In this document: piece after piece, positions 1 to 64,000 of the stretch
Layout: each line of letters opens with the position of its first letter
Numbering within the stretch: position 1 is the stretch's first letter
DNA from: a virus
Length of the DNA: 64,000 nt
Strand: one strand, 5' to 3'
IMG/VR virus record: IMGVR_UViG_3300023491_000002
Made by a program: the position numbers and the translations under genes
Notes under the pieces: generated by a model
Databases searched by the model: none
What the model saw: the letters and a program-made list of their open reading frames with translations, nothing else
What the model was told of the DNA's origin: nothing

Positions 1-1
1 T

Positions 2-1216
2 ATGAAACATAAAGGTTATCTTGAAAGTTCTCTTCCGGTCAAATCTATGATGCTTGGTAGAATGCTTTCTCTAACTGACCGTAGTACTTATGCAATTGAT
101 CGTAATACTAATGGACGTAACGCTGAGAAAGCTAATGCTGATCTTCAAAGAACTAATGCACAAATTGCTGCAATTCAAAATGAACTCGCACAACTCTATA
201 ATCTTCAAGAAAGTATGAAAGCTGAATCTGGTATGGAAGCTGAACCTATTGAAGCACGTTGTGGCGGTAAAATTAGAAGATATTATGATGGTGGTCAAAT
301 TGTTGATATTCCTATTTCTACTTATGGTACTCAACGGGATAATAGCGGGAATTATGCTACGGGACAAGAAATAACTTTTACATCTAATGATAAAACTCAA
401 ATTCAAAATCCTTTAACTATTATTCAACAAGGTTTGCGTTGTGGTGGTAGAACTCGCAAATATGCTGATGGTGGCTTTATAAGTCCGGGATTTGTTTCTG
501 AAGTTGGTGGTAATCTTATTGGTGGTATAAGTCAATTTATAACTAATAAAGGTTTAATTGATCGTATGGAAAGTATGCGAGTTCCTGAAATTCCTCTTAT
601 GGATCGTGTAGAACTAGAAACTGATATAAATACTGACGCTGAAATTGGAGATATTAATAATACTGTTCGTAGTCTTGAAAAATATATTACAAGTAATAGT
701 TCTAATTCTCAAGTTGCTCGTCAGTCTATATTGCTTGCTAGAACTCAAGGTTCTCGTATGCGTAGTAGAGTTAAACAAGATGAACATAATAAAGAAGTTG
801 AGCTTCGTAATCGTTCTCGTATAGCTAACGCTGAAATTGCTGCTAGAAATAGTCAAATTAGAGCTGAGAATGAAGCTAATAAATTTAGTCATCAAATGGA
901 AATTATTCAAAAAAGAAGTCAGAATAGTGCTATTTTATCTAATATGATTTCTAAAATTGGTAGTGCTATTAATTCTACTCAACAACTTAAATTTGATAAA
1001 GAAAATCTTCAAAATGAAATGCTTTCTAATGTAATTAAAGATCAAAATTCTTTATCTTTTGTTGCTCAACATTTTGATGATGAAACTCTAAAAAATTTAT
1101 TAGGAAGCAATGGTCTAAAAGCTATTATTTCTTATCGTAAAAGATTAAATACAAATACCAATCTTACAACAAAAAATAAAACATCTATTAGTAAAAATAG
1201 ATATAAAGGTATTTGA
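2..1216 (+). CDS. Partial (5'-truncated) virion/tail-associated protein with a coiled-coil C-terminal half; contains an internal duplicated motif RCGG[KR]xR[RK]Yx DGG
   Basis: Long ORF running off the window start, TGA stop at 1214-1216. Asn/Gln/Ser-rich coiled-coil-like composition typical of phage structural proteins. Duplicated segment at 256-297 and 436-477. Confidence 0.7.
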   Translation: MKHKGYLESSLPVKSMMLGRMLSLTDRSTYAIDRNTNGRNAEKANADLQRTNAQIAAIQNELAQLYNLQESMKAESGMEAEPIEARCGGKIRRYYDGGQIVDIPISTYGTQRDNSGNYATGQEITFTSNDKTQIQNPLTIIQQGLRCGGRTRKYADGGFISPGFVSEVGGNLIGGISQFITNKGLIDRMESMRVPEIPLMDRVELETDINTDAEIGDINNTVRSLEKYITSNSSNSQVARQSILLARTQGSRMRSRVKQDEHNKEVELRNRSRIANAEIAARNSQIRAENEANKFSHQMEIIQKRSQNSAILSNMISKIGSAINSTQQLKFDKENLQNEMLSNVIKDQNSLSFVAQHFDDETLKNLLGSNGLKAIISYRKRLNTNTNLTTKNKTSISKNRYKGI

Positions 1217-1271
1217 ATTTAAAATAATATAAATCATTATGTTATTGTTAAATGAATTGAGATAATAATTA

Positions 1272-1312
1272 CACCCTCTATTGTTAATTCAATAGAGGGT
1301 ATTATTGTTTAT
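1272..1312 (+). terminator. Rho-independent terminator
   Basis: CCCTCTATTG-ttaatt-CAATAGAGGG (10-bp perfect stem) followed by TATTATTGTTTAT. Confidence 0.7.
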
Positions 1313-1327
1313 ATAAATATTTATATT

Positions 1328-4270
1328 ATGGCAATTAGATTAAAATATGCAGATCTTACATATGTTTCAATACCTGATGCAAAACAATTAGATTTAAGTT
1401 CTTTGCGTTCTTTTGGACAAGCTTTTACAGCTACTGCTGATAATCTGCAAGAACGTGCTATTCGTAATGAAAACGCATATAATGAAATGGCTATTAAGAT
1501 GTCTGAATATAATGCGATTCAAGGTGCAGATGAAGAAGCTCTTGCAGGTAAAATTAATGAAACTCAAGAACACATTAAAGTTAAAGTTGATGAAGATGGA
1601 GGATGGTTCTTTGCTGATACAGCTGTTAGCGATGGTGCTCGTAGATTTTTAACTGATGAAGGAGTTAAAACTATTCTTGGTAATAAAACTCAATTTGATG
1701 CTATGATGCAAGCTAATGAACAATCTGACGCTTCAGAAGAATATAAAGCATTAAATAGAGCTATGATTCTTAAACGGTTTAATGATGCAGGAGGTAGTTT
1801 AGGAGGTAATGGTAAACAATCTATTAGTTCTTTTGGTACAGCTCTTGGTTCAGGTCATGATAGAGAAGCTTTACGTAAAGAAATGCTTGAATACTTTAAA
1901 GCTATGAAATCTGATGAAAAAGTTATTTATAGTGAACAATTCCGTAAACAAGCTATAGATTTAATGAATAATCCTACAATTGATGCTGTTACTAAATCTA
2001 CTCTAAAAACTTTATCTAATCCTACTCTTCATGGATTTCAAAGTTTTACTAAAACTATCGAAGGTATAGGAGATGATAGATTAATAAATGTTGCTAAAGC
2101 CATTGTATCTAACAATAGTAAATTTAAAAATGCTTTATTAAAAGAAGCAGAATTAAATCTATTTGCTCTAGAACAAAAAGGTATTACACCTAGTAATGCT
2201 GTAAAAGACAATATATATTCTACAGCTTTTACTGATTCTAATATTTTAAAAACTTTAGTAATAAATTCTCCTGAATATAAAAATGCTAATAGTAATGAAA
2301 AGATTGTATTGCTTAATGCTATAAACAATCCTAATAGTATTTATATAAAAGAATTAATAGATAGAAATTATAGCTTTTTAAATCAAAATCCTAATGAAAC
2401 TGAATCTGATTATGAAGCTAGATTATCTAATTTTTATAAAGCTAATTATATAGATTCTGAAATATCTAATGTGGCTACTTATTTATTGCCTATGAGATAT
2501 ACTAAAGAGAAACTTGATGTAGATAATAAATTCTTTGAAAGTCTATTTAATAAGCAACTAGAAAAGTCTGAAGATACTTCTAAAATACTTACTAGAGAAA
2601 GAGATGGTTTAGTTGGAACAATAGTTAATCTTCCTAGTATGACTTCTGAACTAGAAGCAAATCGTAAAACAAGATTACTTAATCAAACTTCTCAACATTC
2701 AAGAAATATATCTGAATTAGAAAGATTTAATAACTATTTAGCTAAAAAGTCTACTAATGGAGAAAATATAACTAAAGAAGATGAAGATAAATTAAAAGCT
2801 CTTAACCTTAGAGTTCAAGAATCTCAAAGTATAATCAATAACATTCTTTCTGAATATGATGCTTATAAAGGTGGTATTCCAACAAATAAAGAAGATAAAG
2901 CAAATTTAAGCTTAGCACTTCAAAAGAGTATTAAAGAATATTATGATGTATTTAATCGTGTTGGAATTTTTGGAAGTTTAACTAATGTTATCAATGAAGA
3001 AACTTCTAACTTAGATGAAAATGGAAATCCTATTAAAGGTACAGGCGTTGATCTTAGAGATGATGTTAAATTTAATGCAAATGATAAAACTCAGAAACAT
3101 ATAGATGAATATCTTCATATAAAAGATATAAGTTATATATTAAGTAATTCAGATACTCCAGAGGAAGGTATTAAAAAAGCCACAAAGTTTATAAAAAATA
3201 GTAGCAAAACTAATCCTTATGTAAAAGAGTTTGCAGATAATATATCTAAAACATTTGGGGATATTAGTACTGGATTAACTTCTATTCTAATGGGTAATCT
3301 GATTGAAAACTATGGTAATGAAACTAATATGATTCAGTCTAATCCTGGAGTTGTTATTGGTATATCCAAACCTACAGAAACAGGTATTGTAAGTACTGTT
3401 AGAAATAATATAGCTTATAAAATTGAAAATCATCCTGAAGCATTTACTATTATTGATAATCAATTGTTAGATGATGATGATTTAGAGTTAGATGCTGAAT
3501 CCGTTGGTGTTCCTATAGATTTGAATAATGAATCTCTTAGGAAATTCTTATATACTGAAGATAAAGGTACAGATAAGAACCCTAAATATTCTAAATCAGA
3601 TATTACTTATGAACTTATGGAATTGAGTGATGGTCGTAAAGCACTTAATCTTATAAAGAATGTTCAAGGTTTTAATAATGTTAGACAGAAACTCACTATT
3701 GTTGCGAATAATGATGCTGATCAGAATACTATAGATGAATTTGAATTAGCTATGCGTATGACTTCTGCATTCGATATGGCTGATAGACCTAATGCTGATA
3801 CAAAATTTATATTTGATGCTATGTCTACACATCATGGTGGAAGTTTAACTTTTGGTCCAGATCCTTCCAATGCTATTCAAATGAATGATGCTTCTGCATA
3901 TAATATTGTTGAATATAATGGAAGATATTATAATAATGTTAAGTCGTTATTAAATGCTTTTGTTAAAAATCCTATAACAAATGTAGATAAAACTATATAT
4001 CATAATAATTTTAGAATTACATTTAGTAAAGATTCAAATAATAATTTTACTACTCAAATTGATACGTATGATAGTACAACAAATTCATTTGAGCTTACAG
4101 ATAAATTTATAAGTGATAATTCTGAAGACTTTATTAATAATACACAACGTAGATTAAGCGTTATATCATCTATATTAGATTATAAAGATGCTTATAGATT
4201 AACTAAAGAACAATTAGATAATCTTACTAAGTTTAATGCTAATATGTCTACAGCTAATTTTAATTATTGA
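1328..4270 (+). CDS. Hypothetical large virion protein (980 aa), no recognisable catalytic motif
   Basis: ATG at 1328 preceded by a hairpin terminator. Uninterrupted 980-codon ORF ending TGA. Same strand and immediately upstream of the giant ORFs. Confidence 0.8.
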   Translation: MAIRLKYADLTYVSIPDAKQLDLSSLRSFGQAFTATADNLQERAIRNENAYNEMAIKMSEYNAIQGADEEALAGKINETQEHIKVKVDEDGGWFFADTAVSDGARRFLTDEGVKTILGNKTQFDAMMQANEQSDASEEYKALNRAMILKRFNDAGGSLGGNGKQSISSFGTALGSGHDREALRKEMLEYFKAMKSDEKVIYSEQFRKQAIDLMNNPTIDAVTKSTLKTLSNPTLHGFQSFTKTIEGIGDDRLINVAKAIVSNNSKFKNALLKEAELNLFALEQKGITPSNAVKDNIYSTAFTDSNILKTLVINSPEYKNANSNEKIVLLNAINNPNSIYIKELIDRNYSFLNQNPNETESDYEARLSNFYKANYIDSEISNVATYLLPMRYTKEKLDVDNKFFESLFNKQLEKSEDTSKILTRERDGLVGTIVNLPSMTSELEANRKTRLLNQTSQHSRNISELERFNNYLAKKSTNGENITKEDEDKLKALNLRVQESQSIINNILSEYDAYKGGIPTNKEDKANLSLALQKSIKEYYDVFNRVGIFGSLTNVINEETSNLDENGNPIKGTGVDLRDDVKFNANDKTQKHIDEYLHIKDISYILSNSDTPEEGIKKATKFIKNSSKTNPYVKEFADNISKTFGDISTGLTSILMGNLIENYGNETNMIQSNPGVVIGISKPTETGIVSTVRNNIAYKIENHPEAFTIIDNQLLDDDDLELDAESVGVPIDLNNESLRKFLYTEDKGTDKNPKYSKSDITYELMELSDGRKALNLIKNVQGFNNVRQKLTIVANNDADQNTIDEFELAMRMTSAFDMADRPNADTKFIFDAMSTHHGGSLTFGPDPSNAIQMNDASAYNIVEYNGRYYNNVKSLLNAFVKNPITNVDKTIYHNNFRITFSKDSNNNFTTQIDTYDSTTNSFELTDKFISDNSEDFINNTQRRLSVISSILDYKDAYRLTKEQLDNLTKFNANMSTANFNY

Positions 4271-4274
4271 TATT

Positions 4275-7200
4275 ATGCCTATTGATTTTGATAAATTAGA
4301 AAGCATACAAAGAAAATCTACTTATGCCCCTAAAGATAAGTATAAAAGATCTTCTTTTAATCCTAATGCTTATAGTATAGATAATAAATTACTACTCAAT
4401 TTAAGAAAACATTCTGGAAATAGTCAAAATATAGTTCCCGGTAATGTTAATGCTTATATTGAAGCTAGAGCTAGAAATCAATCTACTTGGGATCGTATTG
4501 GTAACTCTCTTGTTCAAACTGTTGGAGAAATAATTGGTGGTACAATTGAAAGTGCAGGTTCTATACTTGCACTTCCCTCTAAACTCATAGATAGTGATGA
4601 AGCTTATACTCGTAATTTTTTAGAAAGACTAGGTAATTCCATTAATGAAGGTACTAGAGAAGCATTTCCTATTTATATGACTGAACAAGCTCAAACGGGT
4701 AATTTATTAGATCGCATGAAAGGTGGTGGTTATTGGGCTTCAATAGTTCCATCTATTTTAGGTAGTGCTGCTAGTATAATGCTTCCAGCTCGTGGAGCTT
4801 CGTTATTATTAGGTAAAGCTTTTAGAAGTGCTGTTAATCTAGGAAGTAAATCTAAATATATTAAAGATTTATTTAAGTTGGGTACAAAACTACAAAAAGC
4901 TAAAGCTCTAAACAGAGCTAATAAAATAGCAGATATTTATGGTTCTGCTGTTATAGGACGTATTCTAGATTCATCTCGTGAAGCTTATGGTACTTATGAA
5001 CAAGAACGTGAATGGTTTCTTAATAATTATAAGAACTATGTTGAACGTGATGAAAATGGTAATGCTATTCTTAAAGCTCCGGGATTAGAAGAAGTTCCTC
5101 TAAATGATACTAATATTGAAAGTATTGCTGATAGATATGCAGATAATGCAGCTTCTAAAGGTTATTGGAGATCTATGTCTAATATAGCTTATGACGTAGT
5201 TGAATGGATGAATATCTTAGGTACTGCTAAAACTCTTACTAAAGCTACTAGAGATAACATTCGTAAAGCTATGGCAACTGGTGATAAATTTGCTATAGTT
5301 CGTACATTAAATGCTATACCCAATGCTGATAAAGGTCAAATTCTTAGAGCTATTGGAGGTTTCGCTGGAGGTTCTCTTGCTGAAATGGCAGATGAAATGA
5401 CTATGAGTATTGCGATGCAAGAAGGTACTCATGCAGCTCGTAAAGATTTTGGTTTACTTTCTGATACTGACGCTCTTACTGATTTTAGCATGAGAGTTAG
5501 TAGTTATCTTAAAGATCCTGATATTTGGACTGAAGGTATTGGAGGTCTTTTAGGTGGTGCTGGTATGCAAGCAATAATGCCATTTATTGAAACTAAGATC
5601 AATAAACGTGGTATTGAAAGAGAACATGAATATCTTAAAGGTATTGAACGTGCTACAGAAGCTATGCGTTCAGGTCTTGATGGTATTGTTGAATCTCTTG
5701 CAGAAGGTGATATTGTTGGTGCTAAACTGAAAGAACAAGAAGCTATTCTTAATCAAGTTGCAGCTAATAGTCTTGATGGTTCACTTGAGTTCTATAAAGA
5801 GATGCTTAGAAATATGAGTGCTTCTCTTAAAGAAATTCAATCTATTAAATATAGAAAAGATAGAGGTGAAGCTATTAGTGCCGAAGAACAAATTGCACTT
5901 GATAAAGGTGAATCTTTACTTGCAAATGCTGATTACTTTGAACAGACTCTTAATAAGATTGAAGCTGTTGAAGATATTTACAATAAACATTTCGATGCAG
6001 TCAATGGCACTACCGACAAAAATCTCTATGAATATCAACGTCGTATTGCTACTCTTGAAGCTCAAAAAAGACTTAATGAACTAGAACTCGAAGCTATTAC
6101 AGCTAATCCTGCTGAATATCAAAAGCGTGCTGCTGAATCTAAAGAGTATCTTAGTAATTATGTTGATTCTAAATATACAGACGATAATATTCGTATAGCT
6201 AAGAAAGCTGATATAAATACTTATGCTGAAAATAATGCAACTCTTGAAGATGCTAAAGCTGCATTAAGTGTTTACGATAAAATGATTGCTAGTCTTAAGA
6301 AACAAATAAGTGAACTTGAAAATGCAATCACTAATGCTCCTAAAGATGCTACTGCTGAACAATTATTAGGTCTTAAAATAGCTCTTAAAGGTGCTAATAG
6401 TAAACTTGAATCTTACAATAAAACTCTTAGTGATATTAGTAATATTCGAGATACAGCGACTAAAAACATTGAAGCTCTTAATTTAAATAAAGATGATAAA
6501 GAGGCGGCTCAACAAGCTAGAACTCTTTTATCTAATCTTACTAATCCGGAAGAAGCTAAACGATTCTATGAAAATAGAAGAACTGCTATTGATGCTGAAC
6601 TTGATTATTATCGTAATGGTAATGGATTTGAAGATATTAAAGATCAAATAAAATTATATGAAGATGAAATCAAAGCTTCTACTGATAAAGATCTAACTGA
6701 TGAACTTAATACGTATCAAACTTCTGAAGCTTTACAAGCAGATGAATCAAAGTTCTCTAATTCAGACACAAGAAAAGCCGTATATAATGCCCGTCTTGCT
6801 AGACTGCAAAAACAAGAATCTGACACTAAAGCTGCTAATGCTCGTAGAGAAGCTGCACTCAAAGCAGAACAAGAACGTCAAGTGAGACAACAAAAAGAAC
6901 GTGATGCGCTTGCAACAGAAGAAGATTCAAATGCTGCACCGATAGGTAGTGGTACATTCGGTAGATCTTATAGAGAATTTGAAGGTGTTAAACCTTTATC
7001 CAATGAAGCTTCTAGTCTCTATAATGCACTTATGTCTGAATCTCAAGTTACAGATTCACCTCTTGCTAACGTTATTGAGAATAGACGTAAAAGCAAATCT
7101 CTTACTTCTAAAGATGCAATGCTTCTTGAAGAAATTAAAGAATTCAATGATGCTACTAATAGAGCTTTAGATAATTCATTTGATACTCTTACGACTACAA

Positions 7201-10200
7201 ATCTTAAATGGATTGTTACTCGTATTGCTGCTAAATACTCTATATTCGATAATATATTCTTTGGTCGTAGATTCAATTGGATTGACGCTGTTACTAAAAC
7301 AGAAGTTGAATATGCACCTAGCATAAATAATGGTGATCTTAGTGCTGAACTTAATAGTTATTTGTGGCATCTTAGTCGTTATACTGCTCAAGTTCTTGAA
7401 CAAAGTGGTAGACCTCTGCCTAGTTTCTTAGCTGATGTTCACTTCGGTTTAAGTGAGACTACAAAGAGTGATATTAATGCTCTTACTAACAAAATTATGC
7501 AGGAAGCTAAGAGTATGCAAATTAAATTTGATATTATCAATAATACTATAGAAGATAATTTAGGTCGTAAGAATTCTAAATATGCTTTATATGTATCTAT
7601 TGGTGGTGTTGAATATAGAGTGCTTAATACTCCGAATCCTCGTAAAGATGTTGGTATTGTTATTGAAGGTTTTGAGAATCAACTTAATCGTTATGTGCTT
7701 ACTCCCGCTAATATGGCAACTCCTAACGATGATTATATTCTCATTGCTAGACAAACACAAAGCTCCGCTCCTGACCAGTCCTTGCCTCCTACCGGGGGCT
7801 ACAAAGCTCAACAGAGTTCCACTGATGAAACTATTACTCCTAAAACTGAGATTACAGAGACTGTTTCTAGTGCTAATGGTATTACTACTGAATTTGTAAG
7901 TGATGAAAGTTCTACTAATACCGATGATGCGCCAATCGAGTTTGTAACGGCTTCAAATCAGCCCCTTATAGACTTCAAAATAGAGGGTATTGATACTAAA
8001 TCCATGCTTGAATTTTTAATGTCTCTAATGAGCCAAGAAGGGGTAAATTTGGCACTATTTGACACGGATTTGATAAACGCTTTAGTGCTGATTCCAAAGC
8101 TACTTAGAAACACTAAAGTTGGTAGTAAGTATGCTTCTGATGCTTATATTAAAGCCCTAATGAATAAGTACTTTACAGACGCTAAACTTACTGGTGTTGA
8201 AACTAAGATTATTGAAACTGCTAAGAAAGTCGCAGCTGCTGTTAGTATTAACATTGACGAAGGTGGAAATTCAATTCGACTAAATACTGCTGAAAATTGT
8301 CGTAATGCTATCAATGCTCTTGATAATCTTAAGAGTTTATATAAAGATGAATCTAAATGGTTATCAGATATGCAATCTCTTACAGATGCTCTGAATACTG
8401 TTTATGAATCTGATCTTGTTGCTAAGTTTGCACAAGTTCTTACTCAATCTAAAGATTATAATTCTAATGCTATTGCCATACGTCTTGATGAAACGCTTCA
8501 TAACAAATTTGCTATGATTGCTCAAGACTTAGGTGGTATCTTTGTTGATAATCTTAATCTCTTTGGTACACTTGTTGCTTTTATTAGTGATAGAAGTGGT
8601 TTTAGAATTAATAAGATTAACTATTATGATCTTGTTAATGGTATGCGTGAATATCGTGGTGATAACTACAAAGAACTCATACCCGAAATCATGTCTATTA
8701 TGAATATTACTAATTATCTTCATAATGAATTTAAGAATAGACGTGATTACTATAGTGCTAGATTTGCAGTAACTAAAGATGCTACTTATAAAGAGCTTTA
8801 TAATAATTATAGTTTCTTTTATGATCTTATAGATGTTGCTCCTACTAATGGTTTACCTTTAACAGAAGCTCAAGTTCTTGATTTTATTAATCGTACACCT
8901 GAGATTAAAGGTAAAACATATCATGAAGGTCTAGATATTAACTTTAGTCCTAACGGTGCTCCTGAGAATATTCTAGGTAATAGTACTGCTACTAACTTAG
9001 GTATTTATGAGTTACTTGATGGTATTAAAGAAGGTGATGAGGTTACTGTAGTTCAAACTGATTTAGAAGAAAATCCTAATAGAGCTTCTTATGATGTTGT
9101 AATGAATCGTAATGGTAAAGAGTATAAATTAGGTTCTATTCCTAAACTCGAAACTATTACAAATGGTATAGCGTATACAATTCAAGGTGCGAATGGTGTG
9201 TATTATCCACGTAAATTTGCATTTACTGATGATATGGCTAAAACCTTTGCTGAATATCAAAGAGAGCTATTTAGATTCATGTATCATTACGATATTGCTT
9301 TTAATCCTCGTAATAATATATCTGCTAAAGACAGAGAGAACTCTGAACGTAACATTGATATTATCTTTGATCAGTTTAGAAAAGATCGCTTTAAGAAGCT
9401 AATGGATACACTTAAAGAACTTGTGTATTCTAATCTTACATATAAGCAGATTAAAGATATTATGAATAGCCAGACAATGATCGGGGTTGTTGATTCTGAA
9501 TATACAGGTGATACTGACGGTGAAATTTCTATTGATAATGTAGCTCTTTCATTTAATCAAATATATCAAATTTGTACTGATTTATTTCCTGCTTCTAGGA
9601 TTAATCATTCAAATATGGATAGTATTATGAATGCTACGGCTATTACGAAACATTTCAATGACGCTGTTAATCGTCATGAAATGATCTTCCGTAATAATCA
9701 AGCTATTCGTAATGATATTCGCTTTACAGGTTCTAATACTTTTAGAATAAGTCATATTAGTGCTGGTAGAATACTAATTAATGATGAAGCTCGCAACGAA
9801 GATCATGAGGCTAAACATGGATTACCTATTATGCATCATCGTAATTCTTTATTAGATTCTATTAAGCCTACTAAAGATGTTCTTGATTCTAAAGGTAAAC
9901 CTAGAGTTCAAATACTAGCTATTGATGAGAATGGTGTTGGTAAAGATCCTAAAACTGGTGGTATTGTTCAGAATATAGATAAGTTTGCAACACCTCATGT
10001 AGCTGATACTTTTATTGGTAATAGACGTCATGAAGTTGTTGTTATACCTCAAACTGATTCACTTAATACTGTATTCCCTATATATCCTAATACTATTATG
10101 GGTTCTATCACCGATGAAACAGAAGAAGCTCGTATTAGTAAATTAGGTAAATATACAAAATATATTGGTGATGCTATTAAAGAAATTCTTGCTCTTAATA

Positions 10201-21800: not shown

Positions 21801-24800
21801 CTTGCTACTATTTTGAGTAAGTTCTATCGTAGATTTAATTCATCTGTTACTAATGTAGAAACTCATAACAGTCTTACATCAGCTATAGACGCTGCTACAA
21901 GTAACGCTGATTATACAATTTATATTGGTAATGAATCTGATACATATAGAGGTCTTATTGATACTTCTGCTATTACTACTATCCCATTGCAGGCAGCTAT
22001 CAATGACACTTTTGATACCGATACACTGCCCTCGGAAATCCAAAATTTGGCACTTGTCGGCAACGGAGAGACGCTTTCTCAATTGAAACGATTAACAATA
22101 CAAGGACAACTTTTTAAGGGCTTAGACAGGCTTATTCAAAGACTAAATCCAGCTAATGTTAGTGCGATTCAAGCTGATGGTATCAATGATATTATAGTTG
22201 ATTACATTGGTATTAAAAAAGATCTTAATACTACTGTTCATACTATTAATAGCTCAACTCCTAAGTTCTCTAAAGTCTTAGATACAGAGTTCATAGCTGA
22301 TGATAATACTGGAATTAGTATGTCAAACCTTGAATTTATTAATACTCTTTATGAAGTTGAAAAGACTGCTATCGGTAATACTAAACTTCTTAGAGATGAA
22401 ATGAATCTCATGGGTGAACTAAATACTAATCTTGATAAGCTTGATGCTAAAGCTCAAAGTGAAATTGCTAGACTTAGTAGAGATATGAATAGTCTTCCTA
22501 ATTATGTTGAAACATTCAAGTATAATGCTAATATACTAGAGAATGTTAAAGATATGATTAAAGCTATTCAAATGCCAATGGATACTGATACTATATTTAA
22601 GCTTTGGACTAAAGGTACTGTTGCTGATCGTAAACAATGGGTTACTGATCTGAATAAACTCAGTAGTCTTATAAAGTCTCAAGCTTATATTGAAGATCTA
22701 AATCCTATTGACGAAGCTAGTTTTGAAAATGCTTCTCAAAATACTAAAGATAGTATTGCAGAATTTAATGAAGCTCTTCTTAATCTTAAAGGTTTATATG
22801 CTGAGATTATGCCTCTTAAACGTAAAGTTGTTGATGCTTCTAAGATTTACTTTGGTTTCTTAATCAATCAAAGAAGTCATAATCCTGCTTTCAATACTAA
22901 GTTTAAGTATATTCAAGATAAGCTTGTTGAAAACGGTTTTAATGCTGATGAAATTGGCGTTTATACTATAAATGAAAGAGATATTCAAGAGAATATTCGT
23001 CGTATGCTCGGTGATAATCTTGATTTATCTACTGTTATTAAATGGTTAGATTCTGCTGCTCAAAGTGGTATTCCAATCATTGATACAGTTCTTTCTCAAT
23101 ATGAGTTCCATACTCTTAATGCTACTGAATTTGCTTTCAATAATAATAAGCGTACATTCGCATTATTTAAGAAGTATGATAGATTCTATAAAGAAAAGTC
23201 TAATGGTAAACCTGATATGACTTTTTCTCAATCTCGTTCTAATGACTTTAGAGCTAGATTCATTAATGAAGCTAATTGTCAACTTGTTACACCGTTTGAT
23301 ATGACTAAAGCCAACTATGATTATCAAATTGGTAAAGCTCGTGAATACGATGATTATATTAAGAGAAGATCTGAGTTAGAACCTCTATTAGAATCTGACG
23401 ATTTTGCTACAGTTAAGAAAGCCCAAGATGCTCTTGCTAAACTTGAGAAAGAACATAAGAAAAGAGTTCATGCTGTAGGTAAAACTATATACTCTACTAT
23501 GAATGTTTCAATACCTGCTAAAATTATTAAAGGTAGACTTGAACTTGATCTTGAAGATGTATATAATAATCCTAAGAAGTATTTTTCTAATCTTAGTGCC
23601 GAAGAAGCATACTATTATACTAAGCTAATTGAACGTGTCTATAAATCTAAGATTCGTAAGAAATTTGCTGAAGCTAATAATATTGAACTTAGTGTTAGAG
23701 GTCAAACTACTAATCGAGTTCTTCTTCAAGTTCAAACTGCAAAAGCTGATTATAGAGACGCTAAGTTTAGTAAACTTACTCATTCTGATATTGATATGAT
23801 AGTTGAAATGCAAGAGATGTTTGCAGAACTTAATGATGTTGCAATGCCTAACACTGTTAGATCTGCTAGTTTCTTCCCGACTTTCATATCTGCTAATCAT
23901 GTGAATGCTCTTAAACAACTTGTTGGTTATCACGAATTACAAGAAGATGATTATAAAAATACACTTAGTGGAGAGACTCAATACTATCTTAAAGCTACTG
24001 CACTTAATCGTCCAGAAGTTATAGGTCGTATTAAGTATGATCTCTACGCTATTACAAATAAAGAAGCTTATGATGCTCTAATTGAAAAAGCTAATAAAAT
24101 AACTAAACATAGAGGTTATTATAAACCTATTACTTCTATTGCAGATATTATCGAATATAATAAAGAGTTATCTGATAAACAATTAGGTGATGTTAGAGAT
24201 CGTATGAACTTTGACCCTATGAATGTTACTCTTAATTATATTAATCAGCTTAAACGTATTAAAGTTAATCGTGACTTTGAGCCCGAACTTAATCTTCTGC
24301 AAACTATTCTTGCTATGCCTGAGTTCCAAGCTCGTGAATATGGTGTTAAGAGTAAGAATGTTATTAATAAGATTCTATCTCTTTATACTCATAAAACTGA
24401 AGTTGTTTCTCGTAAAGGTAAAGAAACAGAAGCTTTTGATAGATTTAAGAAATTCTATGATGCTTTTGAAGGTAAGAATCGTATTAATACATTAACTGAT
24501 CAACTTCTTAATATACTTCATACAGTTAATAGTAAATCTCTTATGTGGATGAACTTAACTGCTGCTTTAAAGAATATTGGTACAGGTCATATCAATATTG
24601 TAAGCGAAGCAACTGGTGGTGAATTTACTACTAAAGCTACACTTCTTAAAGCTCATGAAATGTATATTAAAGCTCTTCCATCATTATGGGCATCACTTGG
24701 TGAATATACTTGTAATAATCTTGATGCAGCTTTAATGAAGTTAGCTGGTAATATTTTTGAAGATCATATTGAAGCTGGAGTAGATACTAAGACTAATATT

Positions 24801-26138
24801 GTTTCTCTTGGTATGTCTAAATGGGATAATGTGATGTTTGCTCCTAATACTATTGGTGAGCATTATTTGCAATTCGCTACTTTCTTGTCAGCTATGCAAA
24901 CTCATCGCATTGTTGCAGGTACTATTATGAATTATGATCAATTCGTATTCTCACTTAGAGAACGTCTCTTTAGAGATATGGTTGATGATGAAACTTATAC
25001 TAAGTATAAAGCATATAAAGATAAACAAGAATCTGTTAAAGGCAATAACGTTGAATTTATAGATTATCTTTCTCGATTTATTGCTTATCGTGCTAATAAC
25101 TTTACTAACGAATGGAAATCTAATTACGCTAAGGCTTATAAAGAAGGTCTTAAGAATGCTAGAGTTGAGTTTGAAAAGAATCAAGTTATATATGATGCTT
25201 TTGAACTTAAAGATGGTATCGCTTCAATTAAAGCTGAAAGTAATATAACTCTTGAAGATTTTGCTAAGTTCTTAGGTAAAGTTAAAGGTATTAATCATAG
25301 TTTGCATGGTATTTACAATACTTTCGATAAATCTATGTTATCTGGTAAGATGTGGGGAGAGGTGATACTTCAATTCCGTAAATGGCTTCGTCCTAACTTT
25401 ATTCGATATTGGGGTAAACGTGTAGGTAAAATTGTATTTGATGAACGTCTTGAATCTTATAGAAGTGGTGCTTACATGGATATGATAAATTTTCTATTAT
25501 CTAATGGCAAAAGTGCTTATAGAGAAACTATTGATAAAGCTATAGAAAATGACGAAGATATTGATTTTGCTACTAAAGCTAAAGCTATATTCAATGGGTT
25601 CTGCGGTTTATTATATTGGTTCAAAGATATAAACTTTAGATATAATACTCTACCTCAAGCTCAAAAGGCTAATATAAAAAGAGCCATGTTTAATTTTACA
25701 ACTCTTGTTGGTTTATCTCTTGTAGCTGCTAGTCTATATGCTGCAAAAGATGATGACGATGAACTTGATGAAAATCGATTCTTTGCTCTTGCTTGTTATA
25801 CTATTTATGGTGTTCAAACTGAACTTTATGAAACTTCACCTTGGGGTCTTTATTCATTCTATAAACGTACTATGGAGGCACCTATACCTTTTGAAACAAG
25901 TATGTCTAATGTTCTTAATCTTGCTTATTGGACACTTATTGCTCCAATGATTGTAGATGATGAAGAAATGCTTTATGATAGAGGTACATATAAAGATGAA
26001 GATAAACGTTGGATTGCATTTAAGAAAACTATTCCGTTATTCAATCAATACAACAAGATGTTCTATTTACCAAAGAACAATACATACTATATGCAACAGA
26101 ACCCAATATTACAGATGATAGTTGAACTAAATAAGTAA
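12888..26138 (+). CDS. Giant (4416 aa) virion protein containing a two-barrel RNA-polymerase-like catalytic motif (GWDYDIDS, DxDxD at nt 17973-17987); candidate fused virion RNA polymerase (vRNAP) plus cargo protein of crAss-like phages
   Basis: 13.25 kb uninterrupted ORF, ATG 12888, TAA 26136-26138. DYDID resembles the Mg-binding DxDxD of QDE-1-like/crAss vRNAP DPBB domains. An additional HEHGH motif lies at 19535-19549. Confidence 0.85.
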   Translation: MGLDCNIIPQIKVGDSYTDSKCFQDLWDRAKKLYPNNPIKARAVAKANYEALKSTSFVSEYGDWVLLRAVQNAGLTDAQFATFQSVYGNNIERLTKSITVPLNEQGEPEIRSFHKYTVAKKAQVLYDNDYPFIADSEQMYLNRIFAAIAFRLEPQFKNLTYKDFKNGVTIRSLIATVLRQYAQNDNPDVGYLGFAAQYNNRLDELEAAGVADEIIDNDPLLISYESKMNNLLRLADQLDNLDDQGIWQSFINYYKAEFMADINDFDVEDYMTMGEINGASMTDEQNINKSWNRSLQFKVDRKNTASSRFKRMLTEMIYNNQSNLFATLEDSQFNGTASYYNKYGLAMPFDINVLWNSLIDATRYAANKEELINSLKVTSESVYNGQLQPIIDQIEIFPNDDASTIERKEIFYNMYMASVDMATTVVTQSETMSYNMSENDYNLAYSVKESNRQSFATTNIYNQYRNILSDKFQHVGSRAAVQYDINAIYKTGKSITDKVNTLLYKSNNVGINWSPNTIFNYLSIKFSVPFDVIKALYHDGNDDNKVNKLVYQKIETELVNIDGVFDKILNQIKANVTDKQSEKAKDRQSRRIKRLFYEGFKAGDEIDSVVDDMRGRINILATVGGCDPAIKVDLSYINVQGEQEYTPEFYNHITSMLQGIVNRIGEVNVELMKYRFNDFLKSKGTKYHPLIWNLGNGMGGDGKGFFNFRKDENDNAILDENGYRILDAVNPVNVEAVKAFQYARFNGMSNRDQGIRTPYVDMHDYIWTRDVILRQFQGRYSLPSADASRIYEFVTGNTLTEPNATKRSLPFKLINTDGTFVNYRIARTNDLESNYLFQRVKDTFRTEMEMMLEARRLLFDYDANTQILSIKKEYLRPEDDVRQEFNFLDSDERSRMISDHNGDAEAAFRAFYESRAFDKDIFEGLQAPIFWDGKALLKNGKPTGNIFKFGNLNFRYTDANGNTTVRSIIDYIEDAFNELHPNAASSFGKFEPFMICGEDFNTAYGDVIDNAYMRMFVDRINSHLQDAFDYLAPVRDNIQSTLTYKNQLKALNETLPEDYKNDRYWGYVVSNLLCNHYVADIAIQEIFTGYTFEFKNALDWAKRASQGVRPGSTTRSNTTYTQIVVSDVNLKDNMLQKMLEPFANDKATSDELNRRFGSKTITTADAFNVITQDECIRRFKAMGDYDSFTLPSGRTLADIVADEDTPISPSDYARIVEQLKYYFYKRGKSTLNNRFNTDIVFSHQDKNSTLVIFKRMYKGTGYETLYDWMKQEGIDSINFESGHKVGGMPKVQLFDISRDIAVDSKGFPILDANGKYTYTNGTKATLNIQYNEATKRLELKGYPKGIEDFKQTLSHSNLYIQQQVPSHLMDEENKIGTQLQKRILDNLVFNGDYTIGGTVRKGKTGDYSYDGSGAFEYYQMLLSANANDEMYRLLADWGAITNDGNIKYTSIETDGGLRNVIGVDLDLVLADLRRYFNETEIDRNFIKATVVVNGKPFIPFYHPTIKSRIESVLLARITRRVTNLKLKGAHVTIQPDTFLQPAAVTLDKKGIIKGTQANIQRMYLEGQIKFSDDYWQSRAELNEDGTIKRDANGTPIIKKNADFKLQSEYWETKADGTKVFHPAEIILNNWDSRFKLDANGNLDLNSVPENLRTMFGIRIPTEGHQSMFVAKVVGVLNNGASQAIVPEHLVTRTGWDYDIDSIYLSMKEFDVIDGQYVEYTKNDSDTYKRQSLEYVSDVYFSKTKDALKNAYLKEKIPLINELADINAKINAQASIDDSVIRRLKQEYKNLQQQRFYSKNVSERNALAKAMELKSAEIEAYNAANMNPAISDAELKALYDTKASIYSKLKKAKSDYDAKYEKFIKETVTPKWNSLNEYRRMPRAAKDNAIIDTWIGIHSDIKNTLNKEKPNEFDHSKAAAAYINRIAGYDNSMMNQHFLIDQIKIRNINNNIAVLKGQSIAADNALSIMGFTQTMLSDEFAIPIRLNFSDIKGYSEDIPNKAEWARKQILKCFKDERLSNGEHSVQVDVASNSVTVWCRSLYNNDYGTWTDINGEPISAQRSELTSHILDAVKDNLWFNMNTYTIGNTALLASFPISWNANLKASNAKVEGTNRYIYSALIESQQIITDFVTNISIKSIENSNNFTNVSFHNVRSDYMIDAVATMSKLLTDKGNSLKAFAKSYFETTQDNVGLKDVITKLSKYLAQEDLSNMAIAKAHEHGHTINMKQTHAMARFIEALANEVGVTAYEVDSKIQNKAKTITELDSLFKEDQNYKHTVEDFEAYANYLNRQLEVLDYYMYVDKAVNAMKRAQGCLITEKKGAGPKTSESNKLFESIAMLEHNVNTLIQNAKDAGIPESMRNELLYKYYSVNAITDKGEVIDNWLLKANDYLLENKDSDGKVIQLDKPKSPFRIGDKSMIEAIFPSIVNTNWEIEDSAYPILQQQLYSTNEISVNMFHDLFISENPAFKDKINYCMAKLKQINNPELREALINYAIIDKVRQMPFFNDDSKSPETLLAERAKLLGCVNIVKDEQTNEFKFKGAVDLALTNVNLKNWYNELESRNYTHDEKIAMFKELPVSIQLAMVKNTLTDGRYVTVNGQYVTKGNLRLNPNHILSLLSPNTMESTIVRTGYISISTKESDDIDFTRDTFFQLINSPDEYCRILGENLVKYAFWVNKLDFGRNLSKYIPIDLYGKFKTKDGNYVSAYKTSWGDQFDSISFESIDGTSDRDIRLAMKEQGITDGGSNFRSENAALYNYAEALYASQANKDNILLRTNEELDVFIEAFVRANSENTRIVKYMKPEYVYDTNCKKSKVKDQTPTFTKITKSNFSRAVFDLKGAVANEWHKDVDLETRKYIEDALNSVIKNAIGIKHNDIWNIVGQMIFEPTRYVNNSSYADDVYLKTREKVIDKELTGLKKTYKAQLPEGMLYKRFDINDCTFYYPINKTFKSEYLTTANDYYKYNIEAQEIYEKLATILSKFYRRFNSSVTNVETHNSLTSAIDAATSNADYTIYIGNESDTYRGLIDTSAITTIPLQAAINDTFDTDTLPSEIQNLALVGNGETLSQLKRLTIQGQLFKGLDRLIQRLNPANVSAIQADGINDIIVDYIGIKKDLNTTVHTINSSTPKFSKVLDTEFIADDNTGISMSNLEFINTLYEVEKTAIGNTKLLRDEMNLMGELNTNLDKLDAKAQSEIARLSRDMNSLPNYVETFKYNANILENVKDMIKAIQMPMDTDTIFKLWTKGTVADRKQWVTDLNKLSSLIKSQAYIEDLNPIDEASFENASQNTKDSIAEFNEALLNLKGLYAEIMPLKRKVVDASKIYFGFLINQRSHNPAFNTKFKYIQDKLVENGFNADEIGVYTINERDIQENIRRMLGDNLDLSTVIKWLDSAAQSGIPIIDTVLSQYEFHTLNATEFAFNNNKRTFALFKKYDRFYKEKSNGKPDMTFSQSRSNDFRARFINEANCQLVTPFDMTKANYDYQIGKAREYDDYIKRRSELEPLLESDDFATVKKAQDALAKLEKEHKKRVHAVGKTIYSTMNVSIPAKIIKGRLELDLEDVYNNPKKYFSNLSAEEAYYYTKLIERVYKSKIRKKFAEANNIELSVRGQTTNRVLLQVQTAKADYRDAKFSKLTHSDIDMIVEMQEMFAELNDVAMPNTVRSASFFPTFISANHVNALKQLVGYHELQEDDYKNTLSGETQYYLKATALNRPEVIGRIKYDLYAITNKEAYDALIEKANKITKHRGYYKPITSIADIIEYNKELSDKQLGDVRDRMNFDPMNVTLNYINQLKRIKVNRDFEPELNLLQTILAMPEFQAREYGVKSKNVINKILSLYTHKTEVVSRKGKETEAFDRFKKFYDAFEGKNRINTLTDQLLNILHTVNSKSLMWMNLTAALKNIGTGHINIVSEATGGEFTTKATLLKAHEMYIKALPSLWASLGEYTCNNLDAALMKLAGNIFEDHIEAGVDTKTNIVSLGMSKWDNVMFAPNTIGEHYLQFATFLSAMQTHRIVAGTIMNYDQFVFSLRERLFRDMVDDETYTKYKAYKDKQESVKGNNVEFIDYLSRFIAYRANNFTNEWKSNYAKAYKEGLKNARVEFEKNQVIYDAFELKDGIASIKAESNITLEDFAKFLGKVKGINHSLHGIYNTFDKSMLSGKMWGEVILQFRKWLRPNFIRYWGKRVGKIVFDERLESYRSGAYMDMINFLLSNGKSAYRETIDKAIENDEDIDFATKAKAIFNGFCGLLYWFKDINFRYNTLPQAQKANIKRAMFNFTTLVGLSLVAASLYAAKDDDDELDENRFFALACYTIYGVQTELYETSPWGLYSFYKRTMEAPIPFETSMSNVLNLAYWTLIAPMIVDDEEMLYDRGTYKDEDKRWIAFKKTIPLFNQYNKMFYLPKNNTYYMQQNPILQMIVELNK

Positions 26139-26164
26139 GGACTTCTGTTGGACTTAAAAAAATG

Positions 26165-26208
26165 AGAGAGGGCTTTCAGATAATACTGTCAGTCCTCTCT
26201 CTTCTTGT
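26165..26208 (+). terminator. Rho-independent terminator after the giant gene
   Basis: GAGAGAGGGCT ... AGTCCTCTCTC (11-bp stem with one mismatch) followed by TTCTTG. Confidence 0.5.
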
Positions 26209-26236
26209 ATCTATACTACTCATACTCCTGCTCGTG

Positions 26237-26294
26237 TCATTGCAAACGCTCCGCCCCGTTCCACATCTATCCCTCTACCGGGGTCTGCAATGCT
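26237..26294 (-). repeat. Interspersed GC-rich mini-element, copy J (variant CCCCGGTAGAGGG)
   Basis: Reverse complement reads CATTGCAGACCCCGGTAGAGGGATAGATGTGGAACGGGGCGGAGCGTTTGCAATG. It forms an inverted pair with copy A about 200 bp away. Confidence 0.75.
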
Positions 26295-26487
26295 CCACAA
26301 TGCCATTTTTGCCACCTGCGGGCTTCATATATTGATTATCTATTGGCAGACGATAACTAGTTCATATTATAAAAGAAAGTGTCTCTATGAGGCTCTATTG
26401 AAGTTATCATTATCAAACATTTGCATTATTATCACGGCTTATGATAACGATGCAATTTAATTATAATCATAGTAGCATTAGTAACAC

Positions 26488-26545
26488 TTTCCAGACCCCA
26501 GTAGGGAACATGGTGTGGTCAGGAGCGGAACTAAGCATAGCACTT
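26488..26545 (+). repeat. Interspersed GC-rich mini-element, copy A
   Basis: TTTCCAGACCCCAGTAGGGAACATGGTGTGGTCAGGAGCGGAACTAAGCATAGCAC. The 3' flank CTAAGCATAG forms a 10-bp inverted repeat with 26555-26564. Confidence 0.85.
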
Positions 26546-26569
26546 GTAACAGCACTATGCTTAGAAGTA

Positions 26570-26914
26570 TTAATAGTATCCCTCACTTTCACCACATTCA
26601 CTCAGTCCACCAAAGCTAACTTTATTCACATTAACAATGAAAGGTAGAATCTTCTTAATTTGAGTAGAAGTAACAACAAAACTATTGTTAGTACCCGGAT
26701 GCCTCATAACATACTTAATACTACCAATATAAAGATTAGGAGATAGACGCTTATGCTTTTGCTTTTCAGCAGCGGTCATAGTAGCGAATCTATACACTTT
26801 ATGCAAAACAGACCAATTACCAGTAAATTCTTGAATAAGAGTTCCATTTGCATCACGAGTAATCACATTCCCATCAACTTCAATATAACACGTATGTGTT
26901 TTAGTTTCTTCCAT
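26570..26914 (-). CDS. Hypothetical protein (114 aa)
   Basis: ORF on the minus strand, first gene of the minus block, TAA stop at 26570-26572. Confidence 0.6.
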   Translation of the reverse strand: MEETKTHTCYIEVDGNVITRDANGTLIQEFTGNWSVLHKVYRFATMTAAEKQKHKRLSPNLYIGSIKYVMRHPGTNNSFVVTSTQIKKILPFIVNVNKVSFGGLSECGESEGYY

Positions 26915-27918
26915 TATGCAGCTCTTAGTGCCGTTAGGGCAAGATCATAAGCCTTTTGATTTAGCTTATAAGCACCTTTTTTAGTAAGAGCTTCAAAGCG
27001 ATCTTCAGAAGACTTATAATCAACAACATTATTCAGATAACAACTCACACCATTATAAAGCCAAAGCACAGTACCACGATGTAACTCTTGACCAACACCA
27101 TTCTCGATAGTATCAAGAACAGCTTTGACTTTATTTTGAGTCTTAGTAGAAATAATATCCTTATCAGCAGCAAAGATATTAGTTCTAAGCTTCATGTGCT
27201 CTTGTTGTTCATCATTAAGAAACAGATTATACACAAAGCCAGTCATATTATTAGATTTAATATTAATGGCTTTAAGAGCTTGCATAGATTCTTGCATAGC
27301 TTCATGATAGATATGCGTAGCACGAATACTATTCACAGCACTCATAATAGCGTTGTGAACATTCTTTGTATGTTTAAAAGAAAACTGTTGTGTTGCATTT
27401 TTAATAGCTTGATTAAGTATATTATTACAAATAATACGAATATTTGTAACAGCACACGTGATTAATCCAGAACCATCATGACTATTGGTAAATAAGAGAT
27501 ACTTATCAATAAGATCTTTATTATCAATAGTGATAACATCAGGGAATTTTGCAGTTACAAGCATACTTGCGCCATTCTTATAGCAACCAGCAGTTTCAAT
27601 ACGAACACTCTTATCGTAATCACATATTTGATTAATAAAATCAAGAGCTACAGAGTTCTGTACAACTTCGTACTTAGAGCCAACAGCACCAAATACATGA
27701 TTTGTATCTTCTCTATAAGTAGCAAAACTGTTAGGAACTTTATATAACAGAAAGCTACCTGGATTAGCAGGATCTTCAAGACGAACACGAGTCTCTTTAA
27801 TACCTACTTTATAATCAAGATTTGCTTCTTTAATAGCATCCTCCATACTCAAATCATTGATAGGTTTACCCATTTCATTAAATACGAGAGGACGTCTTTG
27901 ATAATTTACAAAAGGCAT
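26914..27918 (-). CDS. DUF932-like phage/plasmid protein (334 aa)
   Basis: Contains the LLFTNSHDGSGL segment, which matches the NSHDGS signature of the DUF932/TIGR03299 family. Confidence 0.6.
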   Translation of the reverse strand: MPFVNYQRRPLVFNEMGKPINDLSMEDAIKEANLDYKVGIKETRVRLEDPANPGSFLLYKVPNSFATYREDTNHVFGAVGSKYEVVQNSVALDFINQICDYDKSVRIETAGCYKNGASMLVTAKFPDVITIDNKDLIDKYLLFTNSHDGSGLITCAVTNIRIICNNILNQAIKNATQQFSFKHTKNVHNAIMSAVNSIRATHIYHEAMQESMQALKAINIKSNNMTGFVYNLFLNDEQQEHMKLRTNIFAADKDIISTKTQNKVKAVLDTIENGVGQELHRGTVLWLYNGVSCYLNNVVDYKSSEDRFEALTKKGAYKLNQKAYDLALTALRAA

Positions 27919-27942
27919 AATATACTTTGTTTCAATAGAAGT

Positions 27943-28644
27943 TTATTTCTTAATTGTAACAATATCCTTTTCTTGAAGCGTCCAAGCATCAAGACCTTCA
28001 GGAGATTGATTCAATGTTTCTTTAAGATTAGTACTATTAACATAGAATTTGAAATCACCTTCTTCAAAAGCAATTCCATGTTCAGCGAGAATAGCTTTAA
28101 TCTTATTAGCTTTATCAAGATTTAAACCTTTATCAAGTTTAACATCAATAAAACCTTTAATTGCATCAATGTTCGCAGGTACTGTATCAACAGATGGATT
28201 TTCAAAATATTGATACATTTGATTAAGAAAGCTATTAAACATTTCCGTATCTGTAACAACTTCCTGACCTTTACGAACACTAATAGTAATATTCGGATAT
28301 TTAAGAGACATACTATCAGTAGGCTCTTTAATACCAGTTTCAGCATTCTTCTTTAATACCGGTTCACCGTACTTATATGCACATTCCGCCATAACATCTT
28401 TAAGACGTTTAATCTTTTTCTCAGTACGTTTAACACGATCATCAAGAGCTTGCTTGTATTGTTTAAGTAATGCTATATCAGTATTATAACGATCTATAAC
28501 AAAAGCATAAGCATAAAGTTTCTCACCGAGTTCCTCTTCACTAATCGCAAGTTCCTCAGCACCACTTTCTCCTATATCTCCACCGTTCTCGGCAGCATAT
28601 TCTAATATCCTATCAATATTAGCTTGTATTTCAAACAGATTCAT
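27943..28644 (-). CDS. Siphovirus Gp157-like protein (233 aa)
   Basis: N-terminus MNLFEIQANIDRILEYAAENGGD...EEL with a coiled-coil, typical of Gp157-family proteins found in phage recombination modules. Confidence 0.45.
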   Translation of the reverse strand: MNLFEIQANIDRILEYAAENGGDIGESGAEELAISEEELGEKLYAYAFVIDRYNTDIALLKQYKQALDDRVKRTEKKIKRLKDVMAECAYKYGEPVLKKNAETGIKEPTDSMSLKYPNITISVRKGQEVVTDTEMFNSFLNQMYQYFENPSVDTVPANIDAIKGFIDVKLDKGLNLDKANKIKAILAEHGIAFEEGDFKFYVNSTNLKETLNQSPEGLDAWTLQEKDIVTIKK

Positions 28645-28927
28645 CGAAATTCAATTCAGTTTGGTAATGACTATAATCTTCAATCTCTTTAAAACGAACC
28701 ATTGTATCCTTAACTAATAAAGTATTAGTAGGAACACTAGCCCAACCTGTAACAAAAGGTCTATGAATAAGACTCATACCTTCAGTTAGAGTATCATAAT
28801 AACTTACAGGTAAATCTAAATTACTTTGTTCAAATACAGTAGTAGGTTTACCGTAATATTTAATATAAATATCAAGAGGTATAAATGCTGGTAATCTATT
28901 CACCTGCACTTTCACTTTCTCCGCCAT
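28631..28927 (-). CDS. Hypothetical protein (98 aa)
   Basis: ORF in the operon-like minus-strand array. Short overlap with neighbours. Confidence 0.5.
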   Translation of the reverse strand: MAEKVKVQVNRLPAFIPLDIYIKYYGKPTTVFEQSNLDLPVSYYDTLTEGMSLIHRPFVTGWASVPTNTLLVKDTMVRFKEIEDYSHYQTELNFDESV

Positions 28928-29963
28928 GATCTGAATCAGTAATATCTTTTTGAGAAATTCTAATTACATCAAGATGATCTTTACATCGTTTCATTATAAT
29001 ATGCATATTAGGATGAGATTTACCAAATTTATCATATAAACGTTTATCAATTATATTATCCCAATCTTCATTAAATCCTGTATAATAGATTTCACTTTTA
29101 ATACCTAAAGGTAAATATTCACGAGCATCTTGTGCAGGTAATTTAAGAACATCTTTAGCTTCATAATATGAAAGTTCATTAATAATACAAGTTTTAATAT
29201 AATGATAAACTTTTTTATAATTAATATCTGAAGCCCCTTCATATAAAACATAAGCTCTAGAATAATAAGCTTGAAGTTTATTAATTTTACTTAAAGAATC
29301 ATCTACTTCTTGAATAAGTCTAATAAAATTATTAATAGCATTATCAAAAACATTAGAATTAACCCAATGAGGTAAACAAAATGTAACACCATTAAATTTA
29401 GAATCATTAGAATAATCACACCAACGAGTAGATTCAACAGCCATAGATTGAACACGTTCACGAACAAGTTCATCAACTATACTTCTAAGAGTAGTTATAT
29501 ATGCATTCATACGAGCGAAAGGATGATCGAATTTTGGAACAAACCAAGCAACACCATGAGCTTTCCAAATCTCATCACCTTCCATAGTAGAAGTCTGAAT
29601 AAGAGCTTTAGCTAATTCAGGACTTTCATTATATACAACACGAAGATTAGTGTAGATATAATAGAAATGAGAATCAGGTCTTGCATCTTTAATATCAGAA
29701 ACAAAACGAGAAAAAGCAGAATGCCTAATGTTTATCATTTCAATACTCATCATATCATGATAACCACAAACATAAATAGGACAATGCTCAAGAATTGAAG
29801 TATGACCTTTATCAATAAGCATCAAAAGAAACTTAACGTAACTTCCGGGTTTAATCTTACCTTCAGATTTATAACAAAGACGACCAGCAAATTCTGCTAA
29901 TTGAAGACCACCTTTTAAATTATGAGCTGTATGAATAACAGCAACAGGTTTAACAAATTGCAT
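28896..29963 (-). CDS. thyX: Flavin-dependent thymidylate synthase ThyX-like protein (355 aa), divergent RHR motif
   Basis: GHTSILEH matches the ThyX GH.SvLEH motif. RHSAFSRFVS occupies the position of the RHRx7S motif but is diverged (S replaces the second R). Confidence 0.55.
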   Translation of the reverse strand: MQFVKPVAVIHTAHNLKGGLQLAEFAGRLCYKSEGKIKPGSYVKFLLMLIDKGHTSILEHCPIYVCGYHDMMSIEMINIRHSAFSRFVSDIKDARPDSHFYYIYTNLRVVYNESPELAKALIQTSTMEGDEIWKAHGVAWFVPKFDHPFARMNAYITTLRSIVDELVRERVQSMAVESTRWCDYSNDSKFNGVTFCLPHWVNSNVFDNAINNFIRLIQEVDDSLSKINKLQAYYSRAYVLYEGASDINYKKVYHYIKTCIINELSYYEAKDVLKLPAQDAREYLPLGIKSEIYYTGFNEDWDNIIDKRLYDKFGKSHPNMHIIMKRCKDHLDVIRISQKDITDSDHGGESESAGE

Positions 29964-29965
29964 AT

Positions 29966-30430
29966 TTATATATTTAATTTAGTTTGACCGTCAGATTCAG
30001 TATTATAAGCTAAATCTAATAAGATAGTTTTAAGACGATCATTTATTTCAGCTCGTATATTGTTATTACCGTTAGATAAACCTAAAATAGTAACATCATT
30101 ATCTGCAACTTTCATTTTATAATTCAATGCTGCATCAATAATACTTTCATTATCAATAGGTAAACAAGTATTAATTGAATCAGTCTTAACAGTACATCTA
30201 CCGCCAAGACGATGAATTTCATCAACAATATACCAAACTGCTTTTTCTAAATCTTCAATTTGTTTATTAATAGAAGATTTATCAGCATCAATTTTAAGAC
30301 CAGCTCTCCATAGATATTTAATAGCATTACCTACATTAAAATTTCTATGACGAGTAATATCAATACATTCTATACCACTAGGATCAGAAGTATAATGTTT
30401 AGGATGATTAACATTATCTTTTTTAGCCAT
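29966..30430 (-). CDS. DUF3310-like phage protein (154 aa)
   Basis: N-terminal NHPKHY and IKYLWRAG motifs characteristic of DUF3310. Confidence 0.5.
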   Translation of the reverse strand: MAKKDNVNHPKHYTSDPSGIECIDITRHRNFNVGNAIKYLWRAGLKIDADKSSINKQIEDLEKAVWYIVDEIHRLGGRCTVKTDSINTCLPIDNESIIDAALNYKMKVADNDVTILGLSNGNNNIRAEINDRLKTILLDLAYNTESDGQTKLNI

Positions 30431-30433
30431 AAT

Positions 30434-30766
30434 TTATCTATTATCTCCTGAACTATGAAGTTTACCTTCAGTTTTACGTTTAGATAATTTATCAACATTT
30501 AGCTTTGCAATACCAGATAATTCAAATCCAATAACAGCAGCTATACGAGAAATATACCAAAGACAATCACCAAGTTCTTTAGCTATTTCAACTTCATCAG
30601 TAACATTGAAATTACCATCTTTATCACGATAAATCTTTTTAATTTTATCTGCTACTTCACCAGCTTCACCAACTAAACCTAGAGCTTTATATCCTATATT
30701 AAATTTATCATTAGGATATACATCAGTAGTATCAGTAAAATCTTGATATTCATCAAATTCTTTCAT
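30434..30766 (-). CDS. mazG: MazG-like nucleotide pyrophosphohydrolase (110 aa)
   Basis: LGLVGEAGEVADKIKK plus EELGDCLWY is the all-alpha NTP-PPase (MazG/HisE) EExxE/D pattern. Confidence 0.7.
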   Translation of the reverse strand: MKEFDEYQDFTDTTDVYPNDKFNIGYKALGLVGEAGEVADKIKKIYRDKDGNFNVTDEVEIAKELGDCLWYISRIAAVIGFELSGIAKLNVDKLSKRKTEGKLHSSGDNR

Positions 30767-30781
30767 AACATCAATTTAATT

Positions 30782-31087
30782 TTAATAAGGAATAGTATCA
30801 CTAATAATTTTCCAATCTGTCGCAAACATATCTTCTCCATTAGGAGTATAATAAGTAATATGTCCATCTTTGAAAACACAAATCTGATTAATATAATTTA
30901 TTATAGCATAATCCTTTTTTAATATTTCATTTTTAACAATATCAGGAAGACTTTGCATATTAGGAATTATATTTGCGGAAATAGTAGCAGGAATTTGACA
31001 AAATATAAACTTATGTCCTTCCCAACTACTTCTAAAAGCAATAGCTTCTTTACTTCTAACGACTTTAAGAGCTTCTTCAAATATCAT
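30782..31087 (-). CDS. Hypothetical protein (101 aa)
   Basis: ORF with ATG. Followed upstream (on the minus strand) by a terminator hairpin at 31101-31140. Confidence 0.5.
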   Translation of the reverse strand: MIFEEALKVVRSKEAIAFRSSWEGHKFIFCQIPATISANIIPNMQSLPDIVKNEILKKDYAIINYINQICVFKDGHITYYTPNGEDMFATDWKIISDTIPY

Positions 31088-31100
31088 AATAACAATTTTA

Positions 31101-31140
31101 GATTAAACAAAAATAACCGCTAGTCAATTAAGACCAGCGG
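31101..31140 (-). terminator. Rho-independent terminator (minus strand)
   Basis: On the minus strand: CCGCTGGTCTTAATTGACTAGCGG hairpin followed by TTATTTTTGTTT. Confidence 0.65.
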
Positions 31141-31195
31141 CTTCAACAGCGTGCTTCACAGCATAGGCTATAATTGAATAAGAAATCAACCCATA

Positions 31196-31705
31196 TTATC
31201 TTTTAAATACATATCTCAACCAACTACCCCACTTACGATTAATAAGACTACCTTTAACATTCAAAGGTTTAAACTCAAGATACTTAATATTATCAATATT
31301 TTTGATAACATCATTAATGTCATAGTAAGTACAAATAGGAATACTATCTTGTATAATAGTATAAGCTTTACCATTTTTGTAATGTATAATAACATTATAA
31401 GAATCTACATTAGTCTCATTTGCTCTAGCTTCACGCTCGAAACAAAGTTCACGATAAGCCTTACCTTCAGTGAAGAGTTTAAAGAACCATTCAATGACGT
31501 ACCATACATAAAAGAATATACCTAAGAGGTCATTCTGTTGTTTAGTATGAGAACGTTCATGTTGAATAAGTTTAAAATATCTATTAGGATACCTAATCAT
31601 TAATGTAAGCCTAGATTTATCTTTATCTTTAAGATAAAGTCTAGCAAACATATTAATAGCAACAAACTTACCAAAAGGAAAGTGTTTAGTAATAACAACT
31701 TTCAT
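31196..31705 (-). CDS. Small HExxH metal-dependent hydrolase, YgjP/DUF45/SprT-like (169 aa)
   Basis: LIQHERSHTKQQND...IFFYVW resembles HExxHx4N...FW of YgjP/WLM-type zincins. EREA lies downstream. Confidence 0.45.
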   Translation of the reverse strand: MKVVITKHFPFGKFVAINMFARLYLKDKDKSRLTLMIRYPNRYFKLIQHERSHTKQQNDLLGIFFYVWYVIEWFFKLFTEGKAYRELCFEREARANETNVDSYNVIIHYKNGKAYTIIQDSIPICTYYDINDVIKNIDNIKYLEFKPLNVKGSLINRKWGSWLRYVFKR

Positions 31706-31708
31706 ATC

Positions 31709-31969
31709 TTAATCATCTGAAAAGTTATAATTTATAATAGCTTCCCAATTATCTTTAGGCATACAACCTTTATAATCAGGAACTCTAGCTTCCATAAACT
31801 CATCAAGCTTAATAGAAATAATGGTACAAATACCAAAATCCATGAGACGTTTACGTTGATTCATACAACAAAACAAATTAGCTTGATCAAGTGGAATACC
31901 AATGCTAACAAGTGCCGCTATGAAATATCTACGAAACATTTCCTTAGTAACACTACTAACAGCATCCAT
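31709..31969 (-). CDS. Hypothetical protein (86 aa)
   Basis: ORF in the gene array. Confidence 0.5.
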   Translation of the reverse strand: MDAVSSVTKEMFRRYFIAALVSIGIPLDQANLFCCMNQRKRLMDFGICTIISIKLDEFMEARVPDYKGCMPKDNWEAIINYNFSDD

Positions 31970-31971
31970 AG

Positions 31972-32991
31972 CTAAGCCTTTTTATAAATATGACTTTCTG
32001 CAATAGCTTTAAGACGATTAGAAAGTTGTTCCATATTAACCTCAATCGTCTTAGCGGTTGAATGATAAGTTGTAATAGTTAATGCTCCAATAAACTCAGG
32101 AAACATCAAAATATTAAACTTAGCTTTATAAGTATTACCAGCTTCATTCTGAGCAATCCATGCTTTAGGATTAGCATAGAAACTAAACGTATCAAGTGTT
32201 CTAACTTTAGAATTTAGATACAAAGGATTAAGTTTAGGGAAGAATGAAAGAATACGATTATTTGTAGGAGCTTCTGTAGCTGGGATAACACTATCTTTAA
32301 TCCAAGCTTCAAAATCTTCAATAGTATCAAATATAAGTCTTGCAGAACATTTAGCAATAGCTAAAGAACTACCTTTAGGAACTTTATAATCTATAAGTTT
32401 CACAGCCTCCTTAAATAGATTATAAGTATATCTGTTAAACATCTTAATAGCATGATCACGAGACTCAACTTCAGCACTCATGTTACTATCAACACAAATA
32501 TGAAATTGAGGTTCATAAGCACTATCATAATTTTCATTGTCGATCAAATAACCGATATTCCAAATCTTATAATAGCGAGCTTTTTCATTGTTACCATCAA
32601 AGAACTCAATTGGAATATTATGAGCATAAATATAATACTGAATTTTCAAAAGAGTTTGATAGAATACAAATTGATTACCACTAGTAACAGGAATAAACTC
32701 ACCTGTAGCATCAAGAATGAAATTAATATTGGTATTAAGCCAATCAACTTCATCCTTAGATAAATCAGCAACAGTTCGAGGCTCTGTAACTATATATGGT
32801 TTATCAGGAGCATCTGTTCTAACAACAGACGGAATTGAAACACCATTTATTACAATAGGCTTATACTTCTCAGTTGTAATAGCAAGTGCAGATAATTCTT
32901 CTTCAGCTTTAGAAGAAGAACTATCAACAGGAATGTCTTGTTTAATTTCCTCTTCTTCTTTAAAAGGATTTATATCTTCCATTATATGCAA
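31972..32991 (-). CDS. Hypothetical protein (339 aa)
   Basis: Long ORF, no motif recognised. Confidence 0.6.
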   Translation of the reverse strand: MHIMEDINPFKEEEEIKQDIPVDSSSSKAEEELSALAITTEKYKPIVINGVSIPSVVRTDAPDKPYIVTEPRTVADLSKDEVDWLNTNINFILDATGEFIPVTSGNQFVFYQTLLKIQYYIYAHNIPIEFFDGNNEKARYYKIWNIGYLIDNENYDSAYEPQFHICVDSNMSAEVESRDHAIKMFNRYTYNLFKEAVKLIDYKVPKGSSLAIAKCSARLIFDTIEDFEAWIKDSVIPATEAPTNNRILSFFPKLNPLYLNSKVRTLDTFSFYANPKAWIAQNEAGNTYKAKFNILMFPEFIGALTITTYHSTAKTIEVNMEQLSNRLKAIAESHIYKKA

Positions 32992-34350
32992 TTAATCGTT
33001 AGATTCATAATCACGAACTCCGTAAGCATTAGCATTAAACGGAATGTTCTTATCTGTACGTTCATAAAACTTAATGGCAAGCATTTTACCGATAAATTCA
33101 TTCTTATGACTAAGAATATAATCACTTGTCATAGTATTATCGGTATTGCCATTATAAATAGCTGTAGGCTTAACTTCAAATGTTTCAGCATTTAAATCAT
33201 TCTTACATTTGAACTTAGCATAATTATAAACTACCTCATGACCATCAACAATTTTAGTTATAGGATCAACGAGAATATCTAAACACAAACATTCAGTCTC
33301 TTCACATTGTTTAGCTTTCATCATAGTTTGTGGACGAGAACCGAATTTATATTCTGCAATCTTAGAGCGAACAACACAACCTTCATAACCGGCTGCAATA
33401 CAACGATCTCTATAAGCTTCAACATCAGAATCACCTTTAATATTAATAGAACATAATGAAACTATTTTAGCATTTTTAGTATCATCATGTTCTTCAGGAA
33501 TATCTTGTATAAAAATACAATCATCATCATTATTAACAGCTAAACTAAAGGCTTTTCTTAATATATTTCTTCTAAGATGAAAACGATCTCTATTAGAAAC
33601 ATCAGGAATACTAAGATCAAAATTCACAAATTGAAGATATTTATGAAGAGGATTCTTAGGATTACGTGCAGCACCACCAATAGTAGTATTCTTTTGATCT
33701 TTAATATAAAGCTCACCATCAAAAGTAATATTTCTATAATTGGGGGTACAATAAACATAAGTCATAAAAGCATCTTCAATATGTTTTACATTATAACGAA
33801 GACCTTCTTTACTACGAATAACAACCTCATAAGTAGTACCAAATAAACCGTTATCAACAGCTTCATACTTGATAGTACAACGTACCCCATTAATCTTAGG
33901 ATCAGCAAAAGCACCATTAGAATAATCAAAAATGCCAGTTTTCCACTTTTGACACTTCATAGGTTTATCAACATTGTTTGCATCAGTAGCAAATTTAGGA
34001 ATAACGTTATCTAGTAGATCATGAAGTTGATTAGCACTCTCATACATATCACTAGTAACACCATACATTTCTGCCGTCTTGTATCCTCGATCGATTTTAC
34101 GCTTGATTTGGCTCTTATAAGAAGTCTTTGTTGAAGCTGATACAATTACCTGTCCGACATCTGAAAGTCGCTCAAACAAGCCGTATGACACCCTCTCGTA
34201 GCTTCCGTCAGTTTCAATTCTCCAAAACACAATACGCCCCAGTGCATCACGCTTGTAAAGAGTAGTAACGTTATCATCCCCATATACGGTTGCCATCTTC
34301 ATCAACGTTATGCGATAAAACAATACAATGCGTAGGATTATTATATGCAA
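32992..34350 (-). CDS. ATP-dependent DNA (or RNA) ligase, nucleotidyltransferase superfamily (about 435-452 aa); motif I is KINGVR (Asn in place of the usual Asp)
   Basis: Motifs I (KINGVR), III (FDGELYI), IV (EGCVVRS) and V (MMKAK) occur in canonical order and spacing. The likely true start is MKMATVYG near 34299. Confidence 0.7.
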   Translation of the reverse strand: MHIIILRIVLFYRITLMKMATVYGDDNVTTLYKRDALGRIVFWRIETDGSYERVSYGLFERLSDVGQVIVSASTKTSYKSQIKRKIDRGYKTAEMYGVTSDMYESANQLHDLLDNVIPKFATDANNVDKPMKCQKWKTGIFDYSNGAFADPKINGVRCTIKYEAVDNGLFGTTYEVVIRSKEGLRYNVKHIEDAFMTYVYCTPNYRNITFDGELYIKDQKNTTIGGAARNPKNPLHKYLQFVNFDLSIPDVSNRDRFHLRRNILRKAFSLAVNNDDDCIFIQDIPEEHDDTKNAKIVSLCSINIKGDSDVEAYRDRCIAAGYEGCVVRSKIAEYKFGSRPQTMMKAKQCEETECLCLDILVDPITKIVDGHEVVYNYAKFKCKNDLNAETFEVKPTAIYNGNTDNTMTSDYILSHKNEFIGKMLAIKFYERTDKNIPFNANAYGVRDYESND

Positions 34351-34789
34351 TCAGCATACAATTCCAAGAATCACGAATAGTCTTATGAGGAGCATAAGCG
34401 ATAGTTTTAAAGTTCTTATGACAGAAACATTGATAACTACCAGTTAATGCTTGTTTATTGTGAAGTTTACCTTGAACAACTTCAAAGAGAGTTTCAACAA
34501 TCTTAAAGTCCTCATCAGACTTAATCTTAGTTTCGCCCATAAATGCACCTTCTTTAAAAGGATTAAAACCCCAAGTATGAACGAATTGATTTAGTTTAAT
34601 TTGAGCATTTTGATAAGACATCTTACTCATAGCTTCACGAAGCTGTTTAACAGCATCAATAACAATGTTATAATCAGTCTTATTCATAGGATATAAGAAG
34701 TACCTAGTACCATCACCTAAAGCTCTAAGAGGAACACCCTCACATAATAGCCGTTGCGCATCAGGGCACAACTCCTCCTTTTTTACCAT
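34274..34789 (-). CDS. Hypothetical protein (at most 171 aa; start uncertain, overlaps the 5' end of the ligase gene)
   Basis: ORF. Internal Met codons (MNKTDYN, MSKMSYQ) are possible alternative starts. Confidence 0.4.
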   Translation of the reverse strand: MVKKEELCPDAQRLLCEGVPLRALGDGTRYFLYPMNKTDYNIVIDAVKQLREAMSKMSYQNAQIKLNQFVHTWGFNPFKEGAFMGETKIKSDEDFKIVETLFEVVQGKLHNKQALTGSYQCFCHKNFKTIAYAPHKTIRDSWNCMLIAYNNPTHCIVLSHNVDEDGNRIWG

Positions 34790-35825
34790 TTACGATCTCA
34801 TTTAAATACATATTAGCAAACTTTTTCTTAACGAAGTTGTAATCTGTAATACGAACTAAATCTGTAGGATCTTTAGCACTATAACCTTTAGTCATGAACA
34901 AAGCAATAAAGCTATAATTCTTTTCATATTCGATAGCGGAAGTAAGACCAGTATTATCAGTGTCAAGCATAACATAAACTTGAATCCTAGTAGTCTTTCG
35001 TAAAACATCAACAATATCATCAGGAAGTTTAGCAGTTTCACTTGCAATCACATAAACTCCAACATCATTAATTCTCAACTCTCTCAGTATTCGTAACATC
35101 AATAGTTTATCCTTTTGAGACTTAACAATCAACTTATAATTAGTATCAATTAAAGTCTCAAGATTTTCAAGAGGACACTTATTATTAGTAATGAAACGAT
35201 TAGCAGTATGCTTATTTCTAAATGGAAAATAGAGTTTAATATAACCATCATTAACTTGATATTCATAACAAGGATCATGACGAGTATAATAATATGGATT
35301 ACTAACACCATCAATCTTAAAAGATTCAACAGCTTTCACGTATTTATCTACGAGATCATTAGTAACACCAAATTGATTATAATACCTATAATCATAAAAA
35401 GTCATTTTACGATTTACAGTTGTAATAACACGAAATTCATTATTGATAATCTTATTCTGAGCTTGATATACACGATTAACATAAGGTGAATCATTAAGAA
35501 CATCAGAAGCATATTCGATGATATTAGAACATATTTCAACGAAGTCTTTATTGTTAGTACAATTTTTTTTAAGAACTAGACCAACAATTTCAAATACATC
35601 ACCACGATAACGATAATCAGCAAAATCACGAAATATCAGCTTATTACCATACCATTTAAAACTAACTGAAGGATTAGGATCATAACGAAGAGGATTAGAG
35701 ATTTTATAATTGCGTAAACAAATACAATTATTTATCTCTGTTTCAGGAACATTAAGAAAGACAGAATAAATATGTACTTGATCAAGTGTATTCAAAATAT
35801 AATCCTTATCACTTGTACTCCACAT
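34761..35825 (-). CDS. Toprim-domain primase-like protein (about 354 aa)
   Basis: C-terminal VYVIASE ... VYVMLDTDNTG gives a Toprim E...DxD arrangement. The ORF track extends to 35921, but that N-terminal extension runs into a terminator and repeat copy B. The first plausible Met is at 35825. Confidence 0.4.
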   Translation of the reverse strand: MWSTSDKDYILNTLDQVHIYSVFLNVPETEINNCICLRNYKISNPLRYDPNPSVSFKWYGNKLIFRDFADYRYRGDVFEIVGLVLKKNCTNNKDFVEICSNIIEYASDVLNDSPYVNRVYQAQNKIINNEFRVITTVNRKMTFYDYRYYNQFGVTNDLVDKYVKAVESFKIDGVSNPYYYTRHDPCYEYQVNDGYIKLYFPFRNKHTANRFITNNKCPLENLETLIDTNYKLIVKSQKDKLLMLRILRELRINDVGVYVIASETAKLPDDIVDVLRKTTRIQVYVMLDTDNTGLTSAIEYEKNYSFIALFMTKGYSAKDPTDLVRITDYNFVKKKFANMYLNEIVNGKKGGVVP

Positions 35826-35843
35826 ATTTACATCTTTTGTAAC

Positions 35844-35897
35844 ATTTGCAATCCCCAGTAGGGAACAAGGTGAGGTCACGTGCGGAGCGTTAGCAAC
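35844..35897 (+). repeat. Interspersed GC-rich mini-element, copy B
   Basis: TTTGCAATCCCCAGTAGGGAACAAGGTGAGGTCACGTGCGGAGCGTTAGCAAC. Intergenic, between a terminator and the primase-like gene. Confidence 0.85.
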
Positions 35898-35920
35898 ACT
35901 ATGCACAAAACCAATAGACA

Positions 35921-35952
35921 CAAAAAAAGAGGATAGATTGCTCTACCCTCTT
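35921..35952 (-). terminator. Rho-independent terminator (minus strand)
   Basis: On the minus strand: AGAGGGTAGAGCAATCTATCCTCT hairpin followed by TTTTTTTG. Confidence 0.7.
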
Positions 35953-35971
35953 CAAAAGTCTAAGTTACATC

Positions 35972-36835
35972 TTAATATTTACCCGGAGTACCACCGTTAC
36001 CAGCATAACGATTCTTTAAAGCATTAATTGCATCAGCATTAACGCCTTGACCGGAACCGTAATCCATAGCAACGCCAGCTTCAGCGGCTGCACCAGCAGG
36101 TTTCTCGTCTTTATCAGCATCTTTAGAGAGTTCAACAGTTTCACCCGGAAGAATCTCAATTGAAGGTTTTTTGCCATTAATAACACGTTCAACATAACCT
36201 TGACCAACAAAGCCCGGAGTACAAAGATACTTACGATCACCATAATGAGCAAGAAGCTTCATCCAAACAACAATAGGTTCACCTTTTTCATCTAAGAATA
36301 CAGGCTTACCCTCTTTGCCAACATTGAATGCTTTAACAAAGAACTCACAAAATGCTTTCCATTGAGCAATACGACCGTTAATATCAGCGTTCATATCAAT
36401 AGGCTGAGGAAAACCGGGTTCAACAAAGTTAGGACAATCGATATAAGCATCGAGACGGTGACGACAATTCCTGTACGCTTCCGTAATCAAAGAGGTAAAC
36501 GTTTTAACATCTACAGCAGTTCCGTCAGTTTTGCGAGTAGTGACGATACGGAAAGAATCAGTATAGAATCGATCAACTTCATCACCAGGAATGGGTTCTT
36601 CTTTATAACGGAAAACAATAGTTGGTACAGGAATACCGGCATACTCATAGGTGGATGCAACACCGTTCTCATCTACTTTAGGAGTTTCGGTTTCTTTGAT
36701 CTCAACAGATACGAGATGTGCTTGACACAAATTGTTGAACTCTTCACGAGGTTTAAACTTCTTGTCTTGGGTAACTACAACCTCACCAAAATTAATAACT
36801 CCGGCAGCAGCTTGACTTTTATTAACTTCACTCAT
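35972..36835 (-). CDS. Hypothetical protein (287 aa), Gly/Ala-rich C-terminal tail
   Basis: ORF flanked downstream by a rho-independent terminator at 35921-35952. Confidence 0.6.
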   Translation of the reverse strand: MSEVNKSQAAAGVINFGEVVVTQDKKFKPREEFNNLCQAHLVSVEIKETETPKVDENGVASTYEYAGIPVPTIVFRYKEEPIPGDEVDRFYTDSFRIVTTRKTDGTAVDVKTFTSLITEAYRNCRHRLDAYIDCPNFVEPGFPQPIDMNADINGRIAQWKAFCEFFVKAFNVGKEGKPVFLDEKGEPIVVWMKLLAHYGDRKYLCTPGFVGQGYVERVINGKKPSIEILPGETVELSKDADKDEKPAGAAAEAGVAMDYGSGQGVNADAINALKNRYAGNGGTPGKY

Positions 36836-36844
36836 TTTATAAGT

Positions 36845-36880
36845 AATTTAAAGAGTAAAAAAAAGAGGAACCTTAATAGT
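36845..36880 (-). terminator. Rho-independent terminator (minus strand)
   Basis: On the minus strand: AAGAGGGACTATTAAGGTTCCTCTT followed by TTTTTTAC. Confidence 0.6.
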
Positions 36881-36937
36881 CCCTCTTTCTGTAAGATAGA
36901 TTTGCTTAGCTAAGCAATGTGTTGTCACGGATATAGA

Positions 36938-37687
36938 TTAAATATCATCCCCGTCACCAGTGGTTTCTTGAGCAGCAGGTGCTTCTTTCGATGCATTAGC
37001 AGCAGTTTCAGCATCTACGGTATCAGCTATAGTTTCCAGTGTATCAGCTTTCTTATTTTCTGCATCATCAGCAGCAGTTTCAGCTTCAACAGACGGATCG
37101 TAAGGACGGTCGATAATCTGTGCGTTCACACAAGCCCAGATACGTAACATAGAGCCGTCAGAGTTCGGATAGTCGATACCGGTATCAACCAATTCGTAGT
37201 GAACTTCGCGGTTAGCGGTGTACTTCGTGTAAGGTTTACCCTCAGAATCTTTCTTATCAATTCCGTAAGCATAGCCAAGTTCAGCCAACTTATCAGCGGT
37301 GATAGCTTGTGCATCCGGAGTATTCTGCAAGAATTGAGAGTAGCAAGCTGCGTAAGAGCAGAACAATTTACGACCAACACCTTTAGCTTTACCGACAGCA
37401 GCAAGCGTCATCATGTCGTCAGTTTTCACTTTAGAAACCATGATGAAGAACTTCTTGTTCACATCGTTCTCACATTGATCAGCAGTCAAGACCATAGCTT
37501 TCATATAGTCGCCTGTTTCAATGTTAAGCATCTTAGATGCAAGACCGTTAATACACATCTTGTTAATGGAGATGTTCACCACCAACTCAGGACGAATTTC
37601 ATCACTTACTTTAGCAGCTTTAGCTACAGTTTCAAAACGACCTTCATTGATACCAGCTTTCAAGAAATCAAAATTAAATTTTTCCAT
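36938..37687 (-). CDS. Hypothetical protein with acidic C-terminal tail (249 aa); possible ssDNA-binding-type protein
   Basis: C-terminus ...ETTGDGDDI is an acidic tail like SSB C-termini. A terminator follows at 36845-36880. The assignment is speculative. Confidence 0.3.
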   Translation of the reverse strand: MEKFNFDFLKAGINEGRFETVAKAAKVSDEIRPELVVNISINKMCINGLASKMLNIETGDYMKAMVLTADQCENDVNKKFFIMVSKVKTDDMMTLAAVGKAKGVGRKLFCSYAACYSQFLQNTPDAQAITADKLAELGYAYGIDKKDSEGKPYTKYTANREVHYELVDTGIDYPNSDGSMLRIWACVNAQIIDRPYDPSVEAETAADDAENKKADTLETIADTVDAETAANASKEAPAAQETTGDGDDI

Positions 37688-37759
37688 GACTTTAACTTTA
37701 TTAATAGTTTATATAAGATAGATGTTTGCAATATCACTACCACAAACGGTATTTATTCT

Positions 37760-38767
37760 TTAATAATTTGCGTTATCATCTGCTTCTACATATTGAACAT
37801 CAACGTAATCATCATTAATAGATTTAACGTCTTTAAGTTCAACATCACAATACATTCCGTTAAGAATATCATTAGCGCAGATACGAGCAGCGATCATAAT
37901 CGCCATTTTTCTCATAAGAGAACGAGTGTGTTTATCCCAATTATCTTTACCTTTAACATCAGCACCGGTAATTGAGTTTTTACCCGATTTAAGACCAGCG
38001 TCAATAGCTTCTTGAAGAGTATAAGAAATTGTAGTTCTTTTACCTTTACGAACAAGAGTAACCGTTGTACGATAAGTCTTAACAATACGAGTAACAGGAA
38101 TCATACCTTGTTCCGCCATCATTTTACGAACATAATCATCATTATATTCATCAATATCAATGTGACGTTCAGGTTTAAATTCAATAATGGGTTTACTTAG
38201 CTGAACATTAAAATATTCATATACGGGAACAAAGTCTTCGTCAATCTCAATATCAATATGATGTTTATTAAGACAACCTTCAACAACATTAATTCCCGTA
38301 TAAACTTGTCTAGTACCACCACTTTCAAAACAGAATATATTCTTTAAAGAAGCGGTAACAGAAAGACCAAGAGTTTTACCAAGTTCAACCTTTTGAATAG
38401 CGTCGAGATTAAGATTACGACCATAAGCTAGAGAAGTCATAGGAGAAAGACCTAATTCCTGCCCAGTTAATAAACAAGTAACCATGTTATCAATGTTAAT
38501 AACTTCAGTAACAGTTCCATCTTTAGTTACATTTTCTTTAAATCTCGCACCAAGATCAGTATTTATAAGACTTTCAGCAAAAGTTCTATATTCGCCAAGA
38601 ACAGCGAGATTACGAGTAATTACATCTTTATTTGCTTGTGCAACAGCTCCACTATTAGCTTTTACAACTTCACCTTTATTAGCAGCAGCGTTAGCACCGT
38701 CTTTCGTAGCATCATCTGTAATAACTTCTTTACTCATTTTGTCGTTTTCTTTGTCTTTATTTTCCAT
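37760..38767 (-). CDS. RecT/Redbeta-like single-strand annealing protein (335 aa)
   Basis: Central segment QELGLSPMTSLAYGRNL...GKTLGLSV resembles the conserved RecT core (LGLsP..g.aY...). Confidence 0.4.
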   Translation of the reverse strand: MENKDKENDKMSKEVITDDATKDGANAAANKGEVVKANSGAVAQANKDVITRNLAVLGEYRTFAESLINTDLGARFKENVTKDGTVTEVINIDNMVTCLLTGQELGLSPMTSLAYGRNLNLDAIQKVELGKTLGLSVTASLKNIFCFESGGTRQVYTGINVVEGCLNKHHIDIEIDEDFVPVYEYFNVQLSKPIIEFKPERHIDIDEYNDDYVRKMMAEQGMIPVTRIVKTYRTTVTLVRKGKRTTISYTLQEAIDAGLKSGKNSITGADVKGKDNWDKHTRSLMRKMAIMIAARICANDILNGMYCDVELKDVKSINDDYVDVQYVEADDNANY

Positions 38768-38828
38768 TGGTAAAAGTAGATAATATTTTTGACGTGTGCA
38801 ACAATAGTAAGCACTAAATCATCAAAAA

Positions 38829-40331
38829 TTAAAATTTAACATCTTTAATGCCGTTAGTCCAGACAATATCAGTAGTAAATTTACTCTGCGCATCAATAAG
38901 CTTTTCTTTCTCTTTTGACGTGCGGTAATCGTCCGAATTGAGTGCTAAATCTTGCATATAAAGCCATATTATAATAGTAGGCTTATTCATGTATGGTTGT
39001 TCCTCTTTCTTGTCGGAAATGGTCTTAAATGGGTTGCAATATGGAGAGGTACATATAATTGTAGTAAGACCCTCAACATCAAAAACCACATTAGCAACTT
39101 CATCCGTAGCAATAACAGAAACATCACCATGTTCAAGATGTTTTAAACATTCTTTTCGGATACCAATATCACCAAATACTTTAGGTTCACCTTTCTTAGC
39201 ACCAGTAGTATAAGTATAAGGTTGACCATTGAAATCATAACAAATCCTAGAAGTCATACCTTTATACCAACACATACAGTAATCTAAAGTCTCAACAAAA
39301 TTAGTAATAGAACGAGTCTTACTTAAAATAAGTCCTTTACCTTTAATATTCTTAATAGCAGTAGCAATAGCTTCTCTTTTATTAAGATTATTATTATATA
39401 ATTCTAAACGTTTCTCAATAGCATCACTAAATGCTTTAGTACGAGTGAGTATATTGTCGGGATTCCAATACATTTCTACTTGCTTATTATAGTCATTAGA
39501 AAGATCAAGATTAGCTTTCCAACCCATAACTTCAGCAACCATGTTACGTACTGTTTCACTATGTATATGCTCTACTTTATCAGTAAGATTATTTACATAA
39601 TTAACACCCATGTGACAAGCTTTAATAAGAGCCATATCATCTTCTACCATATCCATACGTAGATGAGTAAACTTCCTAAACTCATAATTTACCATCTTAG
39701 CTTTACCTTTAAATATAGAAAGCATAGAAGAAATTTGTTCAGTAAGTTGTTTATATAACTCTTTTTCTTCACTTGTAAACTCAATACCAACATTATATAT
39801 AACATAAGGAGAAATCCAACCTTCTTCCAAAGCCATACCTTTAGTTATAGTATCAACAACCGGAATACCACAAGCAGTAAACGCTTTTAACATATTAACC
39901 GGAATCTTTTTCGTAGTAACAAATAAAAACCTATCAGCAGCTACTTTTTTCAACTTCTTGAAATAAGTATCATCTTTATGATAAGCTTCATTTGTACAAT
40001 CAAGCATCACAAACGTATCAGCATATAGCATATCTTTACCTTTACAAGTTTTAGTGATACGATCAATAAAATCTTTAAGTAAATCTATAACTACACCTGT
40101 ATGAACAATGCGTTTACGAAGAGAATCTTTCGTTTTAATATCAGGAACTACAATGTGAACATAAGGATCAGCTTCGACTTGATTAGCTACATGCTGAATA
40201 ATCTCACTAATTACAAGAGGGATATCAATACGTTCAGTATATTGAAATAGACCTTTATAACCAGCTTGTTTCCATTTAAGAATACCCTGATAAATACGCT
40301 TATATTTTTCAGAAATATCGTAATCTTTCAT
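38829..40331 (-). CDS. Hypothetical replication-associated protein (500 aa); no P-loop found
   Basis: Long ORF between the RecT-like and PolB genes. No Walker A motif seen. Confidence 0.5.
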   Translation of the reverse strand: MKDYDISEKYKRIYQGILKWKQAGYKGLFQYTERIDIPLVISEIIQHVANQVEADPYVHIVVPDIKTKDSLRKRIVHTGVVIDLLKDFIDRITKTCKGKDMLYADTFVMLDCTNEAYHKDDTYFKKLKKVAADRFLFVTTKKIPVNMLKAFTACGIPVVDTITKGMALEEGWISPYVIYNVGIEFTSEEKELYKQLTEQISSMLSIFKGKAKMVNYEFRKFTHLRMDMVEDDMALIKACHMGVNYVNNLTDKVEHIHSETVRNMVAEVMGWKANLDLSNDYNKQVEMYWNPDNILTRTKAFSDAIEKRLELYNNNLNKREAIATAIKNIKGKGLILSKTRSITNFVETLDYCMCWYKGMTSRICYDFNGQPYTYTTGAKKGEPKVFGDIGIRKECLKHLEHGDVSVIATDEVANVVFDVEGLTTIICTSPYCNPFKTISDKKEEQPYMNKPTIIIWLYMQDLALNSDDYRTSKEKEKLIDAQSKFTTDIVWTNGIKDVKF

Positions 40332-40336
40332 CTATC

Positions 40337-40660
40337 TTAATTAACATCTGTAAGTTTAATATTATCAAGAACAGCTCTAGCGCATTGTTCTATCTCATTA
40401 CGATTATATACATCATCAACATAATCAGTTAATAATTCATATAACCTAAAGCCAGCATCACCCATGATACGACAAAGATCAAAAACAATATGTTTAAGCA
40501 TCTTATCATGGTCGTAATCTTTAAAGTTCTTACTATTGAAAGGATATTGATTAAAGAAATCTTCAAAGGCAGCATCTAAATACACAACAATAACAGCTTT
40601 AACAGCTGAGAATTTATTGGTATAAAAATCTTTATAAATAACAGCTCTATCTTTCTTCAT
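40337..40660 (-). CDS. Hypothetical protein (107 aa)
   Basis: ORF with tight spacing. Confidence 0.5.
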   Translation of the reverse strand: MKKDRAVIYKDFYTNKFSAVKAVIVVYLDAAFEDFFNQYPFNSKNFKDYDHDKMLKHIVFDLCRIMGDAGFRLYELLTDYVDDVYNRNEIEQCARAVLDNIKLTDVN

Positions 40661-40666
40661 ATCTCA

Positions 40667-42994
40667 TCAATCAAACAAGTTATTACTATTATTGTTAATA
40701 CCACGACGTTCACCTTTACCTGTTTTACCATTACCATAAAGAATCTTATAGGCTTCATTAATATAAAAACCATAATTAAGATTATAATCTTCTTTATATT
40801 CGTAATCATTAAACAAAGCCACTCTCTGATTAGCAACAAGCGACTTCTCTTCTTCAACAACTATTCCACTAATATCATCACCATACGCTATATTATCAGA
40901 ATCAGGAACAATAGCTTTTGTTATAGCACCTCCACCACTTTTACAAATATAAAAACGATTATGCTTTTGACACTTAATATAAACAGGTTTACCATCTCTA
41001 ACTGTCTTATAAATTGTAGTATATTTACCAGCAACTTTCTGACTAAAACAGTAATCATAAATGGCAGTACGAGAAGTATTGATATAATTTCTAATAAATT
41101 CAGTAATATCAACACCATAAAGGAAATATTCTTTAAGAGCTTTCTTAACAACAGGATAAACAAAACCTTTATTATATTCAGGGTCTTGAAGAAAATAACC
41201 TTTAAACTTAATAAATTTATCTTCAATAGCTTGACGTGTGGTGTAAGTATTACTTTTAGAATCAATCCATACACCACAACGATTATATTCTTGTAAAGCA
41301 TCATAGAAACCATATCCAACAGCAATATAATCATTAACAGCACTTCTACAATACTTCTCAAACTTTTCAGTTTCAAGATCTAATTTACTATAAACACTCC
41401 ATTCATTACAGATATGTTTAAACACATCTTGACGATTAAGAGGTAATCTAACAAGTAGACCATCTGTATTTGCAGATAACACATCAAAGTTATTCAACTC
41501 AAATGCTTCTATCAAACCACATAGTAATAATTGCAGATTAATAGTTACAGTATAAGTGCATTCGGGATCATATAGATAATCCATAGCATCATTAAGAGCA
41601 CCATAAATTCTATTGATCACAATCTTAAGAGCATCAGCTTCTAACTTTCTTCCAGTATGTTTAGCTTCAACACGAGTTTCACGTAACCATTTAACAATGC
41701 CAATAAAGACTTCTTTAGATAAATGATGAGGTGCAACACCATATTCAATAATAAAACTAGGATACATTGAAGTAACATCAGGGTCAGCAAGAATCTCACC
41801 AGATTCAGCCCAAATGACACGAGGATCATCTTTACTATGAAGACCTCCTTTTGCCATCGTATAGCCCTTATCATAAGAAAGAAATTCTAAGGATTGAAAG
41901 CTCTTTCTCCATGTAGTAACAACGATTCCATTAACAATAGACTCACGTTTAAGTTCACTTTGCTTAGGACTACCAAGACCAATATAAATACTATATCTCT
42001 GAATAGATTCAAGAATCTTCCTATAAAAAGAAGTCTTAAATTGAATACTATCTTTGACAACTTTACCAATAGGCACAGCACTACGCTCAGTTCTAAGATC
42101 AACAAATTCATAAGAAGGCATACCTGACCATTCAGAATAGAACTTAGTCATTAGATTTTTACCAATAGAACTACGAGACATATTACGTAAATCAATAGCA
42201 TACATCTCACTTAGCTTAGCACGAAGATCTAATTCCTTTTGTTGATTCTTAACAAGAGCATCAGTACCAAGAACATCATTAATATTATAATCTGTTACAA
42301 GTGCTATCTCATCACGTTTGATACGATAACTCCAATGAATAGGTAAGTCTTGAATACGATACCATTTCAGAACTATCATAACAGCTTTAAGAGCAACAAA
42401 TGTAGCATCAAGATATAGAATCTTTTGAATATCAAAATCAGTAAAAGGACGGAAATATCTACGACCTTTATAAAAATCAAGAAGTCTACGATACGTTTTA
42501 CCACCCATATCCTTATCAACAGCTTTCTGAGAATGCTCAAATAGAAATTCAGTTATATGTTGCTTTCTACCATAAGTATCTTCACGAAGACCAGTCTTCC
42601 AATCAAATGTAGGAGCATAATGAATAAATATATCAAGCATGGTCATATCATAGTTAAAACTATTATAACCAATGATAATTTTATGAGATTTAAAAAACAT
42701 ATAAAGACCTTCAATACCACTACTAATATTATTAGAATCATCCCATGAAGTAGGTGTCATATTCTGACGTTCAAATTTATCTTCATGATAAGCTCTATAA
42801 ATAATAAAAGTCTTAGCACCTATAGCTTCAAGAATAAGACGTTTATCTTCTTTATTCTTAGCTATATCAGCAGCAATGTATAAATCAATAATATCTTGAG
42901 GAACACCATAAGGAATGAAGCTAACCTCAAACATATTAATGTAACACTCAATATCATATATCCAACTAGTAGTTGGTGACTTATTAGCAGCCAT
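40667..42994 (-). CDS. polB: Family B DNA polymerase with 3'-5' exonuclease domain (775 aa)
   Basis: Exo I is YDIECY, Exo II is NSFNYDMTML, motif A is DPDVTSMYPS (DxxSLYPS), motif B is KIVINRIYGAL (Kx3NSxYG), motif C region is LSANTDGLLV. Confidence 0.85.
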   Translation of the reverse strand: MAANKSPTTSWIYDIECYINMFEVSFIPYGVPQDIIDLYIAADIAKNKEDKRLILEAIGAKTFIIYRAYHEDKFERQNMTPTSWDDSNNISSGIEGLYMFFKSHKIIIGYNSFNYDMTMLDIFIHYAPTFDWKTGLREDTYGRKQHITEFLFEHSQKAVDKDMGGKTYRRLLDFYKGRRYFRPFTDFDIQKILYLDATFVALKAVMIVLKWYRIQDLPIHWSYRIKRDEIALVTDYNINDVLGTDALVKNQQKELDLRAKLSEMYAIDLRNMSRSSIGKNLMTKFYSEWSGMPSYEFVDLRTERSAVPIGKVVKDSIQFKTSFYRKILESIQRYSIYIGLGSPKQSELKRESIVNGIVVTTWRKSFQSLEFLSYDKGYTMAKGGLHSKDDPRVIWAESGEILADPDVTSMYPSFIIEYGVAPHHLSKEVFIGIVKWLRETRVEAKHTGRKLEADALKIVINRIYGALNDAMDYLYDPECTYTVTINLQLLLCGLIEAFELNNFDVLSANTDGLLVRLPLNRQDVFKHICNEWSVYSKLDLETEKFEKYCRSAVNDYIAVGYGFYDALQEYNRCGVWIDSKSNTYTTRQAIEDKFIKFKGYFLQDPEYNKGFVYPVVKKALKEYFLYGVDITEFIRNYINTSRTAIYDYCFSQKVAGKYTTIYKTVRDGKPVYIKCQKHNRFYICKSGGGAITKAIVPDSDNIAYGDDISGIVVEEEKSLVANQRVALFNDYEYKEDYNLNYGFYINEAYKILYGNGKTGKGERRGINNNSNNLFD

Positions 42995-43591
42995 TTATTT
43001 TAAAATAACCCATTGATTAACAAATTTACGATAAGCAATAACAGCAGTATCATATGCACGATCGAGATAACTATAGTCGTTATTCTTACGCATATATTCA
43101 AGACTCATAGTATAAATATGTATCTTACCATTAGGAAGCACATCAATACCTTCTCCACCTTTAGGAAAAGCTTTACCTCCACTAATAATAAAATACGGAT
43201 CTTTACCATAAGTTATGAACATACTAGGTTCAACTCTAGCAATCTCTCTTTGAAGTCTAGGAAAACATTCAGCAATAGCTTTCGCATTAATAGTCTGAGA
43301 TGTACCACATTTGACAACAGAAGTAATATACGATAAAGCAAGTAATTTCTTATCTTCAAGAATACGTCTAATGAATTTACCTGTGTTACCACTAAGTACG
43401 TATTTAGTCTTTCTATCAGCAGGACTAGGAGCAGCAACTAAATGTAGGATAGTTCCGCTCCCTTCCAGTCCTTGTCCCCTACTGGGGATTAGAGAGTTCC
43501 GCACACATAGATCACACTTATCACAATAATCATCTTCACGTAATTCATCAGACGTATCTTCAAACATATTAGAAAATCTCGTTTGCATCAA
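42995..43591 (-). CDS. Family-4 uracil-DNA glycosylase-like protein (198 aa) with degenerate catalytic motif; contains in-frame copy C of the interspersed GC-rich repeat
   Basis: CDKCDLC is the Fe-S CxxCxLC pattern of UDG4. ILHLVAAPSPADRKTKYVLSGNTGKFIRRIL aligns with [31 protein letters not shown], but GEAPG has become VAAPSP. Confidence 0.5.
   Translation of the reverse strand: MMQTRFSNMFEDTSDELREDDYCDKCDLCVRNSLIPSRGQGLEGSGTILHLVAAPSPADRKTKYVLSGNTGKFIRRILEDKKLLALSYITSVVKCGTSQTINAKAIAECFPRLQREIARVEPSMFITYGKDPYFIISGGKAFPKGGEGIDVLPNGKIHIYTMSLEYMRKNNDYSYLDRAYDTAVIAYRKFVNQWVILK
43445..43503 (-). repeat. Interspersed GC-rich mini-element, copy C, in-frame sense copy inside the UDG-like CDS
   Basis: Reverse complement reads GGAACTCTCTAATCCCCAGTAGGGGACAAGGACTGGAAGGGAGCGGAACTATCC. 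It encodes NSLIPSRGQGLEGSGT. Confidence 0.85.
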
Positions 43592-43833
43592 TAATTACTT
43601 TTAGCAGCAATTTGTTCAAACAAACTACGTTGCATAAAGACAGTATGAAAAGATTCAGCATCTCTAAAAATCTTAACATCATATCCTTTTACATCACAAT
43701 CATATTCGGTAGAATCAAACGAATACTTTTCACAATAAGCACCAAACGAAATAGGAGAAGCTTCAACAAGAACATCATCAATCATGTATTCAGCTTCACC
43801 TAACGCTTTATATTCTTCATCAGTTAATGCCAT
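43588..43833 (-). CDS. Hypothetical protein (about 81 aa)
   Basis: The ORF track extends to 43911 through repeat copy D. A start at MALTDEEY (43833) is more plausible. Confidence 0.4.
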   Translation of the reverse strand: MALTDEEYKALGEAEYMIDDVLVEASPISFGAYCEKYSFDSTEYDCDVKGYDVKIFRDAESFHTVFMQRSLFEQIAAKSNY

Positions 43834-43854
43834 ATCAATAACATTTAGTAAAAC

Positions 43855-43908
43855 TTTGCAAACCCCAGTAGGGATGAAGAAGTGGTAGGGAGCGGAGCAT
43901 CTGCAACT
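43855..43908 (+). repeat. Interspersed GC-rich mini-element, copy D
   Basis: TTTGCAAACCCCAGTAGGGATGAAGAAGTGGTAGGGAGCGGAGCATCTGCAAC. Confidence 0.85.
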
Positions 43909-44135
43909 CAACGAGTATTCTTAGCACAATAACCGATAACATCATGCATGATATTATGAATAACAGCTTCAACACTATTATTTGTTTCATCATAAATATC
44001 AACATCCAAATCAGGATTGATAGCTTTAATCGCTCGTTTCGTATTAGCCAATACCTCTTCACCATCTTGAACTGTATTAAGTTCATATTGACAAAGAGTA
44101 TTTCCATTAGACATTGTAACTTTAACTATAACCAT
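43908..44135 (-). CDS. Hypothetical protein (75 aa)
   Basis: ORF. Confidence 0.4.
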   Translation of the reverse strand: MVIVKVTMSNGNTLCQYELNTVQDGEEVLANTKRAIKAINPDLDVDIYDETNNSVEAVIHNIMHDVIGYCAKNTR

Positions 44136-44147
44136 AATATAATTAGA

Positions 44148-44378
44148 TTAAAGATCAAACATATCAATAGCCATAATATCAGGTATAAATATAATATGAT
44201 AAAGATTATAAACACATTCATAACCTTTATCAAGATCATCAAATTCATCAGAATTTATATTATACTTCATCTTATATTCTTGAAACGTACATCTAGTAAT
44301 GATCAAAGCAATATCATTAATCAAAACATTTGTACAAATTGGCAATCTATTTTCTGTCTTCTTCGGTAGTATCGGCAT
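44148..44378 (-). CDS. Hypothetical protein (76 aa)
   Basis: ORF. Confidence 0.4.
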   Translation of the reverse strand: MPILPKKTENRLPICTNVLINDIALIITRCTFQEYKMKYNINSDEFDDLDKGYECVYNLYHIIFIPDIMAIDMFDL

Positions 44379-44691
44379 AAACAGAAGTTCCGTCTTCGTA
44401 TTTCAGAGTTGAACAAACAACAGCAGTAAGATCATAACCTTTAAGATTAGCTCTAGCTTTAAGGAACTCCATCTTACCAACAGTATCAACATTTAAACCA
44501 CTAGCAAACAAATGTTCTTCGAGAACTTGAACAGCACTCATAGAACATTGCTCAGCAACCCAAGTAATAGGAACCATCCAACGATTATGAATAATACGTT
44601 GATTACTACCCATACCACAAAAATCTCCCCAGCATTCTTTCAGAACATAAATCTTATCTATATTCTGAACTTGTTCTTCACTTGTAAGCAT
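44347..44691 (-). CDS. Hypothetical protein (114 aa)
   Basis: ORF. Confidence 0.5.
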   Translation of the reverse strand: MLTSEEQVQNIDKIYVLKECWGDFCGMGSNQRIIHNRWMVPITWVAEQCSMSAVQVLEEHLFASGLNVDTVGKMEFLKARANLKGYDLTAVVCSTLKYEDGTSVYADTTEEDRK

Positions 44692-44700
44692 AATATCAAT

Positions 44701-44862
44701 TTAAAGTTCTTCAATATCAATAGGACTTTCAGAAGCCATATAATAGCAATCATCAAGTATAAGACCTTTATCTCTCATAACTTCTTCAATATCTTCATCA
44801 TTCTTAACAGTAAAATGATATATTGAAGATGTACAATAATCAAACACATAAACATGTTCCAT
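44701..44862 (-). CDS. Small hypothetical protein (53 aa, MEHVYVFDYCTSSIYHF...), not in the supplied ORF track
   Basis: ATG to TAA ORF that exactly fills the 170-bp gap between neighbouring genes. Confidence 0.3.
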   Translation of the reverse strand: MEHVYVFDYCTSSIYHFTVKNDEDIEEVMRDKGLILDDCYYMASESPIDIEEL

Positions 44863-44865
44863 ATC

Positions 44866-45189
44866 TTAATGTTTATCAAATACAGCATTGAAGTCAGCTT
44901 CTTTCATAAGAACAGCATAACCTTCAACCTTTTGTGTAAATATATCTTTACTAACAATAGTATAGCGTTTAAGACATTGATCTTCACCAACAGATATAAC
45001 GAAACACTTATTATTAGCAACTCTAGCTTTACATTCGTCACAAATATCTCCTTGTATATATCTAGGAGCTTCTTCATCTCCTTTGATATGACCTAATAAA
45101 GCAACACTTTCAGCCTTACCACAAATAGGACATACTGCCATACTTGGATTAAGACCATGTTTTTTACTAAGAGTAATACCTTTTCCCAT
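44866..45189 (-). CDS. Zn-ribbon small protein (107 aa)
   Basis: CPICGK...CDEC cysteine pairs. Confidence 0.5.
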   Translation of the reverse strand: MGKGITLSKKHGLNPSMAVCPICGKAESVALLGHIKGDEEAPRYIQGDICDECKARVANNKCFVISVGEDQCLKRYTIVSKDIFTQKVEGYAVLMKEADFNAVFDKH

Positions 45190-45192
45190 AGT

Positions 45193-46662
45193 TTATAATT
45201 TTAGATAAGCGTGTTTAGTAGCTCTACTCATAGCTACATAAAGAAGTCTAAGAGCTTCAGCAGAGTTACGTCTAATACGCTTACCCCACTTAGTTTGAAA
45301 ATAGATAATATCATCAAGATCAATACAAACATTTTCAAAGGTAGAACCTTGGCTCTTATGTGCGGTTATACCATAACCATAATCAATATCTTTAACAACA
45401 AGTCTATTCTTGTTAGCAGCATTGAGTCTATAGTCGGTCATAGTAAGATGAATATCCTTAAATCTAAAGTATCTAAACCATCTACTACGATCAGTACCAG
45501 TAAGAGCTTTATAATGAATTGCATTTAGCATAGCACCGAAATTATCCATGTTATTAGAATCCCAAAAATCAATGATCTTAAACATAGGAGTAACTTTACC
45601 ATCAAATGCAGACCTCAATGTAATACAATAACAAGCAAGACCATTATCTGCTACATAATACCGAACATCATGAACAACATAATCTTCACTATTAATAATA
45701 ATGGGGGATTTGTATTCATCAAATACAGTACGATATGCAGTAAACATATCATCTTTCGTTATCATACCTTGAGGATTATTCAGAACACCATCACGAATAA
45801 AAGTATTCCAAAATCCAATACAATCATTAGTAAAAGCAATAAGTCTAACATAATTAATATCCTTACTAAAGTTATCAGAACTAAACATTTCAATAACCTT
45901 ATTGCGGAAATTAAGTTTATTCATAATAGTAAAACCTTCACCTTGAGTATTAATAGCTTCACGAGTTTGAAGAATATACTGATAGAAATTAGCAGTACCA
46001 TTAATCAAATCAGAGCGAATAATACCAAACAGTTCAAGCAAAGGATTACCAGCTTCTTGTCTAACAATTTGAGTTAAACGAAATTGAACATCAGTATGAG
46101 TAAAAGAAGGACTAATACGATTATAAGTATCTTCTTCACCTTTTCCTTTAGCAACAACATAAGGAATCTGAAGTTCATCTCCTAAGAATAGGAGTTTACA
46201 TCGACACTGAATAGCCGTCTTTATGAGTAGATTAAACAGACCAGGATTAATCATAGAACACTCATCAATAATGACAAGTCTATAACCTCTCATTTTCTGT
46301 TCACCTATAACCTTAAAAGAAGGATTCTCAATGTTATAATCTTCAATATCTACATCAGGTCTAAGACCACATAGAGATTGAATAGTCATACCTTTCTTAC
46401 CGGAACTATTTTCAAGAACTCGAAGAGCTTTATGAGTTGGAGCTGTAACACAAACCTTTTCAACTATCAAATAACGTACAAGATGACGCATGATAAAAGT
46501 TTTACCAGTACCGGCATAACCACTAAGAGTAAAACTTATGGATTGTGATTGCCACCATTGCCAAATAACATTAATAGCATCTTCTTGTTGTTCTTTAAAA
46601 TAAGAAACATTAATACGTTTGGCAGACCTAAGTAGCGCATCTTTATTAAAATCAGAACTCAT
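45193..46662 (-). CDS. SF1B Dda/RecD/Pif1-like DNA helicase (489 aa)
   Basis: Walker A is GYAGTGKTF, Walker B is LVIIDECSMI, motif V/VI is TAHKSQGSTFENV. Confidence 0.8.
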   Translation of the reverse strand: MSSDFNKDALLRSAKRINVSYFKEQQEDAINVIWQWWQSQSISFTLSGYAGTGKTFIMRHLVRYLIVEKVCVTAPTHKALRVLENSSGKKGMTIQSLCGLRPDVDIEDYNIENPSFKVIGEQKMRGYRLVIIDECSMINPGLFNLLIKTAIQCRCKLLFLGDELQIPYVVAKGKGEEDTYNRISPSFTHTDVQFRLTQIVRQEAGNPLLELFGIIRSDLINGTANFYQYILQTREAINTQGEGFTIMNKLNFRNKVIEMFSSDNFSKDINYVRLIAFTNDCIGFWNTFIRDGVLNNPQGMITKDDMFTAYRTVFDEYKSPIIINSEDYVVHDVRYYVADNGLACYCITLRSAFDGKVTPMFKIIDFWDSNNMDNFGAMLNAIHYKALTGTDRSRWFRYFRFKDIHLTMTDYRLNAANKNRLVVKDIDYGYGITAHKSQGSTFENVCIDLDDIIYFQTKWGKRIRRNSAEALRLLYVAMSRATKHAYLKL

Positions 46663-46855
46663 CTACAACAACAAATTTATCAGATTTAAGAGCTTTATTA
46701 GGCTCACCATCAGGATTATTCCAACTAAGAGTATGCAAATTCATATGAGATGTATCTTTACTCTTAGAAAAATTTGTATCCATAATATAAGTACCTCTTT
46801 CAGTAATATAAAGATTACCACTAAGCTCTTGACCAATAAGTTTAATTTTAATCAT
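46652..46855 (-). CDS. Hypothetical small protein (67 aa)
   Basis: ORF. Confidence 0.4.
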   Translation of the reverse strand: MIKIKLIGQELSGNLYITERGTYIMDTNFSKSKDTSHMNLHTLSWNNPDGEPNKALKSDKFVVVDEF

Positions 46856-46856
46856 A

Positions 46857-47192
46857 TTAAAAAGGCTTTAAAATGTATTTACAAGCAACATCAATAGTAT
46901 TGTAATAACGAACAAGCGGGTGGACAGGTTCAGTAGTTGTATACACATCAGCAACCATTTGTCTTCCGTTAATACTTTTGATAACAGCTCCTCCGTTAGG
47001 GAATATAGAAATTGTGACATCATAAACAATATCGAGAAACTCCAGAACCATTCCCAACTGCATTCGCCAAGATAACGTAGTAGCAAACTCAATAAAATTA
47101 CCGCTGCCATTAGTGACTTGGAGAAGATAACGTTGAAAAGCAATACTAATATCTTCATAAGGTTTAAGTAGGTTCAATAAAGACGTTTCCAT
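46857..47192 (-). CDS. Hypothetical protein (111 aa)
   Basis: ORF. Confidence 0.5.
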   Translation of the reverse strand: METSLLNLLKPYEDISIAFQRYLLQVTNGSGNFIEFATTLSWRMQLGMVLEFLDIVYDVTISIFPNGGAVIKSINGRQMVADVYTTTEPVHPLVRYYNTIDVACKYILKPF

Positions 47193-47745
47193 CAGCTGTA
47201 AATTCTATATCGTTATTATTACAATACTCAGCAACATCTTCTTCACTAATCTCATAAAACCATTTATAACCTTGTTTTTCAAACTTAGCACAAAGAGCTT
47301 CATACCAATTAAGAAATATATCTTTAAGCTTAGTAAAATCTACAGAGTGCATCCAACTACTATCTTCAAATTCAACGGTAACTGTATGACAATAATTATA
47401 CATTCTATTAAATTTATAAAAATTAATAGAATAAACACAATCTTCACAGCAAGCAACAAAGACTTTATCTAACTTATCAACACTATTCTTAATATAGGAA
47501 ATCTCCATAGCTTTATTCCATGTAATACGACCAGTAAAACAAAGACCATCTCCTTGACAATTACCAAGACTATAATAAACCTCAGATTCTTCAACACCTA
47601 AAACATCAAGAGTATGCTTAACAGAATCAGTAAAATCTTGAGCATTACGTGTAATACTAAGAATATTACTTTTAGCAGTTTCTTTAGCACTATCACTAAG
47701 TTCAGTATACCTATAAACAGGCACTTCAATTTTAACTATCCTCAT
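47164..47745 (-). CDS. Hypothetical Cys-rich protein (193 aa)
   Basis: ORF with multiple Cys residues. Confidence 0.5.
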   Translation of the reverse strand: MRIVKIEVPVYRYTELSDSAKETAKSNILSITRNAQDFTDSVKHTLDVLGVEESEVYYSLGNCQGDGLCFTGRITWNKAMEISYIKNSVDKLDKVFVACCEDCVYSINFYKFNRMYNYCHTVTVEFEDSSWMHSVDFTKLKDIFLNWYEALCAKFEKQGYKWFYEISEEDVAEYCNNNDIEFTADGNVFIEPT

Positions 47746-47804
47746 TTTGGCTCATTTTAGACCCATAGAGACACTTTGTATTAAAGTGAACCAATTGGTT
47801 TATT

Positions 47805-47848
47805 TCAATACAAAAATGCCTCTACGAGCTTGTATTAAAGCGTAGGCA
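47805..47848 (-). terminator. Terminator hairpin overlapping the stop codon of the 47835..48971 gene
   Basis: On the minus strand: GCCTACGCTTTAATACAAGCTCGTAGAGGC followed by ATTTTTGTATTG. Confidence 0.5.
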
Positions 47849-48971
47849 GCTTCTTAATGGTTAATTCACTCCGGCGTTCCTCGGTAATATCCCGATGCTT
47901 AAAGATGTAGTGATTAACAGATTCTTGTTTAATGTTATCAAGAAGAAAATAAGTAAACTCTTTACCATTAAGAACAGTAGTAGTAAGTTTACCAAAGATC
48001 GGAAGACCTTCTCTAAAAGGAACAAAATTCTTGAGATCAGCCTTAGCTTGATTCATTTCACGAATTGTACCCGGAATCCAATACTCATTATCGAAACCAC
48101 TGAATTGATGTTTCGGAATATTTGTAATAGGAACAGAGATAGGAACAACGAGTTTAGCTTCATTGTTTGCTTCATCTTCTTCACGAACAGCAAGCCACTG
48201 ATAATGATCTTGACCTTCAAGTTTACTATAAGTAGCTTTCCATTTGCTCTTATGCAAACGATAAAAAGCATTACCATTAGGATTAACTTCAGATTTTGCT
48301 TTACCTTTAGCTTCAACAGTCTTTGCTTCACCACTTGCAACAAGATTCTTTAACGCATCAAAATTCATAACATTAAATAAATCATATTTATCTTTTTCAC
48401 CAAGAGTTACATCGTTACGATTAACAAGAAGTTCTTCTTTCTCATCATCAATACGAGTAACTAAGAACTTAGAACCGGATTTCTTTTCTTTAACTTTAAC
48501 AAGTCTTTTAGTAGAATCATATAAACTGTAACGGTCAACAACTTCAAGACTTGTAATAGTGACAGTATCACCACTTTTAAGCATAGAATAAACCGGAGAT
48601 ACTTCACCGTATAGAGGATTACGACCTTCTTTAGTACGAATAAATTCACCAATATAAGATTCTTCTGCACCTTTAGCAAATGTAAGCATAGGAGTAAAAA
48701 TCTTCTTATAATTCTGATGATTAATGGAAATAGGATTCCCATCAACAATTGCAATCAACTTGATTACAGATTCGCCATAAGTACGAATAGCATCTTCACG
48801 AGTCATAGTTTGCTTAGTAAGCTTAATGACTTTACCGTCTTCGAAATAAAACGAAATAATCGCTTCATCACCATTCATACGACTAACATAACCAAGATGA
48901 TCATTGACCAACAAATACATCCCTTGCTTTAAATCAGCAGAGATAAGAGAATAAGTAAGATTTGCTTTCAT
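47835..48971 (-). CDS. Hypothetical protein (378 aa)
   Basis: Long ORF. A hairpin terminator overlaps the stop codon (47818-47848). Confidence 0.6.
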   Translation of the reverse strand: MKANLTYSLISADLKQGMYLLVNDHLGYVSRMNGDEAIISFYFEDGKVIKLTKQTMTREDAIRTYGESVIKLIAIVDGNPISINHQNYKKIFTPMLTFAKGAEESYIGEFIRTKEGRNPLYGEVSPVYSMLKSGDTVTITSLEVVDRYSLYDSTKRLVKVKEKKSGSKFLVTRIDDEKEELLVNRNDVTLGEKDKYDLFNVMNFDALKNLVASGEAKTVEAKGKAKSEVNPNGNAFYRLHKSKWKATYSKLEGQDHYQWLAVREEDEANNEAKLVVPISVPITNIPKHQFSGFDNEYWIPGTIREMNQAKADLKNFVPFREGLPIFGKLTTTVLNGKEFTYFLLDNIKQESVNHYIFKHRDITEERRSELTIKKLPTL

Positions 48972-48973
48972 AT

Positions 48974-49318
48974 TTAAATTTCAATTTTCGTAATCGTAAA
49001 AATACCTTTAACACTTTTAGTAATAGCCTTTTTACAATAATCCAACAATTCATTATCTAATGGCTTAGTAAAGTCATATAGTTTAAACTGTTTAGGAAGT
49101 GTAACAAGCCTATTATAATTTTCATAACCATCTGTATAATAACAAACAACAGAAATTCGATTCTTAACCGACCATAACTGATTATTATACAAAGTGACAA
49201 TTTTGCTACCAATATTAACTTGAGAAGTATCAGCACTCTCATCAATAGATACAATAGTACCATAGATTCCCCTAGAGGTAACAACTCTATCACCAACAAC
49301 AAAGTCTATTTCAGTCAT
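48974..49318 (-). CDS. Hypothetical protein (114 aa)
   Basis: ORF. Confidence 0.5.
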   Translation of the reverse strand: MTEIDFVVGDRVVTSRGIYGTIVSIDESADTSQVNIGSKIVTLYNNQLWSVKNRISVVCYYTDGYENYNRLVTLPKQFKLYDFTKPLDNELLDYCKKAITKSVKGIFTITKIEI

Positions 49319-49354
49319 AATATATACTTTAGTATTAGCATCACTCCACGTAGC

Positions 49355-49410
49355 ATTTCCAGACCCCAGTAGGGAGATAGGACTGGAACGGGGCGGAACT
49401 TAGAGCATAC
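49355..49410 (+). repeat. Interspersed GC-rich mini-element, copy E
   Basis: TTTCCAGACCCCAGTAGGGAGATAGGACTGGAACGGGGCGGAACTTAGAGCATAC. The 3' flank overlaps the stop codon of the 49400..49810 gene. Confidence 0.85.
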
Positions 49411-49810
49411 CTTTAAAATCAATAGTAACTACTTTATCATCTTTAACAGAATGAAGAATACAATAATCAAGTTCATTAATCGTACAATCAAAAGTATCTG
49501 CAACAGCTTTAGGTAGTGTTTCAATTGCGGCTTCCCATCCGCCTTCAACAATTGAAAAGATACCACCTTTAGCACCACGAGATAGTGCAAATACACCTTG
49601 TCCTTTGAATCTCTCAATAGTACCTCTGTTATTCATAACAGTATATCCACAATCTAGGCAATTACCCATAACATTGCTAGGACCGGCACTAAACTTATAC
49701 TTACCACAACAAGGACAAACTTGAGTAATACAATGATCACGTTCTCTAGTAACAATGAGATTATTTTGAATACTCTCAAAAGCTTTTTCTATATCCATTC
49801 TGTATAACAA
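49400..49810 (-). CDS. Zn-ribbon protein (136 aa)
   Basis: CPCCGK...CLDCG pairs. The stop codon lies within the 3' flank of repeat copy E. Confidence 0.5.
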   Translation of the reverse strand: MLYRMDIEKAFESIQNNLIVTRERDHCITQVCPCCGKYKFSAGPSNVMGNCLDCGYTVMNNRGTIERFKGQGVFALSRGAKGGIFSIVEGGWEAAIETLPKAVADTFDCTINELDYCILHSVKDDKVVTIDFKGML

Positions 49811-50367
49811 TCACAAGGTTTACAACGAGTATATTTATTAGGAGTATTCCATTCTACAGAATCATATTGAATATAATCAGTATCAGGGTACATCTTTTCA
49901 ATAGCAGCTCTCGTCGAAATATCAGTTCCATAAATGCGAACATATTTATTTCTAAGTCTTGTAGAACATGGAAATGTAAAATAGAAATTACCTTTATCAC
50001 TTTCATGAACTTCAGAAACTTCTTTATGTGCATCTTCAAATCCACATATATCTGCAATATTAAGTCCAAGTTTTTGCCAATGCTCTTTCTTATCATCAAA
50101 TATCTCTTGAAATATACGAGAATTATTATTTGAATTAAGAATTTCATCAACATCTTTAACTTTAAGTCGTAAATCAGCAATCTTAGCCTTATCTCTGAAT
50201 ACTTTAGCATCTTCAATTGCTTTCTCAACTTTAGTAATAAAATACTGTGATTTAACATTAGTAAAACCTTTATTAAATATTGCAGGATTGAAATAAATAC
50301 AAACTAGACAACGAGGGTTATTACCCCTACGCTGTCTAGATTCGCAATTACTGCATTCACCACTCAT
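49789..50367 (-). CDS. Cys-rich hypothetical protein (192 aa)
   Basis: CSNCESRQ...CLVC at the N-terminus and CKPCDC at the C-terminus. Confidence 0.5.
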   Translation of the reverse strand: MSGECSNCESRQRRGNNPRCLVCIYFNPAIFNKGFTNVKSQYFITKVEKAIEDAKVFRDKAKIADLRLKVKDVDEILNSNNNSRIFQEIFDDKKEHWQKLGLNIADICGFEDAHKEVSEVHESDKGNFYFTFPCSTRLRNKYVRIYGTDISTRAAIEKMYPDTDYIQYDSVEWNTPNKYTRCKPCDCYTEWI

Positions 50368-50675
50368 TATCTCACACCATTACATTGAGCAGTTCGGAAC
50401 GTAATAGCACCGTCAATTGCAATTGTTTTAATTGTAATCGAAGGCATATCACAAAACAAACTATCAACAACAGTATTCAATATCTTTCGAAAGCCATCCC
50501 ACGGACGAACAGAACGATGAATAGTTTCCCAGCAATAACTGTAAAACATTTCACGCTCTAAACAATCAGCAAGATATCTATGATCTTTACCGCCTTTATC
50601 TAAGTGATAATTAATAGCCTTATCAATATCACTTTGTTGAATAACAAATGTCTTTAGATTTTCCTTTTTCGCCAT
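50367..50675 (-). CDS. Hypothetical protein (102 aa)
   Basis: ORF. Confidence 0.5.
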   Translation of the reverse strand: MAKKENLKTFVIQQSDIDKAINYHLDKGGKDHRYLADCLEREMFYSYCWETIHRSVRPWDGFRKILNTVVDSLFCDMPSITIKTIAIDGAITFRTAQCNGVR

Positions 50676-50782
50676 ATAATAAGAAAGATTAATAAATAGA
50701 TTAATAACTACGTTTGAAACTCAAACATCATAAAGCCTACAAAGATAAGCATTAATTTTGACTTAACCTAATAATCAAACAC

Positions 50783-51037
50783 TTATCTCGGTGATAATGC
50801 AGTTACAGATACGTCTTGCAATAGACCTACAACTGAACAAAATGATTCAAGTACGAATGCAATTAATACTATTCCACCTAAAATGAATAATGATAATACT
50901 AATGCTATCATCATTTGAACGTACCAAACCATTTCCATTCGGTGATAATACATATAACCTATTGAATCCACTAAAAACATAACTAATACAATTAGTAATG
51001 CTACTGTAAACCATAAAATAATAAAATGTACAATCAT
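50783..51037 (-). CDS. Small membrane protein (84 aa, about 3 TM helices)
   Basis: Strongly hydrophobic segments. Confidence 0.5.
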   Translation of the reverse strand: MIVHFIILWFTVALLIVLVMFLVDSIGYMYYHRMEMVWYVQMMIALVLSLFILGGIVLIAFVLESFCSVVGLLQDVSVTALSPR

Positions 51038-51375
51038 TGATTCTCTTGTCTTTTTCTAATTACATTGTTAATAACTCTGAGGATCTTCTTTTCAGCGTTC
51101 TTTCTATTTAACGCCCACATGTAAACGCATTTGTCCTCGTAAATGACGCTACGTGTCTTCTTAGTACAATCACCTTTAGACGTCCATACTAATTGCTCTT
51201 TAACTGTTACTTTTGCGGATTTTAATTCTCCCGTTTCTGTGTTAAATTGCCATAATGTTGAACCCGGTCTATATTTTATTGAGCCTATGTGCTTGTACTC
51301 TTGTTGCACTTGCTTTACAAACTCGATCTTGTCCTTATCTGGAAACAAGCTAGGTTTAAATATCTCACTGTTCAT
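51034..51375 (-). CDS. Hypothetical protein (113 aa)
   Basis: ORF. Confidence 0.5.
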   Translation of the reverse strand: MNSEIFKPSLFPDKDKIEFVKQVQQEYKHIGSIKYRPGSTLWQFNTETGELKSAKVTVKEQLVWTSKGDCTKKTRSVIYEDKCVYMWALNRKNAEKKILRVINNVIRKRQENQ

Positions 51376-51664
51376 GCACTTGATAAATGTATTCTATTTT
51401 AAATACTACGGCTTTTCCATCTTTACGTCCACCCGGCAAACATCGACACCCTTGACAGTCTTGTAATAACTTTAAATCACATTGTATTGCTGCACATTGA
51501 AATGCTCGTAAAGATGATTCTTCTGCATATACCAATGCTTCAAACTTTTTTGTTGTACCTTTTCTTATAAGTGGTACTACGTGTGGTTGATTATCAACTG
51601 ACACATACGTATAGTTTGTTGCATCTACTTTAAATTGAGATAGAAACTCTTTAGAATATTCCAT
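51365..51664 (-). CDS. Hypothetical Cys-containing protein (99 aa)
   Basis: ORF. Confidence 0.5.
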   Translation of the reverse strand: MEYSKEFLSQFKVDATNYTYVSVDNQPHVVPLIRKGTTKKFEALVYAEESSLRAFQCAAIQCDLKLLQDCQGCRCLPGGRKDGKAVVFKIEYIYQVHEQ

Positions 51665-51668
51665 ATAC

Positions 51669-51887
51669 TCACACTGTTACGAGTAATGCTGTACCTTGTG
51701 GTAAATACAACATTGGTGTTACGTGTAATGGTGTAAATTTCATCTTAGCTGATGATAATATCTTTTTAGCTGTATTAAATGCTGCTGCATCTTTAAATAC
51801 AACTACTGCGTTATTAGCATCATTACTACGAATACTAATAACATCCTTGATGGTTGCTTTGTTCACTTGTGCTACTTGTACTTCCAT
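51669..51887 (-). CDS. Small protein, member of a tandem paralog family (72 aa)
   Basis: Shared pattern V.[VI][KT]F[KA]D..A...A with the neighbouring small ORFs. Confidence 0.45.
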   Translation of the reverse strand: MEVQVAQVNKATIKDVISIRSNDANNAVVVFKDAAAFNTAKKILSSAKMKFTPLHVTPMLYLPQGTALLVTV

Positions 51888-51896
51888 AATTACAAT

Positions 51897-52112
51897 TTAT
51901 TTAATTAATAACTGTTTGTATCCTTTTATTCTCATTCTTCTAAACGCACGTTCGGATACAGTTAAACCTACGTTAGATAAGTTTAGTCTTGCTAACTTTA
52001 ATGCTTCTTTATCTTTGAATTTTATTTCTACCTCATTGAGATCTTTTTCTTTCACAGATACAACAGCAATTACTGATGTTGTACATGATTTTGATTTTAT
52101 TTGTATATACAT
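51897..52112 (-). CDS. Small protein, tandem paralog (71 aa)
   Basis: EVEIKFKDKEALKLARLNL shares the pattern with neighbours. Confidence 0.45.
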   Translation of the reverse strand: MYIQIKSKSCTTSVIAVVSVKEKDLNEVEIKFKDKEALKLARLNLSNVGLTVSERAFRRMRIKGYKQLLIK

Positions 52113-52115
52113 CTT

Positions 52116-52352
52116 TTAAGGCATTATTGCGATTATTTGTGTTTGTTTAAATTCTAATGTTAATGAAGTCACAAATTCATAGTTTACATCTGCTCCTTCT
52201 AATTCATATTCTGCATCATTCTTTGCGTCTAATGATGCGAATGTAACTCTTGTTTTATCAAAGTATGTTTCTATTTTGTCTACTTTAGTTAAACATACAC
52301 ATTCCTTTGATTCAATATCTGATTTTGCACTTGATGCTACTATTACAAACAT
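52116..52352 (-). CDS. Small protein, tandem paralog (78 aa)
   Basis: TRVTFASLDAKNDAEYEL shares the pattern. Confidence 0.45.
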   Translation of the reverse strand: MFVIVASSAKSDIESKECVCLTKVDKIETYFDKTRVTFASLDAKNDAEYELEGADVNYEFVTSLTLEFKQTQIIAIMP

Positions 52353-52517
52353 AAAATTTTGCGTTTACTTTTATTTATAACCGATTTTATCATACCGGAA
52401 GTCAGACTTGAAAATGCCATTTAAAACGTTTGAATTTGCCTTCTGTGACCTTAATTATATGGAGACAACCGAGAGGTCATCTCCATTAAACAAAGGCCCA
52501 TTCTCAATATATGGCGG

Positions 52518-52784
52518 TCAAATCTTTACTATCAGTATTACTAAGAGTATTGCTATTATTGCTAATAACCATATTCTTGTTGCTGCTGAATATCTCTTTT
52601 CAGCTTCTAAGTACACTTGAAGTTCATCATCATCCACATAGTCAAATAGATATTTGAAATGTGCTGCTAAGTAAAATACAAATGGTACTAAGAAAAACAC
52701 TAAACAATACAATATTTCTTCTATCATATCATGTGTCTTGATATATCTTTTAATTTCTTTGGTTGTGAGAAGTTTCTTTCTCAT
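52518..52784 (-). CDS. Small membrane protein (88 aa, 2 TM)
   Basis: Two hydrophobic helices. Confidence 0.5.
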   Translation of the reverse strand: MRKKLLTTKEIKRYIKTHDMIEEILYCLVFFLVPFVFYLAAHFKYLFDYVDDDELQVYLEAEKRYSAATRIWLLAIIAILLVILIVKI

Positions 52785-52942
52785 AATGGTAATGCTGAAT
52801 GAATTATTAAATTATTTACGATGTTTCTCTCGATACTCCAATATTAATGGAGGTACAATTGCTAAAAATATGAATACTAATGCTCCTACTATTTCTTCTG
52901 TTGTAAAATAATCTTCCATTTCTAAAGTTATTACTATAGGGA

Positions 52943-52992
52943 TGCTAAATGCTGCTCCTTCCAGTCCTTGTTCCCTATTGGGGATTGGAAAG
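52943..52992 (-). repeat. Interspersed GC-rich mini-element, copy F (CCCCAATAGGG variant)
   Basis: Reverse complement reads TTTCCAATCCCCAATAGGGAACAAGGACTGGAAGGAGCAGCATTTAGCATC. Confidence 0.8.
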
Positions 52993-52994
52993 CT

Positions 52995-53246
52995 CTACTG
53001 ATTGTTAAAAGTCTTTACGAATATCTTCTTTGATTCTCTTGATATTACAAGTTTATGAATAATTGGATATTCTTTTACACTTATTCTTGCGAATTTACAA
53101 AAATCTTTGATTTTATTTCTTACTTTATCTGATGCTACTTTTATTTCTATTGTTTCATCTGATACTACACATTCGGTATCTTTGTGACACTGTATTTCCA
53201 TTGTCACATTATACCTCGTACATACTACAGTTAATCTTATAATCAT
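52995..53246 (-). CDS. Small protein (83 aa), possibly related to the tandem paralog family
   Basis: IEIKVASDKVRNKIKDF resembles the paralog pattern. Confidence 0.4.
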   Translation of the reverse strand: MIIRLTVVCTRYNVTMEIQCHKDTECVVSDETIEIKVASDKVRNKIKDFCKFARISVKEYPIIHKLVISRESKKIFVKTFNNQ

Positions 53247-53263
53247 TATTGATAATATTAAGA

Positions 53264-53554
53264 TTAATACTCATCATCATTTAGTCTCTCTAAAAGCTCC
53301 TTTGTTGTTATATTAGATTCTTTTATAGATACTTCTTGTAATTCTCTTGGATCTACTATTAATTCTTTTTCATCTACGAACTCTGTTACAGGTATATTGT
53401 TTCTTCTAAGAAACTCTTGTACTCCATGTCTTGTTCGTGACGATGTTAATTTAAGAACTAATTGGTAATCTACCCATGATATTGATGCTGTTACTGGAAC
53501 TAACCATTCTGCTTCAATATCAGTTACAACTATTCTTAGAGTTCTCGATGTCAT
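53264..53554 (-). CDS. Hypothetical protein (96 aa)
   Basis: ORF. Confidence 0.5.
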   Translation of the reverse strand: MTSRTLRIVVTDIEAEWLVPVTASISWVDYQLVLKLTSSRTRHGVQEFLRRNNIPVTEFVDEKELIVDPRELQEVSIKESNITTKELLERLNDDEY

Positions 53555-53864
53555 GTTTCCATTGTTCTAATTGGTTTTTATACTCTAAGTGATTTATCTC
53601 ATACTCTTTGTTTCCACTGTCCATTGCAATTGCAATTAAATTCTTATTTAATGTTACAATTGATTGGTCAATTTCTGCTGAATACGAGATAAAGTGCTTT
53701 GCTTCTCTATGTACTAAGAATAATATTGAATCACTTAAACTATTTGCAATAGCTTTTGCTGCTTTCTGTTTAGTGAATATTAATTCGTTTCCATATACTA
53801 CGAATACATCATAAGTTACTGCTATGACTTCATCTGTTATTCGGTCTTTAATATATACTACCAT
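53520..53864 (-). CDS. Hypothetical protein (114 aa)
   Basis: ORF. First gene after the 0.8-kb non-coding island. Confidence 0.5.
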   Translation of the reverse strand: MVVYIKDRITDEVIAVTYDVFVVYGNELIFTKQKAAKAIANSLSDSILFLVHREAKHFISYSAEIDQSIVTLNKNLIAIAMDSGNKEYEINHLEYKNQLEQWKHDIENSKNSCN

Positions 53865-54687
53865 ACGCTTAATGTTTTAAATGAAACTAATACTACAAAT
53901 TCAATGAGATATAGTATTAGTTATAAAGCTTAAATAATTAATCTAAAAATATCTAAGTTTACTTCAAATCATATTGATGCTAATTCGAAGTATTTTGATA
54001 TTTGGAATGTTAATGTGAATTGTTTTGAATATGCTTAGGATTTATTGCGAATATTTCTGCGAATATTTCTAAAGCATTTAATAGCTCACTGAATACTGTA
54101 TACTCTATACTCCATACTCTTAATTATATTCAAATTGCTTTATTCTACATTAATTATACTAAATATAACATTGATACAATTGCAAATATTAAGAGTTTTG
54201 CGAATACTCATTCTGATTCTAATTCAAATCATATTGCTATTCGGATTCGATGTCTTGCAAGTATTTGAATTAATTTTGAATCTAATGCTAACGCTTTGAG
54301 TCTTTCAACTGCATATACTCTAATGCTTACTCTAAATTCTTTAAAGATTCAGATTCGCATTTTAGAGTATTCTGCAATTACTTTTAGTACTTCGCATATA
54401 AATTCTAGGCTTTTAATTGCATCTTTTCTACAGTTAATTCTAAACTTTTTATAGTTTTCGGTTTTCTGTATGAAATACTTTGATTTTAATTTGCAATTAC
54501 TAGTATAGCTTCGCAGATTCTATTTCCGCAAATTCAGATTCTAATTCAAAACTTTTTGCAGCTTTATATTCTCGGCGTGAAGCTCTCTGATTTTAATTTG
54601 CAATATTTGAACGCCGGAGAGGCGCGTGAGAAGACGTTTTTGAAGATGGTATTGCGAATGGTTGTGGAGATGCTACAAATCCCATTT
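53865..54687. promoter_or_regulatory. 0.8-kb non-coding island dense in short dispersed or tandem repeats (GCGAATATTTCT x2 tandem, ATACTCT x3 tandem, GATTCTAATTCAAA x2, GATTTTAATTTGCAAT x2, recurrent TTCGCA/TGCGAA and TTGCAAT); candidate origin or promoter-operator cluster
   Basis: No ORF longer than 84 aa. Repeats read directly from the sequence. Confidence 0.5.
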
Positions 54688-55533
54688 CTAATCCTCATCC
54701 TCACTCTCAACCTCAAATCCAAACTGCCTACATTTCTCCCGTATCCACTCACTAATATTCGGTTCATTCTCCGCCCATTTCGCAGCTTTCTCTTGCAATT
54801 CAGCAAATAAATTCTGTCCTAATGCTTCAATTTCTTTAACATATTCTGGGTACATATACTTCTCCAATCTGTCTAATACATCATATACCTTCTGATATTT
54901 CTTAGACAATTTCGATTGATCTTCCAAATACCTGTAAATATATAGAAGCTTCGCAAAGTCTTCAAGTTTGAACAACGTCGATACTTCGTAAGTCACTTCC
55001 AACGTCTCAACTGTCGGCATTGTTTCACGTGAAACATCAAGACGTTCTTCTGTTAATGCTAAGGCTTCAAGCTGTTTACAGCGTTTAAATTCAAGTATTT
55101 CTTTAGTAATATTATCAATGCCTCGAGCATATTCAGATTTACTTAAATCATCTTGCATATCAGCAAGCTTAGCATCAATTATCTTAACATTACGCTTAAA
55201 TTCTCTAATAGCATTATGAGCTAACTCGATGTCATTACTGCGTTTAATAATAGCATCATAGAGATTATCTTTAACAACTGGAGAACGATATGTACCTTTT
55301 GTACTTAGAGTAAGTGCAAATATATCCGGAAGTGTGACAATCTCCTTATAGTCTTCTCTATCTTTAAGAACATAATCAAGACGATTAGCTTCAAGATATT
55401 GTGTTAAAAATTTACAACTCTGTGCATTTGAATTAGAGAATCTTATATTCACTTCATCAGTATTGATGTAAAGTAAATCATAAGAAATATCAACAGTTTG
55501 ACCTTTATAAATAACGTGTAATTTCATGATCAT
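54688..55533 (-). CDS. Hypothetical protein (281 aa), acidic C-terminus
   Basis: Long ORF. Confidence 0.6.
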   Translation of the reverse strand: MIMKLHVIYKGQTVDISYDLLYINTDEVNIRFSNSNAQSCKFLTQYLEANRLDYVLKDREDYKEIVTLPDIFALTLSTKGTYRSPVVKDNLYDAIIKRSNDIELAHNAIREFKRNVKIIDAKLADMQDDLSKSEYARGIDNITKEILEFKRCKQLEALALTEERLDVSRETMPTVETLEVTYEVSTLFKLEDFAKLLYIYRYLEDQSKLSKKYQKVYDVLDRLEKYMYPEYVKEIEALGQNLFAELQEKAAKWAENEPNISEWIREKCRQFGFEVESEDED

Positions 55534-55603
55534 TAGTCGGATTAATTAAGTAACAAAAAGAAGAGGCAGCACTGAGAGTATACTCAGCACCACCTCATGA
55601 AAT

Positions 55604-56107
55604 TTACGCAGCTTCTTCTGCTTGTTCAGTAGCAACAGCTTCAACCGCTTTAGGCTTAACAACAGCTTCACGTTGCTTACGAGCTGTCTCGATGTTCTTG
55701 ATGAAGCCGGAAACAATATCCGCGCCAACACCAAGTTTACCGAATACACCGATAAGACCTAAGCTACCAACATTGTCAGCACCTGCAAAGCTGTTGAATG
55801 TCTTTGCATGATACGTCCATTCCTTGGTATCAGGGTCGATATAACCGGTCTCACCTGCAATATTCTCATCAATGCTGAAGTTCACAACATTACCTGCGAA
55901 TATAATCGCATTAAGACCGTATTTGTCATACTGATCATTAGTGATGTAAACATCAACAAGTGGAGCACCATTCAGAGGATCAACACGAACAATCCGACAA
56001 TCATGCCGAAATTTACCTTCTTCAAAGTCGTCTTTGTTAATCTCTTTAATAGAGATAATTTCACCGATAACTGAACGTCTCATTGGATTTTTTAATTCAT
56101 CTGCCAT
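55604..56107 (-). CDS. Hypothetical protein (about 167 aa)
   Basis: The ORF track starts at 56152 with a hydrophobic extension. MADELKNPM at 56107 is the more plausible start. Confidence 0.5.
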   Translation of the reverse strand: MADELKNPMRRSVIGEIISIKEINKDDFEEGKFRHDCRIVRVDPLNGAPLVDVYITNDQYDKYGLNAIIFAGNVVNFSIDENIAGETGYIDPDTKEWTYHAKTFNSFAGADNVGSLGLIGVFGKLGVGADIVSGFIKNIETARKQREAVVKPKAVEAVATEQAEEAA

Positions 56108-56200
56108 AACTTTAAGTATTAGAATTTCTAGGACGATCACCACGACCGCCAATTACAATAAGGGGTTTAGTCGTGTTGATTAGACGGAGTTTGTAGGGTC

Positions 56201-56237
56201 TAAAAAAAATAAGAGTAGCACTAATAGCACTACTCTT
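56201..56237 (-). terminator. Rho-independent terminator (minus strand)
   Basis: On the minus strand: AAGAGTAGTGCTATTAGTGCTACTCTT followed by ATTTTTTTT. Confidence 0.65.
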
Positions 56238-56333
56238 AACACATTAAGATTCTAATTCATCTAATAATGCCTCAGTAAAAGGATTAATCTCGATAGAATC
56301 TTCACCATTAACTTCATAATAATCACTCATAGC

Positions 56334-56522
56334 TTAATTGAATTTATCAGGTTTAATAATAGATAGCACAACAACTGCAATAATTGCACCAATAATGCAA
56401 CTAATAAATACATCACCATCAATAACTGATGCAAACCAATCAGCTAAACTCTCAGCAGCTAATAATAAGAAGAGCACCACCAATATGATGATGCACTTCA
56501 ATAACGTCTTTAATACTCTCAT
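56334..56522 (-). CDS. Small membrane protein (62 aa, 2 TM; holin-like topology)
   Basis: Two hydrophobic helices with a charged C-terminus. Confidence 0.4.
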   Translation of the reverse strand: MRVLKTLLKCIIILVVLFLLLAAESLADWFASVIDGDVFISCIIGAIIAVVVLSIIKPDKFN

Positions 56523-57073
56523 TTGTTTAACTCTTTTAATTCATTATACATATCCTTAATACCATGCTTAGCACAAGCAATCAACAAGTTAATATTATTA
56601 GTCTTAACAACATCAACCACTTGCTTGTGTGTAGTCGTATGAAACTTCACCTCTTCATTGATGTCTTCATCATCAATATACTGAGTAACATCAGCTATGC
56701 AATCTTTATAGACTACATCAATAATCTTACCAACAAGACCATCAATCTTATCAAAGATCTTCTTACCAATGAACAAGCGTTCAATAGTATTACCTTCTAG
56801 ATCATTGCAATCAATTAGATAACGATCTTGATAATCTTCAGTGTCTTTAAGAACAGCAATTGCATTTAATACGATTGCACTCATCTTCTTAACTTCAGGA
56901 GCATTAATCATTGTATTCATAAGATAGATACGATTCACCTTAGTATCGTGAGGTTCAAAATTAATATTTATTTTAATTAAATCCATGCTATCAAGCTGAG
57001 ATAGTCGTGAGATAATAGAAATTGTAACTGCAACATCTATATGGAAAATTGCAGTTCCAATTCGGAAAATCAT
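56519..57073 (-). CDS. Hypothetical protein (184 aa), first gene transcribed leftward from the divergent non-coding region
   Basis: ATG at 57071-57073 immediately adjacent to the GC hairpin. Confidence 0.55.
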   Translation of the reverse strand: MIFRIGTAIFHIDVAVTISIISRLSQLDSMDLIKININFEPHDTKVNRIYLMNTMINAPEVKKMSAIVLNAIAVLKDTEDYQDRYLIDCNDLEGNTIERLFIGKKIFDKIDGLVGKIIDVVYKDCIADVTQYIDDEDINEEVKFHTTTHKQVVDVVKTNNINLLIACAKHGIKDMYNELKELNK

Positions 57074-57090
57074 TCCTCATGAATCATTGA

Positions 57091-57146
57091 CGGGGGCATT
57101 CCCCCAAGCATTACAAGGGGGGTGCTGTCGTATAAGGAGGTCCCCG
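57091..57146. promoter_or_regulatory. GC-rich hairpin cluster at the edge of the divergent non-coding region: GGGGG-CATT-CCCCC (57092-57105), G6 run (57116-57121), GGAGGTCCCCG
   Basis: Extreme local GC content in an AT-rich genome, immediately upstream (minus strand) of the gene starting at 57073. Confidence 0.5.
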
Positions 57147-57152
57147 TAAATA

Positions 57153-57800
57153 GCCTCTCACAATCGATATAAAGTCAAGCAACAGAGTCACTAAAAGTCT
57201 TAGAATTAATAATTGTAATAACAATAGAAAATGTTTTAGAATTTGCAATAAAAGAATCATGAGAATAAGCCATACAATAGAGCTAATAGAAGTCTTAGAA
57301 TTATCGTCACTAAAATCAATAGAAACTCCATAAGAATCAAAATTAAAAATTGCATTACTAAAAGCCTTAAAATAACCAATAATAAAATCCAGAGAATATC
57401 CGCAATAAATTGTAATAGAATAGGTTCCTGCACACAAACTCTCATAATCGGTATAAAGTCGAACAACAGTGTCATTAAAGCCAATAGAAAATTGAATAGT
57501 AATAGTGTTAGAAAATGCTTTAGAATTAATAATAGAAGATTGGTAAAGACGAGCCTATGTAATAGAAATTGCAAAATGAATTAAATTAGCTGCCCTGCTT
57601 ATATCCAAAGTTCCTTAAGCAATTGCAATATCAAAAGAATTAGAATAAGCACTTAAATCGCTCTGTGTACAAATCCGAATATTAGAACTTGCAATGTGAA
57701 TTAAATAAGAAGCCTTACTTATATTCAAAGTAATTTGAGTAATACTAAAAGTATACTTAATATAATCGGCATTAGCTTTAAAATTAATTAGAGTAACATT
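57153..57800. repeat. Degenerate tandem (iteron-like) repeats with a period of about 283 bp, at least 2.5 copies, containing roughly 120-bp sub-repeats and many ATTGCAAT/TTTGCAAT motifs
   Basis: CTCTCACAATCGATATAAAGTCAAGCAACAGAGTCACTAAAAG at 57153 aligns with CTCTCATAATCGGTATAAAGTCGAACAACAGTGTCATTAAAG at 57436. ATTGCAAAATGAATTAAATTAGC at 57568 aligns with CTTGCAATGTGAATTAAATAAGA at 57688. Confidence 0.7.
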
Positions 57801-57968
57801 AAGACAATCAGCATAAGCATTATCAAAATTCAGTGTATAATTTGCCAAAAATGTAAGCCGAAATGTGGTAACGTTGATTCTATTACAAATAATATTACAA
57901 GTAATATCAGAGTTACTCTAAGTAGTAATAGTATTAATACTACCGGTATTTATAATAACTTTGATGAG

Positions 57969-64000: not shown

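Follow-up and report, generated by a model that had tools for sequence, protein, structure and literature searches.

A GC-rich repeat element with a unit of ~50-65 bp, present in 11 copies in the 64,000-nt window (the whole stretch of phage DNA that was analysed), is translated where it lies within genes. The copy at 7758, in a giant gene for a polyvalent protein, is real, in frame and ancient, with conservation of both its nucleotide sequence and its rare codons. We tentatively propose, with a probability of about 45%, that the element is an ancient cis-acting DNA signal at gene and module boundaries, which is translated within ORFs and is a junction for module exchange. The 7758 segment would then be one of two ancient, fixed-position copies that are read in frame in a giant virion-cargo (polyvalent) gene. 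In its double-stranded form, the element would be recognised by a putative phage or host protein, and its role would be regulatory or architectural. A site within an ORF would simply be translated, with the fixed bases dictating "PTG" (frame r2) and "P-S/D/G-R" (frame f1). Here, "r" denotes the pyrimidine-rich strand of the repeat and "f" the purine-rich strand. The protein probably tolerates the element-encoded peptide owing to the location of the sites in flexible linkers. Incidentally, the element may provide a homology patch for the insertion, deletion and swapping of modules between related phages. The pattern of invariant bases spaced by variable ones is compatible with a signal that is recognised by its sequence, in the simplest case as duplex DNA.

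The phage and the repeat family

By its DNA polymerase, whose best match is that of the uncultured phage cr127_1 (38% identity), the phage can be placed among the crAss-like phages, and crAss_MUZ and CrAss_Ring genes are present on related contigs of ~94 kb. No close relatives were found in annotated phage records, either by DNA or by the UDG protein. The crAss-like phages rank among the most abundant viruses of the gut, and their cis-acting signals are little known; the element is a candidate for a genome-wide signal of this kind. The literature searched contained no relevant description of a crAss repeat element.

The 14-mer core CCCCCGGTAGGAGG is found on the minus strand at 7785-7798. This is its single occurrence in the window, compared to 0.01 expected by chance. 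A repeat search retrieved the 11 copies of the family (nhmmer E-values 1e-14 to 1e-18), which are listed in Table 1. Six are in plus orientation (11786, 26478, 35835, 43845, 49346 and 57960) and five in minus orientation (7758, 26244, 43448, 52944 and 58148). The GC content of the island around this core reaches up to 68%; that of the whole window is 31.7%. The alignment of the copies shows the invariant bases CCCC..TAG.......G...TGG....G.GCGG, with variable positions in between. Seven copies are clearly intergenic and three lie in ORFs; the copy at 58148 is located in a divergent region. The family is dispersed at gene boundaries (upstream of starts, over stops and at two switch points of gene orientation) and, within ORFs, at module boundaries. 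About 40 IMG/VR relatives (74-99% nucleotide identity) have retained the same 11 repeat positions, and the family is also found in relatives with a UDG identity down to 55-62%.

Table 1. Copies of the repeat element in the window and the giant gene that contains two of them
Feature	Position	Strand	Remarks
Giant polyvalent/cargo gene	4236..12869	+	2877 aa as listed; likely start 4275 (MPIDFDK)
In-gene copy, giant gene	7748..7825	-	aa ~1175-1192, SSAPDQSLPPTGGYKAQ; "r" form in mRNA; kept in all orthologues
Second giant-gene copy	11776..11853	+	aa ~2517-2534, NSLTPDREGAVEGSGT; opposite orientation, "f" form in mRNA
Intergenic copy, left of pair, convergent gene junction	26235..26311	-	
Intergenic copy, right of pair, convergent gene junction	26468..26545	+	hairpin 26531-26565 adjoins
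Intergenic copy	35825..35901	+	52-nt core ends 9 nt 5' of ATG at 35825
Copy in UDG-like gene 42995-43588	43439..43514	-	encodes RNSLIPSRGQGLEGSGT, most conserved stretch of the protein
Intergenic copy	43835..43911	+	core ends 11 nt 5' of ATG 43833; 239-nt indel 43909-44147 abuts
Intergenic copy	49331..49413	+	between stop of gene 49400-49810 and ATG 49318, 27 nt 3' of core
Intergenic copy	52935..53011	-	runs over the stop of gene 52995-53246; mRNA has "f" form
Divergent intergenic copy, left of pair	57950..58026	+	at cumulative GC skew minimum
Copy H, divergent region	58139..58215	-	within possible 98-aa ORF 58074-58370

The copies in the giant gene

The first-pass annotation described the 7758 copy as a reverse-orientation element that does not interrupt the 2877-aa ORF. 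This is true. Positions 7758-7809 are read in frame as SSAPDQSLPPTGGYKAQ, without a stop codon, and the translation of ORF 4236-12869 across the copy is QSSAPDQSLPPTGGYKAQ. The proposed linker also stands: the in-frame element yields a Ser/Pro/Gly-rich stretch, located in a poorly conserved segment at an inter-module junction of the giant gene. AlphaFold was applied to a 200-aa segment and predicted no structure around the linker (mean pLDDT 39.7, low confidence). The C-terminus of the giant gene carries an ART-PolyVal domain, and an ORF of 4416 aa follows. Beyond the 7758 copy, there are two further in-ORF copies: the giant gene has a second one at 11786, and a UDG-like gene has one at 43448.

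Both giant-gene copies are present, in the same order and orientation, in 18 IMG/VR loci that span this part of the gene and in 26 whole-gene loci. A scan that covered all entries of a library of 1.84 billion representative proteins yielded two distant orthologues, P0035/L140 and P0038/L141, with 46% and 40% identity, respectively, over the whole protein. The linker peptide is kept in both (NAAPDLSYSPTGDQKAP in P0035/L140 and SSAPDLTSSSTGGSKAT in P0038/L141). The nucleotide element is found in L140 and L141 at both in-gene sites, in the same orientation (nhmmer E-values 4e-13 to 4e-11, using a profile that was built from the window copies only). An apparent split of the giant gene at the element in L135 is not real; it results from a T-run whose length differs by 1 nt in the Logan assembly.

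These data bear on several further proposals of the first-pass annotation. It had considered the in-gene copy as a tolerated insertion, and had suggested a search for an indel and for orthologues that have the linker but not the element. For the 7758 copy, a recent insertion does not hold, as it is shared, with unchanged position and orientation, by all recovered orthologues. Linker and nucleotide element are kept down to 40% protein identity and no element-free orthologue was found; since all orthologues carry the copy, the suggested comparison has no "empty" orthologue to use. It had also been noted that both orientations of the element have an open frame, as if insertions had been filtered by selection or the element were designed for being tolerated in frame. 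In-frame use of both orientations is real (r2 at 7758, f1 at 11786 and 43448), but there is no excess of openness. The consensus is open in five of the six frames, while the real copies have on average 3.09 open frames out of six, versus 3.11 in mononucleotide shuffles of the same sequences. Frame openness is attributable to GC content and base composition. Because the real copies equal the shuffles, there is no sign of a design for in-frame tolerance. Selection that merely filters harmless insertions is not supported either: conserved rare GC-rich codons and invariant residues in the UDG-like protein (see below) show that the DNA constrains the protein. Finally, a terminal YKA in the same relative frame had been taken as a common feature of the 7758 copy and copy H (58148). 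This is a coincidence caused by a displaced motif. The TACAAAGC motif sits 10 nt farther from the CCTAC-GGGG core in copy H than in the 7758 copy, and the two cores are in different frames (PPTGG versus SLLGS).

The copy in the UDG-like gene

The host gene of the 43448 copy codes for a UDG-like protein (PF03167). The element-encoded residues R30, N31, S32, P35, R37, G38, G40 and G45 are invariant over 14 UDG-like homologues, down to 55% identity, and in distant UDG-like genes the underlying DNA is still the repeat element. The most invariant residues of this protein come from the DNA element. In frame f1, the fixed bases CCCC-AGT-AGG-GG code for P-S-R-G; the opposite strand, in frame r2, codes for P-T-G-G. 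As the fixed bases set the peptide for each frame, the peptides of the f1 pair (11786 and 43448) are related, and likewise those of the r2 pair (7758 and an extra copy in L136, see below). Here, a DNA motif clearly imposes protein sequence, as it explains the invariant "motif" in the UDG-like protein and two linkers in the giant cargo protein. Element-encoded residues could be mistaken for functional protein motifs.

Constraint at the nucleotide level

The in-frame element uses codons that are rare in this genome (relative usage TCC 0.03, GAC 0.09, ACC 0.04, GGG 0.02, GGC 0.05). When codon typicality was computed for 15,448 sixteen-codon windows from 28 ORFs, the three in-gene copies were in the lowest 0.01-0.3%. 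In L140 and L141, both sites in the giant gene likewise rank 7th-45th of ~2600 windows by codon atypicality. The GAC and GGG codons are identical across three deep lineages (the window, L140 and L141). In the comparison with L141, amino acid identity is 0.62 at the 7758 copy versus 0.23 and 0.25 in its flanks; the corresponding nucleotide identities are 0.75 versus 0.47 and 0.44. In this comparison, the 7758 copy appears as a local island of conservation in a fast-evolving stretch. When identity is ranked gene-wide against L140 and L141, the in-gene copies reach only the 69th-94th percentile. Within the close clade, an excess of synonymous-site conservation was not seen (in-gene copies at the 71st and 80th percentile). 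The conservation signal is confined to deep comparisons and to codon rarity. Gene conversion among copies (concerted evolution) could keep them similar without selection at each site.

Gain of copies

While the 7758 copy itself is ancient, the idea of in-gene insertion is valid for another site. L136 has an extra in-frame copy (EDVAPVRTYSPTGDYRVTQ, frame r2) inside its orthologue of the window ORF 49789-50367; the orthologues from the window, L013 and L137 are devoid of it. The copy in the 49-50 kb neighbourhood differs in its intergenic location between the window, L136 and L137. The extra copy and the shifted neighbourhood copy indicate that copies are gained and lost over long time scales, and this one distant lineage indicates that new in-gene copies, although rare, do arise. 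L140 has a copy between two genes at a spot where the window has none.

Intergenic copies and transcription

When an intergenic copy is in the "r" form in the mRNA, it ends 6-27 nt 5' of a start codon (35835, 43845 and 49346, plus six copies in L136-L138). When it is in the "f" form, it extends over the stop codon at the end of the preceding gene. Inverted pairs of copies are found at both switches of gene orientation and GC skew, at ~26.3 kb and ~58.1 kb. The polarity relative to transcription is the same in 9 of 12 copies, a hint that the role may be strand-specific (promoter or RNA) and not that of an orientation-free DNA site. The 35835 copy is located downstream of a site that resembles an intrinsic terminator (35953-35926). 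Consistent sigma-70-type -35/-10 hits were not found at the copies, and inspection by eye did not reveal a Bacteroidetes -33/-7 motif at a fixed distance from them.

Alternative explanations

The arrangement next to start codons suggests a cassette with a promoter or activator site, similar to the PeSLs (promoter-early stem-loops) of T4-type phages, with the in-gene copies being internal or antisense promoters and shuffling being a by-product. Such a cassette would account for the 6-27 nt spacing in the window and in L136-L138, for the polarity bias, for the copy after a terminator-like hairpin and for the back-to-back pair in the divergent region, where each member faces its own block of genes. 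Small-gene indels adjoin the copies, as they do with PeSLs (PMC2839356, PMC4122927). We nevertheless regard a promoter cassette as unlikely. Neither of the promoter motifs is found at a fixed distance and there is no stem-loop component; 3 of 12 copies are antisense to their genes, two of these being conserved in ORFs, and the pair at the convergent junction would cause face-to-face transcription. It is equally doubtful that the element is a selfish miniature mobile element, of the type of the Rickettsia palindromic elements or the mitochondrial GC clusters, that inserts at random and survives where the frame is open and the peptide is harmless. The dispersal of the element in either orientation, with three ORF-located copies read in two different frames, is what a mobile element would leave behind, and the same applies to the extra in-frame copy of L136, the differing spots at 49-50 kb and the intergenic copy of L140 at a spot that is empty in the window. 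Against mobility, the copies have kept their positions and orientations over deep divergence, and rare GC-rich codons persist in an AT-rich genome. The element is non-palindromic, has no stable fold, and lacks terminal inverted repeats and copy-specific target-site duplications (P=0.21). Open frames are not above shuffles, a transposase-like partner was not seen, and an exact pattern scan of 185,579 species genomes revealed no copies outside the phage lineage.

A signal at the level of RNA, with "r" and "f" copies from one transcript undergoing long-range pairing for processing (e.g., by RNase III) or translational control, is suggested by the order of copies. In each direction of transcription, one or two "r" copies are always followed by an "f" copy (7758 then 11786; 57960 then 52944; 49346 and 43845 then 43448; 35835 and 26478 then 26244), and any r-f pair is ~70-84% complementary over 37-58 nt. 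Neighbouring partners are, however, no more complementary than non-partners (I8 78% versus I21 84% and I11 83%), and they are up to 4-5 kb apart. There is no covariation, no consensus structure and no match to an Rfam family, and we consider RNA pairing very unlikely. Hardly tenable is a purely protein-level reading, with a linker or protease-site peptide that resembles the non-coding repeats only incidentally. The peptide SAPD..S..TG..KA is indeed kept in orthologues at 28-36% local identity, and it lies in a low-complexity region where the low-confidence model has no secondary structure. The similarity, though, is at the nucleotide level and extends to copies that are non-coding or in other frames, identical rare codons occur in three deep lineages, and the same DNA motif yields unrelated peptides in r2 and f1. 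This reading is largely refuted already.

Comparison with known systems

Several known types of elements and mechanisms were considered. An alternative genetic code is not needed, since all three stop codons terminate long ORFs. No tRNA or tmRNA was detected, and searches against Rfam, at the gathering threshold and at E<=1, gave no match at any copy. RNA folding of both strands resulted in z-scores of -1.8 to +1.3 for single copies, and RNAalifold returned only a helix of 3-4 bp. Palindromes or terminal inverted repeats were not found in the element. The look-alike ends GGAGCTTTG do not represent a target-site duplication: flanks match at 8.0 of 13 positions within a copy versus 7.7 between copies (permutation P=0.21). 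The case for a G-quadruplex is weak. The pattern of four G-runs with short loops occurs in 56% of 75 representative copies, versus 15% of shuffles, and a G4 is part of the minimum-free-energy fold for 2 of the 75. A CRISPR repeat or host-repeat mimic was also rejected. Exact matching of the core pattern against 185,579 species genomes gave four matches, with ~4 expected by chance, and no arrays; two of the matches are on crAss-like 94-kb contigs that were binned into MAGs, and two are singletons. Programmed translational bypass, as in T4 gene 60 or the mitochondrial byp elements, is not needed, because the reading frame continues across the element without a stop, both in the window and in all orthologues.

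Some Rickettsia palindromic elements (RPEs), reported by Ogata et al. in Science in 2000, are said to lie in frame within protein genes. RPEs are palindromic, have a length of ~100-150 bp and show presence/absence variation among orthologues. They and other in-frame MITE-like insertions have been reviewed (PMC10969869). Like RPEs, the element is a dispersed short repeat that contributes an in-frame peptide to a tolerant part of a protein. Unlike them, it is non-palindromic, has only ~50 bp and is apparently under selection as DNA, and its 7758 copy is found in every orthologue. Presence/absence variation among orthologues is not seen for the copies at 7758, 11786 and 43448, but is seen for one copy in L136. 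Yeast mitochondrial genomes contain mobile GC clusters and byp elements, which were reportedly described by Lang et al. in PNAS in 2014. Mitochondrial GC clusters are palindromic and mobile; byp elements break the reading frame and the ribosome bypasses them. Common features are dispersed GC-rich islands of 30-60 nt in an AT-rich genome, some of them coding, and an association with recombination. In contrast to GC clusters and byp elements, the element in the crAss-like phage has an open frame and stable positions.

Boundary or "linker" sequences of lambdoid phages are a further parallel; they are said to go back to the modular theory of Susskind and Botstein (in 1978) and to work by Clark et al. 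(in 2001). Both are short conserved DNA at module junctions where mosaic joints cluster, but the lambdoid boundary sequences are not one repeated family per genome and are not located within giant ORFs. The 7758 and 11786 copies resemble a shufflon or a Gin/Hin system in being an inverted pair, 4 kb apart and in frame, that flanks a segment of a virion protein gene. In contrast to such systems, there is no inverted arrangement at ~140 related loci, a recombinase was not seen near the pair, and the antisense strand has no ORF of at least 150 aa between 7.8 and 11.8 kb. Site-specific inversion was rejected, as no mixed-orientation HSPs occur at the ~140 loci, which are consensus assemblies in which minor subpopulations are invisible.

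PeSLs are short repeats at gene boundaries where small genes are subject to indels and swaps; they combine a sigma-70-type early promoter with a terminator hairpin and occur only intergenically, in hyperplastic regions (PMC2839356, PMC4122927). The element also sits at gene boundaries and offers portable homology for modular shuffling, and the intergenic position with indels at the repeats is found here as well. Promoter hexamers and a terminator stem-loop within the repeat are not. The element further differs from PeSLs in being GC-rich and position-fixed, lacking a promoter consensus and hairpin, and in having three copies that are translated in conserved ORFs. It does not have the defining structural features of PeSLs, RPEs or mitochondrial GC clusters. 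By analogy, it probably works most like PeSL cassettes and lambdoid boundary sequences, with in-frame translation as in RPEs and GC clusters.

Structural breakpoints and module exchange

Breakpoints between related phages lie at the edges of elements. Of 149 structural boundaries, 12 are no more than 15 nt away from an element, compared to 2.8 expected (P=3e-5); part of this enrichment is an artefact, in that BLAST alignments stop at conserved elements where the intergenic DNA has diverged. Among the ~11 clean high-identity events, just 2 are directly adjacent to an element. The exchange itself would presumably proceed by homologous recombination. If so, the element marks where polyvalent cargo modules are exchanged, which bears on the diversification of giant proteins. 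It is tempting to speculate further that the copies serve a dedicated phage system as oriented sites of recognition, by which exchangeable cassettes are marked throughout the genome and also within the giant cargo ORF, or, equivalently, that they form a code for genome architecture, although this is distinctly improbable. Cassette-marking sites would permit in-frame swaps of whole protein modules between co-infecting phages. An architecture code for replication, transcription or packaging would be old and strict enough to have fixed the amino acid sequence of three unrelated proteins.

Events are found on both sides of the 7758 copy. Contig 110914 (L094, L102) has an additional module of 1164 nt, coding for GNAT and ART, at 7755/7756; this point is inside the outer envelope of the element, ~8 nt past the conserved core. 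The L102 element at this site is an apparent hybrid of two allelic classes. On the opposite side, L113, L129 and L135 have an additional module of 361 nt at 7835/7837. The sequences of L113-L119 diverge 3' of the 11786 copy, from 11864 on, which represents a replacement. The window's own ART module (12008-12794) is missing in most relatives, and a small gene of 239 nt at 43908/44148, at the edge of the 43845 copy, varies in presence among them.

Insertions in and around the replication genes of relatives

Relatives carry clean insertions, all of which the window lacks: about 986-1015 nt within the DNA polymerase gene, 985 nt within the helicase gene, 615 nt at the junction between the gene for a UDG-like protein and the polymerase gene, and 1269 nt at 46179. 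They have the appearance of mobile introns or of homing-endonuclease cassettes. The polymerase region of one related locus (L137) is split by a GIY-YIG gene.

In the window, the ATG of the polymerase gene directly follows the TAA stop codon of the UDG-like gene (42995-43588). The product of the latter retains an N-terminal cysteine cluster (CDKCDLC). The characteristic motif of family-4 UDGs is GE(A/G)PG, and AAPSP is found in its place. Judged from its sequence, the protein may not be an active glycosylase.

The giant protein and its ART-PolyVal module

The position of the ART-PolyVal module within the giant polyvalent protein varies among relatives, most of which are devoid of it in this protein. 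It is C-terminal in the window (12008-12794), where the insert is bordered on both sides by a duplicated stretch (..KVL...NLNKNSNLDE). In contig 110914, the module occurs together with a GNAT domain (L102, 5193-6356), ahead of the GC-rich element that the window carries at 7758.

The listed start codon of the giant ORF (ATG at 4236) is located inside the preceding ORF, which ends at 4270. Orthologs start at the equivalent of MPIDFDK, encoded from the ATG at 4275 in the window. The listed start is probably too far upstream. The giant gene is called as two genes in the Logan assembly L135, which is caused by a 1-nt difference in a T-run compared to L113 (L135, at about 1120). The difference most likely arose as an error during assembly, and a genuine split of the gene was rejected.

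Related contigs in metagenome-assembled genomes

Two crAss-like phage contigs of about 94.3 kb (L143, CAJUAL010000008.1; L141/L144, JAAUYS010000080.1) were deposited within MAGs that carry the labels Vampirovibrio sp. and Clostridia bacterium. Their presence there probably stems from faulty binning and does not point to a host.

Switches in gene orientation

Features of the two regions where gene orientation switches are listed below, together with the insertion sites. At the convergent junction, no plausible ORF was found in the 182-nt spacer between the paired element copies. The hairpin between the gene blocks is a predicted bidirectional terminator. The cumulative GC-skew has its minimum at about 58 kb, within the divergent intergenic region. 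Among the tracts of this region is a 25-nt GGAGA(A)AAGGG repeat, present in about three copies. With its tracts and repeats, the region may represent an origin or a control region.

Noncoding features of the window and sites of insertions in relatives
Feature	Position	Context
Hairpin, preceded by an A-run and followed by a T-rich stretch	26160-26210	between convergent gene blocks
Separate hairpin of about 12 bp	26531-26565	directly adjoins element copy 26478
Insertion site	41770-41775	DNA polymerase gene
Insertion site	42986-42993	UDG-like/polymerase gene junction
Insertion site	45351-45353	helicase gene
Insertion site	46178-46179	
Further GC-rich or purine-rich tracts	57081-57159 and 58455-58530	divergent intergenic region, GC-skew minimum
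Diverged direct repeats	57172-57743	divergent intergenic region

Follow-up and report, generated by a model that had tools for sequence, protein, structure and literature searches.

A UDG4-fold Fe-S protein lacking uracil-pocket residues beside the family-B DNA polymerase of a crAss-like gut phage, with an apparently double-coded, probably promoter-like motif in its gene

Vaccinia D4 is a uracil-DNA glycosylase (UDG) that acts as the processivity factor of E9, a family-B polymerase, and needs the bridge protein A20; it is family-1-like, is still an active glycosylase, and has no Fe-S cluster. In N4-like PolA, an inactivated UDG4 domain is wedged between the exonuclease and polymerase domains, and a role in processivity has been proposed (PMC10201439, cluster 17). 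A UDG is also a marker gene of the crAss-like phages (Yutin et al. 2021, PMC7886860). Residue roles have been assigned for family-4 UDGs and UdgX—E52 activates water or His109, and N91 and H178 hydrogen-bond uracil—and UdgX is defined by GEQPG at motif A together with the R-loop KRRIH, which carries a nucleophilic His (PMC10359453). Among described regulatory motifs, the "tripartite" middle/late promoter motif of phi14:2 and the beta-crassvirinae is extended, is read by host RNA polymerase through its -35/-10-like boxes, and lies upstream of middle and late genes; 17 of its 137 hits fall in coding regions (bioRxiv 10.1101/2020.03.07.982082).

Here we compare with these systems a locus in a 64,000-nt stretch of viral DNA (IMG/VR record IMGVR_UViG_3300023491_000002; the window). 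The source is a crAss-like gut phage, in which the gene for a UDG-like Fe-S protein adjoins the DNA polymerase gene. The UDG4-fold coding sequence occupies 42995..43588 on the minus strand and encodes 197 aa from the ATG at 43588, the start used for residue numbering; the listed 198-aa ORF (42995..43591, minus strand) is one codon longer, with a TTG at 43591 directly preceding that ATG. The product is likely the 197-aa form because its ATG overlaps the TGA of an upstream 81-aa gene (TGATG). This small gene (43588..43833, minus strand), for which a Pfam search gave no match, heads the run 81-aa gene/UDG-like gene/PolB. At the other end, the UDG-like stop codon TAA is followed at once by the ATG, at 42994, of a 775-aa family-B DNA polymerase (PolB; 40667..42994, minus strand; PHROG 1252 "DNA polymerase", E=4.6e-107). 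An SF1 (PIF1/RecD-like) helicase (45193..46662, minus strand; Pfam AAA_30, PIF1, and UvrD_C_2) lies upstream in the same gene array, giving a tightly packed replication operon of SF1 helicase, small genes, UDG-like gene, and PolB.

The protein has a family-4 UDG fold, as had been proposed in an earlier note made from the sequence alone. It passes the cut-off of the Pfam UDG superfamily PF03167 (E=1.1e-8; 35.7 bits against 24.3), and it matches the S. tokodaii family-4 UDG, PDB 4ZBX, with E=8e-5 as a single sequence and 2.4e-7 with a clade profile. The AF2 model has a pLDDT of 67; the Cys region and most of the loop encoded by the element described below (residues 33-40) score under 50. In Foldseek searches with this model of pLDDT 67, the family-4 UDGs 1L9G, 1VK2, 1UI0, and 4ZBX rank first and UdgX next, with probability 1.0 and TM 0.5-0.6 for 1L9G, 1UI0, 4ZBX, and UdgX, the family-4 matches at the top reaching TM 0.55-0.6; fold matches in BFVD include UDG-PolA enzymes and crAssphage UDGs. 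With the family-4 enzymes of T. thermophilus (UDGA, 1UI0), T. maritima (1L9G/1VK2), and S. tokodaii (4ZBX) the protein shares the alpha/beta fold, four cysteines, length, and the loop/beta-1/helix layout.

The CxxCxLC motif that the note had read as a kept Fe-S signature is present. In the N-terminal cluster YCDKCDLC (C22-x2-C25-x2-C28; 43505..43525, minus strand), C22 and C25 correspond to ligands one and two of the [4Fe-4S] cluster in family-4 UDGs, whereas the third cysteine is an extra relative to those enzymes. The remaining ligands lie within codons 94-108 (43265..43309, minus strand): C94 in VVKCG (43307-43309) is the third and C108 in AECFP (43265-43267) the fourth, aligned with the cysteines of VVKCRP and ..AC.P in 4ZBX and 1L9G. 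C22, C25, and C28 are invariant across the clade alignment, C94 and C108 are likewise conserved in the clade, and the ligand columns persist in distant relatives (C22 in 125/129, C25 in 127/129, C94 in 125/129, and C108 in 128/129). All four predicted [4Fe-4S] ligands, C22, C25, C94, and C108, are thus retained at the aligned columns.

The uracil pocket has not been kept. Motif A reads V51 A52 A53 P54 S55 P56 (43421-43438, minus strand; GTT GCT GCT CCT AGT CCT) in place of G-E-A/G-P-G-E, and HMMER alignments match VAAPSP column for column to GEAPGE of 4ZBX and GEGPGE of 1UI0 and 1L9G, in agreement with the replacement of GEAPG that the note had reported. Leu65 (43394..43396, minus strand; GxPFxG to KYVLSG) stands in for the uracil-stacking Phe, and Ser90 (43319..43321, minus strand; ITNVVKC to ITSVVKC) for the uracil-binding Asn of TN(A/V)V. 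A MAFFT alignment with 129 relatives places Ser162-Leu163-Glu164 (43097..43105, minus strand) at the His-Pro-Ser of motif B, which in family-4 enzymes reads HPS(S/A)(L/V)(L/V)R, and a scan of IHIYTMSLEYMRK for His found none except the strand residue H157. Each residue with which family-4 enzymes and UdgX hold uracil and activate water is replaced: motif A Glu becomes Ala or Thr (V(A/T)APSP for GE(A/G)PG), stacking Phe becomes Leu or Ile, pocket Asn becomes Ser, and HPS becomes SLE. The features of UdgX were sought in the sequence as well, with GEQPG and a KRRIH-like loop both absent and no match to TIGR03914 at E<=0.01. The protein also falls below both family-4 cut-offs, scoring 23.7 bits against 125.3 for TIGR00758 and 32 bits against 250 for NF040953.

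This loss of GEAPG is not peculiar to the present protein. The alignment places F at the stacking-Phe column in 77/129 relatives, N at the pocket-Asn column in 65/129, and H, P, and S/A at the motif B columns in 72, 100, and 71, respectively; all four pocket residues are kept in only 37 of these 129 nearest cluster representatives and all are missing in 12. Pocket-residue loss is, on this alignment, common among the nearest relatives. It extends to QOR59763.1 of the crAss-like phage cr127_1, a protein with 27% identity to ours that is labelled "uracil-DNA glycosylase" in GenBank: it has GAAPS at motif A, without the Glu, and lacks the pocket Asn and the motif B His, although the stacking Phe is kept. 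In many crAss-like phages the UDG marker carries an enzyme annotation and is taken as a sign of uracil repair; for this clade and for cr127_1, which have lost the catalytic residues, such an annotation is probably mistaken.

The replaced loop has not drifted. V[AT]APSPAD, its clade consensus, hardly varies in members down to 55% identity, the clade alignment shows no variation at H49 or D58, and, judged by dN/dS values of 0.21-0.28 in close pairs, the gene is under purifying selection. The clade forms a single 50%-identity cluster, followed in an exhaustive representative search by a gap down to E~1e-13. Wider searches added little: a profile search of a word-indexed database gained just one distant match, a tblastn search with the protein gave no match at E<=1e-3 in 50,697 GenBank phage records, and megablast of the 4.7-kb region returned as its sole match 115 nt of PolB in cr127_1. 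A search of IMG/VR for loci of the distant dead-type relatives P0038 and P0043 found none. P0037, which had looked like a strong relative, was set aside as a repeat adhesin artefact (3263 aa, 18 stretches).

Gene order is conserved alongside the sequence in this tight clade of crAss-like phages, where the gene always belongs to the helicase/UDG-like/PolB operon. Direct adjacency of the UDG-like gene and PolB is kept in four related loci (L003, L006, L001, and L007), the SF1 helicase is syntenic in every related locus, and small genes are syntenic with the 81-aa gene throughout L001-L007. The coupling to PolB is not absolute—there are intervening genes in L005, L002, and cr127_1. A Tad5-like gene (anti-Thoeris family) lies between the UDG-like gene and PolB in L005, and also in L002, where it follows two more small genes. 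In cr127_1 the order of helicase, UDG-like gene, and polymerase is the same, but a small ORF sits between the last two; the UDG-like protein of cr127_1 shares with ours both the fold family and the place between SF1 helicase and DNA polymerase.

Judged from alignments, the protein very probably does not work as a uracil glycosylase and has been repurposed rather than left to decay; the note's suggestion of an inactive or repurposed enzyme gains from the loss of Phe, Asn, and HPS besides Glu, all replaced at the columns aligned with family-4 UDGs and relatives. Loss of the motif A Glu alone would not prove inactivity, because family-5 UDGs, with GLAPA at motif A, are active without a polar residue there. 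A glycosylase with a rebuilt pocket, acting on another substrate such as a modified or damaged base through another catalytic residue, would account for the intact fold and Fe-S ligands, for a replaced loop that is strongly conserved, and for the invariance of H49 and D58. We nevertheless judge it rather unlikely: the four pocket positions have all changed together, among them the motif B His, which is retained in family 5, and the TIGR00758 score is far short of its cut-off. Moreover, D58 occupies the place of the E/D that ordinary family-4 enzymes have after motif A, and is therefore no new catalytic residue. It is also unlikely, on our reading, that the protein is an inert anti-defence factor or decoy, serving to shield the DNA of the phage or to titrate a host defence based on glycosylases or uracil sensing. 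Such a role would suit an inactive DNA-repair fold carried by a phage, and the Tad5-like genes—adjoining the UDG-like gene in L005 and about 1.3 kb downstream of it in L002—indicate that this site can receive anti-defence cargo; however, anti-defence genes usually sit in variable accessory islands, whereas the UDG-like gene holds a core-genome place in the replication operon that is stable in all relatives, even in cr127_1.

Among the roles listed in the earlier note, polymerase accessory factor fits best in our analysis, and it is favoured because of gene order, the start/stop coupling with PolB, and the published N4-like PolA precedent. Most likely, as far as sequence and gene context can tell, the protein is a replisome DNA-binding partner without catalysis: it would not excise uracil, but would be made together with PolB as a non-catalytic Fe-S DNA-binding subunit, in a role parallel to that of the inactivated UDG4 domain between the exonuclease and polymerase domains of N4-like PolA. 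Both are UDG4 folds of phage replication in which the catalytic residues are not conserved and which are tied to a replicative polymerase. They differ in architecture, the N4-like UDG-PolA being an N-terminal fusion to a family-A polymerase and ours a separate 197-aa ORF beside a family-B polymerase (PHROG 1252); the comparison is one of fold and catalytic residues, and the Fe-S cysteines are retained in the window protein. A stand-alone, catalytically dead Fe-S UDG4 protein beside a family-B polymerase would extend the N4-like precedent, and suggests that the UDG4 fold may have been recruited repeatedly by phages as a replisome part. Vaccinia D4 resembles the proposed role in being a viral UDG-fold, DNA-binding accessory of a family-B polymerase, with sequence kinship only at the superfamily level.

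The second subject of this locus is a GC-rich element of about 60 nt that stands out from a genome of 32% GC. It occurs in 11 copies in the window (nhmmer), three of them antisense, and a 36-nt element probe gave 0 matches in 100 shuffles; the copies are therefore not due to chance. A gapless alignment takes in 34 copies; the core of the element is GCTCC-N3-CC-N4-C-N5-CCCTACTGGGG, and its CCCC-TACT-GGGG mini-hairpin is invariant. Copies outside the UDG-like gene are mostly intergenic and, within the replication module, usually run along transcription and end 25-47 nt ahead of an ATG; of 50 sense copies in intergenic gaps, 46 have the next ATG within 40 nt of their end. Two copies lie inside a giant ORF, 4236-12869, adjacent to that module. 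The copies keep syntenic positions, and the greater likeness between orthologous than between paralogous copies points to vertical inheritance. No account of this element came up in a literature search on Crassvirales motifs. It resembles the phi14:2 motif in being long, conserved, upstream of genes, and mostly intergenic and sense with a minority in coding sequence. Unlike that motif, it is GC-rich, has no -35/-10-like boxes, carries the mini-hairpin, and belongs to the replication module and the giant ORF. As a structured RNA the element was rejected, with no Rfam match at gathering thresholds, no tRNA, and only four RNAalifold pairs with 0 compensatory changes.

Two copies lie at this locus. 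A sense copy (43840..43901, minus strand; nhmmer E=2e-16) sits in the gap before the 81-aa gene, and an antisense copy (43449-43508, plus strand; nhmmer E=7.5e-16) lies inside the UDG-like gene, pointing away from PolB to the operon start and scoring as well as the intergenic copies. They form a convergent inverted pair with 353 nt between its arms, which are 78% complementary over 45 nt; the same pair recurs in IMG/VR, with starts 406 nt apart. The antisense copy is present at all loci found via the protein (L001-L007), and in 24/24 gene-bearing IMG/VR loci, a count that is not independent as these were retrieved with the element pattern itself. A search of cr127_1 found no copy of the element.

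Within the gene, the copy covers codons 30-46 (RNSLIPSRGQGLEGSGT; 43451..43501, minus strand), which encode the native UDG4 loop before beta-1 in rare, GC-rich codons. The note had held that the gene hosts an element copy; the copy is real in the DNA, in frame, and directly N-terminal to beta-1 and motif A, but it is not an insertion, its 17 residues being the native UDG4 loop. Rare codons make up 71% of this stretch against 10% elsewhere in the window gene, and GC3 is 0.47 against 0.16; in all seven homologues the corresponding figures are 53-76% against 5-11% and 0.47-0.59 against 0.05-0.17. The codons concerned are infrequent genome-wide, CCC, AGG, AAC, ATC, and AGC each accounting for 4-13% of their own synonymous sets. 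Synonymous identity is likewise raised, at 0.90 in the element core against 0.69 in the rest of the gene. Read from codon usage and alignment, codons 30-46 are double-coded: they specify an ordinary UDG4 loop peptide and, through conserved rare synonymous codons, the antisense motif consensus. The copy would have been born in place by synonymous change, from CCN-AGY-AGR-GGN to CCC AGT AGG GGA, and the stretch offers a clean example of nucleotide-level selection within a gene.

Two other origins for this pattern deserve weighing. A selfish, MITE-like element, recently inserted and disrupting the catalytic loop region of a once-active UDG, would explain a GC-rich island in such a genome, the many scattered copies in both orientations, and the two further copies within the giant ORF. 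We find it scarcely credible, and insertion into the protein is ruled out by normal loop length and a native loop peptide: Cys and motif A are 28 residues apart, a spacing with a mode of 26 and a range of 25-34 in the family, PxRG is also present in canonical relatives, and the loop peptide N.x.P.RG.G occurs in relatives without the element. The same codons hold the copy in every clade member down to 55% identity, no empty sites were seen among seven genomes, and the synteny and orthologue likeness of the copies also speak against recent mobility. In the alignment of the copies with their flanks, neither a shared terminal inverted repeat nor a flanking duplication was seen, and cr127_1, without the element, is also without the motif A Glu. 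Alternatively, the rare-codon run might be a translational pause aiding Fe-S insertion, or a site of mRNA pairing with the upstream copy, with no DNA signal involved; the run begins two codons past C28, and the complementarity of the upstream sense and embedded copies on the operon mRNA makes a long-range stem possible. This we consider highly improbable, since a pause leaves the E~1e-15 match to a genome-wide consensus unexplained, RNAalifold gives only a 4-bp hairpin without compensatory change, and no Rfam family matches. Partner copies show no covariation—their within-pair identity of 0.67-0.76 is the same as for any other copy—and long-range pairing or gene conversion between the embedded and upstream copies was rejected for want of any excess in that identity.

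The joint explanation that we favour, with somewhat better than even confidence, is an inactive Fe-S DNA-binding partner of PolB whose gene carries a double-coded promoter-like motif in codons 30-46. From its sequence and placement, the element is probably a non-canonical promoter-like or protein-binding signal. The embedded copy would now fire or bind against the operon, convergent with the copy belonging to the operon itself some 400 bp upstream, and such a convergent pair might modulate how the 81-aa/UDG-like/PolB operon is expressed. In the element, neither sigma-70-like nor Bacteroidetes-like -33/-7 boxes were recognised, and a sigma-70 scan of 42000-45000 gave 14 sites against 17.3 expected, none at elements. 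A more specific version, which we regard as doubtful, is that the element is the recognition signal of the phage's own transcription machinery and the embedded copy a conserved antisense promoter throttling the PolB operon. One candidate reader would be the virion-packaged RNA polymerase, whose phi14:2 counterpart favours single-stranded templates and for which no promoter is known there; in the window, the giant ORFs at 4236-26138 are the candidates for this polymerase. If this were true, a regulatory signal would have been born within a protein-coding loop and maintained by dual coding. The double-coded stretch also offers a way into the regulatory signals of an abundant group of gut phages.

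Some features bear on termination instead. A terminator scan of 42000-45000 found 0 terminators, and the 4-bp hairpin of the element is followed by (A/T)TTGCAAAG, with no T-run. Elsewhere in the window, at 26245/26475, a convergent element pair is situated past the final genes of two modules that converge, where a terminator or boundary element would be a better fit than a promoter.

The UDG-like ORF at 42995..43591(-) was confirmed—it opens with TTG, followed by an ATG at 43588 from which residues are numbered here. In the sequence TGATG this start shares bases with the TGA of the 81-aa gene ahead of it, and the UDG-like TAA directly abuts the ATG of the family-B DNA polymerase (PolB) gene at 42994; hence, we take the product to be 197 aa. 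The UDG fold proposed in an earlier note on this sequence is borne out by Pfam (UDG superfamily, 35.7 bits; cut-off 24.3), by PDB sequence searches that returned family-4 UDGs only (4ZBX, 1VK2/1L9G, 1UI0), and by Foldseek, where the best matches of an AlphaFold2 model are the same family-4 enzymes, then UdgX. The model, built from the clade alignment, is of moderate quality (pLDDT 67, pTM 0.68) and poor in the Cys-rich N-terminus and most of the next loop (residues 33-40). The curated family-4 model TIGR00758 is far from reached (23.7 vs 125.3 bits).

Alignment with UDG4 enzymes, which the earlier note had called for, finds the catalytic motif replaced, and the stacking Phe, pocket Asn, and motif B changed as well. 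In HMMER alignments V51-A-A-P-S-P56 falls exactly on G-E-A/G-P-G-E (motif A), matching that note's reading of GEAPG as VAAPSP. KYVLSG aligns with GRPFVG, so that Leu65 replaces the stacking Phe; ITSVVKC aligns with ITNVVKC, so that Ser90 replaces the pocket Asn; and, when 129 distant relatives are aligned with MAFFT, S162-L-E falls on H-P-S (motif B). The Glu of motif A activates water (or, in UdgX, His109); hydrogen bonds to uracil come from the Asn and the motif B His (PMC10359453). The Fe-S cysteines are kept, as the note had observed for the CxxCxLC motif, with C22, C25, C94, and C108 all at ligand positions that are likewise retained in 125-128 of the 129 relatives.

Close homologues number about 30 in public metagenomes; an exhaustive HMMER search against 1.84 billion cluster representatives places the clade's full-length sequences in one 50%-identity cluster, and the next relatives appear only from E~1e-13. 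Far from drifting, the replaced loop (V[AT]APSPAD) stays almost constant across homologues as little as 55% identical, and dN/dS is 0.21-0.28 in the less saturated gene pairs. Together, the lost pocket residues, the conserved loop, and the dN/dS values argue for a functional protein that is very probably not a uracil glycosylase. The earlier suggestion of an inactive or repurposed enzyme thus holds in spirit, the pocket residues being lost and the loop constrained; however, the uniqueness of the motif loss was overstated. All four pocket residues are kept in only 37 of the 129 nearest cluster representatives and are all absent in 12; such loss is not very unusual.

A further case is the protein of phage cr127_1 (QOR59763.1; MT774393.1, 6095-6703(-)), annotated in GenBank as 'uracil-DNA glycosylase'. 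It occupies the same gene position, is 27% identical to the UDG-like protein, has GAAPS at motif A and, like it, retains neither the pocket Asn nor the motif B His; given these residues, the enzyme label on crAss-like 'UDG' genes seems unsafe more generally. Yutin et al. list the UDG of crAss-like phages simply as a nucleotide-metabolism enzyme (PMC7886860), and our literature search found no paper describing a crAss-like UDG as catalytically dead. In N4-like phages, family-A polymerases carry an N-terminal inactivated family-4 UDG domain with a proposed role in processivity (PMC10201439). Unlike this domain, the UDG-like protein stands alone; it is a new, free-standing form of a known kind, the inactivated UDG4 modules that phages pair with their polymerases.

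At 31.7% GC the window is AT-rich, and its source is a crAss-like phage; among GenBank phages, only a short stretch of PolB from the uncultured cr127_1 (Crassvirales, Crevaviridae) matches it at the DNA level. The replication module runs on the minus strand from ~57.5 kb down to 26.5 kb and includes an SF1 helicase (45193-46662(-)), PolB (40667-42994(-)), and an ATP-dependent ligase (32992-34302(-)). Six independent related contigs and cr127_1 keep one gene order, in which the SF1 helicase is followed by small genes, the UDG-like gene, and then PolB, and the UDG-like and PolB genes overlap or abut wherever adjacent. Because of this conserved order and the N4-like precedent, our best guess is that the protein would bind DNA as a non-catalytic partner within the replisome. 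A role as PolB accessory subunit we rate as an even bet, with far higher confidence that it is no uracil glycosylase; the whole explanation, protein and element together, has slightly better than even chances of being right.

Two related loci carry a gene with a Pfam Tad5 hit (PF25190, anti-Thoeris family), which the window lacks: in L005 (10601-11197) it lies directly between the UDG-like gene and PolB, and in L002 (11919-12533) downstream of the UDG-like gene, beyond two further small genes. In three relatives (L001 10579-13908, L005 11204-14520, L007 10570-13892) a GIY-YIG endonuclease gene separates PolB into two ORFs, an arrangement that looks like an intron; the window PolB is a single intact ORF of 775 aa.

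The dual-coded antisense motif is the more original part of the finding than the apparently dead UDG. The GC-rich island at 43440-43500 belongs to a family of ~60-nt elements that occurs 11 times in the window, on either strand: 7759-7819, 26245-26305, 43449-43508, 52941-53006, and 58145-58207 on the plus strand, and 11782-11848, 26475-26537, 35830-35894, 43840-43904, 49349-49405, and 57955-58021 on the minus strand. The alignment of 34 sequences (window copies plus copies from related contigs) is gapless, with invariant or near-invariant positions in separated blocks (GCTCC, CC, C, CCCTACTGGGG, A.G). The consensus structure is just one 4-bp hairpin, CCCC-TACT-GGGG, with zero compensatory changes; Rfam and tRNA searches gave no match, and a literature search on Crassvirales motifs returned no published description. 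Most copies sit between genes of the replication module, oriented with transcription (8 of 11 follow local transcription), and the full set for the window has none in the plus-strand gene blocks at 1-4.2 kb and 59.3-64 kb.

In these intergenic copies, the distance from the element 3' end to the next ATG is fixed, at 27-33 or 45-47 nt, and that from the upstream stop is variable; sites are syntenic between genomes whose proteins are merely 55-60% identical, and orthologous copies resemble each other more than paralogous ones. This is how a conserved cis-signal linked to gene starts would behave, rather than a mobile repeat. The element has no sigma-70-like boxes, and a sigma-70 scan of 42000-45000 gave 14 sites vs 17.3 expected. 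In another crAss-like group, a long extended promoter motif has some matches within coding regions, and the virion RNA polymerase of crAss phages, for which no promoter is known, favours single-stranded templates (bioRxiv 10.1101/2020.03.07.982082); because of these polymerase properties, a role for the element as its hairpin-containing signal is attractive but unproven. Two adjacent giant ORFs, 4236-12869(+) with 2877 aa and 12888-26138(+) with 4416 aa, are presumably the crAss-type virion RNA polymerase/ejected-protein block. The convergent pair 26245(+)/26475(-) lies where two modules converge, past the final gene of each, and here a boundary or terminator role fits better than a promoter. 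The two copies face each other ~170 nt apart in the 430-nt gap (26139-26569) between the giant-ORF and replication modules, which suggests a boundary, a terminator, or a small transcript between them. An apparently non-coding stretch of ~1.8 kb between diverging modules (57476-59271) holds the divergent pair 57955(-)/58145(+), two ~64-nt direct repeats spaced 120 nt (57560-57623, 57680-57743), and a long purine-rich G/A tract at about 58440-58530; the stretch could be an origin or early control region.

Within the UDG-like gene, the antisense copy at 43449-43508(+) scores on a par with intergenic copies and spans codons 30-46 (RNSLIPSRGQGLEGSGT). To say that the protein 'hosts' the element, as the earlier note did, goes too far: the second Cys and the motif A Pro are 28 residues apart (family mode 26, range 25-34), and the encoded peptide N.x.P.RG.G is a native loop also present in relatives without the element—one element-free, canonical GEAPG-type relative has VPGRG there. 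Normal spacing and a native peptide dispose of an insertion; since a few synonymous changes are enough to write PxRG as CCC AGT AGG GGA, an origin in place is most likely. Rare codons make up 71% of codons 30-46 vs 10% of the remaining gene (CCC, AGG, AAC, ATC, AGC, and GGA are each merely 4-13% of their synonymous sets in the genome, and CGG, CTG, and GGG just 1-3%). The contrast recurs in all seven homologues compared (53-76% vs 5-11%), as does that in GC3 (0.47-0.59 vs 0.05-0.17), and synonymous identity is 0.90 in the core AAC TCT nnn ATC CCC AGT AGG GGA vs 0.69 elsewhere in the gene. The embedded copy occurs in all clade members that the protein search recovered (L001-L007); cr127_1 lacks it. 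The rare-codon and synonymous-identity contrasts and this clade-wide presence therefore indicate selection on the nucleotide sequence within codons 30-46. With the sense copy preceding the 81-aa gene (43840-43901(-)), the embedded copy forms a convergent inverted pair, whose arms are separated by 353 nt in the window; matches to the paired pattern in IMG/VR have their starts 406 nt apart. We looked for co-variation between the two copies and found none, which leaves an RNA duplex between them unsupported.

Another antisense copy (11787-11840, read on the plus strand) lies within the 2877-aa ORF 4236-12869; it shares its reading frame with the copy in the UDG-like gene and gives a similar peptide (RTNSLTPDREGAVEGSGT vs VRNSLIPSRGQGLEGSGT). 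A shared frame has a roughly 1-in-2 chance because, in this orientation, CAG TAG always closes one of the three frames. A second antisense copy, 52941-53006(+), has counterparts at comparable upstream positions in the same gene array in relatives (L001 1769-1825(-), L002 1819-1868(-), L003 3810-3858(-), L005 1780-1831(-), L007 609-664(-)). About 55-60 nt downstream of it, the window, L005, and L007 share the sequence ATTACAAGTTTATG, which could point to a small opposite-strand gene or RNA.
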